DNA of 64,000 bases from Squalus acanthias (Eukaryota): assembly GCA_030390025.1 (NCBI GenBank), contig JASTWF010000330.1:248001-312000 (forward strand), in the 5' to 3' direction. The notes beneath the pieces were generated by a model. The model made no database searches, was not told the origin of the DNA, and worked only from the letters and a program-made list of their open reading frames with translations. Positions 1 to 64,000 of the stretch are shown piece after piece. Positions within the stretch are counted from its first letter, which is position 1, and each line of letters opens with the position of its first letter. A program made the translations under genes and the position numbers.

Positions 1-1248
1 GGAACTGTGTCCCTCTCCCCTCAGGAACTGCATCCCACTCCCCTCAGCAACTGCATCCCACTCCCCTCAGGAACTGCATCCCACTCCTCTCAGGAACTGC
101 ATCCCACTCTCCTCAGGAACTGCGTCCCACTCCCCTCAAGAACTGCGTTCTACTCCAATCAGGAACTGCATCCCACTCTCCTCAGGAACTGCGTCCCACT
201 CCCCTCAGAAACTGCGTCCCACTCCCCTCAGGAACCGCGTCCCACTCCCCTCAGGACCTGCGTCCCACTCCCCTCAGGACCTGCGTCCCACTCCCCTCAG
301 GAACTGCATCCCACTCCCCTCAGGAACCGCGTCCCACTCCTCTTAGGAACTGCGTCTCACTCTCCTCAGGAACTGCGTCCCACTCCTCTCAGTCTCCTCA
401 ACCCACTCCCGACAGTCTCCTCATCCTATTCGGATCAGTACCGTCATTCCACTTCCCTCAATCTCCTCATCCCACTACTTTCAGTCCCCTCATCCCACTC
501 CCCTTATTCTCCTCATCCCACTCCCCGCAGTCTCCTCATCCCACTTCCCTCAGTCCCCTCATCCTACTACCCTCAGTCTCCTCATCCCACTCCACTCAGT
601 CTCCTCATCCCACTCCCCTCAGTCCCCTCATCCCACTCCCCTCAGTCTCCTCATCCCACACCCCTCAGTCCCCTCATCCCACTTCGCCCAGTCCCGTCAT
701 CCCACTCCCCTCAGTCTCCTCATCCCACTTCCCTCAGTCTCCTCATCCCACTCCCCTCAGTCTCCTCATCCCACACAACTCAGTCTCCTCATCCCACTCC
801 CCTCAGTCTCCTCAACACACTTCCCTCAGTCCCCTCATCGCACTCCCCTCAGTCTCCTCATCCCACACACCTCAGTCTCCTCATCCCACTCCCCTCAGTC
901 ACCTCATCCCACTTCCCTCAGTCTCCTCATCTCACTCCCCTCAGTCTCCTCATCCCACACAACTCAGTCTCCTCATCCCACTCCCCTCAGTCTCCTCATC
1001 CCACTTCCCTCAGTCCCCTCATCCCACTCCGCTCAGTCTCCTCATCCCACTCCCCTCAGTCCCCTCATCCCACTTCCCTCAGTCCCCTCATCCCACTCCC
1101 CTCAGACTCCTCATCTCGCTCCCCTCAGACTCCTCATCTCGCTCCCCTCAGTCACTATACCCACTCACTCAGTAAGAGACTGGATGAGCTTTTCAGGAGT
1201 TACATTGGGTGAACAGAATGTACACAATGGACGGAACAAGACAGATAT

Positions 1249-1329
1249 CTGAGGCTGCAGAACCCACTGGGATAGTGGTTGAACGGTCAGTGGATTCTCG
1301 AGTCGACTGTGTTGTGGATGTGTCTGGAT
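1249..1329 (-). other. Stalk repeat exon copy with mutated splice donor (GT to AT)
   Basis: Acceptor intact; DPDTSTTQSTRESTDRSTTIPVGSAAS is followed by ATATCT instead of GTATCT (plus-strand t at 1248). Confidence 0.7.
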
Positions 1330-4300
1330 CTGAAATAAAAGAAGAGAGATTTGGGAGAGTGCAGAGTGGAGAACACCAGAACAGGTCATCAGGCTGGTAC
1401 TGGAGCCAATCGCAATCCCACTCACTCACTGCATCCCACTCCCCTCAGGAACCGCGTCCCACTCCCCTCAGGAACTGCGTCCCACTCCCCTCAGGAACTG
1501 CGTCCCACTCCCCTCAGGAACTGCGTCCCACTCCCCTCAGGAACTGCGTCCCACTCCCCTCAGGAACTGCGTCCCACTCCCCTCAGGAACTGCGTCCCAC
1601 TCCCCTCAGGAACTGTGTCCCTCTCCCCTCAGGAACTGCATCCCACTAACCTCTAGAACTGCGTCCCACTCCCCTCAGGAACTGCGTCCCACTCCCCTCA
1701 GGAACTGCGTCCCTCTCCTCTCAGGAACTGCATCCCACTCCTCTCAATCTCCTCAACCCACTTCACTCAGTCTCATCATCCCACCCTCCTAAGTCTCCTC
1801 ATCCCACTCCCGACAGTCTCCTCATCCCATTCAGATCAGTACCGTCATTCCACTTCCCTCAGTCTTCTCAGCCCACTCCCCTCAGTCTCCTCATCCCACT
1901 CCCCTCATTCTCCTCATCCCACTACCCTCAGTCTTCTCAGCCCACTCCCCTCTGTCTCCTTATCCCACTCACCTCAGTCTCCTCATTCCACTCCCCTCTG
2001 TCTCCTCATCCCACTCACATCAGTCTCCTCATTCCACTCCCCTCAGTCTCCTCATTCCACTCCCCTCAGTCTCCGCAGCACACTCCCCGCAGTCTCCTCA
2101 TTCCACTCCCTTCTGTCTCCTCATCCCACTCACATCAGTCTCCTCATTCCACTATCCGCAGTCTCCTCATCCCACTCCCCTCTGTCTCCTCATCCCACTC
2201 TCCTCAGTCTCCTCATCCCACTTCCCTCAGTCTCCTCATCCCACTCCCCTCAGTCTCCTCATCCCACTCCCCTCAGTCTCCTCATCCCACTCCCCTCAGT
2301 CTACTCATCCCACGCACCTGAGTCTCCTCATCCCACTCCCCGCAGTCTCCTCATCCCACTCACCTCAGTCTCCTCATCACACTCCCCTCAGTGTCCTCAT
2401 CCCACTCACCTCAGTCTCCTCATCCCACTCCTCTCATTCTCCTCATCCCACTCCCCTCAGTCTCCTCATCCCACTCCCCTCAGTCTCCTCATCCCACTCA
2501 CCTCAGTCTCCTCATCCCACTCCCCTCAGTCTCCTCATCCCACTCCCCTCATTCTCCTCATCCCACTCCCCTCAGTCTCCTCATCCAACTCCCCTCAGTC
2601 TCCTCATCCCACTCCCCTCAGTCTCCTCAACCCAGTTCCCTCAGTCTCCTCATCCCATTCCCCTCAGTCTCCTCATCCCACTCCATAAAGCCTCCTCATC
2701 CCACCCCCTCATTCTCCTCATCCCACTCCTCTCAGTCTGCCCATCCCACTCCCACTCAGTCTCCTCATCCCACTCCCCACATTCTCCTCATCCCTCTCTC
2801 CAGTCTCATCACACTACCCTCAGTCTCCTCATCACATTCGGCTCAGACACGTCATTCCACACCCCTCAGTCTCCTCATCCCACTCCGCTCAGACTCCTCA
2901 TCCCACTCCCCACAGCCTCCTCATCCCACTCCCCTCAGTCCCCTCATCCCACCACCCTCAGTCTCCTCATCCCACTCTCCTCAGTCTCCTCATCCCACTC
3001 TCCACAGTCTCCTCATCCCACTCCCACTCAGTCTCCTCATCCCACTCCCCACACTCTCCTCATCCCTCTCTCCAGTCTCCTCATCCCACTACCCTCAGTC
3101 TCCTCATCACACTCCCCTCAGTCTTCTCATCTCGCTCCCCTCAGTCACTATATCCACTCACTCAGTAAGAGCCTGGATGAGCTTTTCAGGAGTCACATTG
3201 GGTGAACAGACTGTACACAATGGACGGAACAAGACAGATACCTGAGTCTGCAGACCCCACTGGGATAGTGGATGAACGGTCAGTGGATTCTCGAGTCGAC
3301 TGTGTTGTGAATGCGTCCGGATCTGTAATAAAGGAAGAGAGACATGGGATAGTGCAGAGTGGAGAAAAGCAGAACAGGTCATCAGGCTGGTACTGGAGCC
3401 AATCACAATCCCACTCACTCACTGCGTCCCACTCCCCTCAGGAACCATGTCCCACTCTCCTCAGGAACTGCGTCCCACTCCCCTCAGGAACTGCGTCCCA
3501 CTCCCCTCAGGAACCGCGTCCCACTCCCCTCAGGAACCGCGTCCCTCTCCCCTCAGGAACCGCGTCCCACTCTCCTCTGAACTGCGTCCCATTCTACTCA
3601 GGAACTGCGTCCCATTCCCCTCAGGAACTGCGTCCCACTCTCCTCAGTCTTCTTATCCCACTCCGTCAGTCTCCTCATCCCATTCGGATCAATCTCCTCA
3701 TCCCACTCCCCTCAGTCTCCTCATCCCACTCCCCTCAGTCTCCTCATCCCACTCCCCTCAGTCTCCTCATCCCACTCCCCTCAGTGACCTCATCCTAATC
3801 CCCACAGCCTCCTCATCACACTCCCCTCAGTCTCCTCAACCCAGTTCCCTCAGTCTCCTCATCCCACTCCCCTCAATGTACTCATCCCGCTCCCCTCAGT
3901 CTCCTCGTCCCACTCCCCTGAGTCTCCTCATCCCAAAACCCCTCAGTCTCCTCATCCCACTCCATAAAGCCTCCTCATTCCACTCCCCTCTGTCTCCTCA
4001 TCCCACTCACATCAGTCTCCTCATTCCACTCCCCTCTGTCTCCTCATCCCACTCACATCAGTCTCCTCATTCCACTCCCCTCTGTCTCCTCATTCCACTC
4101 CCCTCAGTCTCCTCATCACACTCACATCAGTCTCCTCATTCCACTCCCCTCAGTCTCCTGATCCCACTCACATCAGTCTCCTCATTCCACTTCCCTCAGT
4201 CTCCTCAGCCCACTCCCCTCAGTCTCCTCATTCCACTCCCCTCAGTCTCCTCATTCCACTCCCCTCAGTCTCCTCATCCACTCCCCTCAGTCTCCTCATT

Positions 4301-7300
4301 CCACTCCCCTCAGTCTCCTCATTCCACTCCCCTCAGTCTCCTCATCCCACTCACCTCAGTCTCCGCAGCCCACTCCCCTCAGTCACCTCATTCCACTCCC
4401 CTCAGTCTCCTCATCCCACTCCCCTCAGTCTCCTCATTCCACTCCCCTCAGTCTCCTCATCCCACTCCCCTCAGTCTCCTCATCCCACTCCCCTCAGTCT
4501 CCTCATCCCACTCCCCTCAGTCTCCTCATCACACTCCCCTCAGTCTCCTCATCCCACGCCCCTCTGTCTCCTCAGCCCACTCCCCTCAGTCTCTTCATCC
4601 CACTCCCCTCGGTCTCCTCATCCCACTCACATCAGTCTCCTCATTCCACTCCCCTCAGTCTCCTCATTCCACACCCCTCAGTCTCCTCATTCCACTCCCC
4701 TCAGTCTCCTCATTCCACTCCCCTCAGTCTCCTCATTCCACACCCCTCAGTCTCCTCATCACACTCCCCTCTGTCTCCTCAACCCACTACCCTCAGTCTC
4801 CTCAAGTCGCTTCCCATATTCTCCTCATTCCACTCCCCATAGTCTCCTCATTCCACTCCCCATAGTCGCCTCATTGCACTACCCTCAGTCTCCTCATCCC
4901 GCTTCCCATATTCTCCTCATTCCACTCCCCATAGTCTCCTCATTCCACTCCCCTCAGTCTCCTAGTCCCACTCCCCACCGTCTCCTCATTCCACTCCCCT
5001 AAATCTCCTCATCCACTCCCCACAGTCCCCTCATCCCTCTCTCCAGTCTCCTCATCTCACTACCCTCAGTCTCCTCATTCAAATCCCCTCATTCTCCTCA
5101 TCCCACTCCCCACAGTCACCTCAGTCAACTCCCCACCGTCTCCTCATCTCACTCCCCTAAGTCTCCTCATCCCACTCCCCACAGTCTCCTCATCACTCTC
5201 TCCAGTCTCCTCTTCCCACTATCCACAGACTCCTCATCTAACTCCCCTCAGTCTCCTCAACCCGGTTCGCTCAGTTTCCGGATCCCACTCGCCGCAATGT
5301 ACTCATCGCGCTCCCCTAAGTCTCCTCGTCCCACTCCCGAGTCTCCTCATCCCATTCCCCTCAGTCTGCTCTTCCCACTCCATAAAGTCTCCTCATCCCA
5401 CTCCCCACAGTCTCCTCATCCCACTCCCCTCAGTCTCCTCATCCCACTCCCCTCAGTCTCCTCATCCCACTCCCCTCAGTCTCCTCATCCCACTCCCCTC
5501 AGTCTCCTCCTCCCACTCCCCTCAGTCTCCTCCTCCCACTCCCCTCAGTCTCCTCCTCCCACTCCCCTCAGTCTACTCATCCCACACACCTGAGTCTCAT
5601 CATCCCACTCCCCACAGTCTCCACATCCCACTCCCCTCAGTCTCCTCATCCCACTCCCCTCAGTCTCCTCATCCCACTACCCTCAGTCTCCTCATCCCAC
5701 TCCCCTCAGTCTCCTCATCCCGCTCCCCTCAGTCTCCTCATCCCGCTCCCCTCAGTCTCCTCATCCCGCTCCCCTCAGTCTCCTCATCCCACTCCCCTCA
5801 GTCTCCTCATCCCACTCTCCTCAGTCTCCTCATCTCGCTCCCCTCAGTCACTATACCCACTCACTCAGTAACATACTAGATGAGCTTTTCAGGAGTCACA
5901 TTGGGTGAACAGACTGCACACAATGGACGGAACAAGACAGATACCTGAGGCTGCAGACCCCACTGGGATAGTGGATGAACGGTCAGTGGATTCTCGAGTC
6001 GACTGTGTTGTGAATGCGTCCGGATCTGTAATAAAGGAAGAGAGACATGGGATAGTGCAGAGTGGAGAAAAGCAGAACAGGTCATCAGGCTGGTACTGGA
6101 GCCAATCACAATCCCACTCACTCACCGCGTCCCACTCCCCTCAGGCACTGCATCGCACTCCCCTCAGGAACCGTGTCCAACTCCCCTCAGGAACCGTGTC
6201 CCACTCCCCTCAGGAACTGCGTCCCACTCTCCTCTGAACTGCGTCCCACTCCCCTCAGGAACCGCGTCCCACTCCCCTCAGGAACTGCTTCCCACTCTCC
6301 TCAGGCGCTGCGTCCCATTCCCCTCAGGAACTGCGTCCCACTCCCCTCAGGAACTGTGTCCCACTCTCCTCAGTCTTCTCATCCCATTCGGATCAATCTC
6401 GTCATTCCACTCCGCTCAGTCTCCTCGTCCCACTACTATTAAGTCCCCTCACCCTACTCTCCACTGTCCCCTCATCCCACTCCCATCAGTCTCCTCATCC
6501 CACTCCCCTCAGTCTCCTCATCCCACTCCCCTCAGTCTCCTCATCCCACTCCCCTCAGTCCCCTCATTCTACTCGCCACAGCCTCCTCATCACACTCCCC
6601 TCAGTCTCCTCAACCAAGTTCCCTCAGTCTCCTCATCCCACTCCCCTCAATGTACTCATCCCGCTCCCCACAGTCTCCTCGTCCCACTCCCAAGTCTCCT
6701 CATCCCATTCCTCTCAGTCTCCTCATCCCACTCCATAAAGACTCCTCATCCCACCCCCTCAGTCTCCTCATCCCACTCCTCTCAGTCTACTCATCCCACT
6801 CCCACTCAGTCTCCTCATCCCACTCCGCTCAGACTCCTCATCCCACTCCCCCCAGACTCCTCATCCCACTCCCCTCAGTCTCCTCATCCCACTCCCCTCA
6901 GTCTCCTCATCCCACTCCCCTCAGTCACCTCATCCTAATCCCCACAGACTCCTCATCACACTCCCCTCAGTCTCCTCATCCCACTCCCCTCAGTCACCTC
7001 ATCCTAATCCCCACAGACTCCTCATCACACTCCCCTCAGTCTCCTCAACCCAGTTCCCTCAGTCCCCTCATCCCACTCCCCTCAATGTACTCATCCCGCT
7101 CCCCTCAGTCTCCTCGTCCCACTCCCCCGAGTCTCCTCATCCCATTCCCCTCAGTCTCCTCATCCCACTCCATAAAGCCTCCTCATTCCACTCCTCTCTG
7201 TCTCCTCATCCCACTCACATCAGTCTCCTCATTCCACTTCCCTCAGTCTCCTCAGCCCACTCCCCTCAGTCTCCTCATTCCACTCCCCTCTGTCTCCTTA

Positions 7301-10300
7301 TCCCACTCACCTCAGTCTCCTCATTCCACTCCCCTCTCTCTCCTCATCCCACTCACATCAGTCTCCTCATCCCACTCCCCTCAGTCTCCTCATCCCACTC
7401 CCCTCAGTCTCCTCATCCCACTCTCCTCAGTCTCCTCATCCCACTCTCCTCAGTCTCCTCATCCAACTCCGCTCAGTCTCCTCATTCCACTCCCCTCAGT
7501 CTCCTCATCCCACTCCCCTCAGTCTCCTCATCCCACTCCCCTCAGTCTCCTCATCCCACTCCCCTCAATCTCCTCATCATACTCCCCTCAGACTCCTCAT
7601 CTCGCTCCCCTCAGTCACTATACCCACTCACTCAGTAAGAGACTGGATGAGCTTTTCAGGAGTCACATTGTGTGAACAGACTGTACAGAATGGATGGAAC
7701 AAGACAGATACCTGAGGCTGCAGACCCCACTGGGATAGTGGATGAACGGTCAGTGGATTCTTGAGTCGACTGTGTTGTGGATGTGTCCGGATCTGCATGA
7801 AAGGAGGAGAGACATGGGAGAGTGCAGATGGAGAAAACCAAAACAGGTCATCAGGCTGGTACTGGAGCCAATCACAATCCCACTCACTCACTGCGTCCGA
7901 CTCCCCTCAGGAACCATGTCCCACGCTCCTCAGGCAATGCGTCCCACTCCCCTCAGGAACCGAGTCCAACTCCCCTCAGGAACTGCGTCCCACTCTCCTC
8001 TGAACTGCGTCCCACTCCCCTCAGGAACAGCGTCCCACTCCCCTCAGGAACTGCGTCCCACTCCCCTCAGGAACTGCGTCCCACTCCCCTCAGGCGCTGC
8101 GGCCCATTCCCCTCAGGAACTGCGTCCCACTCTCCTGAGTCTTCTCGTCCCACTCCGTCAGTCTCCTCATCCCATTCGGATCAATCTCGTCATTCCACTC
8201 CGCTCAGTCTCCTCGTCCCACTACTATTAAGTCCCCTCACCCTACTCTCCGCTGTCTCCTCATCCCACTCCCATCAGACTCCTCATCCCACTCCCCTCAG
8301 TCTCCTCATCCCACTCCCCTCAGTCCCCTCATCCTACTCCCCACAGCCTCCTCATCACACTCCCCTCAGTCTCCTCAACCAAGTTCCCTCAGTCTCCTCA
8401 TCCCACTCCCCTCAATGTACTCATCCCGCTCCCCACAGTCTCCTCGTCCAACACCCCTGAGTCTCCTCATCCCATTCCCCTCAGTCTTCTTATCCCACTC
8501 CATAAAGCCTCCTCATCCCACCCCCTCAGTCTCCTCATCCCACTCCTCTCAGTCTACTCATCCCACTCCCCACAATCTCCTCATCCCTCTCTCCAGTCTC
8601 CTCATCCCACAACCCTCAGTCTCCTCATCACATTTGGCTCAGACACGTCATTCCACTCCCCTCAGTCTCCTCATCCCACTCCCCTCAGACTCCTCATCCC
8701 ACTCCCCTCAGACTCCTCATCCCACTCCGCTCAGACTCCTCATCCCACTCCCCCCAGACTCCTCATCCCACTCCCCTCAGTCTCCTCATCCCACTCCCCT
8801 CAGTCTCCTCATCCCACCCCCCTCAGACTCCTCATCTCACTCCCCTCAGACTCCTCATTCCACTCCTCTCAGTCTCCTCATCCCACTCCCCTCAGAATCC
8901 TCATCCCACTCCCCTCAGTCTCCTCATCCCACCCCCCTCAGACTCCTCATCTCGCTCCCCTCAGTCACTATACCCACTCACTCAGTAAGAGCCTGGATGA
9001 GCTTTTCAGGAGTCACATTGGGTGAACAGACTGTACACAATGGACGGAACAAGACAGATACCTGAGGCTGCAGACCCCACTGGGATAGTGGATGAACGGT
9101 CAATGGATTCTTGAGTCGACTGTGTTGTGGATGTGTCCGGATCTGAAATAAAGGAAGAGAGACATGGGAGAGTGCAGAGTGGAGAAAACCAGAACAGGTC
9201 ATCAGGCTGGTGCTGGAGCCAATCACAATCCCACTCACTCACTGCGTCCGACTGCCCTCAGAAACTGCGTCCCACTCTCCTCTGAACTGCGTCCCACTCC
9301 CCTCAGGAACTGCGTCCCACTCCCCTCAGAAACTGCGTCCCACTCTCCTCTGAACTGCGTCCCACTCTCCTCTGAACTGCGTCCCTCTCCCCTCAGGAAC
9401 TGCATCCCACTCCTCTCAGTCTCCTCAAACCACTTCACTCAGTCTCCTCATCCCACCCTCCTCAGTCTCCTCATCCCACTCCCGACAGTCTCCTCATCCC
9501 ATTCGGATCAGTACCGTCATTCCACTTCCATCAATCTCCTCATCCCACTCCGCTCATTCTCCTCAGCCCACTGCCCTCAGTCTCCTCATTCCGCTCCCCT
9601 CAGTCTCCTCATCCCACTCCCCACCATCTCCTCTTCCTGCTCCCCACCGTATCCTCATTCCACTCCCCTAAGTCTCCTCATCCCACTCCCCACAGTCTCC
9701 TCATCCCTCTCTCCAGTCTCCTCATTCCACTGCCCACCGTCTCCTCATCTCACTCCCCTAAGTCTCCTCATCCCACTCCCCACAGTCTCCTCATCCCTCT
9801 CTCCAGTCTCCTCATTCCACTGCCCACCGTCTCCTCATCTCACTCCCCTAAGTCTCCTCATCCAACTCCCCTCAGTCTCCTCAAACCAGTTCCCTCATTC
9901 TCCTGATCCCACTCCCCTCAATATACTCATCCCGCTCCCCTAAGTCTCCTCGTCCCACTCCCGAGTCTCCTCATCCCATTCCCCTCAGTCTCCTCATCCC
10001 ACCCCATAAAGTCTCCTCATCCCGCTCCCCTACGTCTCCTCATCCCACCCCATAAAGTCATAAAGTCTCCTCATCCCGCTCCCCTACGTCTCCTCATCCC
10101 ACTCCCCTCAGTTTCAAATCCCACTTCCCACAGGCTCCTCATCCCACTCCCCAGTCTCCTCATCCCACACCCCTCAGACTCATCATCACACTCCCCACAG
10201 TGTCCTCATCCCACTCCCGAGTCTCCACATTGCACTCCCCTCAGTCTCCTCATCCCACACCCCTCAGACTCATCATCACACTCCCCACAGTGTCCTCATC

Positions 10301-13300
10301 CCACTCCCGAGTCTCCACATTGCACTCCCCTCAGTCTCCTCAACCGTTCCCCTCCGACAACTCATCCCACTCTCCTCAGTCTCCACATTCCACTCCCCTC
10401 AGACTCATCCCGCTCCCCTCAGTCTCCTCATCCCACTCCCCTCAGTCTCCTCATCCCACTACCCACAGTCTCCTCATCCCACTTCCCACAGTCTCCTTAT
10501 CCCTCTCTCCAGTCTCCTCATCCCACTACCCTCAGTCTCCTCATCACATTCGTCTCAGACACGTCATCCCACTTCCCTCACTCCTCATCCCACTCCCCTC
10601 AGACTCCTCATCTCACTCGCCTCAGTCTCCTCATCCCACTCCCCTCAGTCTCCTCATCCCACTCCCCACAGTCTCCTCATCCCACTTCCCTCAGTCTCCT
10701 CATTCCACTACCAGCAGTCTCCTCATCCCTCTCTCCAGTCTCCTCATCCCACTCCCCTCAGTCTCCTCATCCCACTCCACTCAGTCTCCTCATCCCAATC
10801 CACGCAGTCTCCTCATCCCACTCCCCTCAGTCTCCATATCCCACTCACCTCAGTCTCCTCATCCCACTTCCCTCAGTCTCCTCATCCCACTCCCCTCAGT
10901 CTCCTCATTCCACTCCCCACAGTCTCCTCATCCCTCTCTCCAGTCTCCTCATCCCACTCCCCTCAGTCTCCACATCCCACTCACCTCAGTCTCCTCATCT
11001 CACTCCCCTCAGTCACTATATCCACTCACTCAGTAAGAGACTGGATGAGCTTTTCAGGAGTCACAGTGGGTGAACAGACTGTACACAACGGACAGAACAA
11101 GACAGATACCTGAGGCTGCACCACCCAGTGGGATAGTATTTGAACGGTCAGTGGATTCTCGAGTCGACTGTGTTGTGGATGTGTCCGGATCTGAAATAAA
11201 GGAAGAGAGACATGGGAGAGTGCAGAGTGGAGAAAACCAGAACAGGTCATCAGGCTGGTACTGGAGCCAATCACAATCCCACTCACTCACTGCGTCCCAC
11301 TCCCCTCAGGAACCGTGTCCCACTCTCCTCAGGAACTGCGTCCCACTCCCCTCAGGAACTGCGTCCCACTCCCCTCAGGAACTGCGTCCCACTCACCTCA
11401 GGAACTGCGTCACACTCCCCTCAGGAACTGCGTCCCACTCCCCTCAGGAACTGCGTCCCACTCCCCTCAGGAACTGCGTCCCACTCCCCTGAGTCTCCAC
11501 ATTCCACCCCACTCAGTCTCCTCAACCCAGTTCCCTCAACCTCCTCATCCCACTCCCCTCAATGTACTCATCCCGCTCCCCTAAGTCTCCCCGTCCCACT
11601 CCCGTCAGTCACCTCATCCCATTCCCCTGTCTCCACATCCCACTCCATAAAGCCTCCTCATCCCACTACCCGCAGTCTCCTCATCCCACTGCCCTCAGTC
11701 TCCTCATCACACTCCCCACAGTCTCCTCATCCCACTCCTCACAGTCTCCTCATCCCACTACCCTCAGTCTCCTCATCTCACTCCCCTCAGTCTCCTCATC
11801 CCACTGCCCTCAGTCTCCTCATCTCAATCCCCTCAGTCTCCTGATCCCACTGCCCTCAGTCTCCTCATCTCAATCCCCTCGGTCTCCTCATCCCACTCCC
11901 CTTAGTCTCCTCATCACACTCCCCACAGTCTCCTCATCCCACTCCCCGCAGTCTCCTCATCCCACTCCCTTCAGTCTCCTCATCTCACTCCCCTCAGTCT
12001 CCTCATCCCACTGCCCTCAGTCTCCTCATCTCACTTCCCTCAGTCTCCTCATCCCACTCCCCTCAGTCTCCTCATCCCACTCCCCTCAGTCTCCTCATCC
12101 CACTCCCCATAGTCTCCCCATCCCTATCCCCTCAGTCTCCTCATCCCACTCTCCTCAGTCTCCGCATCCCACTCCCCTCAGTCTCCTCATCCCACTCTCC
12201 TCAGTCTCCTCATCCCACTCCCCGCAGCCTCCTCATCCCACTCCACTCAGTCTCGTCATCCCACTCCTCATTCTCATCACATTCCCCTCAGTCTCCTCAT
12301 CACACTCCCCTCAGTCTCCTCATCCCACTGCCCTCAGTCGCGTCATCCCACTCCCCTCAGTCTCGTCATCCCACTCCCCTCAGTCTCCTCATCCCACTGC
12401 CCTCAGTCTCGTCATCCCACTCCATAAAGTCTCCTCAACCCACTCCCCTCCATCTCCTCATCCGCTCTCCTCAGTCTCCTCATCCCACTGCCCTCAGTCT
12501 CGTCATCCCACTCCATAAAGTCTTCTCAACCCACTCCCCTCCATCTCCTCATCCGCTCTCCTCAGTCTCCTCTTCCCACTGCCCTCAGTCTCGTCATCCC
12601 ACTCCATAAAGTCTCCTCAACCCACTCCCCTCCATTTCCTCATCCGCTCTCCTCAGTCTCCTCATCGCACTCCCCAGTCTCCTCATCCCACTATCCTCAG
12701 TCTCATCACATTCGGCTCAGTCTCGTCATCCCACTTCCCTCAGTATCCTCATCCCACTCCCCACAGTCTCCTCACCCCGCTCCCCTACGTCTCCTCATCC
12801 CACTCTGCACAGTCTCCTCATCCCACTCCGCTCAGTCACTCATCCCACTCCCCTCAGTCTACTCATCCCAGTTCCCTCAGTCTCCTCATCCCACTCCCCT
12901 CAGTCACCTCATCCCACTCACCTCAGTCTACTCATCCCGCTCCCCAAAGTCACCTCGTCCCACTCCCCTCAGTCTCATCACACTCCCCTCAGTCTCCTCA
13001 TCACACTCCTCTCAGTCTCATCACACTCCCCTCAGTCTCCTCATCCCACTCCCCTCAGTCTCCTCATTCCCCTCCCCTCAGTCTCCTCAATCCACTCCCC
13101 ACCATCTCCTCATCCCACACACCTCAGTCTCCTCTTCCCACTCCCCTCAGTCTCCTCTTCCCACTCCCCTCAGTCTCCTCTTCCCACTCCCCTCAGTCTC
13201 CTCTTCCCACTCCCCTCAGTCTCCTCTTCCCACTCCCCTCAGTCTCCTCTTCCCACTCCCCTCAGTCTCCTCATTCCCCTCCCCTCAGTCTCCTCATCCC

Positions 13301-16300
13301 ACTCCCCTCAGTCTCCTCATTCCCCTCCCCTCAGTCTCCTCAATCCACTCCCCACCATCTCCTCATCCCACACACCTCAGTCTCCTCTTCCCACTCCCCT
13401 CAGTCTCCTCTTCCCACTCCCCTCAGTCTCCTCATCCCACTCCCCTCAGTCTCCTCATCCCACTCCCCTCAGACCCCTCATCCCACTCCCCCACTCTCCT
13501 CCTCCCACTCCCCTCACTCACTGCATCCCTCTCCCCTCAGATGGAGCCTGAATGATTCTCAGTGACTCAGCTTTTCAGGAGTCACATTGCCTGAACAGCC
13601 TGTATAGACGGCGCACCACAAGACCGATACCTGAGGCTGCAGACCCCGCTGGGATAGTGGATGAATCGTCAGTGGCTTCTTGATTCGGTGGTTGCTCGTG
13701 TTCCTGAGATGTGGATGTCTCTGGATCTGTAATAAAGTGAGAGACACATGGGAGAGTGGAGGAGTGAAGAACAGCAGATCAGATCACTAGGCTGGTACTG
13801 GAGTACAGAGTGTGTCTGACACCAGTCTTTATATAAACCAGAATACTCCAATCCTATTCCCCGTGACATGGGAGAGTGGAGGATTGAAGAACAGCACATC
13901 AGATCACCAGTCTGGTACTGGAGTACAGAGTGTGTCTGACACCAGTCTTTATATTAACCAGAATACTCCAATCCCATTCCCCGTCACCTGTAAAGCCTGT
14001 AGAGGGAGCCTGCGGTGCCCAGCACTAGACTTTGGGCGAGGCGCGCCCGTGGGTGCTGGAGAGCCGCTGGGTCGTGCGTAAACATCTTGGGGCGTTTTAC
14101 TACATTGAAGGCGCTATATAAATTCAAGATGTTGTTTTTGTTGTTGCTGCAGCTCTGTACTTGGGGCCTCTCGCGATCCGTGGGCACTGCAGGGAACAGA
14201 GTGTCCGATAGAGACTGAGAACAGCGTCTGATTCAGTTCCCTATAGCTTAGGCGAAAAGTAAAGTTCGTGTTTCAGATCCTTCACTCATTACACAAAGGA
14301 GGGGCACGTGTAACTGTGTTATTTCTGTTGATGACACGGGACATCCCAGAGTCACCCCTCTTGGTCAGTTATAAACAGACACGTACCTGTGCAATAAGCA
14401 TAGTTGTACCAGCGTGTGGGCTTCAACTCATAAACAAAGTAACTGGAGCAGTTTTTGACCTTTATCTCCCGGGACCAGTGGCAGGAACTTTCAAACCAGT
14501 GAAAACAAACTGTCCTCGTCACTTCACCCTGTACCACGGTGGGATGAGCTCCTGAAATGAGGTTTGTAAATATTGAAGAATGCAAACACAGTGAACAGTG
14601 CGGAACAGTGTATGTGAATCAGGTATTATAAAGTCTGAAAGTACCGTTTAACCAGCCTGGAGCGTTTGTGGAGCAGTGCATCTCTGGGACATCCGTCTCG
14701 GGAATCTTCCATCCACCAGAACTGAAACAAAAATCACAGAGTCAGACCCTGAGCTGATGAACCTTATTAACTGACAGAAAGACTGGGACCGGCAGAGAGT
14801 AACAGAAACTGGGGCCCATCCTTTATACTCTGTCCCCATTCTATATTCCCCTCTATCCCAGGTATCTCCCTTTACTCTCTTTCCATGCTCTATATTCCCC
14901 TCTATCCCGGGTATCTCCCTTTATTCTCTGTATCCGTTCTGTATATCCCCTCTATCCCGGGTATCTCCCTTTACTCTCTGTCCCGGTTCTATATTCCCCT
15001 CTATCCCGGGTATCTCCCTTTACTCTCTGTCGCTGTTCTATATAGCCCTCTATCCCAGGTATCTCCCTTTACTCTCTGTCCCCATTCTATATTCCCCTCT
15101 ATCCCGGGTATCTCCCTTTACTCTCTGTCCCCGTTCTATGTTCCCCTCTATCCCGGGTATCTCCCTTTACACTCTGTCCTCGTTCTATATTCCCCTCTAT
15201 TCCGGGTATCTCCCATTACTCTCTGTCCCCGTTCTATATTCTCCTCTATCCCGGGAATCTCCCTTTACTCTCTGTCCCCGTTCTATATTCCCTCTTTCCC
15301 GGGTATCTCCCTTTACTCTCTTTCCACGTACTATATTCCCTCTATCCCGGGTATCTCCCTTTACTCTCTGTCCCCGTTCTATATTCCCCTCTATCCCAGG
15401 TATCTCCCTTTACTCTCTGTCCCCGTTCTATATTCCCCTCTATCCCGGGTATCTCCCTTTACTCTCTGTCCCCGTTCTATATTCCCATCTATCCCGGGTA
15501 TCTCCCTTTACTCTCTGTCCCCGTTCTATATTCCCCTCTATCCTGGGTATCTTCCTTTACTCTCTATTTCCGATCTATATTCCCCTCTATCCCGGGTATC
15601 TCCCCTTTACTCCCTGTCCCCGTTCTATATTCCCCTCAATCCCGGGTATCTCCCTTTACTCTCTGTCCCCGTTCTATATTCCCCTCTATCCCGGGAATCT
15701 CCCTTTACTCTCTGTCCCCGTTCTATATTCCCCTCTATCCCGGGTATCGCCCTTTACTCTCTGTCCCCGTTCTATATTCCCTCTATCCCGGGTATCTCCC
15801 TTTACTCTCTGTCCTCGTTCTATATTCCCCTCTATCCCGGGTATCTCCCTTTACACTCTGTCCCCGTTCTATATTCCCTTCTATCCCAGGTATCTCCCTT
15901 TACTCTGTGTCCCCGTTCTATATTCCCCTCTATCCCGGGTAACTCCTTCACTCTCTGTCCTCGTTCTATATTCCCCTCTATCCCGGGTATCTCTCTTTAT
16001 TCTCCGTCCATGTTCTATATTCCCCTCTATCCCGTGTATCTCTCTTTATTCTCCGTCCATGTTCTATATTCCCCTCTATCCCGGGTATCTCCCTTTACTC
16101 TCTGTCCCCGTTCTTTATTCCCCTCAATCCCGGGTATCTCCATTTACTCTCTGTCCCTGTTCTATATTCCCTTCTCTCCCGGTTATCTCCCATTACTCTC
16201 TGTCCCCGTTCTATATTCCCCTCTATCCCAGGTATCTCCCTTTACTCTCTGTCCCCGTTCTATATTCCCCTCTATCCCGGGTATCTCCCTTTACTCTCTG

Positions 16301-19300
16301 TCCCCGTTCTATATTCCCCTCTATCCCGGGTAACTCCCTTTACTCTCTGTCCCCGTTCTATATTCCCCTCTATCCTGGGTATCTCCCTTTACTCTCTGTC
16401 CCCGTTCTATATTCCTCTCTATCCCGGGTATCTCCCTTTACTCTCTGTCCCCGTTCTATATTTCCCTCTAACCCGGGTATCTCCCTTTACTCGCTGTCCC
16501 CGTTCGATATTCCCCTCTATCCCGGGTAACTCCCTTTACTCTCTGTCCCCGTTCTATATTCCCCTCTATCCCGGGTATCTTCCTTTACTCTCTGTCCCCG
16601 TTCTATATTTCCCTCTAACCCGGGTATCTCCCTTTACTCTCTGTCCCTGTTCTATATTCCCCTCTATCCCGGGAATCTCCCTTTACTCTCTGTCTCCGTT
16701 CTATATTCCCCTCGATCCTGGGTATCTCCCTTTACTCTCTGTCCCTGTTCTATATTCCCCTCTATCCCGGGAATCTCCCTTTACTCTCTGTCTCCGTTCT
16801 ATATTCCCCTCTATCCCGGGTAACTCCCTTTACTCTCTGTCCCCGTTCTATATTTCCCTCTAACCCGGGTATCTCCCTTTACTCTCTGTCCCTGTTCTAT
16901 ATTTCCCTCTATCCGGGTATCTCCCTTTACTCTCTGTCCCCGTTCTAAATTCCCCTCTATCCCGCGTATCTCCCTTTTCTCTCTGTCCCCGTTCTATATT
17001 CCCCTCCATCCCGGGTATCTCCCTTTACTCTCTATCCTCATTCTATATTCCCCTCTATCCCGGGTATCTCCCTTTACACTCTGTCCCCGTTCTATATTCC
17101 CTTCTATCCCAGGTATCTCCCTTTACTCTGTGTCCCCGTTCTATATTCCCCTCTATCCCGGGTAACTCCTTCACTCTCTGTCCTCGTTCTATATTCCCCT
17201 CTATCCCGGGTATCTCCCATTACTCTCTGTCCCCGTTCTATCTTCCCCTCTATCCCGGGTATCTCCCTTTACTCTCTGTCCCCGTTCTATCTTCCCCTCT
17301 ATCCCGGGTATCATCTTCACTCTCTGTCCTCGTTCTATATTCCCCTCTATCCTGGGTATCCAACTTTACTCTCTGTCCCCGTTCTATATTCCCCTCTATC
17401 CCGGGTATCTCCCTTTACTCTCTGTCCCCGTTCTATATTCCCTCTTTCCCGGGTATCTCCCTTTACTCTCTGTCCACGTACTATATTCCCTCTATCCCGG
17501 GTATCTCCCTTTACTCTCTGTCCCCGTTCTATCTTCCACTCTATCCCGGGTAACTCTCTTTACTCTCTGTCCCCGTTCTACATTCCCCTATATCCCGGGT
17601 ATCTCCCTTTACTCTCTGTCCCGTTCTATATTCCCCTCTATCCCGGGTATCTCCCTTTACTCTCTGTTCCCGTTCTATATTCCCTCTATCCCGGGTATCT
17701 CCCTTTACTCTCTGTTCCCGTTCTATATTCCCCCTATCCAGTGTTTCCCCCTTTACTCTCTGTGTTTCTCTCTTGTAGAGTCCGATTGTTCCCCTTTCCC
17801 TGTATCCAATCCCTGCCACATTCCTCTGATTGATAATCCCGGTCTCCCAGCAGTTTCCATTCTTGCACTCACACCTGGTTCTATTTTTTACATTTACTCC
17901 TCACGTATCAACTAGTTTATCTCTAATTTTCCCTTTACATTACCTTTGAAATCTGTACCATCCGTAGTCAAGATTCTTATCACTCATCAGCTCGCCAGAG
18001 CATTGCGTCCCACTGCAATCCGTGCTCCTCCAGGACTGGTCCAGGACTGTGTGATTTACACACGGGTCAGTGAGTGCGGAGCCTGCGACTGAGTGACAGA
18101 AAGATGGTTAATGTTGGCTTCTACCCCCCGGAAGTACCAATAAACTCAGGTTCACTCTCCACCCTGCTAGAAAATTCCCCAAGTTAAAGTTGGACACATT
18201 CCTCCTTCTCTAAACCAGGTGAGAGATATTCTGGGGTATCTCAGTCCCCAGGTGAACACTGAGTGCAGATGGTGAGGGACACTCGATGGGCAGTGAGAGA
18301 TATCACGGGGTATCTCAGTCCCCAGGTGAACACTGAGTGCAGATGGTGAGGGACACTTGATGGGCAGTGAGAGATATCACGGGGTATCTCAGTCCCCAGG
18401 TGAACATTGAGTGCAGATGGTGAGGGACACTCGATCGTCAGTGAGAGATATCATGGGGTATCTCAGTCCCCAGGTGAACACTGAGTGCAGATGGTGAGGG
18501 ACACTCGATGGTCAGTGAGAGATATCATGGGGTATCTCAGTCCCCAGGTGAACACTGAGAGCAGATGGTGAGGGACACTCGATGGTCAGTGAGAGATATC
18601 ATGGGGTATCTCAGTCCCCAGGTGAACACTGAGTGCAGATGGTGAGGGACACTCGATGGTCAGTGAGAGATATCATGGGGTATCACAGTCCCCAGGTGAA
18701 CACTGAGTGCAGATGGCGAGGGACACTCGATCGTCAGTGAGAGATATCATGGGGTATCTCAGTCCCCAGGTGAACACTCAGTGCAGATGGTGAGGGACAC
18801 TCGATTTTCAGTGTGAAATTGTTTGAAAACACAACTTCAGATTCCACGTTTATGCCGATGACACCCAGCTCTACATAAATTTCTGCAACTTAAAATATTG
18901 AGAAGACCAAAGCCATTGTCTTCGGTCCCCGCCACAAGCTCCATCCCTCTTCCTGGCCACTGTGTGAGACTGCAAATGGCTGTTCGCAACCTGGTGTCCT
19001 ATTTGTCCCTGAGATGAGCTTCTGGACCCATATCCTCTCCCTCACTGACAACACCTACTTCTACCTCCGTAATATCTCCCGTCTCTGCTCCTGCCTCAGC
19101 TCATCTGCTGCTGAAACCCTCATCCGTGCCTTTCCTATCTCTAGACTGGATTATTCCAATACACTGCTGTCTGGCCTCCCATCATCCACACTCCATAAAC
19201 TTGAGGTCATCCAAAACTCTGCTGCCTGTGTCCTCACTCTCACCAAGTCCCGTTCACCCATCACCTTTGTGCTCGCTGACCTACACTGGCTCCCGGTCTG

Positions 19301-22300
19301 ACAATGCCTCCATTTTACAATTCTCATCCCTCAACGGTCTCGCCCCTCCCTCGCAATGTAACCTCCTCCAGCACTACAACCCTTCGAGATCTCTGCGCCC
19401 CTCCAATTCTGGCCTCTTGCGCCTACTCGATCTCATTCACACCACCATTGGCGGCTGTGCCTTCAGCTGCCTGGGCCCTAAGCTCTGGAATTCCCTCCCT
19501 AAACCTCTCCGCCTCTCTCTCCTCCATTAAGACGCTCCTTCAAACCAAAATCACACCTGTCCAAACATCACCGAATGTGGCGCGGCGTCAAATTTTCTAT
19601 CTGATTCCTCTCCTGTGATGTGCCTTGGGACGTTTTACTATGTTAAAGACATTTATAAAATGCAACATGTCGCTGTTGCTGTTCTTGCAATGCACGCCCC
19701 TCAGTCACTGCATCCCAATCCCCTAAAACACAACAAGCCACGCCCCTCAGCCGCTGCATCCCAATCCCCTAAAATACAATAACAAGCCACGCCCCTCAGT
19801 CATGCATTGCTGCCCCTGGTCACCTCAGCCCACAACCCACAGTGTGCCCTGGAGACTGAGCGTGCGGTGCCCAGCGCTACACTCGGGGTGAATCGCGACC
19901 CACGGGCACTGCACGGTGCAGCGTGTTCAACAGACACGGAGAACACAGCCTGATTCAGTTCCCTATAGTTCTGGTGAAAATAAACTAAATGCTTCAGTTC
20001 TTTCATTCCTTGTGCCCCTTGCACAAAGGAGGGGCGCGTGTAACTTTGTTATTTCTGTTGATGAAATGGGACATCCCAGAGTCACCCCTCTGGGTCAGTT
20101 ATAAACAGCCACGTACCTGTGCAATAAGCATAGTGACACCAGCGTGTCGGCTTCAACTCATAAACAAAGTAACTGGAGCAGTTTTTGACCTTTATCTCCC
20201 GGGACCAGTGGCAGGATTTTCAAACCAGTGAAAACAAACTGTCCTCGTCACTTCACCCTGTCCCACGGTGGGATGAGCTCCTGAAATGAGGTTTGTAAAT
20301 ATTGAAGAATGTAACCGATGTGAACAGTGCGGGACAGTGAATGTAAATCTGATATTATAAAATCTGAAAGTACCCTTTAACCAGCCTGGATATTTTGTGC
20401 AGCAGTGATGGATTGGGACAACAGTCTCCGGAATCTTCCATCCACCAGAACTGAAACAACAATCACAGAGTCAGCCCCTGAACTGATGGACCTTATTAAC
20501 TGATAGAAAGACTGGGACCGGCAGAGAGTAACAGAAACTGGGGCCCGTCCTTTACTCTCTGTCCCCGTTCTATAATCACCTCTATCCCGGGTATCTCCCT
20601 TTACACTCTGTCCCCATTCTATATCCCCTCTATCCTGGCATCTCCCTTTACTCTCTGTCCCCGTTCTATAATCACCTCTATCCCGGGTATCTCCCTTTAC
20701 TCTCTTTCCATGCTCTATATTCCCCTCTATCCCGGGTATCTCCCTTTATTCTCTGTATCCGTTCTGTATATCCCCTCTATCCCGGGTATCTCCCTTTACT
20801 CTCTGTCCCGGTTCTATATTCCCCTCAATCCCGGGTATCTCCCTTTACTCTCTGTCCCCGTTCTATATTCCCCTCTATCCCGGGTATCTCCCTTTACTCT
20901 CTGTCCCCGTTCTATATTCCCCTCTATCCCGGGTATCTCCCTTTACTCTCTGTCCCCGTTCTATATTCCCCTCTATCCCGGGTATCTCCCTTTACTCTCT
21001 GTCCCCGTTCTATATTCCCCTCTATCCCAGGTATCTCCCTTTACTCTCTGTCCCCGTTCTATATTCCCCTCTATCCCGGGTATCTCCCTTTACTCTCTGT
21101 CCCCGTTCTATATTCCCCTCTATCCCGGGTATCTCCCTTTACTCTCTGTCCCCGTTCTATATTCCCCTCTATCCCGGGTATCTCCCTTTACTCTCTGTCC
21201 CCGTTCTATATTCCCCTCTATCCCGGGTATCTCCCTTTACTCTCTGTCTCCGTTCTATATTCCCCTCTATCCCGGGTATCTCCCTTTACTCTCTGTCCCC
21301 GTTCTATATTCCTCTCTTTCCCGGGTATCTTCCTTTACTCTCTGTCCCCGTTCTATATTCCCCTCTATCCCGGGTATCTCCCTTTACTCTCTGTCCCCGT
21401 TCTATATTCCTCTCTTTCCCGGGTATCTTCCTTTACTCTCTGTCCCCGTTCTATATTCCCCTCTGTCCCGGGTATCTCCCTTTACTCTCTGTCCCCGTTC
21501 TATATTCCTCTCTTTCCCGGGTATCTTCCTTTACTCTCTGTCCCCGTTCTATATTCCCCTCTGTCCCGGGTATCTCCCTTTACTCTCTGTCCCCGTTCTA
21601 TATTCCCCTCTGTCCCGGGTATCTCCCTTTACTCTCTGTCCCCGTTCTATATTCCTCTCTTTCCCGGGTATCTTCCTTTACTCTCTGTCTCCGTTCTATA
21701 TTCCCTCTATCCCGGGTATCTGCCTTTACTCTCTGTCCCCATTCTATATTCCCCACTATCCCGGGTATCTCCCTTTACTCTCTGTCTCCGTTCTATATAC
21801 CCCTCTATCCTGGGTATCTCCCTTTACTCTCTGTCCCCGTTCTATATTCCCCTCTATCCCGGGTATCTCCTTTTACTCTCTGTCCCCGTTCTATATTGCT
21901 CCTCTATCCTGGGTATCTCCCTTTACTCTCTGTCCCTGTCCTATATTCGCCTCTATCCCGGGTATCTCCTTCACTCTCTGTCCTCGTTCTATATTCCCAT
22001 CTATCCCGGGTATCTTCCTTTACTCTCTGTCCCCGTTCTATATTGCTCCTCTATCCCGGGTATCTCCCTTTACTCACTGTCCCTGTTCTATATTCCCCTC
22101 TATCCCGGGTATCTCCCTTTACTCTCTGTCCCCGTTCTATATTCCCCTCTATCCCGGGTATCTCCTTCACTCTCTGTCCTCGTTCTATATTCCCCTCTAT
22201 TCCTGGTATCACCCTTTACTCTCTGTACCCGTTTTATATTCCCCTCTATCCCGGGTAACTCCCTTTACTCTCTGTCCACGTTCAATATTCCCCTCTATCC

Positions 22301-25300
22301 TGGGTATGTCCCTTTACTCTCTGTCTCCGTTCTATATTCCCCTCTATCCCGGGTAACTCTCTTTACTCTCTGTCCCCGTTCTACATTCCCCTCTATCCCG
22401 GGTATCTCCCTCTATTCTCTGTCCCTGTTCTATATACTCCTCTATCCCGGGTATCTCCCTTTACTCTCTGTCCCCGTTCTATATTCCCCTCTATCCCGGG
22501 TAACTCTCTTTACTCTCTGTCCCCGTTCTACATTCCCCTCTATCCCGGGTATCTCCCTCTATTCTCTGTCCCTGTTCTATATTGCCCTGTATCCAGTGTT
22601 TCCCCCTTTAATCTCTGTGTTTCTCTCTGTAGAGTGCGATTGTTCCCCTTTCCCTGTATCTACTCCCTGCCAATTTACTCTGATTGATAATCCCGGTCTC
22701 CCAGCAGTTACCATTCTTGCACTCACACCTGGTTCTATTTTTTACATTTACTCCTCACGTATCAACTAGTTTATCTCTAATTTTCCCTTTACATTACCTC
22801 TGAAATCTGTACCATCCGTAGTCAAGATTGTTATCACACTTCCACTGGCGGTAGCATTGAGTCCCACTGCAATCCGTGCTCCTCCAGGACTGGTCCAGGA
22901 CTGTGTGCTTTACACACGGGTCAGTGAGTGCGGAGCCTGCGACTGAGTGACAGAAAGGTGGTTAGTGTTGGCTTCTACCCCCCGGAAGTACCAATAAACT
23001 CAGGTTCACTCTCCACCCTGCTAGAAAATTCCCCAAGTTAAAGTTGGACACATTCCTCCTTCACTAAACCAGGTGAGAGATATCACGAGGTATCTCATTC
23101 CCCAGGTGAACACTGAGTGCAGATGGTGAGGGACACTCGATGGTCAGTGAGAGATATCACGGGGTAGCTCAGTCCCCAGGTGAACACTGAGTGCAGATGG
23201 TGAGGGACACACGATGGTGAGTGAGAGATATCATGAGGTATCTCAGTCCCCAGGTGAACACTGAGTACAGATGGTGGGGGACACTCGATGGTCAGTGAGA
23301 GATATTCTGGGGTATCTCAGTCCCCAGGTGAACACTGAGTACAGATTGTGGGGGACACTCGATGGTCAGTGAGAGATATCATGCGGTAACTCAGTCCCCA
23401 GGTGAACACTGAGTACAGATGGTGGGGACACTCGATGGTCAGTGAGAGATATCATGGGGTATCTCAGTCGCCAGGTGAACATTGAGTGCAGATGGTGGGG
23501 ACACTCGGTGGTCAGTGAGAGATATCATGGGGTATCTCAGTCCCCAGGTGAACACTGAGTACAGATTGTGGGGGACACTCGATGGTCAGTGAGAGATATC
23601 ATGGGGTATCTCAGTCGCCAGGTGAACATTGAGTGCAGATGGTGGGGACACTCGGTGGTCAGTGAGAGATATCATGGGGTATCTCAGTCCCCAGGTGAAC
23701 ACTGAGTACAGATGGTGGGGACTCTCGATGGTCAGTGAGAGATATCATGGGGTATCTGAGTCCCCAGGTGAACACTGAGTGCAGATGGTGGGGACACTCG
23801 ATGGTCAGTGAGAGATATCACGAGGTATCTCAGTCCCCAGGTGAACACTGAGTACAGATTGTGGGGGACACTCGATGGTCAGTGAGAGATATCATGGGGT
23901 ATCTCAGTCCCCAGGTGAACATTGAGTGCAGATGGTGGGGACACTCGGTGGTCAGTGAGAGATATCATGGGGTATCTCAGTCCCCAGGTGAACATTGAGT
24001 GCAGATGGTGGGGACACTCGGTGGTCAGTGAGAGATATCATGGGGTATCTCAGGCCCCAGATGAACACTCAGTGCAGAAGGTTTGTCACGCTATGTTCAA
24101 TGAGAAATATCATGAGCTTTTGTCCGAAATGTCAGACTTCAGGAGGACTTAGGCAGACTGGTGAAATGTGCAGACACCTGGCAGATGAAATTTAACACAG
24201 AGAAATGTGAAGTGATGCATTTTGGAAGGAAGAGTCAGGAGAGACATTAAAAACCAAATGAAACAATTTTAAAGGGGTTGGATGAACAGGGAGACCTGTG
24301 GGTGAACGTACACAAGTCTTTAAATGTGGCATGACAAGTTCATGAAGCTATTTAGCACATGGGATCCTGGGCAAACACACGGAACAGCCATGGGGACCAA
24401 ATTCGCACCCCAATACGCCAACATCTTCATGCACAAGTTCGAGCAAGACTTCTTCACTGCACAGGACCTCCAGCCAACGCTGTACACCAAATACATCGAC
24501 GACATTTTCTTCCTTTGGACCCATGGCGAAGGATCACTGAAAAGACTACACGATAACATAAACAAGTTCCATCCCACCATCAAACTCACCATGGACTACT
24601 CCTCAGAATCGGTTTCATTCCTGGACACACGAATCTCCATCAAAGACGGACACCTCAGCACTTCACTCTACCGCAAGCCCACGGACAACCTCACGATGCT
24701 CCACTTCTCCAGCTTCCACCCTAACCAGGTTAAAGAAGCCATCCCCTATGGACAAGCCCTGCGAATACACAGGATCTGCTCAGACGAGGAGGAACGCAAT
24801 GGACACCTACGGACGCTGAAAAATGCCCTCGTAAGAACGGGATATGACGCTCGACTCATCGATCGACAGTTCCGACGGGCCACAGCGAAAAATCGCATAG
24901 ACCTCCTCAGAAGGCAAACACGGGACACAACCAACAGGGTACCCTACGTCGTCCAGTACTTCCCCGGAGCGGAGAAACTACGCCATGTTCTTTGCAGCCT
25001 TCAACATGTCATCGATGACGACAAACACCTCGCTAAGGCCATCCCCACGCCTCCACTACTTGCCTTCAAACAGCCGCCTAACCTCAGAAGTACCATCGTT
25101 CGCAGCAAATTACCCTAGCTTTCAGGATAACAGCGACCACGACACCACACAACCCTGCCACGGCAAACTCTGCAAGACATGCCAGATCATCAACACAGAT
25201 ACCATCATCACACGTGAGGACACTACCCACCAGGTACATGGTACATACTCATGTGACTCGGCCAACTTTGTCTACCTCATAAGTTGCAGGAAAGAATGCA

Positions 25301-28300
25301 CCGCGGCATGGTACATCGGCGAGACCATGCAGACACTGAGACAACGTATGAACGAGCACCGCACAACAATCGCCAGGCAGGATTGTTACCTCCCAGTCGG
25401 AGAACACTTCAGCAGTCAAGGACATTCAGCCTCGGATCTGCGGGTAAGCGTTCTCCAAGGCGGCCTTAGGAAAACACGACAACGCAAAATCATCGAGCAG
25501 AAACTGATAGCCAAGTTCCGCACTCATGAAGACGGTCTCAACCGGGATCTTGGGTTTATGTCACGATACATGACGTGATCCGGACTCGAGTCGTCGTTGG
25601 CTTGTTCACAGATGTGATTCCCAGTAAAAAAGTAAAAATTTTAAAGTTAATCGTTTTACATACAGACGGCAGCTTTTGACACGTTAGACCCCATGCGACT
25701 CCACCTCATTGTCTCAGTTGTATCTTGCTATGTCTTTGATGTGGTACCTTCCTGGCTGACCTGATTAACTTTATCACACCTCGGCAGATAAACAGTCAGG
25801 ATGATTGAATTTAGTTGTCTGCAATTGTAAGTTACACATGCATTGTTCTCTATCTATATATGCTTTGACGATTCTGTATCTCCTCACTTCACCCGACGAA
25901 GGAGTTGTAACTCCGAAAGCTTGTGATTTAAAATAAAACTGTTGGACTATAACCTGGTGTTGTGCGACCTCTCAATTTTATAAATAGAGGCATAGAGTAC
26001 AAAAGCAAAGAAGTTATGCTGAACATTTATAAATGACTGGTTCGGCCTCAGCGGGAGTATTGTGTCCAATTCAGTGTCAGCTGTAGCACACTCGCCTCTG
26101 AGTCAGAAGGTTGTGGGTTCAAATCCCACTCCAGGGACTCGAGCACATAAAGCTGGGCTGACACTCCCAGTGCAGTGATGAGGGAGTCACAGGATGTAGG
26201 CATCGCTGGAAAGCCCAGCATTTATTGCCCATCCCTAATTGCCCTCAAGAAGGCGGTGGGGGGCCACCTTATCGAAACAACTGAGTGGCTTGCTAGGCCG
26301 TTTCACAGGGCAGTTAAGAGTCAACCACATTGCTGTGGGTCTGGAGTCACATATAAGCCAGACCAGGTAAGGACGGCAGATTTCCTTTTACTAAAGGACA
26401 TTATTGAACCAGATGGATGTTTACAACCATCTGGTAGTTATATGATACTAGATTTTTGTTCCAAATTTATTTAATTAAGTTAATTTAAATTCCCCAGCTG
26501 CCGTGGCAGGATTTGAACTCACCGTCTCCAGATCATTAATACAGGCCTCTGGATTACTGGTCCAGTAACATAACCGCTACCGTACCCCGAAAGGTATGTT
26601 GGAACTTTAATGGGCACTGAGTGTTAGAGGGAGAATATTCACAGGATGAAGCCCTCCCATATCAGTAATGGGTCAGTACTGGGCAATGGTCTCTCTATAA
26701 CCCCCTCTGCTGTAGAGACTGCACTAATCCTTTGCCAAATGCACCCTCGGTGATGCTTGACTAGATTTAAATGCAGAGACCATCGCAGTCCCTTTACTGT
26801 CCCAATGTTAGCGGGGGAGCAGCAGTCAGTGTCTGGGACATTGACGTGTGGTCAGGTGCCTCACAGTGTCCTGTGTTCTGGTTACACAAACATTTTCCCA
26901 GCTCTCGCTGTCTCCTCACTCGGGTTTGCATATGTTGCTGAATGTGCACCTGTGGCCTTCAGCAGATCTTATCTGTGCCACTGATAAGAAGCGTCTGTTG
27001 TTCTCAGTCTGTGAGCATTCTCTGGAAAACACAACATCCTCCCACTTTTTACAGGCCAACATTGTCGTAGTGTCAGCTGTGGCTCAGTGGGTAGTTCACT
27101 CGCCTCTGAGTCTAAAAGGTTGTGGGTTCACAGTCCCACTCCAGGGACTTGTAGCACATAAAGCTAGGCTGACACTCCAGTGCAGTGCTGAGGGAGTGCC
27201 GCACTGTCGGAGGTGCCGTCTTTCAGATGAGACGTTCAACCGAGGCCCCGTCTGCTCTCTCAGGTGGATGTATAAGATCCCATGGCACTATTTTGAAGAA
27301 GAGCAGGGGAGTTATCCCTGCTGTCCTGACCAATATATATCCCTCAACCAACATAACAAAAACAGATTATCTGGTCATTAGCACATTGCTGTTTGTGGGA
27401 GCTTGCTGTGTGCAAATTGGCTGCTGTGCTTCCCACAATACAACAGTGACTACACTCCAAAAGTACTTCATTGGCTGTAAAGCGCTTTGAGACATCTGGT
27501 GGTCGTGAAAGGCGCTATATAAATGCAAGTCTTTCTTTCAATTCTGGGCAACACACTTTGGGAAGGATGGCAATGCCTTAGCGAGAGGGTGCATTGGAGA
27601 TTGACTAGAATCGGACCAGGGATGAGCGACTTCAGTTATGTGGAGAAGCTGGGGTTGTTCTCCTTCGAGCAGAGAAATTGAAGCAGGGACCTAACAGAGG
27701 TGTTCAACAACATGAAGGGGTTTGAGAGAGTAGATAGGGAGAAATTGTTTCCAGTGGCAGCAGGTTCGTAACCAGAGGACACAGATTGAAGATAATTGGC
27801 AAAAGAACCAGAGGGGAGATGAGGAAAAACGTATTTTCTGCAGCGAGTTACGATGACCTGGAATGCACTGCCTGAAAGGGTGGTGGCAGCAGATTCAAAA
27901 GTAACTTTCAAAAGGGAATTGGAGAAATATTGAAAAGGAAGCATTTGCAGGGTTATGGGGAAAGAGCCAGGGGCCTTGGGACGATTTGGACAGCTCCTTC
28001 AAAGAGCCGGCACGATGGGTTGAATGGCCTCTTGCTGTGCTGTATGATTCTATGATCTCAGTCCCCAGATGAAATTAGATTTGGAATAACTCTCTGTTGC
28101 TGGTACTTCATTGATAAAACTATTAAATTATATATACATAAATATTGAATATATAAATAAATTGGAGGCTGACTATAAATAGTATTTCAATGATACATTG
28201 TATAAATGATCTGCTAAATATACTATCTAAACACTGAGTATATGTACATGAAATATAAATATTATGATAAATATAAAAACTGAATGGAATCATAACAAAT

Positions 28301-31300
28301 AAATCACAATGGGAAATATAACCAAATAAATCAATGTAATTCATTTTTAAATGTACCAATATATAAATATAACTATTAAATTAAAAGAACAAATACATTT
28401 AGCGAAATATTAGAAAGAAGTAGATAAAGATTAACAATATTTGCATAAGTAAAGAACAATGATTACGGAGAATCTTAAAGATATAACATTTCCTCAATTA
28501 TCTCGAGTCCAAGAAGGAGGAGAATAAATAATATCAATTAATAATACAAATATTAAAGATCTATTCCAAATCCACAATAAATAATATCAAACAATGAGAC
28601 AAATATTAAAGATCTATTCCAAATCCACAATAAATAATATCATCAATGAGACAAATATTAAAGATCTATTACAAATCCACAATAAATAATATCAAACAAT
28701 GAGACAAATATTAAAGATCTATTCCAAATCCACAATAAATAATATCAAACAATGAGACAAATATTAAAGATCTATTCCAAATCCACAATAAATAATATCA
28801 TCAATGAGACAAATATTAAAGATCTATTACAAATCCACAATAAATAATATCATCAATGAGACAAATATTAAAGATCTATTCCAAATCCACAATAAATAAT
28901 ATCAAATAATGAGACAAATATTAAAGATCTATTCCAAATCCACAATAAATAATATCATCAATGAGACAAATATTAAAGATCTATTCCAAATCCACAATAA
29001 ATAATATCATCAATGAGACAAATATTAAAGATCTATTCCAAATCCACAATAAATAATATCAAATAATGAGACAAATATTAAAGATCTATTCCAAATCCAC
29101 AATAAATAATATCATCAATGAGACAAATATTAAAGATCTATTACAAATCCACAATAAATAATATCATCAATGAGACAAATATTAAAGATCTATTCCAAAT
29201 CCACAATAAATAATATCAAATAATGAGACAAATATTAAAGATCTATTCCAAATCCACAATAAATAATATCATCAATGAGACAAATATTAAAGATCTATTC
29301 CAAATCCACAATAAATAATATCAATGAGACAAATATTAAAGATCTATTCCAAATCCACAATAAATAATATCATCAATGAGACAAATATTAAAGATCTATT
29401 CCAAATCCACAATAAATAATATCAAATAATAAGACAAATATTAAAGCTCTATTCCAAATCCACAATAAATAACATCAATGAGACAAATATTAAAGATCTA
29501 TTCCAAATGCATAATAATCAATAATGCAAATAAATATTACAGATGCATAATAAATAATATCAATCAAGAATGCAAATATTAAAGATCTGTTACAAATGCA
29601 TACATTTTAAATCTGCTGGCTACTAAAAGTATAATTAATAGGAATTTAAGGTTTTAAATATGAACTCCATGTTTGAACCTCTCCAATTAGGTTTCCACTC
29701 CTGGCACAGCCCTGAAACGGCTCTTGTTAAAGTCACAACTGACATCCTCTGTGATTGTGACCGTGGTACACTAACCCTCCTCAGCCTTCTTCACCTGTCG
29801 GCAACCTTTGACACGGTTGACCACACCATCCTCCTCCAACGCCTCTCCTCCCTTGTCCAGCTGGGTGGGACTGCTGCTCACCTGGTTCCACTCATACCTG
29901 CCCAGTCATAGCCAGAGAATATCCTGCAAAGCCTTCTCTACCCGCTCCTGCCTGTTACCTCTGGAGTCCCCCAATGACCTATCCTTTGCACCCTCCTATT
30001 TCTCATCAACATGTTGCCCTGCTACCGACAGAGCTCAGCTTCCGACCTCTTACCCGTGTAAGGGATTCTGACCCTGCGTGTCTCGCAGCCTGTGAGATTC
30101 CCGCGGCTCTGTGCAGCCTGTATGTCAGTGCGGGTCTAGGCCTTGTTGCCTGTTCTGGTCTCCAGCCAGTCTGGGAACACTAGACACACCTGTGAGTGGT
30201 TCGAATCACTCTCCCTTACGGTTCTAGACACTGGACTTAGATGCGAGAGCAGTAATGGAGATGAAACTCATGTAGACTAGGTTTGAATGGTACGAAATGG
30301 AAAATCTTTATTGCATGATACTTAAGATTATGAAATACATGTCATAAGCACAGATTAATGACAGTACAATCTTACAAACAGTTATATAGTCGATCTTAGG
30401 GAAACGAGGAACGAACGGCACATAGTAAATAGGGGCACACATTACAAATATCCTTAATCCTTAAACCCTCCCCTATCAATATCTATCCTAACTAGATTCG
30501 TAGGATTTCGAGACTCATGCTCACCACTCGTGATAACTCGGAGAAATTCCGAATAGCTGATCGGATGTTTTCCACCGCAGCACCCACGTGTCGGTCAGAT
30601 CATCTCCTGGTCCCACTTGTTTACTTGCTTCTGCTGCTCCGGCTAGCAGGCTGGAACGTCTGCTGTGATGAAGATCTGTATTGGTGGTTTTCACATTCCA
30701 GTTATATCATCGATGCGATATGTTTCGTTATAAGTTCGAAGAAGTCTTCCTGGCAAGGAAAACTTGGCTAATCGACCTACAGGCGCGGTCGGAATTTACT
30801 GACCGTGGCGATGGATATGGTCTTCCTCTCTCCTCATCTCATCTCATCTCATCTCGGGCCTTTGGTTCCGATACCAGTTACCAATATAGGTCTTCGTTAC
30901 GCGACACGAGGTAGATCCGAACGGATCAGAAAGTTCAACAGTCCTTTTCAAAAGAGGCAACAGGCAAGCAGGAGCGAGCCCAACTACGAGTACACAGGAG
31001 CAGCCACGAGGTTACGAAAAACAAGAGCATAGGAGCAGCCACGATGATAAGAGAAAGATGGACGGTTTGGAGCCTGCAATTATAGTGCAAAAATCTTCCG
31101 TTTCCCGCCCAACTATAATGTCCATTCTTTTGTTTAAGGTCTGGCGCTCAAATGTCTTGTATGGGTGATCTCCGTTCTTAATGGGTTTCGGGGCTACTCG
31201 TAAATGTCTGAGTACCTGTTAATATTTCTCCCATTGTTAAATCGGTCGGTGTTCTCCCTGGAGGGGTTTTTGGGGCTTCCAAGTGTTTTGTATAACTACC

Positions 31301-33256
31301 TGCTAACGGCTCTCTCATCGTAGAGTCGTTGGGATTTTACATATTAATGTCTTTTGGATGGGCCCTTGATTACTCGGTACAATGGCTTTCATTTGTACCT
31401 GGGAGACCGATTTCAGTATTTATGTGTATACTGCAAACCCATAATGTCTCGTGTATTATCTTCACTGTGCTGAATCTTAATCGATCTTGCACAAATGTTT
31501 ATTGGAACGCCATCTTGTCTGCCTGTTGAAAAGTCTAGAATGTTCTGTCACAAGGTGCGGCGGCCATTTTACAGGCTGCTTGTGTCCACTTTAAACCTGT
31601 CAGCATTCTGCTGAAATAAAAGCTGTTTGAACGAAACTCTGTGTTTTCTCCTTATTAATAAAATCGTGATATATTGCGAATTCTACACCCGCTCCATCAC
31701 AAAGATCGCCCACTTCCACCTCCACAATATCGGCCATCTCCGCCCTTGCCTCTGCCTATCTTCTGCTGAAACCCTCATCTTTGTCCAGACTCAACTATTC
31801 CACTACAAAGGCAAAATACTGTGGATGCTGGAAATCTGAAATAAAAACAGAAAATGCTGGAAATACTCGGCAGGTCAGGCAGCATCTTTGGAGAGAGAAA
31901 AGCAGAGTTAATGTTTCAAGTCGATAACGTTTTGACGATGGGTCATCGACCTGAAACGTTGACTCTGTTTCTCTCTCCACAGATGCTGCCTGACTTGCTG
32001 ATTATTTCCTGCATTTTCTGTTTTTATTTCAACTATTCCAATGCTCTCCTGGCCGGTCTTCCATCTTCCACTCTCCATAAACTTGAGCTCATCCAACACT
32101 CTGCTTCCTGTATCTTAACTTGCACCAAGTTTCGTTCACACATCACCACAGTGCTCGCTGACCTATATTGGTTCGCAGTCTGCAAAGGCCTCTGGTGTAC
32201 AATTTTCATCCTCGTGTTCAAATTCTTTCATTTCTTTGCCCCTCCCGATCTCTGTAATCTCCTCCAACTCTCTCTGTTTCTCTGACTCAAGCCTCTGGAA
32301 CACCTGCCCTCCACTCATTAGCCGAGGCATCGAATATAAGAGCAGGGAGGTTGTGATGGAGCTGCACAAAACGCTAGTTAGGCCACAGCTGGAATACTGT
32401 GTGCAGTTCTGGTCGCCACACTACAGGAAGGATGTGATCGCTTTGGAGAGGGTGCAGAGGAGATTCACCAGGATGTTACCCGGGCTGGAGTGCTTCAGCT
32501 ATGAAGAGAGACTGGACAGTTTGAGGTGGTTTTCCTGAGAGCAGAGAAGGCTGAGGGGGGAACCTGATTGATGTGTACAAAATTATGCGGGGCATAGATA
32601 GGGTAGATAGAAAGGAACTTTTCCCCTTAGTAGAGGGGTCAATAACCAGGGGGCATAGTTTCAAGGTAAGGGGAAGGAGGTTTAGAGGGGATTTGAGGAC
32701 AAACTTTTTCACCCAGAGGGTGGTTGGAATCTGGAACTCACTGCCTGAAAGGGTGGTAGAGGCAGGAACCCTCATAACATTCAAGAAGCATTTAGATGAG
32801 CACTTGAAACGCCATAGCATACAAGGCTACGGACCAAGTGCTGGATAATGGGATTAGAATAGATAGGGCTTGATGGCAGGCGTGGACACGATGGGCCGAA
32901 GGGCCTCTTTCTGTGCTGTATGACTTTATGACTCTATGACCCTTTCCCCACCGTTGGCAGCTGTGCTTTTAGCCACCCAGACCTCAAGCTCTGGAATTCC
33001 CTTCCTAAACCTCTCCGCCTCTCCAGCTCCCTCTCCTCCTTTAAGACCCTTCTTAAAACTTCTGGTCGCCCCTCCAGACATCTCCTTCTCTGACATGTCA
33101 TCTGATCCTTGATCAGATCTCTGAACCACCATGGGAGATTATTCTACGTGAAGACGTTAAATAAACACAACTTGCTCTGGTTGTACAAAGGGTGCAGTTT
33201 CTCTATAATGAAAAGTACTTACTCAGGTAACCCAGAATCAGCAACAGAGTCCTCAT
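1249..33256 (-). CDS. Multi-exon gene (span of visible coding exons): secreted/surface uromodulin/GP2/OIT3-like protein; signal peptide + 2 D8C/D10C cassettes + Ser/Thr-rich repeat stalk; 3' end not identified in window
   Basis: Manual splicing with AG/GT boundaries and matching phases gives MRTLLLILGYL-IAGSALT-DPCVNHTVLDQSWRSTDCSGTQCSGELMSDKNLDYGWYRFQSSGGWKIPETDVPEMHCSTNAPGWLNGAHPTVVQGEVTRTVCFHWFESSCHWSREIKVKNCSSYFVYELKPTRWYNYAYCT-DPETSTSQE... The motifs DPC..LD..WRST, GWYRF, WLNG.HP, YVY.L and AYCTD match the UMOD/GP2 D8C(D10C) domain from memory; no database search was run. Confidence 0.88.
3242..3322 (-). CDS. Ser/Thr-rich stalk repeat exon (81 nt)
   Basis: ttattacag|...|gtatct; DPDAFTTQSTRESTDRSSTIPVGSADS. 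Confidence 0.78.
5945..6025 (-). CDS. Ser/Thr-rich stalk repeat exon (81 nt)
   Basis: ttattacag|...|gtatct; DPDAFTTQSTRESTDRSSTIPVGSAAS. Confidence 0.78.
7712..7792 (-). CDS. Ser/Thr-rich stalk repeat exon (81 nt)
   Basis: tttcatgcag|...|gtatct; DPDTSTTQSTQESTDRSSTIPVGSAAS. Confidence 0.75.
9062..9142 (-). CDS. Ser/Thr-rich stalk repeat exon (81 nt)
   Basis: AG/GT flanked, phase 1-1; DPDTSTTQSTQESIDRSSTIPVGSAAS. Confidence 0.78.
11110..11190 (-). CDS. Ser/Thr-rich stalk repeat exon (81 nt)
   Basis: ttatttcag|...|gtatct; DPDTSTTQSTRESTDRSNTIPLGGAAS. Confidence 0.78.
13631..13726 (-). CDS. First stalk exon (96 nt, phase 1-1)
   Basis: ctttattacag|AT...TCA G|gtatcg; encodes DPETSTSQEHEQPPNQEATDDSSTIPAGSAAS, a longer relative of the 81-nt repeat exons. 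Confidence 0.8.
13747..13985. repeat. ~120-bp tandem duplication (intronic)
   Basis: acatgggagagtggagga...ccagaatactccaatcc..ttccccgt occurs twice. Confidence 0.85.
14387..14551 (-). CDS. D10C cassette B, exon 3 (165 nt, phase 1-1)
   Basis: atttcag|GA...ACA G|gtacgt; encodes GAHPTVVQGEVTRTVCFHWFESSCHWSREIKVKNCSSYFVYELKPTRWYNYAYCT (lies within ORF 14352..14585-). Confidence 0.9.
14645..14721 (-). CDS. D10C cassette B, exon 2 (77 nt)
   Basis: tttgtttcag|T...AAC G|gtac; encodes SGGWKIPETDVPEMHCSTNAPGWLN. Confidence 0.88.
14820..17760. repeat. 49-bp minisatellite (cassette B intron)
   Basis: Unit ctatcccgggtatctccctttactctctgtccccgttctatattcccct, about 60 copies. Confidence 0.95.
17944..18088 (-). 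CDS. D10C cassette B, exon 1 (145 nt, phase 1-2)
   Basis: ctcag|TCGCAG...CAAAG|gtaatg; encodes AGSALTDPCVNHTVLDQSWRSTDCSGTQCSGELMSDKNLDYGWYRFQ. An alternative in-phase AG lies 6 nt downstream (exon start 18082). Confidence 0.88.
18219..18812. repeat. ~74-bp minisatellite
   Basis: Unit gtgagagatatcatggggtatctcagtccccaggtgaacactgagtgcagatggtgagggacactcgatggtca, about 8 copies. Confidence 0.93.
18835..19685 (+). mobile_element. L2-type LINE 3' fragment, degenerate
   Basis: FHVYADDTQLY, then ETLIRAF..SRLDYSN.LL.GLP..L..IQNSAA..LHWLPV and PKLWNSLP. Confidence 0.85.
20117..20280 (-). pseudogene. D10C cassette A, exon 3 (164 nt; 1-nt deletion near 20216 gives a frameshift and an early TAA)
   Basis: Splice sites intact, but 164 nt against 165 nt in cassette B. 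GAA AAT CCT GCC ACT GGT CCC GGG AGA TAA replaces GAA AGT TCC TGC. The distal original frame still reads ..ELKPTRWCHYAYCT. Confidence 0.75.
20374..20450 (-). CDS. D10C cassette A, exon 2 (77 nt, phase 2-1)
   Basis: tttcag|T TCTGGTGGA...AAG G|gtac; encodes SGGWKIPETVVPIHHCCTKYPGWLK. Confidence 0.85.
20548..22610. repeat. 49-bp minisatellite (cassette A intron)
   Basis: Same unit as 14820-17760, about 42 copies. Confidence 0.95.
22798..22942 (-). CDS. D10C cassette A, exon 1 (145 nt, phase 1-2)
   Basis: ctcag|TCGCAGGCTCC...CAGAG|gtaatg; encodes AGSALTDPCVKHTVLDQSWRSTDCSGTQCYRQWKCDNNLDYGWYRFQ. Confidence 0.85.
23073..24078. repeat. 72-74-bp minisatellite (paralogue of 18219-18812)
   Basis: Same unit, about 13-14 copies. 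Confidence 0.93.
24372..25975 (+). mobile_element. Penelope-like retroelement, 5'-truncated (RT + GIY-YIG endonuclease, frameshift near 25115)
   Basis: GTAMG..FAPQYANIFM, YIDD, LYRKPTD; then VYLISC..WYIGET..LRQRMNEHR, VGEHF and GLNRD. The 3' terminal repeat carries a hammerhead-like motif. Inserted inside a CR1 fragment (about 24140-24371 and 25976-26072). Confidence 0.92.
27072..27540 (+). mobile_element. tRNA-derived SINE with Deu-domain-like core and L2-like tail (SacSINE1/DeuSINE-like)
   Basis: A-box-like tggctcagtgggt, B-box-like ggttcacagtccc, core ggtgccgtctttcagatgagacgtt, tail ggcgctatataaatgcaagtctttctttc. Partial copies at about 26075-26180, 57430-57577 (-) and 62990-63190. Confidence 0.75.
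27541..28055 (+). mobile_element. CR1 LINE 3' fragment
   Basis: Degenerate ORF2 C-terminus (LGLFSFEQRKL..DL.EVF..MKG..WNALP) and a (tatgattc)n tail. Confidence 0.8.
28545..29600. repeat. AT-rich 52/53-bp minisatellite
   Basis: Unit aatgagacaaatattaaagatctattccaaatccacaataaataatatca(aac/tc), about 18-19 copies. Confidence 0.95.
30020..31605 (-). mobile_element. Unclassified ~1.6-kb non-coding insertion, possibly a solo LTR
   Basis: Interrupts the L2, with TGCT...AGCA termini, relatively high CpG content and a minus-strand AATAAA near 30310. No clear target-site duplication. Confidence 0.4.
31808..32030. mobile_element. Palindromic non-autonomous Penelope-derived element
   Basis: Arms gaaataaaaacagaaaatgc...gagttaatgtttc and gaaacgttgactc...gcattttctgtttttatttc are inverted copies. 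Related half-copies at 37398-37530 and 46266-46442. Confidence 0.7.
32317..32938 (+). mobile_element. CR1 LINE 3' fragment
   Basis: ISRGIEYKSREV..LVRPQLEYCVQFWSPHYRKD..; FFTQRVVGIWNSLP; tatgactc tail. Confidence 0.92.
33223..33256 (-). CDS. Signal-peptide exon (coding part; exon 33223-33272)
   Basis: Acceptor ttttcctttccag, 16 nt of 5'UTR, then ATG..MRTLLLILGYL+A and a consensus donor GTAAGT. Phase 1 joins in frame to either D10C cassette (..YL-IAGSALT-DPC). Confidence 0.8.
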
Positions 33257-33398
33257 CTCACGGAGTGATATTCTGGAAAGGAAAATGCAGAATTAGTGTC
33301 AGAGAGCTTGAAGGGGATGGGGGATCCGAGGGAAATTTAAATAGGGAGTGCGACAGGCAATCATTGAGAACATCTATCTATAGTGGGTGAGCTTTAAC

Positions 33399-35342
33399 TC
33401 ACTGGGACCACACAGACAGAGGTGGGCTCTACCTCTCTCCATCACTGGGACCACACAGACAGAGGTGAGCTCTACCTCTCTCCATCACTGGGACCACACA
33501 GACAGAGGTGAGCTCTACCTCTCTCCCTCACTGGGTCCCTACAGACAGAGGTGAGCTCTACCTCTCTCCCTCACTGGGACCCCTACAGACAGAGGTGGGC
33601 TCTACCTCTCTCCCTCACTGGGACCCCTACAGATAGAGGTGAGCTCTACCTCTCTCCCTCACTGGGACCCCTACAGATAGAGGTGAGCTCTACCTCTCTC
33701 CCTCACTGGGACCCCTACAGACAGAGGTGAGTTCTACCTCTCTCCCTCACTGGGTCCCTACAGACAGAGGTGGGCTCTACCTCTCTCCCTCACTGGGACC
33801 CCTACAGACAGAGGTGAGCTCTACCTCTCTCCCTCACTGGGTCCCTACAGACAGAGGTGGGCTCTACCTCTCTCCCTCACTGGGACCCTACAGATAGAGG
33901 TGAGCTCTACCTCTCTCCCTCACTGGGACCCCTACAGACAGAGGTGGGCTCTACCTCTCTCCCTCACTGGGACCCCTACAGACAGAGGTGAGCTCTACCT
34001 CTCTCCCTCACTGGGACCCCTACAGATAGAGGTGAGCTCTACCTCTCTCCCTCACTGGGACCCCTACAGATAGAGGTGAGCTCTACCTCTCTCCCTCACT
34101 GGGACCCCTACAGACAGAGGTGGGCTCTACCTCTCTCCCTCACTGGGACCCCTACAGACAGAGGTGAGCTCTACCTCTCTCCCTCACCGGGACCCCTACA
34201 GACAGAGGTGAGCTCTACCTCTCTCCCTCACTGGGACCACTACAGATAGAGGTGAGCTCTACCTCTCTCCCTCACTGGGACCACCGCAGATAGAGGTGAG
34301 CTCTACCTCTCTCCCTCACTGGGACCCCTACAGATAGAGGTGAGCTCTACCTCTCTCCCTCACTGGGACCACTACAGATAGAGGTGGGCTCTACCTCTCT
34401 CCCTCACTGGGACCCCTACAGATAGAGGTGAGCTCTACCTCTCTCCCTCACTGGGAGCACTACAGATAGAGGTGAGCTCTACCTCTCTCCCTCACTGGGA
34501 CCACCGCAGATAGAGGTGGGCTCTACCTCTCTCCCTCACTGGGACCCCTACAGATAGTGGTGAGCTCTACCTCTCTCCCTCACTGGGACCACTACAGATG
34601 GAGGTGAGTTCTACCTCTCTCCCTCACTGGGACCACTACAGATGGAGGTGAGTTCTACCTCTCTCCCTCACTGGGACCCCTACAGATGGAGGTGAGTTCT
34701 ACCTCTCTCCCTCACTGGGACCCCTACAGATAGAGGTGAGCTCTACCTCTCTCCCTCACTGGGACCCCTACAGATGGAGGTGAGTTCTACCTCTCTCCCT
34801 CACTGGGACCCCTACAGATAGAGGTGAGCTCTACCTCTCTCCCTCACTGGGACCCCTACAGATAGAGGTGAGCTCTACCTCTCTCCCTCACTGGGACCCC
34901 TACAGATAGAGGTGATCTCTACCTCTCTCCCTCACTGGGACCCCTACAGATAGAGGTGAGCTCTACCTCTCTCCCTCACCGGGAGCACTACAGACAGAGG
35001 TGAGCTCTACCTCTCTCCCTCACTGGGACCCCTACAGATAGAGGTGAGCTCTACCTCTCTCCCTCACTGGGACCCCTACAGATAGAGGTGAGCTCTACCT
35101 CTCTCCCTCACTGGGACCACTACAGACAGAGTTGAGCTCTACCTCTCTCCCTCACTGGGACCACTACAGACAGAGGTGAGCTCTACCTCTCTCCCTCACT
35201 GGGACCACAACAGATAGAGGTGAGCTCTACCTCTCTCCCTCACTGGGATCACTACAGACAGAGGTGAGCTCTACCTCTCTCCCTCACTGGGACCACTACA
35301 GACAGAGGTGAGCTCTACTTCTCTCCCTCACTGGGACCACAA
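33399..35342. repeat. 44-bp minisatellite with an internal inverted repeat
   Basis: Unit cactgggacccctacagacagaggtgagctctacctctctccct, about 44 copies, with AGAGGT..ACCTCT arms. The array resumes at about 36475-36550 beyond a CR1 insertion. Confidence 0.95.
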
Positions 35343-35344
35343 CA

Positions 35345-36482
35345 TAATAACATAAGAACATAAGAAATAGGAGCAGGAGTAGGCCAATCGGCCCTTTGAG
35401 CCTGATCCGCCATTCAATAAGATCATGGCTGATCTGATCCTCACCTCAAATCTAAAGAACACAAGAAGTAGGAGCAGGACCAGGCCACTCAGCCCCTGGG
35501 CCCGCTCTGCCACCCACAGGCCCTCGACCGATTGGAACTCAGCCTCATGTCCAATTTCCTGCCCGCTCCCCGTAACCCCTAATTCCCTTTACTTCTAGGA
35601 AACTGTCTATTTCTGTTTTAAATTTATTTAATGATGTAGCTTCCACAGCTTCCTGGGGCAGCAAATTCCACAGACCTACTACCCTCTGAGTGAAGAAGTT
35701 TCTTCTCATCTCAGTTTTGAAAGAGAAGCCCCTTATTCTAAGATTATGCCCCCTAGTTCTAGTTTCACCCATCCTTGGGAACATCCTTACCGCATCCACC
35801 CGATCAAGCCCCTTCACAATCTTATATGTTTCAATAAGATCGCCTCTCACTCTTCTGAACTCCAATGAGTAGAGTCCCAATCTACTCAACCTTTCCTCAT
35901 ATGTCCAGCCCCCTCATCCCCGGGATTAACCGAGTGAACCTTCTTTGTACTGCCTTGAGAGCAAGTATGTATTTTCTTAAGTCTGGACACCAAAACTGTA
36001 TGCAGTACTCCAGGTGCGGTCTCACCAATACCTTATATAACTGCAGCAATACCTCCCTGTTTTTATAATCGATCCCCTTAGCAATAAAAGCCAACATTCC
36101 GTTGACCTTCTTGATCACCTGCTGCACCTGCATACTAACTTTTTGATTTTCTTGCACTAGGACCCCCAGATCCCTTTGTACTGCAGTACTTTCCAGTTTC
36201 TCGCCATTAAGATAATAACTTGCTCTCTGATTTTTCCAGCCAAAGTGCATAACCTCACATTTTCCACTATTGTATTGCATCTGCCAAATCACCGCCCACT
36301 CACCCAGCCTCTCTATATCCCCTTGTAGGTTTTTTATGTCCTCCTCACTTTCTACTTTCCCTCCCATCTTTGTATCATCTGCAAACTTTGATATGTTACA
36401 CTCGGTCCCCTCCTCCAAATCGTTAATATAGATTGTAAAGAGTTGGGGACCCAGCACCGACCCCTGCAGAACACCACTGGCT
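35345..36482 (-). mobile_element. CR1 LINE, 5'-truncated, inserted into the 44-bp array
   Basis: QGSVLGPQLFTIYINDL..KFADDTK..LVRPHLEYC..; (ttcttatg)n tail. Confidence 0.93.
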
Positions 36483-36841
36483 ACAGAAAGAGGTGGGCTC
36501 TACTTCTCTCCCTCACTGGGACCACAACAGATAGAGGTGAGTTCCACCTCCTTACATGTCCTTGATAAACACCAATTCCTTGACTCCAATCCCTCCTTGT
36601 TTCTCTGTTCACCCTCCAAACCCCCAATGATTAAGCCGCATGTGTTCCTGACCTGCCGACTCTCTCATCCAGGACCCTCTCCAGTCTCCCTGTATAGACC
36701 CCTTTCTCATATCCTAATACAGGACCTTACTGAGCCCAGTATCGGGACAGGAACAGCATTACACACACCCCTGAGTCCCTACCTAGCAAGTGACAAACTT
36801 CTGCGCTTGTTCTAAAAGTCCATTCATACCCAACTGCTTAC

Positions 36842-37115
36842 CAGAGTCTCCAAATGGAGGTGTCGCTGTGTGAGATGGAGTGGGCTCAGTTCACTGCACC
36901 CTCCTCAGTCTCAGGTATAATCTGCTGTGAGTGGTGTCGGACTCATTGACAGCTCATCCACCGTTACCAATCACATCGGGGACACGTGTGACTGGCGGCA
37001 GTGCTGGTTGGCTGACACATTATCATGTATAAATGATCCACAATATGGCGGAATCCATGCAAATTAAAGACGTTTAGTGAAATAACCTGAGCTAAACAAA
37101 CAAGTAAACATCGCT
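36842..37115 (-). promoter_or_regulatory. Candidate non-coding first exon and promoter of the D10C gene
   Basis: Unique sequence with a strong minus-strand donor CTG|GTAAGC (exon end 36842). Nearby are an octamer ATGCAAAT (37057-37064), a YY1-like CGCCATATT (-) and forkhead-like TAAACA/GTAAACA repeats near 37093-37110. The ATG exon has an acceptor, so an upstream exon is expected. Confidence 0.4.
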
Positions 37116-37490
37116 CCTGGGCCCATGGTAAGCAGCTGGGCGTTGGTGCTGTGACATAACTGGTTTTCAGCTGCCCAGCTTGAGGGAGATTGGAACTGGG
37201 GGAGGGTCTGAGCATGTTATGGACAGTAATGGGGAATGGGCTGTGTATATTGAACTTTAATGGACACTGAGTGTTAGAGAGAGAATATTCACTCACTCAC
37301 TCCCACATCAGTATTGGGAGATTGCTGGGACAGAGAAATAGGCAGAAGCAGAATGATCCAGCGAGGCTAACGGAAGAACACCTATCTTTATCTGACAGCA
37401 AAATACTGCGGATGCTGGAAATCCGAAATAACAACAGAAAACGCTGGAAAAACTCAGCAGGCCAGGCAGCATCCGTGGAGAGAGAAACAG

Positions 37491-37527
37491 AGTTAACGTT
37501 TCAGGTCGAAGACCTTTCGTCAGAACT
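37491..37527 (-). ncRNA. Minimal type I hammerhead ribozyme motif (Penelope-associated)
   Basis: AGTT-CTGACGA-A-AGGTC-TTC-GACCT-GAAA-CGTT-AACT: intact core, paired helices I and II, palindromic helix III. Confidence 0.7.
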
Positions 37528-38419
37528 GGAAATAAACAGGAAATGAAATAGATTTTAAAGCAAGTTTAGGGGCTGGGAATAGGGGGAGGGGATGAAAGAA
37601 CAAAAGGGAAGGTTCCCCTCTCGAAAGGTCATTCGTGAACCAGTGGGTTTTTACGACAATCCGATAGTTTCATGGTCCATAACTGATACTAGCTTTATTC
37701 CAGATTGATTTAATGAACTGAATTTAAATTCCCCAGCTGCCGTGGTGAGATTTGAACTCACGTCTCCAGATCATTAGTCGAGGCCTCTGGATTACTGGTC
37801 CAGTAACATAACCACTATGCTCCCGTACCCTTCTTGAACCGCTGGCGGCGGATCGAGATCACTGAGTGGCTACTTCAGGTCAGTTAAGATTCAGCCATGT
37901 TGGTGTGGGACTGGAGTCACATGTAGGCCAGACCGGGTAAGAATGGCCGGTTTCCTCCCCTGAGGGACAGTAATGGGCACTGAGTGTTGCAGAGAGAATA
38001 TACTATACATATACAATGGTCGATCAGTAACTGCCTCTGTTTTACAGACTGCACGAATCGTTCGCTAATTCACCCTCAGTGATGATTGACCTGAAATTTA
38101 GATGCAGAGACCATCGCAGCCCCTTTACTGTCCCAATGTTAGCGGGTGAGCAGCAGTCAGGGTCTCGGACATTGATATCTGGTCAGGTGCCTCACAATAT
38201 TGCGTGTTCTGGTTACACAAACACTCTCCCAGCTGTCGCTCTCCTCACTCTAGTTTGCATATGTTGCTGAATTTGTATCTGGCCTTCAGCAGATCTTATC
38301 TGCGCCTTTTTTTATGAAGAGTCCATTGTTCTCATTCTGTGAGCATCATCTGGCAAACACGCCATCGGTTTTTGGTTCAGTATTGGGCAGTGGGTTGCGT
38401 GTGTTCGGACTTTATACAG

Positions 38420-39210
38420 GAACTGGAGTAGGCCATTCGGCCCCTCGAGCCTGATCCGCCATTCATTTAGATCAGGGCTCGTCTGTATCTTAACTCCATC
38501 TACCCGCCTTGCTTTCATATCGCTCAATATCCTTACCGAACAAAAATCTATCAATCAGTTTTCTAATTTTCAATTCACCTCCCCGGGGCCCACTCCCCTG
38601 CCCCCCCACCCCCCTCCCCCTCTGGCTAAACAGCTCTTGGGTGAGAGTTTTCCAGATTTCTACAACCCTTTATGTGAAGAATGTCTTGGTGGCAGCACCC
38701 TGAACCGCCTAGCTCTAATGTTAAGGTTCTTTGTTCTGGACTCCGCCCACCAGAGGAAATTATTTCTCTCTACCGAACCGCTCAAATCCTTTAGTCATCT
38801 TAAACACCTCAATTAGATCACCCCTTCAATTTTCTACACTCCAGGGAATACAAGTCTAGTCTATGTAATCTGTCCTCATAACTTAACCTTTTAAACTCTG
38901 GTGTAATTCTTGTGAATCTGCTCTGCACCTCCTCCAAGGCCAATACATCCTTCCTGAGGTGCAGTACCCAGAACTGGAAGCAGAACTCCAGCTGGGATCT
39001 AACCAGAGCTTTATACAACTGCAGCATAAACTTACAGCCCTCTTGAGAGAAAGGACAACAGTCCATTGGCCTTTTTTAATTGTGTGTTCTAACGGTCCAC
39101 CAGTTTTTAGTACTCGGACCCTTGAATCTGTGCTCCTCCAGTTCCGAGCTTCTTAACATTTAGAAAATACGCTGCTCTGTCTATCTTAGGTCTGAAGTGG
39201 CTGACTTCAC
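38420..39210 (-). mobile_element. Degenerate CR1 3' fragment
   Basis: MLQLYKALVRSQLEFCFQFW..LRKDVLALEEVQSRFTR. Confidence 0.8.
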
Positions 39211-39584
39211 AGTTTCATGGTCACTGAGTGTTAGAGAGAGAATGTTCACAGGATGAATCCCTCCCATATCAGTACTGGGTCCGTATTGGGCGACGGTCTA
39301 TCAGTAACTCCCTCAGTGTACAGACTGCACGAACCCTTTGGTAAATGCACCCTCGGTGATGGTTGCCTCTAATTTTAAATATAGAAACCATCGCAACAAA
39401 GCCAACTGGGATTTAAAATAGTAAAACGTGCCAAAGCGCTTCACAGGAGCCTCAGGAGATAAACATTTGCAGAAATTCAGTTAAAAGGAGACATTTGGAA
39501 AAGTCTCCACTGGCTGGAGTCATACCTGGCACAACGGAAGATGGTTGTGGTGGTTGGAGGTCAATCATCACAGCCCCAGGACAG

Positions 39585-40186
39585 AAGAATATGAGAAATA
39601 GGAGCAGGAGTCGGCCATTCGGCCCCCTTCGAGACTGCTCTGCCATTCAATAAGATCATGGCTGATCTTCTACCTCAACTCCACTTTCCTGAACTATCCC
39701 CATATCACTTGATCCCCTTAATATTCACAAATCTATCGATCTCTGTCTTGAATATACTCAACGACTGAGCCTCCACAGCCCTCTGGGGTAGAGAATTCCA
39801 AAGATTCACCACCCTCTGAGTGAAGAAATGTCTCCTCATCTCAGTCCTAAATGGCCGATCCCTTATTCTGAAACTGTGACCCCTGGTTCTAGACTCCCCT
39901 GCCCGGGAGACATCCTCCCTGCATCTGCCCTGTCAAGCCCTGTAATAAATTTGTATGTTTCAATGAGATCACCTCTCATTCTTCTAAACTCTAGAGAATA
40001 TAGGCCTATTGTATTCAATCTGTCCTCATAGGACAATCCCCCCCATCCCAGGAACCAGTCTGGTGAACCTTCGTTGCACTCCCTCTATGGCAAGTATATC
40101 CTTCCTTAGGTAAGGAGGCCAAAACTGTACACAATGCTCCAGGTGTGGTCTCACCAGGGCCCTATATAATTGCAGTAAGATGTCTT
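39585..40186 (-). mobile_element. CR1 3' fragment inserted into another LINE
   Basis: Reverse strand reads LVRPHLEHCVQFW..LRKDILAIEGVQRRFTR; typical CR1 3'UTR. Confidence 0.85.
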
Positions 40187-40945
40187 GTAGGACATCACTG
40201 TAGGAGTTCCTCAGGGCAGTGCCCTAGGTCCAACTATCCTCAGCTGCTTCATCAATGACCTTCCCTCCATCGTAAGGTCAGAACTGGGAGTGTTCGGTGA
40301 TGACTGCACAGTGTTCAGCGCCATTCACAACTCCTCAGATAATGAAGCAGTCCATGCCCGCATGCAGCAAGACCCGGACAACATCCAGGCTTGGGTTGAT
40401 AAGAGGCAAGTAACATTCGCACCACACGAGTGGCAGGAAATGACCATCTCCAGTAAGAGAGAGTCTAACCACCTCCCCTTGACATTCAATGCCATTACCA
40501 TCGCCGAATTCCCAACCATCAACATCCTGAGGGTCACAAGTGACCAGAAATTCAACTGGACCAGCCACATATTGCCGTGGCTACTAGAGCAGGTCAGAGG
40601 CTGGTTATTCTGCGGTGAGTGTCTCACCTCCTGACTCCCCAAAACCTTTCCACCATCTACAAGGCACAAGTAAAGAGTGTATGGAATACTCTCCATTTGC
40701 CTGGATGTGTGCAGCTGCAACAACACTCAAGAAGCTCGACACCATCCGGGACAAAGCAGTCCACTTGATCAACAGCCCATCCAGCACCTTAACCATGAAC
40801 CGCATCCACCAGCGGTGCACCGTGGTTGCATTGCGTCCTATCTACAGGATGCATGACAGCAACTTGTCAAGGCTTCTTTAACAGCACTTCCCAAATCCGC
40901 GAACTCCACCACCTAGAAGGTCAAGAGCAGCAGTTGCATGGGAAC
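40187..40945 (+). mobile_element. Degenerate CR1/L2-clade LINE RT fragment
   Basis: GVPQGSALGPTILSCFINDL..FGDDCT..MEYSPFAWM.AA.TTLKKLDTI; a related copy lies at 61860-62160 (-). Confidence 0.8.
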
Positions 40946-41794
40946 ATCGGAACAGGAGCAGGCCATTCAGCCCCTCGAGCCTGTTCCACCGTTCAATGAG
41001 ATCATGGCTGATCTGTCTCCTCCCTCCATGCACTGTTGGTCCCATCATTCACTAAGGTCCCAAATGCCCATTATCAGCTCGCACATCCAGCAAGTTACGG
41101 AGCAAATTTTTATTCCAGTTGAAGGGTGAGGGGAACAGGTCGAAGTAACGGCGGAATGTCCCCGCTCCAGCAAGATTTGGGCCAGTATTTCAGTGAGCGA
41201 GTGGTTAATCTATGGAACAGGCTCCCGAAGGCAAATTCAAAGGCAAATGAGATAGATTGCCCTCAGGGATACAGTACATGAGTCATTGGAGACACGGCAT
41301 GTGGTGAGGTTAGCAGGCTAGGGAGGAGCAGCTGACTTTGGACCTATACAACAACAACTTGTATTTATTTAGCGTCTTTCACAGCAGTAAAAGGAATCGA
41401 GGCCATTCACAGGAGCGTTATCAAATGCAGTTTGACACCAAACCACGGAAGCAGCTATTAGAGCAGTTGGCCATAAGCTTGGTCAAGCACGTAGCTTTTA
41501 AGGAGCATCTTAAAGGAGGAGAGAGGTAGAGAGGCGGCGAAGGCCAAGGCAGCTGAAGGTACGGCCGGCAACGATGGAGCCATTAAAATCGGGGGGTGCG
41601 CAAGAGGCCAGAATTGGAGGAACGCCGATGCCGTTTGTGCGAAGCAAATGGCGGGGAAGCGTAAATAGAGCAGCAAGTTTGGGAGTTTCGCAACTCATGC
41701 CAAGCAGTTCACCCCCTGAACCTGCTGGCTGATTTGTTGAGAGTTTGTTCCAGTCCCCAGTGGCGTTGTGGGAGTTTGTACCGGACCGGCCCCT

Positions 41795-42130
41795 AGTGAG
41801 TGAGTGAGCGAGTGAGTGTGGCTGTAAATGTGGCAGCTTGTGTTGCAGGGCAGGGGGTGGGGCGGGGCCAGACACAGAGCGCGCCAAAAGGACCAACGCT
41901 CATGGACTGGAAGAGAGAGACACTGGCGGCTGCTGCTGCAGGCTGCAATATCCTCAGCCCAGCTCGGTGCTGTGTGAGCGAGCTTGTGAGTGAGTCTGTG
42001 TGAGTGAGTGTGTGTGCAGCTGCTCTCTGTCTCCCCCCCTGCATTCTCCCCTTTGCAAAGTCTACAGTGGAGGGGGGAGCAGGCAGGCAGGAAGGGTGAA
42101 AAACAGTCAATCCAATCAAGAATAAGTGAG
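41795..42130 (+). promoter_or_regulatory. Promoter-like unique region with a GC box; gene unknown
   Basis: GGGGCGGGGC near 41858-41867, followed by GC-rich 5'UTR-like sequence and a weak donor-like GTGAG near 42126; no coding match recognised. Confidence 0.35.
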
Positions 42131-42324
42131 GATACTGGACCTTTTAAAATTAAATCTCTGCCTGCCTGTCTGTCTTGATTTGAGTGAAGTGGAGTGGAAA
42201 AAAATCAAAAAGCATGGCAAGATCCCACAGCAGCTTTTGCTCTGAAAGGCGCCACAAAGCCTTCCCCAATAAAGCCCACTTCAGAAAAAAATCCCATTTA
42301 TTTCTGATTCTGAAAAAAATTATA

Positions 42325-42634
42325 CAGGAAACTCTATTAACCGGCACCCAAATATCTGGAAATCTCTCTTAACCGGCAAAATTCTTGAGTAGGTAACCGG
42401 GGTTTTCCTTCATCTCTCGTTTAAGATTAACTTTTTAAAAAACCCCGAGGCGTTTGCCTTGTATCGGAGCGTGTAGATTGGGAGGGGAATGTGCAGCCCG
42501 GGTAGGCAGCGGACACGACAGATGGGGAGACGGAGCTCTCGTACGTTGGGAGATATAACTCTCCGTTATCCGGACTTTTTGATTAACCGGCACCACGCCG
42601 GTCCCGTCGGTGCCGGTTAATAAAGAGTTTCCTG
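42325..42634. mobile_element. Tc1/mariner (Tigger/pogo-like) MITE
   Basis: TIRs caggaaactc(tt)tattaaccggcacc / ggtgccggttaataaagagtttcctg, TA on both sides, internal ttaaccggca repeats. Confidence 0.85.
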
Positions 42635-43380
42635 TATATATATTATAATATATGTATATAATACTTTGTCTTTGACAAAAAGTGTTGTCTTGTCTTGGAT
42701 TTGAAAATTAGAGCACAGCAGGATCCCACAGTAGGCCATCATGTCAGACAGTCCACCAGACAGTCCCAGGTGAAATCCCCATCTTTTCAGGTACTTTACT
42801 TTTCTTTCTCGCAGACTTGTCAAGAAAGGCAGAGTAAGATCCCGCAGCAGCTTCTGCTGTCAGGCAGACCCCAGTGACATCAGCAGGTTTTAAAAGTTGC
42901 TTATTTTTGCTTTTTTCCTGACATGACATAAAAGGCACAGTAAGATGCGGCAGCAGCTTTTGCTGTCCCGACACACATTTCCACGCAGCCGTCAATCAAA
43001 TCAACAGCACTTAACAGTGCAGACGTAGCTCTTCCACACAGGTACAGCACAGACAAGCCTACAGATACACACACACAACTTTTGCTGTCCCTCACATACT
43101 CACCCTCTCACAGTAACATTACGCACACAAAACCACATTCACTCTCTCTCTCTCACACACACACAAACAAACTTCATTTCATGAGCCGAAGACAGATTTC
43201 CGCCATTTCCAGCCATTTTATTTTAAACGCTTGCGGCTTCCCTAAAAAGCTGCATTTGAATTTTTGACCATTAAAAGCAACATTGACACTCAGTTCATGT
43301 CAAAAGGCAAATTGTGCAACTTTAAACATAAATGAGAAGTCGCACAACACCAGGTTATAGTCCAACAGATTTATTTAAAA

Positions 43381-43418
43381 TTACAAGCTTTCGGAGCTAT
43401 CGCCCCTTCATCAGGTAA
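43381..43418 (-). ncRNA. Minimal type I hammerhead ribozyme motif (Penelope-associated)
   Basis: TTAC-CTGATGA-A-GGGGC-GATA-GCTCC-GAAA-GCTT-GTAA. Confidence 0.7.
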
Positions 43419-43532
43419 AGGTACAATGAGGGAATCTGCAGTATTACACAGTATATAAACACAGAAAGCAATTTGTCTGCAGTCTGTGTTTATATACTGT
43501 GTAATACTGTAGATTCCCTCACTGTACCTTTA

Positions 43533-45988
43533 CATAGAAACATAGAACAGTACAGCACAGTACAGGCCCTTCGGCCCTCGATGTTGTGCCGAGCATTGTC
43601 CGAAACCAAGATCAAGCTATCCCACTCCCTATCACTCTGGTGTGCTCCATGTGCTTATCCAATAACCGCTTGAAAGTTCCTAAAGTGTCCGACTCCACTA
43701 TCACAGCAGGCAGTCCATTCCACACCCCAACCACTCTGAGTAAAGAATCTACCTCGGACATCCCTTCTATATCTCCCCCCATGCACCTTATAGTTATGCC
43801 CCCTTGTAACAGCTACATCCACCCGAGGAAATAGTCTCTGAACATCCACTCTATCTATCCCCCTCATCAACTTATAAACCTCTATTAAGTCGCCTCTCAT
43901 CCTCCTCCGCTCTAAAGAGAAAAGCCCCAACTCCCTCAATCTTTCCTCATAAGACCTCCCCCCCAAACCAGGCAGCATCCTGGTAAATCTCCTCTGCACT
44001 CTTTCCAATGCTTCCACGTCCTTCCTATAGTGAGGTGACCAGAACTGCACACAATATTCCAAATGTGGTCTCACCAAGGTCCTGTACAGTTGCAGCATAA
44101 CCTCACGGTTCTTAAACTCAAACCCCTTGTTAATAAACGCCAACACACCATAGGCCTTCTTTACTGCTCTATCCACTTGAGTGCCAACCTTCAGAGATCT
44201 GTGGATATGAACCCCCAGATCCCTCTGTTCCTCCACGTTCCTCAGAACCTTGCCGTTGACCCTGTAATCCTTATTCAAATTTGCCCTACCAAAATGAATC
44301 ACCTCGCACTTATCAGGGTTAAATTCCATCTGCCATTTTTCGGCCCAGCTCTGCATCCTATCAATGTCTCTTTGCAGTCTACAACAGCCCTCCACCTCAT
44401 CCACTACTCCACCAATCTTGGTGTCATCAGCAAATTTACTGATCCCCCCTTCAGTCCCCTCCTCCAAGTCATTGATAAAAATCACAAACAGCAGAGGACC
44501 CAGCACCGACCCCTGTGGCACACCGCTGGCAACTGGTCTCCAGTCCGAAAATTTTCCATCCACCACCACCCTCTGCCTTCTATGAGATAGCCAGTTACCT
44601 ATCCAATCGGCCAAATTTCCCTCTATCCCACAACTCCTTACTTTCTTCATGAGCCGACCATGGGGAACCTTATCAAACGCCTTACTAAAATCCATGTATA
44701 CGACATCAACTGCTCTACCTTCATCGACACACTTAGTTACCTCCTCAAAGAATTCAATCAAATTTGTTAGGCAAGACTTACCCTTCACGAATCCGTGTTG
44801 ACTATCCCTGATTAAGTTGCCTCTTTCCAAATGGTCATAAAACCTATCCCTCAGGACCTTTTCCATTATCTTACCAACCACCGAAGTAAGACTAACCGGT
44901 CTATAATTACCAGGGTCATTCCTATTTCCTTTCTTGAAGAGAGGAACAACATTCGCCACTCTCCAGTCCTCTGGCACCATCCCCGTGGACAGTGAGGACC
45001 CAAAGATCAAAGCCAAAGGCTCTGCAATCTCCTCCCTTGCCTCCCAAAGAATCCTAGGATATATCCCATCTGGCCCAGGGGACTTATCGACCCTCAGGTT
45101 CTTCAAAATTGCTAAAACATCTTCCCTCAGAACATCTACCTCCTCCAGCCTATCCACCTTTATCACACTCTCATCCTCAGGAACATGGCCCCTCTCCTCA
45201 GTGAACACTGACGAAAAGTATTCATTCATCACCTCTCCTATCTCTTCTGACTCCATGCACAAGTTCCCACTACTGTCCTTGACCGGCCCTACCCTCACCC
45301 TGGTCATTCTTTTATTTCTCACATAAGACTAAAAAGCCTTGGGGTTTATCTTGATCCGACCCGCCAAGGACTTCTCATGCCCCCTCCTAGCTCTCCTAAG
45401 CTCTTTTTTTAGCTCATTCCTTGCTACCTTGTACCCCTCAATCAACCCAACTGAACCTTGTTTTCTCATCCTTACATACGCTTCCTTTTTCCTCTTAGAA
45501 ACATAGAAACATAGAAACATAGACTAGACATTCAACCTCTTTTGTGAACCATGGTTCTCTCACTCGGCCATTTCCTCCCTGCCTGACAGGCACATACCTA
45601 TCGAGGACACGCAGTAATTGCTCCATGAAAAAGGTCCACTTTTCGTTTGTGCCTTTCCCTGATAGTTTCTGTTCCCATCTTATGCTCCCTAATTCTTGCC
45701 TAATCGCATCATAATTACCCCTCCCCCAATTATAAACCCTGCCCTGCCGTATGGCCCTATCCCTCTCCATTGCAATAGTGAAAGTCACCGAATTGTGGTC
45801 ACTATCTCCAAAGTGCTCTCCCACATACAAATCAAACACTTGGCCCGGTTCATTACCCAGTACCAAATCCAATGTGGCCCCACCTCTTGTCGGCCTATCC
45901 ACATATTGTGTCAGGAAACCCTTCTGCACACACTGTGCAAAAACTATCCCATCCGAACTGTTTGACCTATAAAGGTTCCAATCAATAT
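43533..45988 (-). mobile_element. CR1 LINE, ~2.5 kb of ORF2 (end of endonuclease domain + RT), relatively young
   Basis: ORF 43655..45322 (555 aa) has KSPGPDG, NYRPVSLTS, DFSKAFDKV, GVPQGSVLGP and FADD; 45495..45929 has LDLVL..SDHN; (tttctatg)n tail. Confidence 0.97.
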
Positions 45989-46359
45989 TTACCTGAGGAA
46001 GGGGAGACAGCTCCGAAAGCTTGTCATTTTAAATAAATCTGTTGGACTATAACCTGGTGTTGTGTGACTTCTCATTTTTGTCCACCCCAGTCCAACTCCG
46101 CATCATGAACTTTAAACATTGCAGCCTTGAAAAACAGGCTGTCCCTTCTGCATCTTGTCTTGTCCCCAATCAAATCTAACGCAGTTTAAAAGCAAAAATC
46201 ACTTTTCAGTATCTTATCTTTTTATTTTGCGGCCTACAGAAACAGGCTTTATAGTCTGCATCAAAAGCAAAATACTGCGGGCGGATGCTGGAATCAAAAC
46301 AGAAAATGCTGGAAATATTCAACAGGTCGGGCAGCATCTGTGGAGGGAGGGAGGGAGAT

Positions 46360-46393
<34 letters not shown>

Positions 46394-46454
46394 CAAGAGA
46401 AACAGAGTTAACGTTTCACGCCGATGATCTTTCATCAGATTCTGTCAAGGTTCT

Positions 46455-48713
46455 GTCTCACACACACTCTCTCACTCACTCTTTTTCTCTCACACTCTCT
46501 CTCTCATGCTCTGTCTGTCTCTCTCTCTCTCACACACACTCTGTCTGTCTGTCCCTCTCTGTCTCTGTCTGTCTCACTCTCTCACACACACCCTAACTCA
46601 CACTGTCTCCGTCTCTCTGTCTCCCCCTCTCCCCCTCTCTCCGTCAGCCCATCCCCCTCTGTCCCTCTCTCACTCTCTCTCTCTCACCCTCTGTCGCTTT
46701 ATCTGTCTCTCTCTCACACTCACTCTCTCTCTCTGTGTCTGTCTGACTCTGTCTCTTTCTCGCTCACTTGCTCTCTGTCACTCTCACATTCTCTCTTTCT
46801 CACACTCTCTCACCCTCTCTCTCACTCTCTCTCTCTCTTACACTCTCTCTCTGTCTGTCACTCTCACCCTCTGTCGCTTTATCTCTCTCTCTCACTCACA
46901 CTGTCTGTCTCTGTCTGTCTCACATTCTCTATCTCTCTCACACTTACTCTCTCTCACACTCTCTCTCTCACACACACTATCTCACACTCTCTCTCTCTCT
47001 CTCTCTCCGTTTCTGTCTGTCTGCCTCTCTCCGTGTGTGTCCCTCTCTCTCTGTCTGCCTCTCACACACTCTCTCTCTCTCTCTCACATGCTCTGTGTCT
47101 CTCTGTCTGTCTCTCTCTGTCTCTCACACTGTCTCTCTCACTCTCTCTCACACTTTCTCTCTATTTCTGTCTGTCGCACTCCCTCTGTGTGTGTCTCTCA
47201 CACTCTCTCTCACTCTCACTGTCTCTCTCTGACACTTTCTCACACTCTCTCTCTCTGTCTCTGTTTCTCTCTGCCTCTCTCTCCCTCTGTGTGTTCCTCT
47301 CTCTCTCTCTGTCTGTCTCTCTCGCAGTCTCTCTCACTCTCTCTCTGTCTGATACTCTGTCTCTTTCTCTCTCTCACACACGCTCTCTCTATCGCTGTCT
47401 CTGTCTGTCTGTCTATCTATCTCTCTCTCGCTCTGTCTCTTTCACACACTCTCTCTCTGTCTCTGTCTCTTTCTCTGTCTGTCTCTCTCACACACACACA
47501 CACTGTGTCTCTCTGTCTCTCTCTCACTCTCTGTCTCTTTCTCTCTGTCTCACACTCATTCACGCTGTCTCTCACTCTCTCACACCTCTGTCTCTCTCTC
47601 TCTCTCGCACACTCTGTCTGTCTGCCTCTCACACACACTCTGTCTCTTTCTGTCTCACACACACTCTCTGTCTCTCTCTCTCACACCCTCTCTGTCTGTG
47701 TCTGTCTGTCTCTCTGTCTCTCTCTCACACACTCACTCTCTCTCTCACTGTCTCTCTCTCTCACTCTCTGTCCCTCTCTCTCTTTCTCTGTTTGTGTCTC
47801 TCTCTCTCACAGTCTCTCTCTCACACACACTGTCTCTCTCTCACACTCTCTTTCCCACACACTCTCTCCCACACACTCTGTCTATCTCTGTCTCTCTCAC
47901 ACTCTGTCTGTCTGTCTCTCACACACACTCTTTCTCCCACGCACTGTCTCTCTCTCACACTGTCTCTCACTCCCTTTCTCTCTCACTCTCTGTCTCTCTC
48001 ACACTCTGTCTGTCTATCTCACATTCTCTCTTTCTCACTCTGACTGTCTCTCACACTCTTTCTCACTCTCTCTCTGACTCTGTCTCACTCTCTCTCTCTC
48101 ACACTCTGACTCTCTGTCTCTCACACTCTCTCTCTTACACTCTCTGACTCACTCTCTCTCTTTCTCACTCCATCACACACACACACACACACACTCTCTC
48201 TCTCTCCCACACACACACTCTCTCTCTGTCTATATCTCTCTCTCTGTCTGTCTCTCTCACACACTCTCTGTCTCTTACTGTTTGTCTCTCTCTCTCTGTG
48301 TCTCTGTCTCTCTCTCACTTTCTCTCTGTCTCCGACTGTTTGTCTGTCTGTGTCCTTCTCTCTGTCTCTCACACTGTCTGTCTGTCTGTTTGTGTCTCTC
48401 TCTCTCTCTCTCTCTGTCTCTCTCACTGTCTCTGTCTCTCACTCTCTGTCTCTCTCTCGCTGTCTGTGTCTCTCTCTCACACGCTGTCTCTCGCACTCTC
48501 TCTCGCTCACACTCTCACTCTCTGTCTCTCGGTCTCTCTCTCACGCTGTCTCTCTCTCACTCTGTCTCACTCTCTCTCTCACTGTCCCTCACTCACACGC
48601 TCTCTCTCACTTTCTCTGTCTCTCTCTCACACCTCTCTGTTTCTGTCTGTCTCTCTCTCTCTTCCTCCCTTTCTGTGTGTGTGTCACTCTCTGTCTCTCT
48701 CTCACACACACTC

Positions 48714-48745
<32 letters not shown>

Positions 48746-49919
48746 GCTCTCTGCCTGTCTCTCTTTTTCGCTCTGTCTCTCTCACACACACACTCTCTCT
48801 GTCTCTGTCTCTCTCACACTCTGTCTCTCTCTCACACTCTCTCTCTCTGTCTCTCTCTAACTCTCTGTCTCTCACTCACACTCTCTCTCTCTCGCTCACA
48901 CACTCACTCTCTCACAACTCTGTCTCTCTCTGTTTCTGTCTGTCTCTCTTACACGCTGTCTCACTCTCTCACGCACACTCTCTCACTCTCTTTCTCTCAC
49001 TCTCTCTCTATCTCTCTCACATGCTGTCTCTCTCTCATACACCCCACTGTCTCTCTCTGTTTCTGTCTGTCTGTCACTGTCTCTGTCTCTCTCTCTCTTT
49101 CTCTGTGTGCGTCTCTCTTTCTCTCTCTCTCTCTGTGGCTGTCTCACTGACTCTTTCTCTCTGTCTCTGTCTCCCTCTGTCTGTCTCTCTCTCACACACA
49201 CACTCTCTCTCTGTCTCCCTCACACTCTGTCTCTCTCACACTCACACACTTTCTCTCTGTCTCTCTCACACACTTCTCTCTCTGTCTGTCTCTCTCTCTC
49301 TGTCGCTGTCTCTCTCTCTCTCTCACACACACACTTTATCTGTGTCTGTCTGTCTCTTTCATCCTCTCTTTCTCTCTCACACGCTGTCTCTCTCACACTC
49401 TCTCTCTTGCTCTGTCTCTCACATGCTGTCTCTCTCACTCTCTGTCTCTCTGTGTCGCTCTCTCTCACACACTGTCTGTCTCTGCCTCTCTGTCTGTCTC
49501 TGTCTCTCTCTCACTCTTTGTCTCAATCTGTCTGTCTCTCTCACACTCTGTCTGTCTGTCTCTCTCTCTCTCTCTGGCTGTCTCACTCTTTCTCTCTGTC
49601 TCTCTCTCTCACACACTGTGTCTCTCTGTCTGTCTCTCACACGCTCTCTCTGTAACTGTCTATCTCTCTCTCGCCCTGTCTCTCTCTCACACACGCTCTC
49701 TCTCTAACTCTGTCTGTCTCTCTCGCTCTGTCTCTCTCTCACACTCCCCGTCTCTCTCTCTCGGCCCCTCTCTCTGTCCCTCTCTCACGCTCTCCCTTTG
49801 TCTCTCTCTCTCTCTGTCGCTCTCTCTCTCCCTCTCACTGTCTGTCTCTTTCTGTATCTCTGTTTCTCTCTCCCTTTTTCTCTCTCTCTCGGTCCCTCTC
49901 TCTGTCTCTCTCACACACA

Positions 49920-49953
<34 letters not shown>

Positions 49954-50108
49954 GTCACACACTCTCTCTGTCTCTCTCTCTCTCTCTCTGTCTGTCTGTC
50001 TGTCTCTCTCTCGGCCCTTCTCTCTCTGTCCCTCTCTCACGCTCTCCCTTTGTCTCTCTCTCTCTCGGTCCCTCTCTCTCTGTCTCTCTCTCTCACACAT
50101 ACGCGCTC

Positions 50109-50141
<33 letters not shown>

Positions 50142-50850
50142 CGCTCTGTCTCTCTCACACAAACACACTCTGTCTCGCTCTGTCTCTCTCTCCCTCACAC
50201 ACTGTCTCTCTTGCTCTGTCTGTGTCTCTCTTTCACACACTTGTCTCTCACACTCTGTCTCTCTCTCACACACTCTCTAACTCTCTATCACTCTCTCTCG
50301 CTCTGTCTCTCACTCTCTCTCACACACTATCTGTCTCTCTCTCTCTGTAACTCTCTCTCTCTCGCTATGTCTCTCACACACACACACTCTCTCTCTCTAA
50401 CTGTCTGTCTCGCTCTGTCTCTCTCTCACACTCTCTCTCTCTCTCTCTCTCAAACTCTCCATCTCTCTCTCTCTCTCTGCCCCTCTCTCTCTCCCTCTCA
50501 CTATCTCTTTCTGTATCTCTGTTTCTCTTTCCCTTTGTCTATCTCTGTCCCTCTCTCTCTCTGTCTGTCTGTCACTGTCACACACTCTGTCCCTCTCTTC
50601 CCGTCTCTCTCTCTCTTTCTCTCCCCGTCTCGCTCTCCGCCCATCTCTCTCTCTCCCTCTCCCCCATCTCTCCGTCTCTCTCTCGCTCTCAACCCGTCTC
50701 TCTCTCGCTCTCAACCCGTCTCTCTCTCGCTCTCAACCCGTCTCTCTCTCGCTCTCAACCCGTCTCTCTCTCGCTCTCAACCCGTCTCTCTCTCGCTCTC
50801 AACCCGTCTCTCTCTCGCTCTCAACCCGTCTCTCTCTCGCTCTCCCTCTC
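46455..50850. repeat. Degenerate (CT)/(CA)/(CTGT) simple-repeat tract
   Basis: About 4.4 kb of pyrimidine-rich low-complexity sequence, ending in a ~22-bp unit (cgctctcaacccgtctctctct). Confidence 0.95.
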
Positions 50851-51354
50851 ATAGAGACATAGAATCATAGAGTTACACAGCACAGAAAGAGGCCCTTCGG
50901 CCCATCGTGTCCGCGCCGGCCATCAAGCCCTGTCTATTCTAATCCCATTTTCCAGCACTTGGTCCGTAGCCTTGTATGCTATGGCGTTTCAAGTGCTGAT
51001 CTAAATGCTGCTTGAATGTTGTGGGGGTTCCTGCCTCTACCACTGTTTCAGGCAGTGAGTTCCAGATTCCAACCACCCTCTGGGTGAAAAAGTTCTTCCT
51101 CAAATCCCCTCTAATACTCCTGCCCCTTACCTTGAAACTATGCCCCCTGGTTATTGACCCCTCTACTAAGGGAAAAGTTTCTTTCTATCTACCCTATCTA
51201 TGCCCCTCATAATCTTGTACACCTCAATCAGGTCCCCCCCTCAGCCTTCTCTGCTCTGAGGAAAACAACCCCAGCCTGTCCAGTCTCTCTTCATAGTTGA
51301 AGCGCTCCAGCCCAGGTAACATCCTGGTGAATCTCCTCTGCACCCTCTCCAATG
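50850..51354 (-). mobile_element. CR1 3' fragment
   Basis: Same subfamily 3' end as 56500-57270 and 62165-62845. Confidence 0.9.
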
Positions 51355-51401
51355 TGAGAGTGTGAGAGAGAGGGGGAGTGTGAGTGAGAGGGGGAGTGTG
51401 A

Positions 51402-51901
51402 NNNNNNNNNNNNNNNNNNNNNNNNNNNNNNNNNNNNNNNNNNNNNNNNNNNNNNNNNNNNNNNNNNNNNNNNNNNNNNNNNNNNNNNNNNNNNNNNNNN
51501 NNNNNNNNNNNNNNNNNNNNNNNNNNNNNNNNNNNNNNNNNNNNNNNNNNNNNNNNNNNNNNNNNNNNNNNNNNNNNNNNNNNNNNNNNNNNNNNNNNNN
51601 NNNNNNNNNNNNNNNNNNNNNNNNNNNNNNNNNNNNNNNNNNNNNNNNNNNNNNNNNNNNNNNNNNNNNNNNNNNNNNNNNNNNNNNNNNNNNNNNNNNN
51701 NNNNNNNNNNNNNNNNNNNNNNNNNNNNNNNNNNNNNNNNNNNNNNNNNNNNNNNNNNNNNNNNNNNNNNNNNNNNNNNNNNNNNNNNNNNNNNNNNNNN
51801 NNNNNNNNNNNNNNNNNNNNNNNNNNNNNNNNNNNNNNNNNNNNNNNNNNNNNNNNNNNNNNNNNNNNNNNNNNNNNNNNNNNNNNNNNNNNNNNNNNNN
51901 N
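51402..51901. other. Assembly gap (500 N)
   Basis: Exactly 500 N, a round placeholder length. Confidence 0.99.
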
Positions 51902-51955
51902 CTTTCCCCCTCTCTATCCCCCCCCCGCCTGCTCGCCCCCTCTCCCTCTCTTTTC

Positions 51956-51999
<44 letters not shown>

Positions 52000-52234
52000 C
52001 CTCTATCCCCCCCCCCCCGGCCCGCTCGCCCCCTCTCCCTCTCCCTCTCTTCCCCCCGCTCGATCCCTCCCTCCCCTCTCCTCTCCTCTCGCCCCGGCCC
52101 CCTCTCCCACCCCCGGCTCCCTCTTCCCCCTCTCCTCCCCCGACCCCCCCCCCCCTCTCCTCCCTGTACCCCTCTCTCTCCCCCCCCCCCCCCGCCCCCT
52201 CTGCCCCCGCCCCCTCTGCCCCCGCCCGCTCAGT

Positions 52235-54987
52235 CTCTGTCTCTGTGTGTGTGTGTCTCTGTGTGTGTGTGTCTCTGTGTGTGTGTGTCTCTGTGTGTGT
52301 GTGTCTCTGTGTGTGTGTGTCTCTGTGTGTGTGTGTCTCTGTGTGTGTGTGTCTCTGTGTGTGTGTGTCTCTGTGTGTGTGTGTCTCTGTGTGTGTGTGT
52401 CTCTGTGTGTGTGTGTCTCTGTGTGTGTGTGTCTCTGTGTGTGTGTGTCTCTGTGTGTGTGTGTCTCTGTGTGTGTGTGTCTCTGTGTGTGTGTGTCTCT
52501 GTGTGTGTGTGTCTCTGTGTGTGTGTGTCTCTGTGTGTGTGTGTCTCTGTGTGTGTGTGTCTCTGTGTGTGTGTGTCTCTGTGTGTGTGTGTCTCTGTGT
52601 GTGTGTGTCTCTGTGTGTGTGTGTCTCTGTGTGTGTGTGTCTCTGTGTGTGTGTGTCTCTGTGTGTGTGTGTCTCTGTGTGTGTGTGTCTCTGTGTGTGT
52701 GTGTCTCTGTGTGTGTGTGTCTCTGTGTGTGTGTCTCTCTGTGTGTGTGTCTCTCTGTGTGTGTGTCTCTCTGTGTGTGTGTCTCTCTGTGTGTGTGTCT
52801 CTCTGTGTGTGTGTCTCTCTGTGTGTGTGTCTCTCTGTGTGTGTGTCTCTCTGTGTGTGTGTCTCTCTGTGTGTGTGTCTCTCTGTGTGTGTGTCTCTCT
52901 GTGTGTGTGTCTCTCTGTGTGTGTGTCTCTCTGTGTGTGTGTCTCTCTGTGTGTGTGTCTCTCTGTGTGTGTGTCTCTCTGTGTGTGTGTCTCTCTGTGT
53001 GTGTGTCTCTCTGTGTGTGTGTCTCTCTGTGTGTGTGTCTCTCTGTGTGTGTGTCTCTCTGTGTGTGTGTCTCTCTGTGTGTGTGTCTCTCTGTGTGTGT
53101 GTCTCTCTGTGTGTGTGTCTCTCTGTGTGTGTGTCTCTCTGTGTGTGTGTCTCTCTGTGTGTGTGTCTCTCTGTGTGTGTGTCTCTCTGTGTGTGTGTCT
53201 CTCTGTGTGTGTGTCTCTCTGTGTGTGTGTCTCTCTGTGTGTGTGTCTCTCTGTGTGTGTGTCTCTCTGTGTGTGTGTCTCTCTGTGTGTGTGTCTCTCT
53301 GTGTGTGTGTCTCTCTGTGTGTGTGTCTCTCTGTGTGTGTGTCTCTCTGTGTGTGTGTCTCTCTGTGTGTGTGTCTCTCTGTGTGTGTGTCTCTCTGTGT
53401 GTGTGTCTCTGTGTGTGTGTGTCTCTGTGTGTGTGTGTCTCTCTGTGTGTGTGTCTCTGTGTGTGTGTGTCTCTGTGTGTGTGTGTCTCTGTGTGTGTGT
53501 GTCTCTGTGTGTGTGTGTCTCTGTGTGTGTGTGTCTCTGTGTGTGTGTGTCTCTGTGTGTGTGTGTCTCTGTGTGTGTGTGTCTCTGTGTGTGTGTGTCT
53601 CTGTGTGTGTGTGTCTCTGTGTGTGTGTGTCTCTGTGTGTGTGTGTCTCTGTGTGTGTGTGTCTCTGTGTGTGTGTGTCTCTGTGTGTGTGTGTCTCTGT
53701 GTGTGTGTGTCTCTGTGTGTGTGTGTCTCTGTGTGTGTGTGTCTCTGTGTGTGTGTGTCTCTGTGTGTGTGTGTCTCTGTGTGTGTGTGTCTCTGTGTGT
53801 GTGTGTCTCTGTGTGTGTGTGTCTCTGTGTGTGTGTGTCTCTGTGTGTGTGTGTCTCTGTGTGTGTGTGTCTCTGTGTGTGTGTGTCTCTGTGTGTGTGT
53901 GTCTCTGTGTGTGTGTGTCTCTGTGTGTGTGTGTCTCTGTGTGTGTGTGTCTCTGTGTGTGTGTGTCTCTGTGTGTGTGTGTCTCTGTGTGTGTGTGTCT
54001 CTGTGTGTGTGTGTCTCTGTGTGTGTGTGTCTCTGTGTGTGTGTGTCTCTGTGTGTGTGTGTCTCTGTGTGTGTGTGTCTCTGTGTGTGTGTGTCTCTGT
54101 GTGTGTGTGTCTCTGTGTGTGTGTCTCTGTGTGTGTGTCTCTCTGTGTGTGTGTCTCTCTGTGTGTGTGTCTCTGTGTGTGTGTCTCTGTGTGTGTGTCT
54201 CTGTGTGTGTGTCTCTGTGTGTGTGTCTCTGTGTGTGTGTCTCTGTGTGTGTGTCTCTGTGTGTGTGTCTCTGTGTGTGTGTCTCTGTGTGTGTGTCTCT
54301 GTGTGTGTGTCTCTGTGTGTGTGTCTCTGTGTGTGTGTCTCTGTGTGTGTGTCTCTGTGTGTGTGTCTCTGTGTGTGTGTCTCTGTGTGTGTGTCTCTGT
54401 GTGTGTGTCTCTGTGTGTGTGTCTCTGTGTGTGTGTCTCTGTGTGTGTGTCTCTGTGTGTGTGTCTCTGTGTGTGTGTCTCTGTGTGTGTGTCTCTGTGT
54501 GTGTGTCTCTGTGTGTGTGTCTCTGTGTGTGTGTCTCTGTGTGTGTGTCTCTGTGTGTGTGTCTCTGTGTGTCTGTCTCTGTGTGTCTGTCTCTGTGTGT
54601 CTGTCTCTGTGTGTCTGTCTCTGTGTGTCTGTCTCTGTGTGTCTGTCTCTGTGTGTCTGTCTCTGTGTGTCTGTCTCTGTGTGTCTGTCTCTGTGTGTCT
54701 GTCTCTGTGTGTCTGTCTCTGTGTGTCTGTCTCTGTGTGTCTGTCTCTGTGTGTCTGTCTCTGTGTCTCTGTCTCTCTGTCTCTGTCTCTGTGTGTCTGT
54801 CTCTGTGTGTCTGTCTCTGTCTCTCTCTGTCTCTCTCTGTCTGTCTCTGTCTCTCTCTGTCTCTCTCTGTCTGTCTCTCTGTGTGTCTGTCTCTCTGTGT
54901 CTCTCTCTGTCTCTCTCTGTCTGTCTCTGTCTGTCTCTGTCTGTCTCTGTGTGTCTCTGTCTGTCTCTCTCTGTGTGTCTCTCTCTG

Positions 54988-55018
<31 letters not shown>

Positions 55019-55110
55019 GTGTGTCTCTCTCTCTGTGTGTCTCTCTCTGTCTCTCTCTGTGTGTCTCTCTCTCTATGTCCCCTCTCTCACTCTCTCCCTC
55101 CCTCTCTCCC
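52235..55110. repeat. (TG)n/(TC)n compound satellite with 12-14-bp periodicity
   Basis: tctctgtgtgtgtg-type units grading into a polypyrimidine tract. Confidence 0.97.
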
Positions 55111-55114
55111 TCAG

Positions 55115-55208
55115 GTGGGTGATTTACAATGATCAGCAGGTCTGTGCCTCGGAGAAGCCTCCCAAGGACCTAGGCTACATCTACTTCTACCAGAGAGCTG
55201 GGAGCTAA
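55115..55208 (+). CDS. usp5: Ubiquitin carboxyl-terminal hydrolase 5 (isopeptidase T), last coding exon only
   Basis: ccctcag|G TGG..: (R)[30 protein letters not shown]. This matches the recalled USP5 C-terminus ([27 protein letters not shown]) better than USP13 (..SERPPKDLGYMYFYRR). Confidence 0.9.
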
Positions 55209-55312
55209 GGACCATCCGGCCACTTATTTATTGTACAGACCCAGGCCGAATCTCCAGGACTAACAGGCCGCTGGGGGATGTGGGGGGGTGGGGGGAGGGG
55301 TTTAAATTTGGA

Positions 55313-55318
55313 AATAAA
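55313..55318 (+). terminator. Candidate polyadenylation signal for usp5
   Basis: AATAAA about 105 nt after the stop codon. Confidence 0.55.
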
Positions 55319-55402
55319 TTGGTGAGACTCACAAGCAGGTTGCGGGTGCTGGATGTATTATTTCAGGGGAGGGAGAGGGGGAGATGGCCTGGAGTAGCGA
55401 GC

Positions 55403-55598
55403 GGTCCCCAGCGCGGAGGGGAGTTTATACTGGACCGGTCCCCAGCGCAGAGGGGAGTTTATACTGGACCGGTCCCCAGCGCGGAGGGGAGTTTATACTG
55501 GACCGGTCCCCAGCGCGGAGGGGATTTATACTGGACCGGTCCCCAGTGCGGAGGGGAGTTTACACTGGACCGGTCCCCAGCGCGGAGGGGAGTTTGTA
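55403..55598. repeat. 34-bp tandem repeat
   Basis: ggtccccagcgcggaggggagtttatactggacc, 5-6 copies. Confidence 0.92.
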
Positions 55599-55804
55599 CC
55601 AAACCCAACCTCTCCAGCAACTGACTGCCGCGCATCCTCCACCTCACCTCGCTGGGTCCCAGGTAGAGGCTCCACTCCTGAGCCGCAAACGCAGAGCGTG
55701 AAAGGCCCAGGCTCTGTCCTCGGCCTGTGCTGAGTTAGCCTGATCTCAACCGGTGTGGGACTGAGCCACGCACGCACACACACACAGCGCAGGAAAGGCC
55801 CATT

Positions 55805-56160
55805 GATCCTGGTTTCCAAATCCTTCCATGGCCTCCTCCCTCTCTCTCTAACTTCCTCCAGCCCTACAACCCTCCGAGATAGCTGCGCTCCTCCAATTCC
55901 GGTCTCCTGCCCATCCCTGATTTTAATCACCCCACCATTGGTGGCCGTGCCTTCAGCCGCCTGTGGCCCTAAGCTCTGGAATTCCCTCCCTGAACCTCTC
56001 CGCCTCTCTTTCCTCCTTTTAAGGCGCTCCTTTAAAAAAAAAAATCACTAATATCTCCTTGTGTGGCTCGGTGTCAAATTTTGTTTCATAACACTCCTGT
56101 GAATGGCCCAGGGACGTTTTACGACTATGAAAGATGCTCTATAAATGTAAGTTGTTGTTG
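55805..56160 (+). mobile_element. L2-type LINE 3' end
   Basis: cctaagctctggaattccctccc (PKLWNSLP) and tail ctataaatgtaagttgttgttg. Confidence 0.75.
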
Positions 56161-56499
56161 TACAGGTCCAAAGTCACATATTAGCATGCTAGCCTCACCA
56201 CATGCCGTGTTTCCAATGACTCATGTACTGTATCCCCGAGAGCAATCTATCTCATTTGCCTTTCAATGAATCAACACTATCTGCTTCCGCCATCTTCCTA
56301 GGGAGCCTGTTCCACTGATTAACCACTCGCTCACTGAAATGCAGGCCCGAATCTTGCTGGAGTGGGGGTGGGGGGGGGGGGGGCTTCCCATAATGACCTT
56401 TCCCCCATTAATTAGACCTTTCCCCCTCACCCTTCAACCGGGGGGAAAAAAATTGCGCCGGAGCTTGCTGGATGTGCGAGCTGATAATGGGCATCTCGA

Positions 56500-59400
56500 G
56501 TCATAGAGTTATACAGCACAGAAAGAGGCCCTTCGGCCCATCGTGTCCGCGCCGGCCATCAAGCCCTGTCTATTCTAATGCCATTTTCCAGCACTTGGTC
56601 CGTAGCCTTGTATGCTATGGCGTTTCAAGTGCTCATCTCAATGCTTCTTGAATGTTGTGAGGGTTCCTGCCTCTACCACCCTTTCAGGCAGTGAGTTCCA
56701 GATTCCAACCACCCTCTGGGTGAAAAAGTTTTTCCTCAAATCCCCTCTAAACCTCCTGCCCCTTACCTTGAAACTATTCCCCCTGGTTATTGACCCCTCT
56801 ACTAAGGGGAAAAGTTCCTTTCTATCTACCCCTTCATAATTTTGTACACCTCAATCAGGTCCCCTCCTCCGCCGTCTCTGCTCTAAGGAAAACAACCCCA
56901 GCCTGTCCAGTCTCTCTTCATAGCTGAAGCGCTCCAGCCCAGGTAACATCCTGGTGAATCTCCTCTGCACCCTCTCCAATGCAATCACATCCTTCCTATA
57001 GTGTGGCGACCAGAACTGCACACAGTATTCCAGCTGTGGCCTAACTAGCGTTTTGTACAGCTCCATCATAACCTCCCTGCTCTTATATTCTATGCCTCGG
57101 CTAATGAAGGCAAGAATCCCATTAGCATTTTTAACCACCTTATCTACCTGTGCTGCTACCTTCAGGGATCTATGTACATGCACACCAAGGTCCCTCTGAT
57201 CCTCTGTCCTTCCTAGGGTCCTACCATTCATTGTGTATTCCCTTGCCTTGTAAGTCCTCCCAAAATGCACCTGGGGCCTCAGTGAATGATGGGACCAACA
57301 GTCTATCTCCTCAACCAATGAGATTGAAGGATTGAGAAGCAGAGAACGACAGAGAAGGAAATAGGGTGAATTAGAGTCAAATCCGGTAGAGAGGGAGAAT
57401 AGATTTGGATTGAGAGAGAGGGAGAGAGAAAAAGAAAGACTTGCATTTATATAGCGCCTTTCATGACCTCCAGATGTCCCAAAGCACTTTACAGCCAATG
57501 TAATACTTTTGAAGCGTAGTCACTGTTGTAATGTAGGAAACGTGGCAGCCAGTTTGTGCACAGCAAGCTCCCACTTGAGGGAACTGGGGCAAGCTAGCCC
57601 ACCTATCCCTTGACCTATTCCTAATAACCCTGAATCTCATATATTGACCAGAACTTGCTGAGTTCCTTTTAAAAAGAGTCATTTTTGGGATGTGGCCGTC
57701 ACTAGTAAGTCCGGCATTTACTGCCCATTTACTAGTTAGAATAGACATAGAAAAATAGGAGCAGGAGTCGGCCCTTCGAGCCTGCTCCGCCATTCAATAC
57801 AATCATGGCTGATCCTCTATCTCAATACCATATTCCCGCTCTCTCCCCATACCCCTTGATGCCTTTTATGTCTAGAAATCTATCTATCTCCTTCTTAAAT
57901 ATATTCAGTGATTGGGCCTCCACAGCCTTCTGTGGTAGAGAATTCCACAGGTTCACCACCCTCTGAGTGAAGAAATTTCTCCTCATCTCAGTCCTAAATG
58001 TCCTAGCCCGTATCCTGAGACTGTGACCCCTCGTTCTAGACCCCCCAGCCAGGGGAAACATCCTCCCTGCATCCAGTCTGTCGAGCACTGTCAGAATTTT
58101 ATACGTTTCAATGAGATCCCCCTCTCATTCTTCTAAACTCTAGTGAATACAGGCCTAGTCGACCCAATCTCTCCTCATACGACAGTCCTGCCATCCCAGG
58201 AATCAGTCTGGTGAACCTTCGCTGCACTCCCTCTATGGCAAGTATATCCTTTCTTAGGTAAGGAGACCAAAACTGCACACAGTACTCCAGGTGTGGTGAC
58301 ATAGACAGGCTAAGTAAGTGGGCAGAGATTTGGCAGATGGAATACAACACTGGAAAGTGTGAGGTGATGCACTTTGGCAGGAAAAATCCTAGAGCAATTT
58401 ATTATCTTAATGGCAAGAAACTGGAGAGTACTGAAGTGCAAAGGGATCTGGGGGTCCTGGTGCACGAAACTCAAAAGGTTAGTATGCAGGTGCAGCAAGT
58501 GATTAAGAAGGCAAATGGAATGTTGGCTTTCATTGCTAGGGGGATAGAATATAAAAATAGGGAGGTATTGCTTCAGTTGTACAAGGTATTGGTGAGACCG
58601 CACCTGGAATACTGCATACAGTTTTGGTGTCCTTACTTAAGGAAAGACATCCTTGCTCTCGAGGCAGTGCAAAAAAGGTTCACTCGGTTAATCCCGGGGA
58701 TGAGGGGGTGGTCATATGAGGAGAGGTTGGGTAGATTGGGACTCTACTCATTGGAGTTCAGAAGAATGAGAGGCGATCTTATTGAAACATATAAGATTGT
58801 GAAGGGGTTGGATCGGGTGGATGCGGGGAGGATGTTCCCGATGACGGGTGAGACGAGAACTAGGGGACATAGTCTTAGAATAAGGGGCTGCTCTTTCAAA
58901 ACTGAGATGAGGAGGAACTACTTCACTCAGAGGGTGGTAGGTCCATGGAATATGCTGCCACAAAAAGCTGTAGAAGCTACAACATTAATTAAATTTAAAA
59001 CAGAAATAGACAGTTTCCTAGAAGTAAAGGGCATTAAGGGTTACGGGGAGCGGGCAGGAATTTGGACATGAGTCTAGGTTCGGATCGGTCATGGCCCTGT
59101 GGGTAGTGGAGCGGGCCCAGGGACTGTGTAGCCTGATTCTGCTCCTATTTTCTGTGTGCAATTCTGTTAGATGCAGGAGATGGTTCTGTGATAGATAGTA
59201 GATTGGCGGTTAGGATCAGATCAGCCATGATCTTATTGAATGGCGGAGCAGGCTCGAGGGGCCGATTGGCCTACTCCTGCTCCTATTTCTTATGTTATGT
59301 TCTTATGTTCACCAGGGGCCTTGTATAACTGTAGTAAGACATCCTTGCTCCTGTCTCAAATCCTCTTGCAGTGAAGGCCAACGTACCATTTGCCTTCCTA

Positions 59401-62400
59401 ACTGCTTGCTGCACCTGCATGTTTGCTTTCAGTGACTGGTGTACAAGGACACCCAGGTCCCTTTGTTCATCAATATTTCCCAATCTATCACCATTTCAAT
59501 AATACTCTGCCTTTCTGTTTTTCCTACCGAAGTGGATAACTTCACATTTATCCACCTTATACTGCATCTGCCCTGTATTTGCCCACTCACTCAACTTGTC
59601 TAAATCGTCTTGAAGCCTCTTTGCATCCTCCTCACAACACACAATCCCATCTAGTTTCGTGTCGTCGGCAAACTTGGAAATAGTTGCCCTCGAGAAGGTG
59701 GTGGTGAGCCGCCTTCTTGACCCGCTGCAGTCCGTGTGGTGAAGGTGCTCCCACAGTGCTGTTGGGTAGGGAGTTCCAGGACTTTGACCCAGCGACGACG
59801 AAGGAACGGCCGATACATGTGCAAGTCCTGGTGGTGCGTGACTTGGAGCAGAACTCGAGGTGATGGTATTCCTCCTGGAATTGAAGGCAAATTATGGACC
59901 TGGTTGGGAGATTGGTTAGGTGGTGGAAGGCAGGGTCGGGATAACGGGTATGTACTGGAATTGGAAGGAAGTGACTAGTGGTGTCCCACAAGGATCTGCG
60001 CTGGGGCCTCAACTATATTAATGACTTGGAAAACACAAGGAGAGATGTATATCCAAGTTTGAAGATGACACAAAGATTGGTGGCACAGTAAGTGATGTAG
60101 CCAGGAACATAACATTACAAAGAGCCATTGATAGATTGAGTGAGTGGGCAAAACTCTGGCAGGTGGATTCCAACGCAGGTAAGTGTGAGGTCATTTGATT
60201 TGGACCAAAAAAGGATCGATCCGAGTACTATTTAAATAGTGAGCAACTAGGAACATGGATGTCCAAAGAGATTATTACAGGGCTTGATCGGGTGGATGCT
60301 GGGAGAATGTTTCCCTTGGCTGGGGAGTCTAGAACCAGGGGCCACAGCCTCAGGATAAAGGGTCGGCCATTCAGGACTGAGATGAGAAGAAATTTCTTCA
60401 CACAGAGGTTGGTGACTCTTTGGAATTCTCTACCCCAGAGGGCCGTGGCGGCTCAGTCATTGGGTATATTCAAAACAGAAGTCGATAGATTTCTGACGAG
60501 TAAGGGCATCAAGGGATATGGCGACAGGGCAGGTGAATGGAGTTGAGGCAGAAGATCAGCCATGATCTCATTGAATGGCGGAGCAGGCTCGAAGGGTCTA
60601 CTCCTGCTCCTATTTCTTATGTTCTTAGGGGTTCACCTACAAATCACTAAAATGTAGTAGTCAGGTGCAAAAAGATAATCAGACAGGCTAACGGAATGTT
60701 AGCCTTTAAAGCTGGATGGCTAGAATATAAAGGGGAGGAGTTTAGCTGCAGCTGTACGAAGACTTGGTTAGACCACATCTGGAGTACTGTGTGCAGTTCT
60801 GGGCACTGCACTTTAGAAAGGATATCTTGGCCTTGGAAGGAGGTCAGCGTAGATTGACCAGAACGTTACCAGGGCTCCAAGGGTTAGATTATGAGGAGAG
60901 ATTACATAAACTAGGCTTGAAATCGCTGGATTATACAAGGTTCAGGGGTGATTTGATTGAGGTTTTTAGGATTTTTGAAAGGAATTGATAGGACAGATGG
61001 AGAGAGACTTTTTCCACTGGTGGCGGGGGGATCATAGATCATAGAATAGAAGATAGGAGCAGGAGTAGGCCGTTCGGCCCCTCGAGCCTGCTCCGCCATT
61101 TAATGCGATCATGGCTGATCATCCAAATTCAGAACCCTGTACCTGCCTTCTCCCCATATCCCTTGATCCCTTTAGCCTTAAGAAATATATCCAACTCCTT
61201 CTTGAATCTATTTAATGAATTGGCCTCTACTGCCTTCTGTGGCAGAGAATTCCACAGGTTCACCACTCTCTGGGTGAAGAAATTCCTCCTCATGTCAGTC
61301 CTAAATGGCTTACCCCTTATGCTTAGACTGTGAGCCCTGGTTCTGGACTCCCCGGCCATCGGGAACATCCTTCCTGCATCTAGTTTGTCCTGCCCTGTCA
61401 GAATTTTATAAGTTTCAATGAGATCCCCTCTCATTCTTCTAAACTCCAGCGAGTATAAGCTCAATCGACCCAATCTCTCTTCATACGTCATTCCTGCCAT
61501 CCCAGGTATCAGCCTGGTGAATCTTCGCTGAACTCCTTCCATGGCAAGAACATCCTTCCTCAGATAAGGCGGGGGGCGGGCGAGTCTTGGACAAGGGGGA
61601 CATTACCTTAAAATGAGAGCCAGGCCATTCAGGAGAGAAGTTAGGAAACACTTCACACAAAGGGTGGAACTCTCTCATGAAAAGCAGTAGATGCCAGCTC
61701 TATTAATAATTTTAAATCTGAGATCAATATATTTTTTGCTCGTCAAGGGTGTTGAGGGATATGGAGCCAAGGCGGGTGGATGGAGTTGAGATACAGGTCA
61801 GCCATGATCTCATTGAATGGTGGAACAGGCTCGAGGGGCTGAATGGCCTCCTCCTGTTCCCATGCGCATGCTGCCCTTGTCCTTCTAGGTGGTGGAGGTT
61901 GCGGATTTGGGAAGTGCTGGTAAGGAAGCCTTGGCAAGTTGCTGTCGTGCATCCTGTAGATAGGACACAATGCAACCACGGTGCACCGGTGGTGGAGGCA
62001 CTTCATGGTTAAGTTGGATCAAGCGGGCTGCTTTGTCCCGGATGGCGTCGAGCTTCTTGAGTGTTGTTGTAGCTGCACCCACCCAGGCAAATGAGAGTAT
62101 TCCATCACACTCCTGATGTGTGCTTTGGAGTTGGTGGAGAGGCTTTGGGGAGTCAGGAGGTCATTAGAGTTATACAGCACAGAAAGAGGCCCTTCGGCCA
62201 TTGTGTCCGCGCCAGCCATCAAGCCCTGTCTATTCTAATCCCATTTTCCAGCACTTGGTCCGTAGCCTTGTATGCTATGGCGTTTCAAGTGCTCATCTCA
62301 ATGCTTCTTGAATGTTGTGAGGGTTCCTGCCTCTACCACCCTTTCAGGCAGTGAGTTCCAGTATCCAACCACCCTCTGGGTGAAAAAGTTTTTCCTTAAC

Positions 62401-62985
62401 TCCCCTCTAAACCTCCTGCCCCTTACCTTGAAACTATGCCCCCTGGTTATTGACCCCTCTACTAAGGGGAAAAGTTCCTTTCTATCTACCCTATCTATGC
62501 CCCTCATAATTTTGTACACCTCAATCAGGTCCCCCCCTCAGCCTTCTCTGCTCTAAGGAAAACAACCCCAGCCTGTCCAGTCTCTCTTCATAGCTGAAGT
62601 GCTGCAGCCCAGGTAACATCCTGGTGAATCTCCTCTGCACCCTCTCCAGTGCAATCACATCCCTCCTGTAGTGTGGCGACCAGAACTGCACACAGTATTC
62701 CAGCTGTGGTCTAACCAGGGTTTTGTATAGCTGCAGCATAACTTCTACCCCTTTGTACTCTAGTCTTCTAGATATAAAGGCCAGCATTCCATTAGCCTTT
62801 TTGATTATTTTCTGCACCTGTTCATGACATTTTAATGATCGATGTAGTGAGTCACTTGTGCAGGGTACCCAGGCTCGGACCTGCTCCACTGGCCGTGGCA
62901 TTTATATGGTTGGTCCAGTTGAGTTTCTGGTCAATGGTGACCCCCCCAGGATGTTGCTGGTGGGGGATTCCGTGATGGTAATGTC
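56500..62985. mobile_element. Cluster of nested, truncated CR1 fragments in both orientations
   Basis: Approximately 56500-57270(-), 57745-58297(-), 58298-59296(+; 244-aa ORF 58337..59071), 59320-59680(-), 59870-60628(+), 60630-61025(+), 61035-61568(-), 61585-61860(+) and 62165-62845(-). They carry RPHLEYCVQFW / FFTQRVV.LWN.LP motifs or CR1 3'UTRs. Confidence 0.9.
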
Positions 62986-63199
62986 ACAGAAATCTCGGCT
63001 GACGCTCCAGTGCTGTACTGAGAGAGTGATGCACTGTCGGAGGTGCCGTCTTTCGGATGAGACGTTAAACTGAGGCCCCGTCTTCTCAGGTGGACGTAAA
63101 AATCCCACAGTACTATTTCGAAGATGATCAGGGGAGATATCCCCGGTGTCCTGGCCAATATTTACCCCTCAATCAACAGCACTAAAAGAGATGATGTGA

Positions 63200-64000
63200 T
63201 GCAGGCACAGAAATCAGGCAGGGGGATTGTGATATACTTGAACAAATTAATATTGAGAGGGAGGCGTTACTAGCGGTTTTAGCGGGCAAATCCCCAGGCC
63301 CAGATGAGATGTATCCCAGGCTGCTGTGTGAGGCAAGGGAGGAGACTGCAGGGGCTCTGACACAAATTTTCAAAACCTCTCTGGCCACAGGGGATGTGTC
63401 GGAGGACTGGAGAACAGCTAACGTAGTACCATTGTTCAAGAAGGCTAGTAGGGATAAACCAGGGAATTACAGGCCATTGAGCCTAACATCAGTGGTAGGG
63501 AAATTATTGGAAAACATTCTGAGGGACAGAATTAGTCTCCACTTGGAGAGGCAGGGATTAATCAGGGATAGTCAGCATAGCTTTGTCAGGGGGAGGTCAT
63601 GTCTGACCAATTTGATTTAATTTTTCGAGGGGGTGACTCGGTGTGTGGATGAGGGTAGTGCAGTTGATGTAGTCTACATGGACTTCAGTAAGGCTTTTGA
63701 CAAAGTCCCACATGGGAGACTGGTCAAGAAGGTAAGAGCTCATGGGATCCAGGGCAATTTGGCACATTGGATCCAAAATTGGCTTCGTGGCAGGAAGCAG
63801 AGGGTGATGGTCGAAGGTTGTTTTTGTGACTGGAAGCCTGTGTCCAGTGGTGTACCGCAGGGATCGGTGCTGGGTCCTTTGCTGTTTGTAGTGTACATTA
63901 ATGATTTAGATATGAATGTAGGAGGTATGATCAGTAAGTTCGCAGATGACACGAAAATTGGTGGAGTGGTAAATAGCGAGGAGGGAAGCTTCAGGCTACA
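63200..64000 (+). mobile_element. CR1 ORF2 RT region running off the window end (one in-frame stop at 63618-63620)
   Basis: KSPGPD..WRTANVVPLFKK..NYRPLSLTSVVGK..DFSKAFDKVPH..GVPQGSVLGP..FADDTK. Confidence 0.95.

What the first reader, a model, noticed from the sequence alone, without database searches (positions are those of the whole stretch)
1..13726. Exon-carrying higher-order minisatellite repeat that could tune stalk length
Seen: each unit is an 81-nt symmetric phase-1 exon with flanks, plus two ordered 23-bp minisatellite variants. Exon spacings are 1993, 2703, 1767, 1350, 2048 and 2521 bp. All six copies keep the 81-nt length and an open frame while the surrounding satellite varies widely. 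The window starts in the caggaac-type variant that follows each exon block, implying at least one more copy to the left. Inference: unequal crossover in the intronic VNTR adds or removes 27-aa units in frame, unlike classical mucins whose repeats usually lie within one large exon.
Basis: partly seen in the sequence, partly recalled or inferred. Interest (0 to 1): 0.8.

Follow-up and report, generated by a model that had tools for sequence, protein, structure and literature searches.

The report
Shark spacer exons duplicated with minisatellite
A shark-type gene for a likely secreted, uromodulin-like protein carries at least seven small look-alike exons, each separated by satellite DNA, that would build a variable-length, probably sugar-coated spacer; the structure is real, but repeat-per-exon spacers are known from chicken mucins and human IgG3, and expanded spacers recur in this gene family across sharks and rays.

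Summary
The array is real, but the description needs correcting. There are seven minus-strand exon blocks. Six are 81 nt; the first, U7 (13631-13726), is 96 nt. U1 (1249-1329) has AT where the GT donor should be. Each intron holds a run of one 23-bp variant, then a run of the other. Copies differ too much to be an assembly echo.

The exons follow a signal-peptide exon and two uromodulin/GP2-type D10C (D8C) domains. The gene belongs to a large elasmobranch family with no ZP module and, in relatives, no membrane anchor, so 'spacer' fits better than 'stalk'. Spacer expansion is common in relatives, and their annotated isoforms often drop exactly one unit. RNA-like contigs under the same species label join unit to unit, but come from a paralogue or copies outside the window.

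Units are mosaics, with exchange points in both the satellite and the exon block. The exon is no better conserved than its flanks, so the kept frame reflects recent duplication, not shown selection. A frameshift in D10C-1 may mean decay. Allelic copy-number variation and a driving role for the satellite were not testable. Precedents: chicken Muc13 and MUC2, IGHG3 hinge exons.

The parts
33223..33272 (-). Exon with start codon and most of a signal peptide (MRTLLLILGYL), ends in phase 1
   Evidence: near-identical N-terminus in Mustelus P0003
22798..22942 (-). D10C domain 1, exon a (145 nt); keeps Cys C2, lacks the GP2-N65-type sequon
20374..20450 (-). D10C domain 1, exon b (77 nt)
20117..20280 (-). 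D10C domain 1, exon c: 164 nt instead of 165, frameshift and early stop (real or an assembly slip); can be skipped in frame
17944..18088 (-). D10C domain 2, exon a (145 nt); DPCVNHT sequon at the position of GP2 N65; Cys C2 lost
   Evidence: GP2 numbering from PMC8930769
14645..14721 (-). D10C domain 2, exon b (77 nt)
   Evidence: PF23283, E 0.024; a spliced b-c joint in a related contig
14387..14551 (-). D10C domain 2, exon c (165 nt); Cys C9 lost together with C2
   Evidence: PF23283 E 4.2e-8; GP2 7p6r E 1.1e-9
14150..24116 (.). Tandem duplication of the three-exon D10C cassette (offset about 5.7 kb near 14150/19872), each copy with 49-bp and 73/74-bp intronic minisatellites
13631..13726 (-). 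Spacer exon U7, 96 nt (32 aa), the family-typical length; likely template of the 81-nt copies
   Evidence: best match: the 32-aa units of Heterodontus P0043, P0044, P0048
11110..11190 (-). Spacer exon U6, 81 nt, AG/GT
9062..9142 (-). Spacer exon U5, 81 nt, AG/GT
7712..7792 (-). Spacer exon U4, 81 nt, AG/GT
5945..6025 (-). Spacer exon U3, 81 nt, DAF type, AG/GT
3242..3322 (-). Spacer exon U2, 81 nt, DAF type, AG/GT; recombinant-looking block
1249..1329 (-). Spacer exon U1, 81 nt, donor mutated to AT (likely skipped or dead)
10..13540 (.). 23-bp intronic minisatellite in two ordered variants (caggaac run, then cagtctc run on +), G-rich on the transcribed strand, interrupted by unique exon blocks of about 275 bp

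Best explanation
This is the spacer region of a shark gene for a likely secreted uromodulin/GP2-type protein: a signal-peptide exon and two D10C domains are followed by one 96-nt and at least six 81-nt symmetric exons that would be spliced in series into a predicted disordered, Ser/Thr-rich and probably O-glycosylated spacer. Shown: the exons, their phases, the domains upstream, homology of the units to spacer units of shark and ray proteins, and the mosaic make-up of the 1.35-2.7 kb units. Inferred: a 96-nt exon lost 15 nt, its intron filled with a 23-bp G-rich minisatellite, and the exon-plus-intron unit was multiplied by in-register unequal exchange. Breakpoints fell both in the satellite and in the exon block, and frame is kept automatically because every unit is phase 1-1. 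Length would vary at two levels: exon copy number (untested) and skipping of single exons (seen in annotated isoforms of relatives). The satellite is most likely a passenger and a homology platform, since satellites fill most long introns of this gene. Function, by analogy with GP2, uromodulin and teleost omcins: a mucosal decoy whose glycosylated D10C heads are held away from a small C-terminal domain.
For: D8C_UMOD match and GP2/UMOD structures. 39 of 59 hits are shark or ray proteins (13 species) with D8C domains and no ZP Pfam. Their tails are arrays of 28-34-aa units; 22 of 40 carry an exactly repeated 10-mer, up to 11 copies. U7 and U4 each align above shuffled controls (p<0.01) with 12 of 40 family proteins. 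In 8 of 23 RefSeq isoform comparisons the shorter form lacks exactly one unit of 28-34 aa (automatic models, their RNA support not checked). In run X2, 3 contigs leave the stretch exactly at the U7 donor (13631) and continue into the start of a unit-type exon; in X3 a joint removes a net 93 nt, the length of the predicted b-c intron. AlphaFold of relative P0043: two confident D10C domains, spacer pLDDT below 50. Mosaicism: 12 of 36 informative-site pairs are incompatible; the U2/U3 identical run has P 0.0034, about 0.05 after correction for 15 pairs; the best donor switches along units H2 and H3. D10C-2 lost C2 and C9 together, as do 46 of 81 family domains (domains are related, not independent), and keeps the N65-type sequon.
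Against: No laid contig is 99% or more alike to 13530-14820 (0 of 395, 363 and 450), and the spliced-in exon start differs at 5 of 30 letters from U6 (compared by eye). So this gene copy is not shown to be expressed. The runs are only guessed to be RNA and also hold intronic paralogue sequence. D10C-1 exon c is frameshifted and U1 has lost its donor. There is no sign of purifying selection on the spacer exons. The 3' end of the gene lies outside the window, so the missing anchor and missing ZP are borrowed from relatives, searched only at 407-1295 aa. Mosaicism in the unique block is only borderline significant, and satellite patchwork could also come from turnover within single introns.
Confidence: 0.7

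Rival explanations
1. The locus is a decaying paralogue in a large birth-and-death cluster, and the exon array is a neutral by-product of satellite instability that makes no protein.
For: Frameshift in D10C-1 exon c, dead U1 donor, pN at least as large as pS. No near-identical RNA contig.
Against: Exon c, or the whole first cassette, can be skipped in frame, and relatives have such isoforms (54-70 aa and 130 aa). D10C-2 and U2-U7 are intact with canonical sites. The 1-nt loss sits beside short runs of A and T and may be an assembly slip.
Confidence: 0.2
2. One reading: the intronic VNTR is the crossover hot spot and yields common alleles with different exon numbers, tuning a membrane-anchored stalk under selection.
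For: Best-donor switches do occur inside the satellite: in H3 the exon block is like H2, the early satellite like H4, the later satellite like H2. The satellite is G-rich on the transcribed strand (G4Hunter mean 1.06-1.14). IGHG3 shows that such alleles can exist (PMC8674132, passages).
Against: One switch lies in the unique block. The satellite is 87% of the unit, so no enrichment is shown. Only 1 of 38 relatives' tails has a hydrophobic 19-mer above 1.5 (internal, in a doubtful model), against 5 of 5 uromodulin-like controls. No selection signal on the exons.
Confidence: 0.1
3. The array is an assembly expansion of one or two real units.
For: Very repetitive region. No DNA run holding the stretch was available to check.
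Against: Unique blocks differ pairwise at 8-22 of about 295 sites. The longest exact match between units is 175 bp, and 252 of the distinct satellite variants are private to one intron against 40 shared. Relatives carry similar expansions.
Confidence: 0.03

Closest known systems
Chicken Muc13 (Lang et al. 2006, PMC1552070; passages read)
   Same: Mucin-type segment in which each exon encodes one near-identical repeat (at least 12 repeats of 20 aa); the authors propose length control by recombination and by splicing.
   Different: Muc13 has SEA, TM and cytoplasmic parts; here the heads are D10C and relatives have no anchor. The passages read do not describe minisatellite-filled introns.
Chicken MUC2 (PMC3549977; passages read)
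   Same: Ten repeat cassettes spread over exons 32-45, with repeated flanking genomic elements between the exons.
   Different: Gel-forming VWD mucin; 69-aa cassettes interspersed with CysD domains.
Human IGHG3 hinge exons (PMC8674132; passages read)
   Same: Spacer built from small exons in a repeated genomic element; alleles with 2-5 exons change length in 15-aa steps.
   Different: Unit about 200 bp, and allelic variation is proven there; here units are 1.35-2.7 kb, mostly satellite, and allelic variation is untested.
Teleost omcins (zebrafish omc1-15; PMC11415648; abstract and passages read) and human GP2/uromodulin (PMC8930769; passages read)
   Same: D10C domains (tandem in omc5), clustered multigene family, antibacterial role; N65-type sequon present in D10C-2.
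   Different: Omc5, GP2 and UMOD have EGF and ZP modules (omc5 predicted GPI-anchored); the shark and ray relatives have instead an exon-repeat spacer and a small C-terminal domain with no significant match.
RefSeq models of sharks and rays named 'uncharacterized', 'mucin-5AC-like' or 'uromodulin-like' (e.g. Heterodontus XP_067884563, Mustelus XP_078062216, Amblyraja XP_032879434)
   Same: Same family and architecture, homologous spacer units, independent expansions to as many as 11 near-identical units, isoforms that differ by one unit.
   Different: Units there are mostly 30-34 aa; the 27-aa unit was not seen among them. Their introns could not be inspected, so satellite filling is unknown there.

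Membership tests
Uromodulin/GP2/omcin (D10C + ZP proteins) | D10C/D8C domain | tested here: met
   PF23283 E 4.2e-8 above cut-off; GP2 and UMOD chains
Uromodulin/GP2/omcin (D10C + ZP proteins) | EGF + ZP polymerisation module after D10C | tested here: inconclusive
   None in the window; the 3' end lies outside it. None of 39 shark/ray hits carries a ZP Pfam (407-1295 aa only)
Uromodulin/GP2/omcin (D10C + ZP proteins) | C-terminal GPI signal or TM segment | tested here: inconclusive
   Not visible for this gene; 37 of 38 relatives' tails lack a hydrophobic 19-mer above 1.5, while 5 of 5 controls have one
Uromodulin/GP2/omcin (D10C + ZP proteins) | N-glycan site that binds FimH (GP2 N65 position) | tested here: inconclusive
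   Sequon present in D10C-2, absent in D10C-1 (numbering); glycan type and binding not testable
Elasmobranch ZP-less tandem-D10C spacer proteins (RefSeq models only) | Signal peptide followed by tandem D10C domains | tested here: met
Elasmobranch ZP-less tandem-D10C spacer proteins (RefSeq models only) | Array of homologous 27-34-aa Ser/Thr/Pro/Glu units after the last D10C | tested here: met
Elasmobranch ZP-less tandem-D10C spacer proteins (RefSeq models only) | Small C-terminal domain of about 55 aa | not testable with these tools
   Left of the window; no genome is held
Muc13-type mucins with one repeat per exon | Pro/Thr/Ser-rich repeat, one per exon | tested here: met
   Ser+Thr 11-13 and Pro 2 of the 26 fully encoded residues per 81-nt exon
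Muc13-type mucins with one repeat per exon | SEA domain and TM segment | tested here: inconclusive
   Not in the window; no SEA match in 12 relatives' C-termini or 12 whole proteins and no TM. Works like it; not filed as a member
IGHG3-type exon copy-number polymorphism | Alleles that differ in exon number | not testable with these tools
   One haplotype only; no DNA holder was listed

The most novel reading that the evidence does not exclude
The G-rich 23-bp satellite does double duty. It seeds unequal exchange that changes exon number between alleles, and its dense G runs (63-74 per kb on the pre-mRNA) act as intronic splicing enhancers for the weak CAG|GTATCT donors, so that satellite length sets how often each exon is included. 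A VNTR would then tune both the genomic and the spliced length of the spacer of a secreted, ZP-less antibacterial decoy family peculiar to sharks and rays.
Probability: 0.12. Interest if true: 0.65.

Novelty: new variant of a known kind. Interest (0 to 1): 0.33.

Why it matters
It gives the genomic anatomy behind the variable spacers seen in many automatically annotated shark and ray proteins: one exon per unit, multiplied together with its intron. The family itself (tandem D10C heads, no ZP, no anchor) turned up in none of my literature searches and may be a mucosal defence family parallel to the teleost omcins. The array also keeps a readable record of exchange in its satellite variants, so long reads could test whether intronic minisatellites drive exon copy number or only ride along. 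As a principle, exon-per-repeat spacers are not new.

Tried and rejected
No whole genome is held for the window, so the left part of the array and the C-terminus were not seen. RNA search on 13530-14820: no RNA holder listed; three same-species-label runs were laid once, at 85% likeness.

U7 peptide against 1.84 billion representatives: 0 hits (31 aa, low complexity, uninformative). C-terminal domain of relatives: no Pfam family shared by more than 1 of 12 members, no meaningful PDB sequence match, one long helix in the model and no Foldseek match at E below 0.001, Atlas hit only 0.76. A SEA-like fold was my guess and is not supported; the wider VIA search was not run.

U12-type intron for the ATATCT/GTATCT donors: considered and rejected by eye against the recalled consensus (positions +6/+7 do not fit, no branch motif at the right distance). 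Selection on exon length: rejected as unsupported.

Literature: searches for D8C/D10C or uromodulin-like proteins in sharks listed no paper on this family; only the top 15-20 listings were seen, and searches were swamped by general shark papers. A search for tandem exon duplication with minisatellites found 0 uses of that phrase in the 15 of 19 papers listed. The shark microchromosome search gave 1 unrelated paper. Xenopus FIM mucins: PMC7177656 says only that FIM-C.1 is polymorphic through alternative splicing (passages). PMC4948705 passages added nothing. No supplements were read; subscription papers are not searched. Look-ups of earlier findings near the locus and by sequence gave nothing.
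Full report
Observation. On the minus strand each block holds an exon-like segment with a pyrimidine tract and AG, in phase 1 at both ends. Six are 81 nt. The most upstream, U7 (13631-13726), is 96 nt; the six align to it with one 15-nt gap. U2-U7 have CAG|GTATC donors, whereas U1 (1249-1329) has CAG|ATATCT and only poor cryptic GTs nearby. In 7 of 7 satellite segments a run of 8-17 caggaac units precedes a run of 33-96 cagtctc units. The window starts in a caggaac run, so another block to the left is likely.

Not an assembly echo. Unique blocks differ at 8-22 of about 295 sites, the longest exact match between units is 175 bp, and 252 satellite variants are private to one intron against 40 shared. 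Raw DNA reads were not available, so this rests on sequence alone.

The gene. Upstream on the same strand lie a signal-peptide exon (33223-33272) and two three-exon cassettes (22942-20117 and 18088-14387) that arose by a tandem duplication. Exon c of the second matches Pfam D8C_UMOD (E 4.2e-8) and human GP2 and uromodulin. Using the GP2 numbering of PMC8930769 (passages), domain 2 has lost both partners of the C2-C9 disulfide, as have 46 of 81 family domains (21 keep both; related sequences, so not independent). It keeps a sequon at the position of the FimH-binding N65. Domain 1 exon c is one base short and frameshifted. That is either decay or an assembly slip. Skipping it keeps the frame, and relatives have isoforms that skip exon c or a whole domain.

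The family. 39 of 59 hits to a skate homologue are shark or ray proteins from 13 species, with D8C domains and no ZP Pfam (lengths 407-1295 aa only). Typically they have a signal peptide, several D10C domains, a spacer of 28-34-aa units and a C-terminal domain of about 55 aa. 22 of 40 tails contain exact internal repeats, up to 11 copies in Mustelus P0026, and two-unit higher-order repeats occur in skates, rays and bamboo sharks. U7 and U4 align with these units, best with Heterodontus and Mustelus; 12 of 40 proteins beat shuffled controls at p<0.01 for each query. Only 1 of 38 tails has a hydrophobic 19-mer above 1.5 (internal, in a doubtful model), against 5 of 5 uromodulin-like controls. 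A model of P0043 has two confident D10C domains that match GP2, a low-confidence spacer and a C-terminal helix with no significant fold match. So the segment is more likely the spacer of a secreted protein than a membrane stalk; this is borrowed from relatives, since the gene's own end was not seen.

Splicing. In 8 of 23 RefSeq isoform comparisons the shorter form lacks exactly one unit (28, 32 four times, 34 three times). These are automatic models whose RNA support I did not check. No RNA holder was listed for this locus. In three runs under the same species label, guessed to be RNA, no contig was 99% or more alike (0 of 395, 363, 450; most laid on a short high-depth repeat at 14086-14146). 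However, three contigs of X2 stop fitting exactly at the U7 donor and continue into the start of a unit-type exon; the consensus differs at 5 of 30 letters from U6 (by eye). One such record is 80 plus 31 letters long with 6 differences to U7, as an 81-nt exon of U3 or U5 type would give. A contig of X3 lacks a net 93 nt at the predicted b-c intron. Unit-to-unit splicing is thus shown for the family under this species label, from a paralogue or from copies outside the window, not for the copies seen here.

How the array grew. The units are patchworks. U2 equals U5 for 93 bp from 3154 and U3 for 175 bp from 3248, which puts a switch inside the exon block. 12 of 36 informative-site pairs are incompatible, and the U2/U3 run is borderline after correction (P 0.0034 times 15). 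Within the satellite, unit H3 goes from H2-like (exon block) to H4-like (6399: 3 mismatches against 24 for the next best) and back to H2-like (6859, 7043). Exchange therefore happens in both parts. With 87% of each unit being satellite, there is no evidence of a hot spot. Nor is the exon specially protected: p-distance 6.6% against 5.1% and 5.9% in the flanks, pN 0.075 against pS 0.053, and zero indels expected with P 0.66. Satellites are also a regional habit: unrelated 49-, 73/74-, 52- and 44-bp arrays lie in the other long introns of the same gene. Two weak copies of the 23-bp motif at 19702 and 19748, downstream of D10C-1, suggest that the motif was present before the expansion (inference).

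Comparison. One repeat per exon, with length control by recombination or splicing, was described for chicken Muc13 (PMC1552070, passages). Chicken MUC2 has cassettes over exons 32-45 with repeated flanks (PMC3549977, passages), and IGHG3 alleles carry 2-5 hinge exons (PMC8674132, passages). The closest functional parallel is the teleost omcin cluster (PMC11415648, abstract and passages), which keeps EGF and ZP. An earlier unchecked note from this scan describes a 28-exon, satellite-filled array of the same family about 140 kb away (e1-8036335), so this locus is not the extreme case even in its own genome. My searches listed no paper on the elasmobranch family or on this exact satellite-plus-exon arrangement; coverage is limited to open-licence papers and the top listings.

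Verdict. A real, correctly spotted exon array whose mechanism class is known. New here are the family context and the ordered two-variant satellite that records the exchanges. Adaptive tuning by the VNTR, allelic variation, a membrane stalk and expression of this very copy are all unproven. Interest 0.33.

Noticed in passing
window 20117-20280 and 17944-18088 / 14387-14551: The two D10C cassettes have diverged in kind: copy 1 keeps C2 and C9 but is frameshifted; copy 2 lost both cysteines and has the N65-type sequon, which copy 1 lacks. Exon b differs at 14 of 77 bases, exon a at 12 of 145, exon c at 6 of 165, the short b-c intron at 11 of 93.
   Followed up: partly
window 13746-13984: 120-bp two-copy duplication of the acceptor-side flank of U7; the upstream copy carries no exon.
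   Followed up: no
window 14086-14146: Short, very high-depth repeat fragment in the intron before U7; a related contig in run X2 lacks 130 bp here (14029-14158), suggesting a paralogue without the insertion.
   Followed up: no
window about 36842-37100, minus strand: Possible non-coding first exon with a GTAAGC donor, upstream of the signal-peptide exon; not verified.
   Followed up: no
window 55116-55210, plus strand: Last coding exon of a neighbouring gene beyond the 500-N gap (51402-51901); it resembles the end of USP5/USP13 (recalled, not searched).
   Followed up: no
window about 24380-25580, plus strand: Retroelement fragment that by eye looks like a Penelope-type reverse transcriptase end with a GIY-YIG-like part (recalled, not searched).
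   Followed up: no
window about 30020-31690: Insert of about 1.7 kb with TG...CA ends that splits a LINE-like fragment; possibly a solo LTR (by eye only).
   Followed up: no
P0002, P0003, P0021, P0026, P0030, P0043, P0054 and other relatives, last 41-64 aa: A C-terminal domain without Pfam or PDB match, in two subtypes, shared by many of the elasmobranch relatives; predicted as one long helix with flanking extended segments, possibly for oligomerisation.
   Followed up: partly
window 10-13540, minus strand: The satellite has G4Hunter means of 1.06-1.14 and 63-74 GGG runs per kb on the pre-mRNA strand; the 49-bp satellite of the a-b intron has a similar run density (70 per kb), a non-satellite intron stretch 9.5.
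   Followed up: partly
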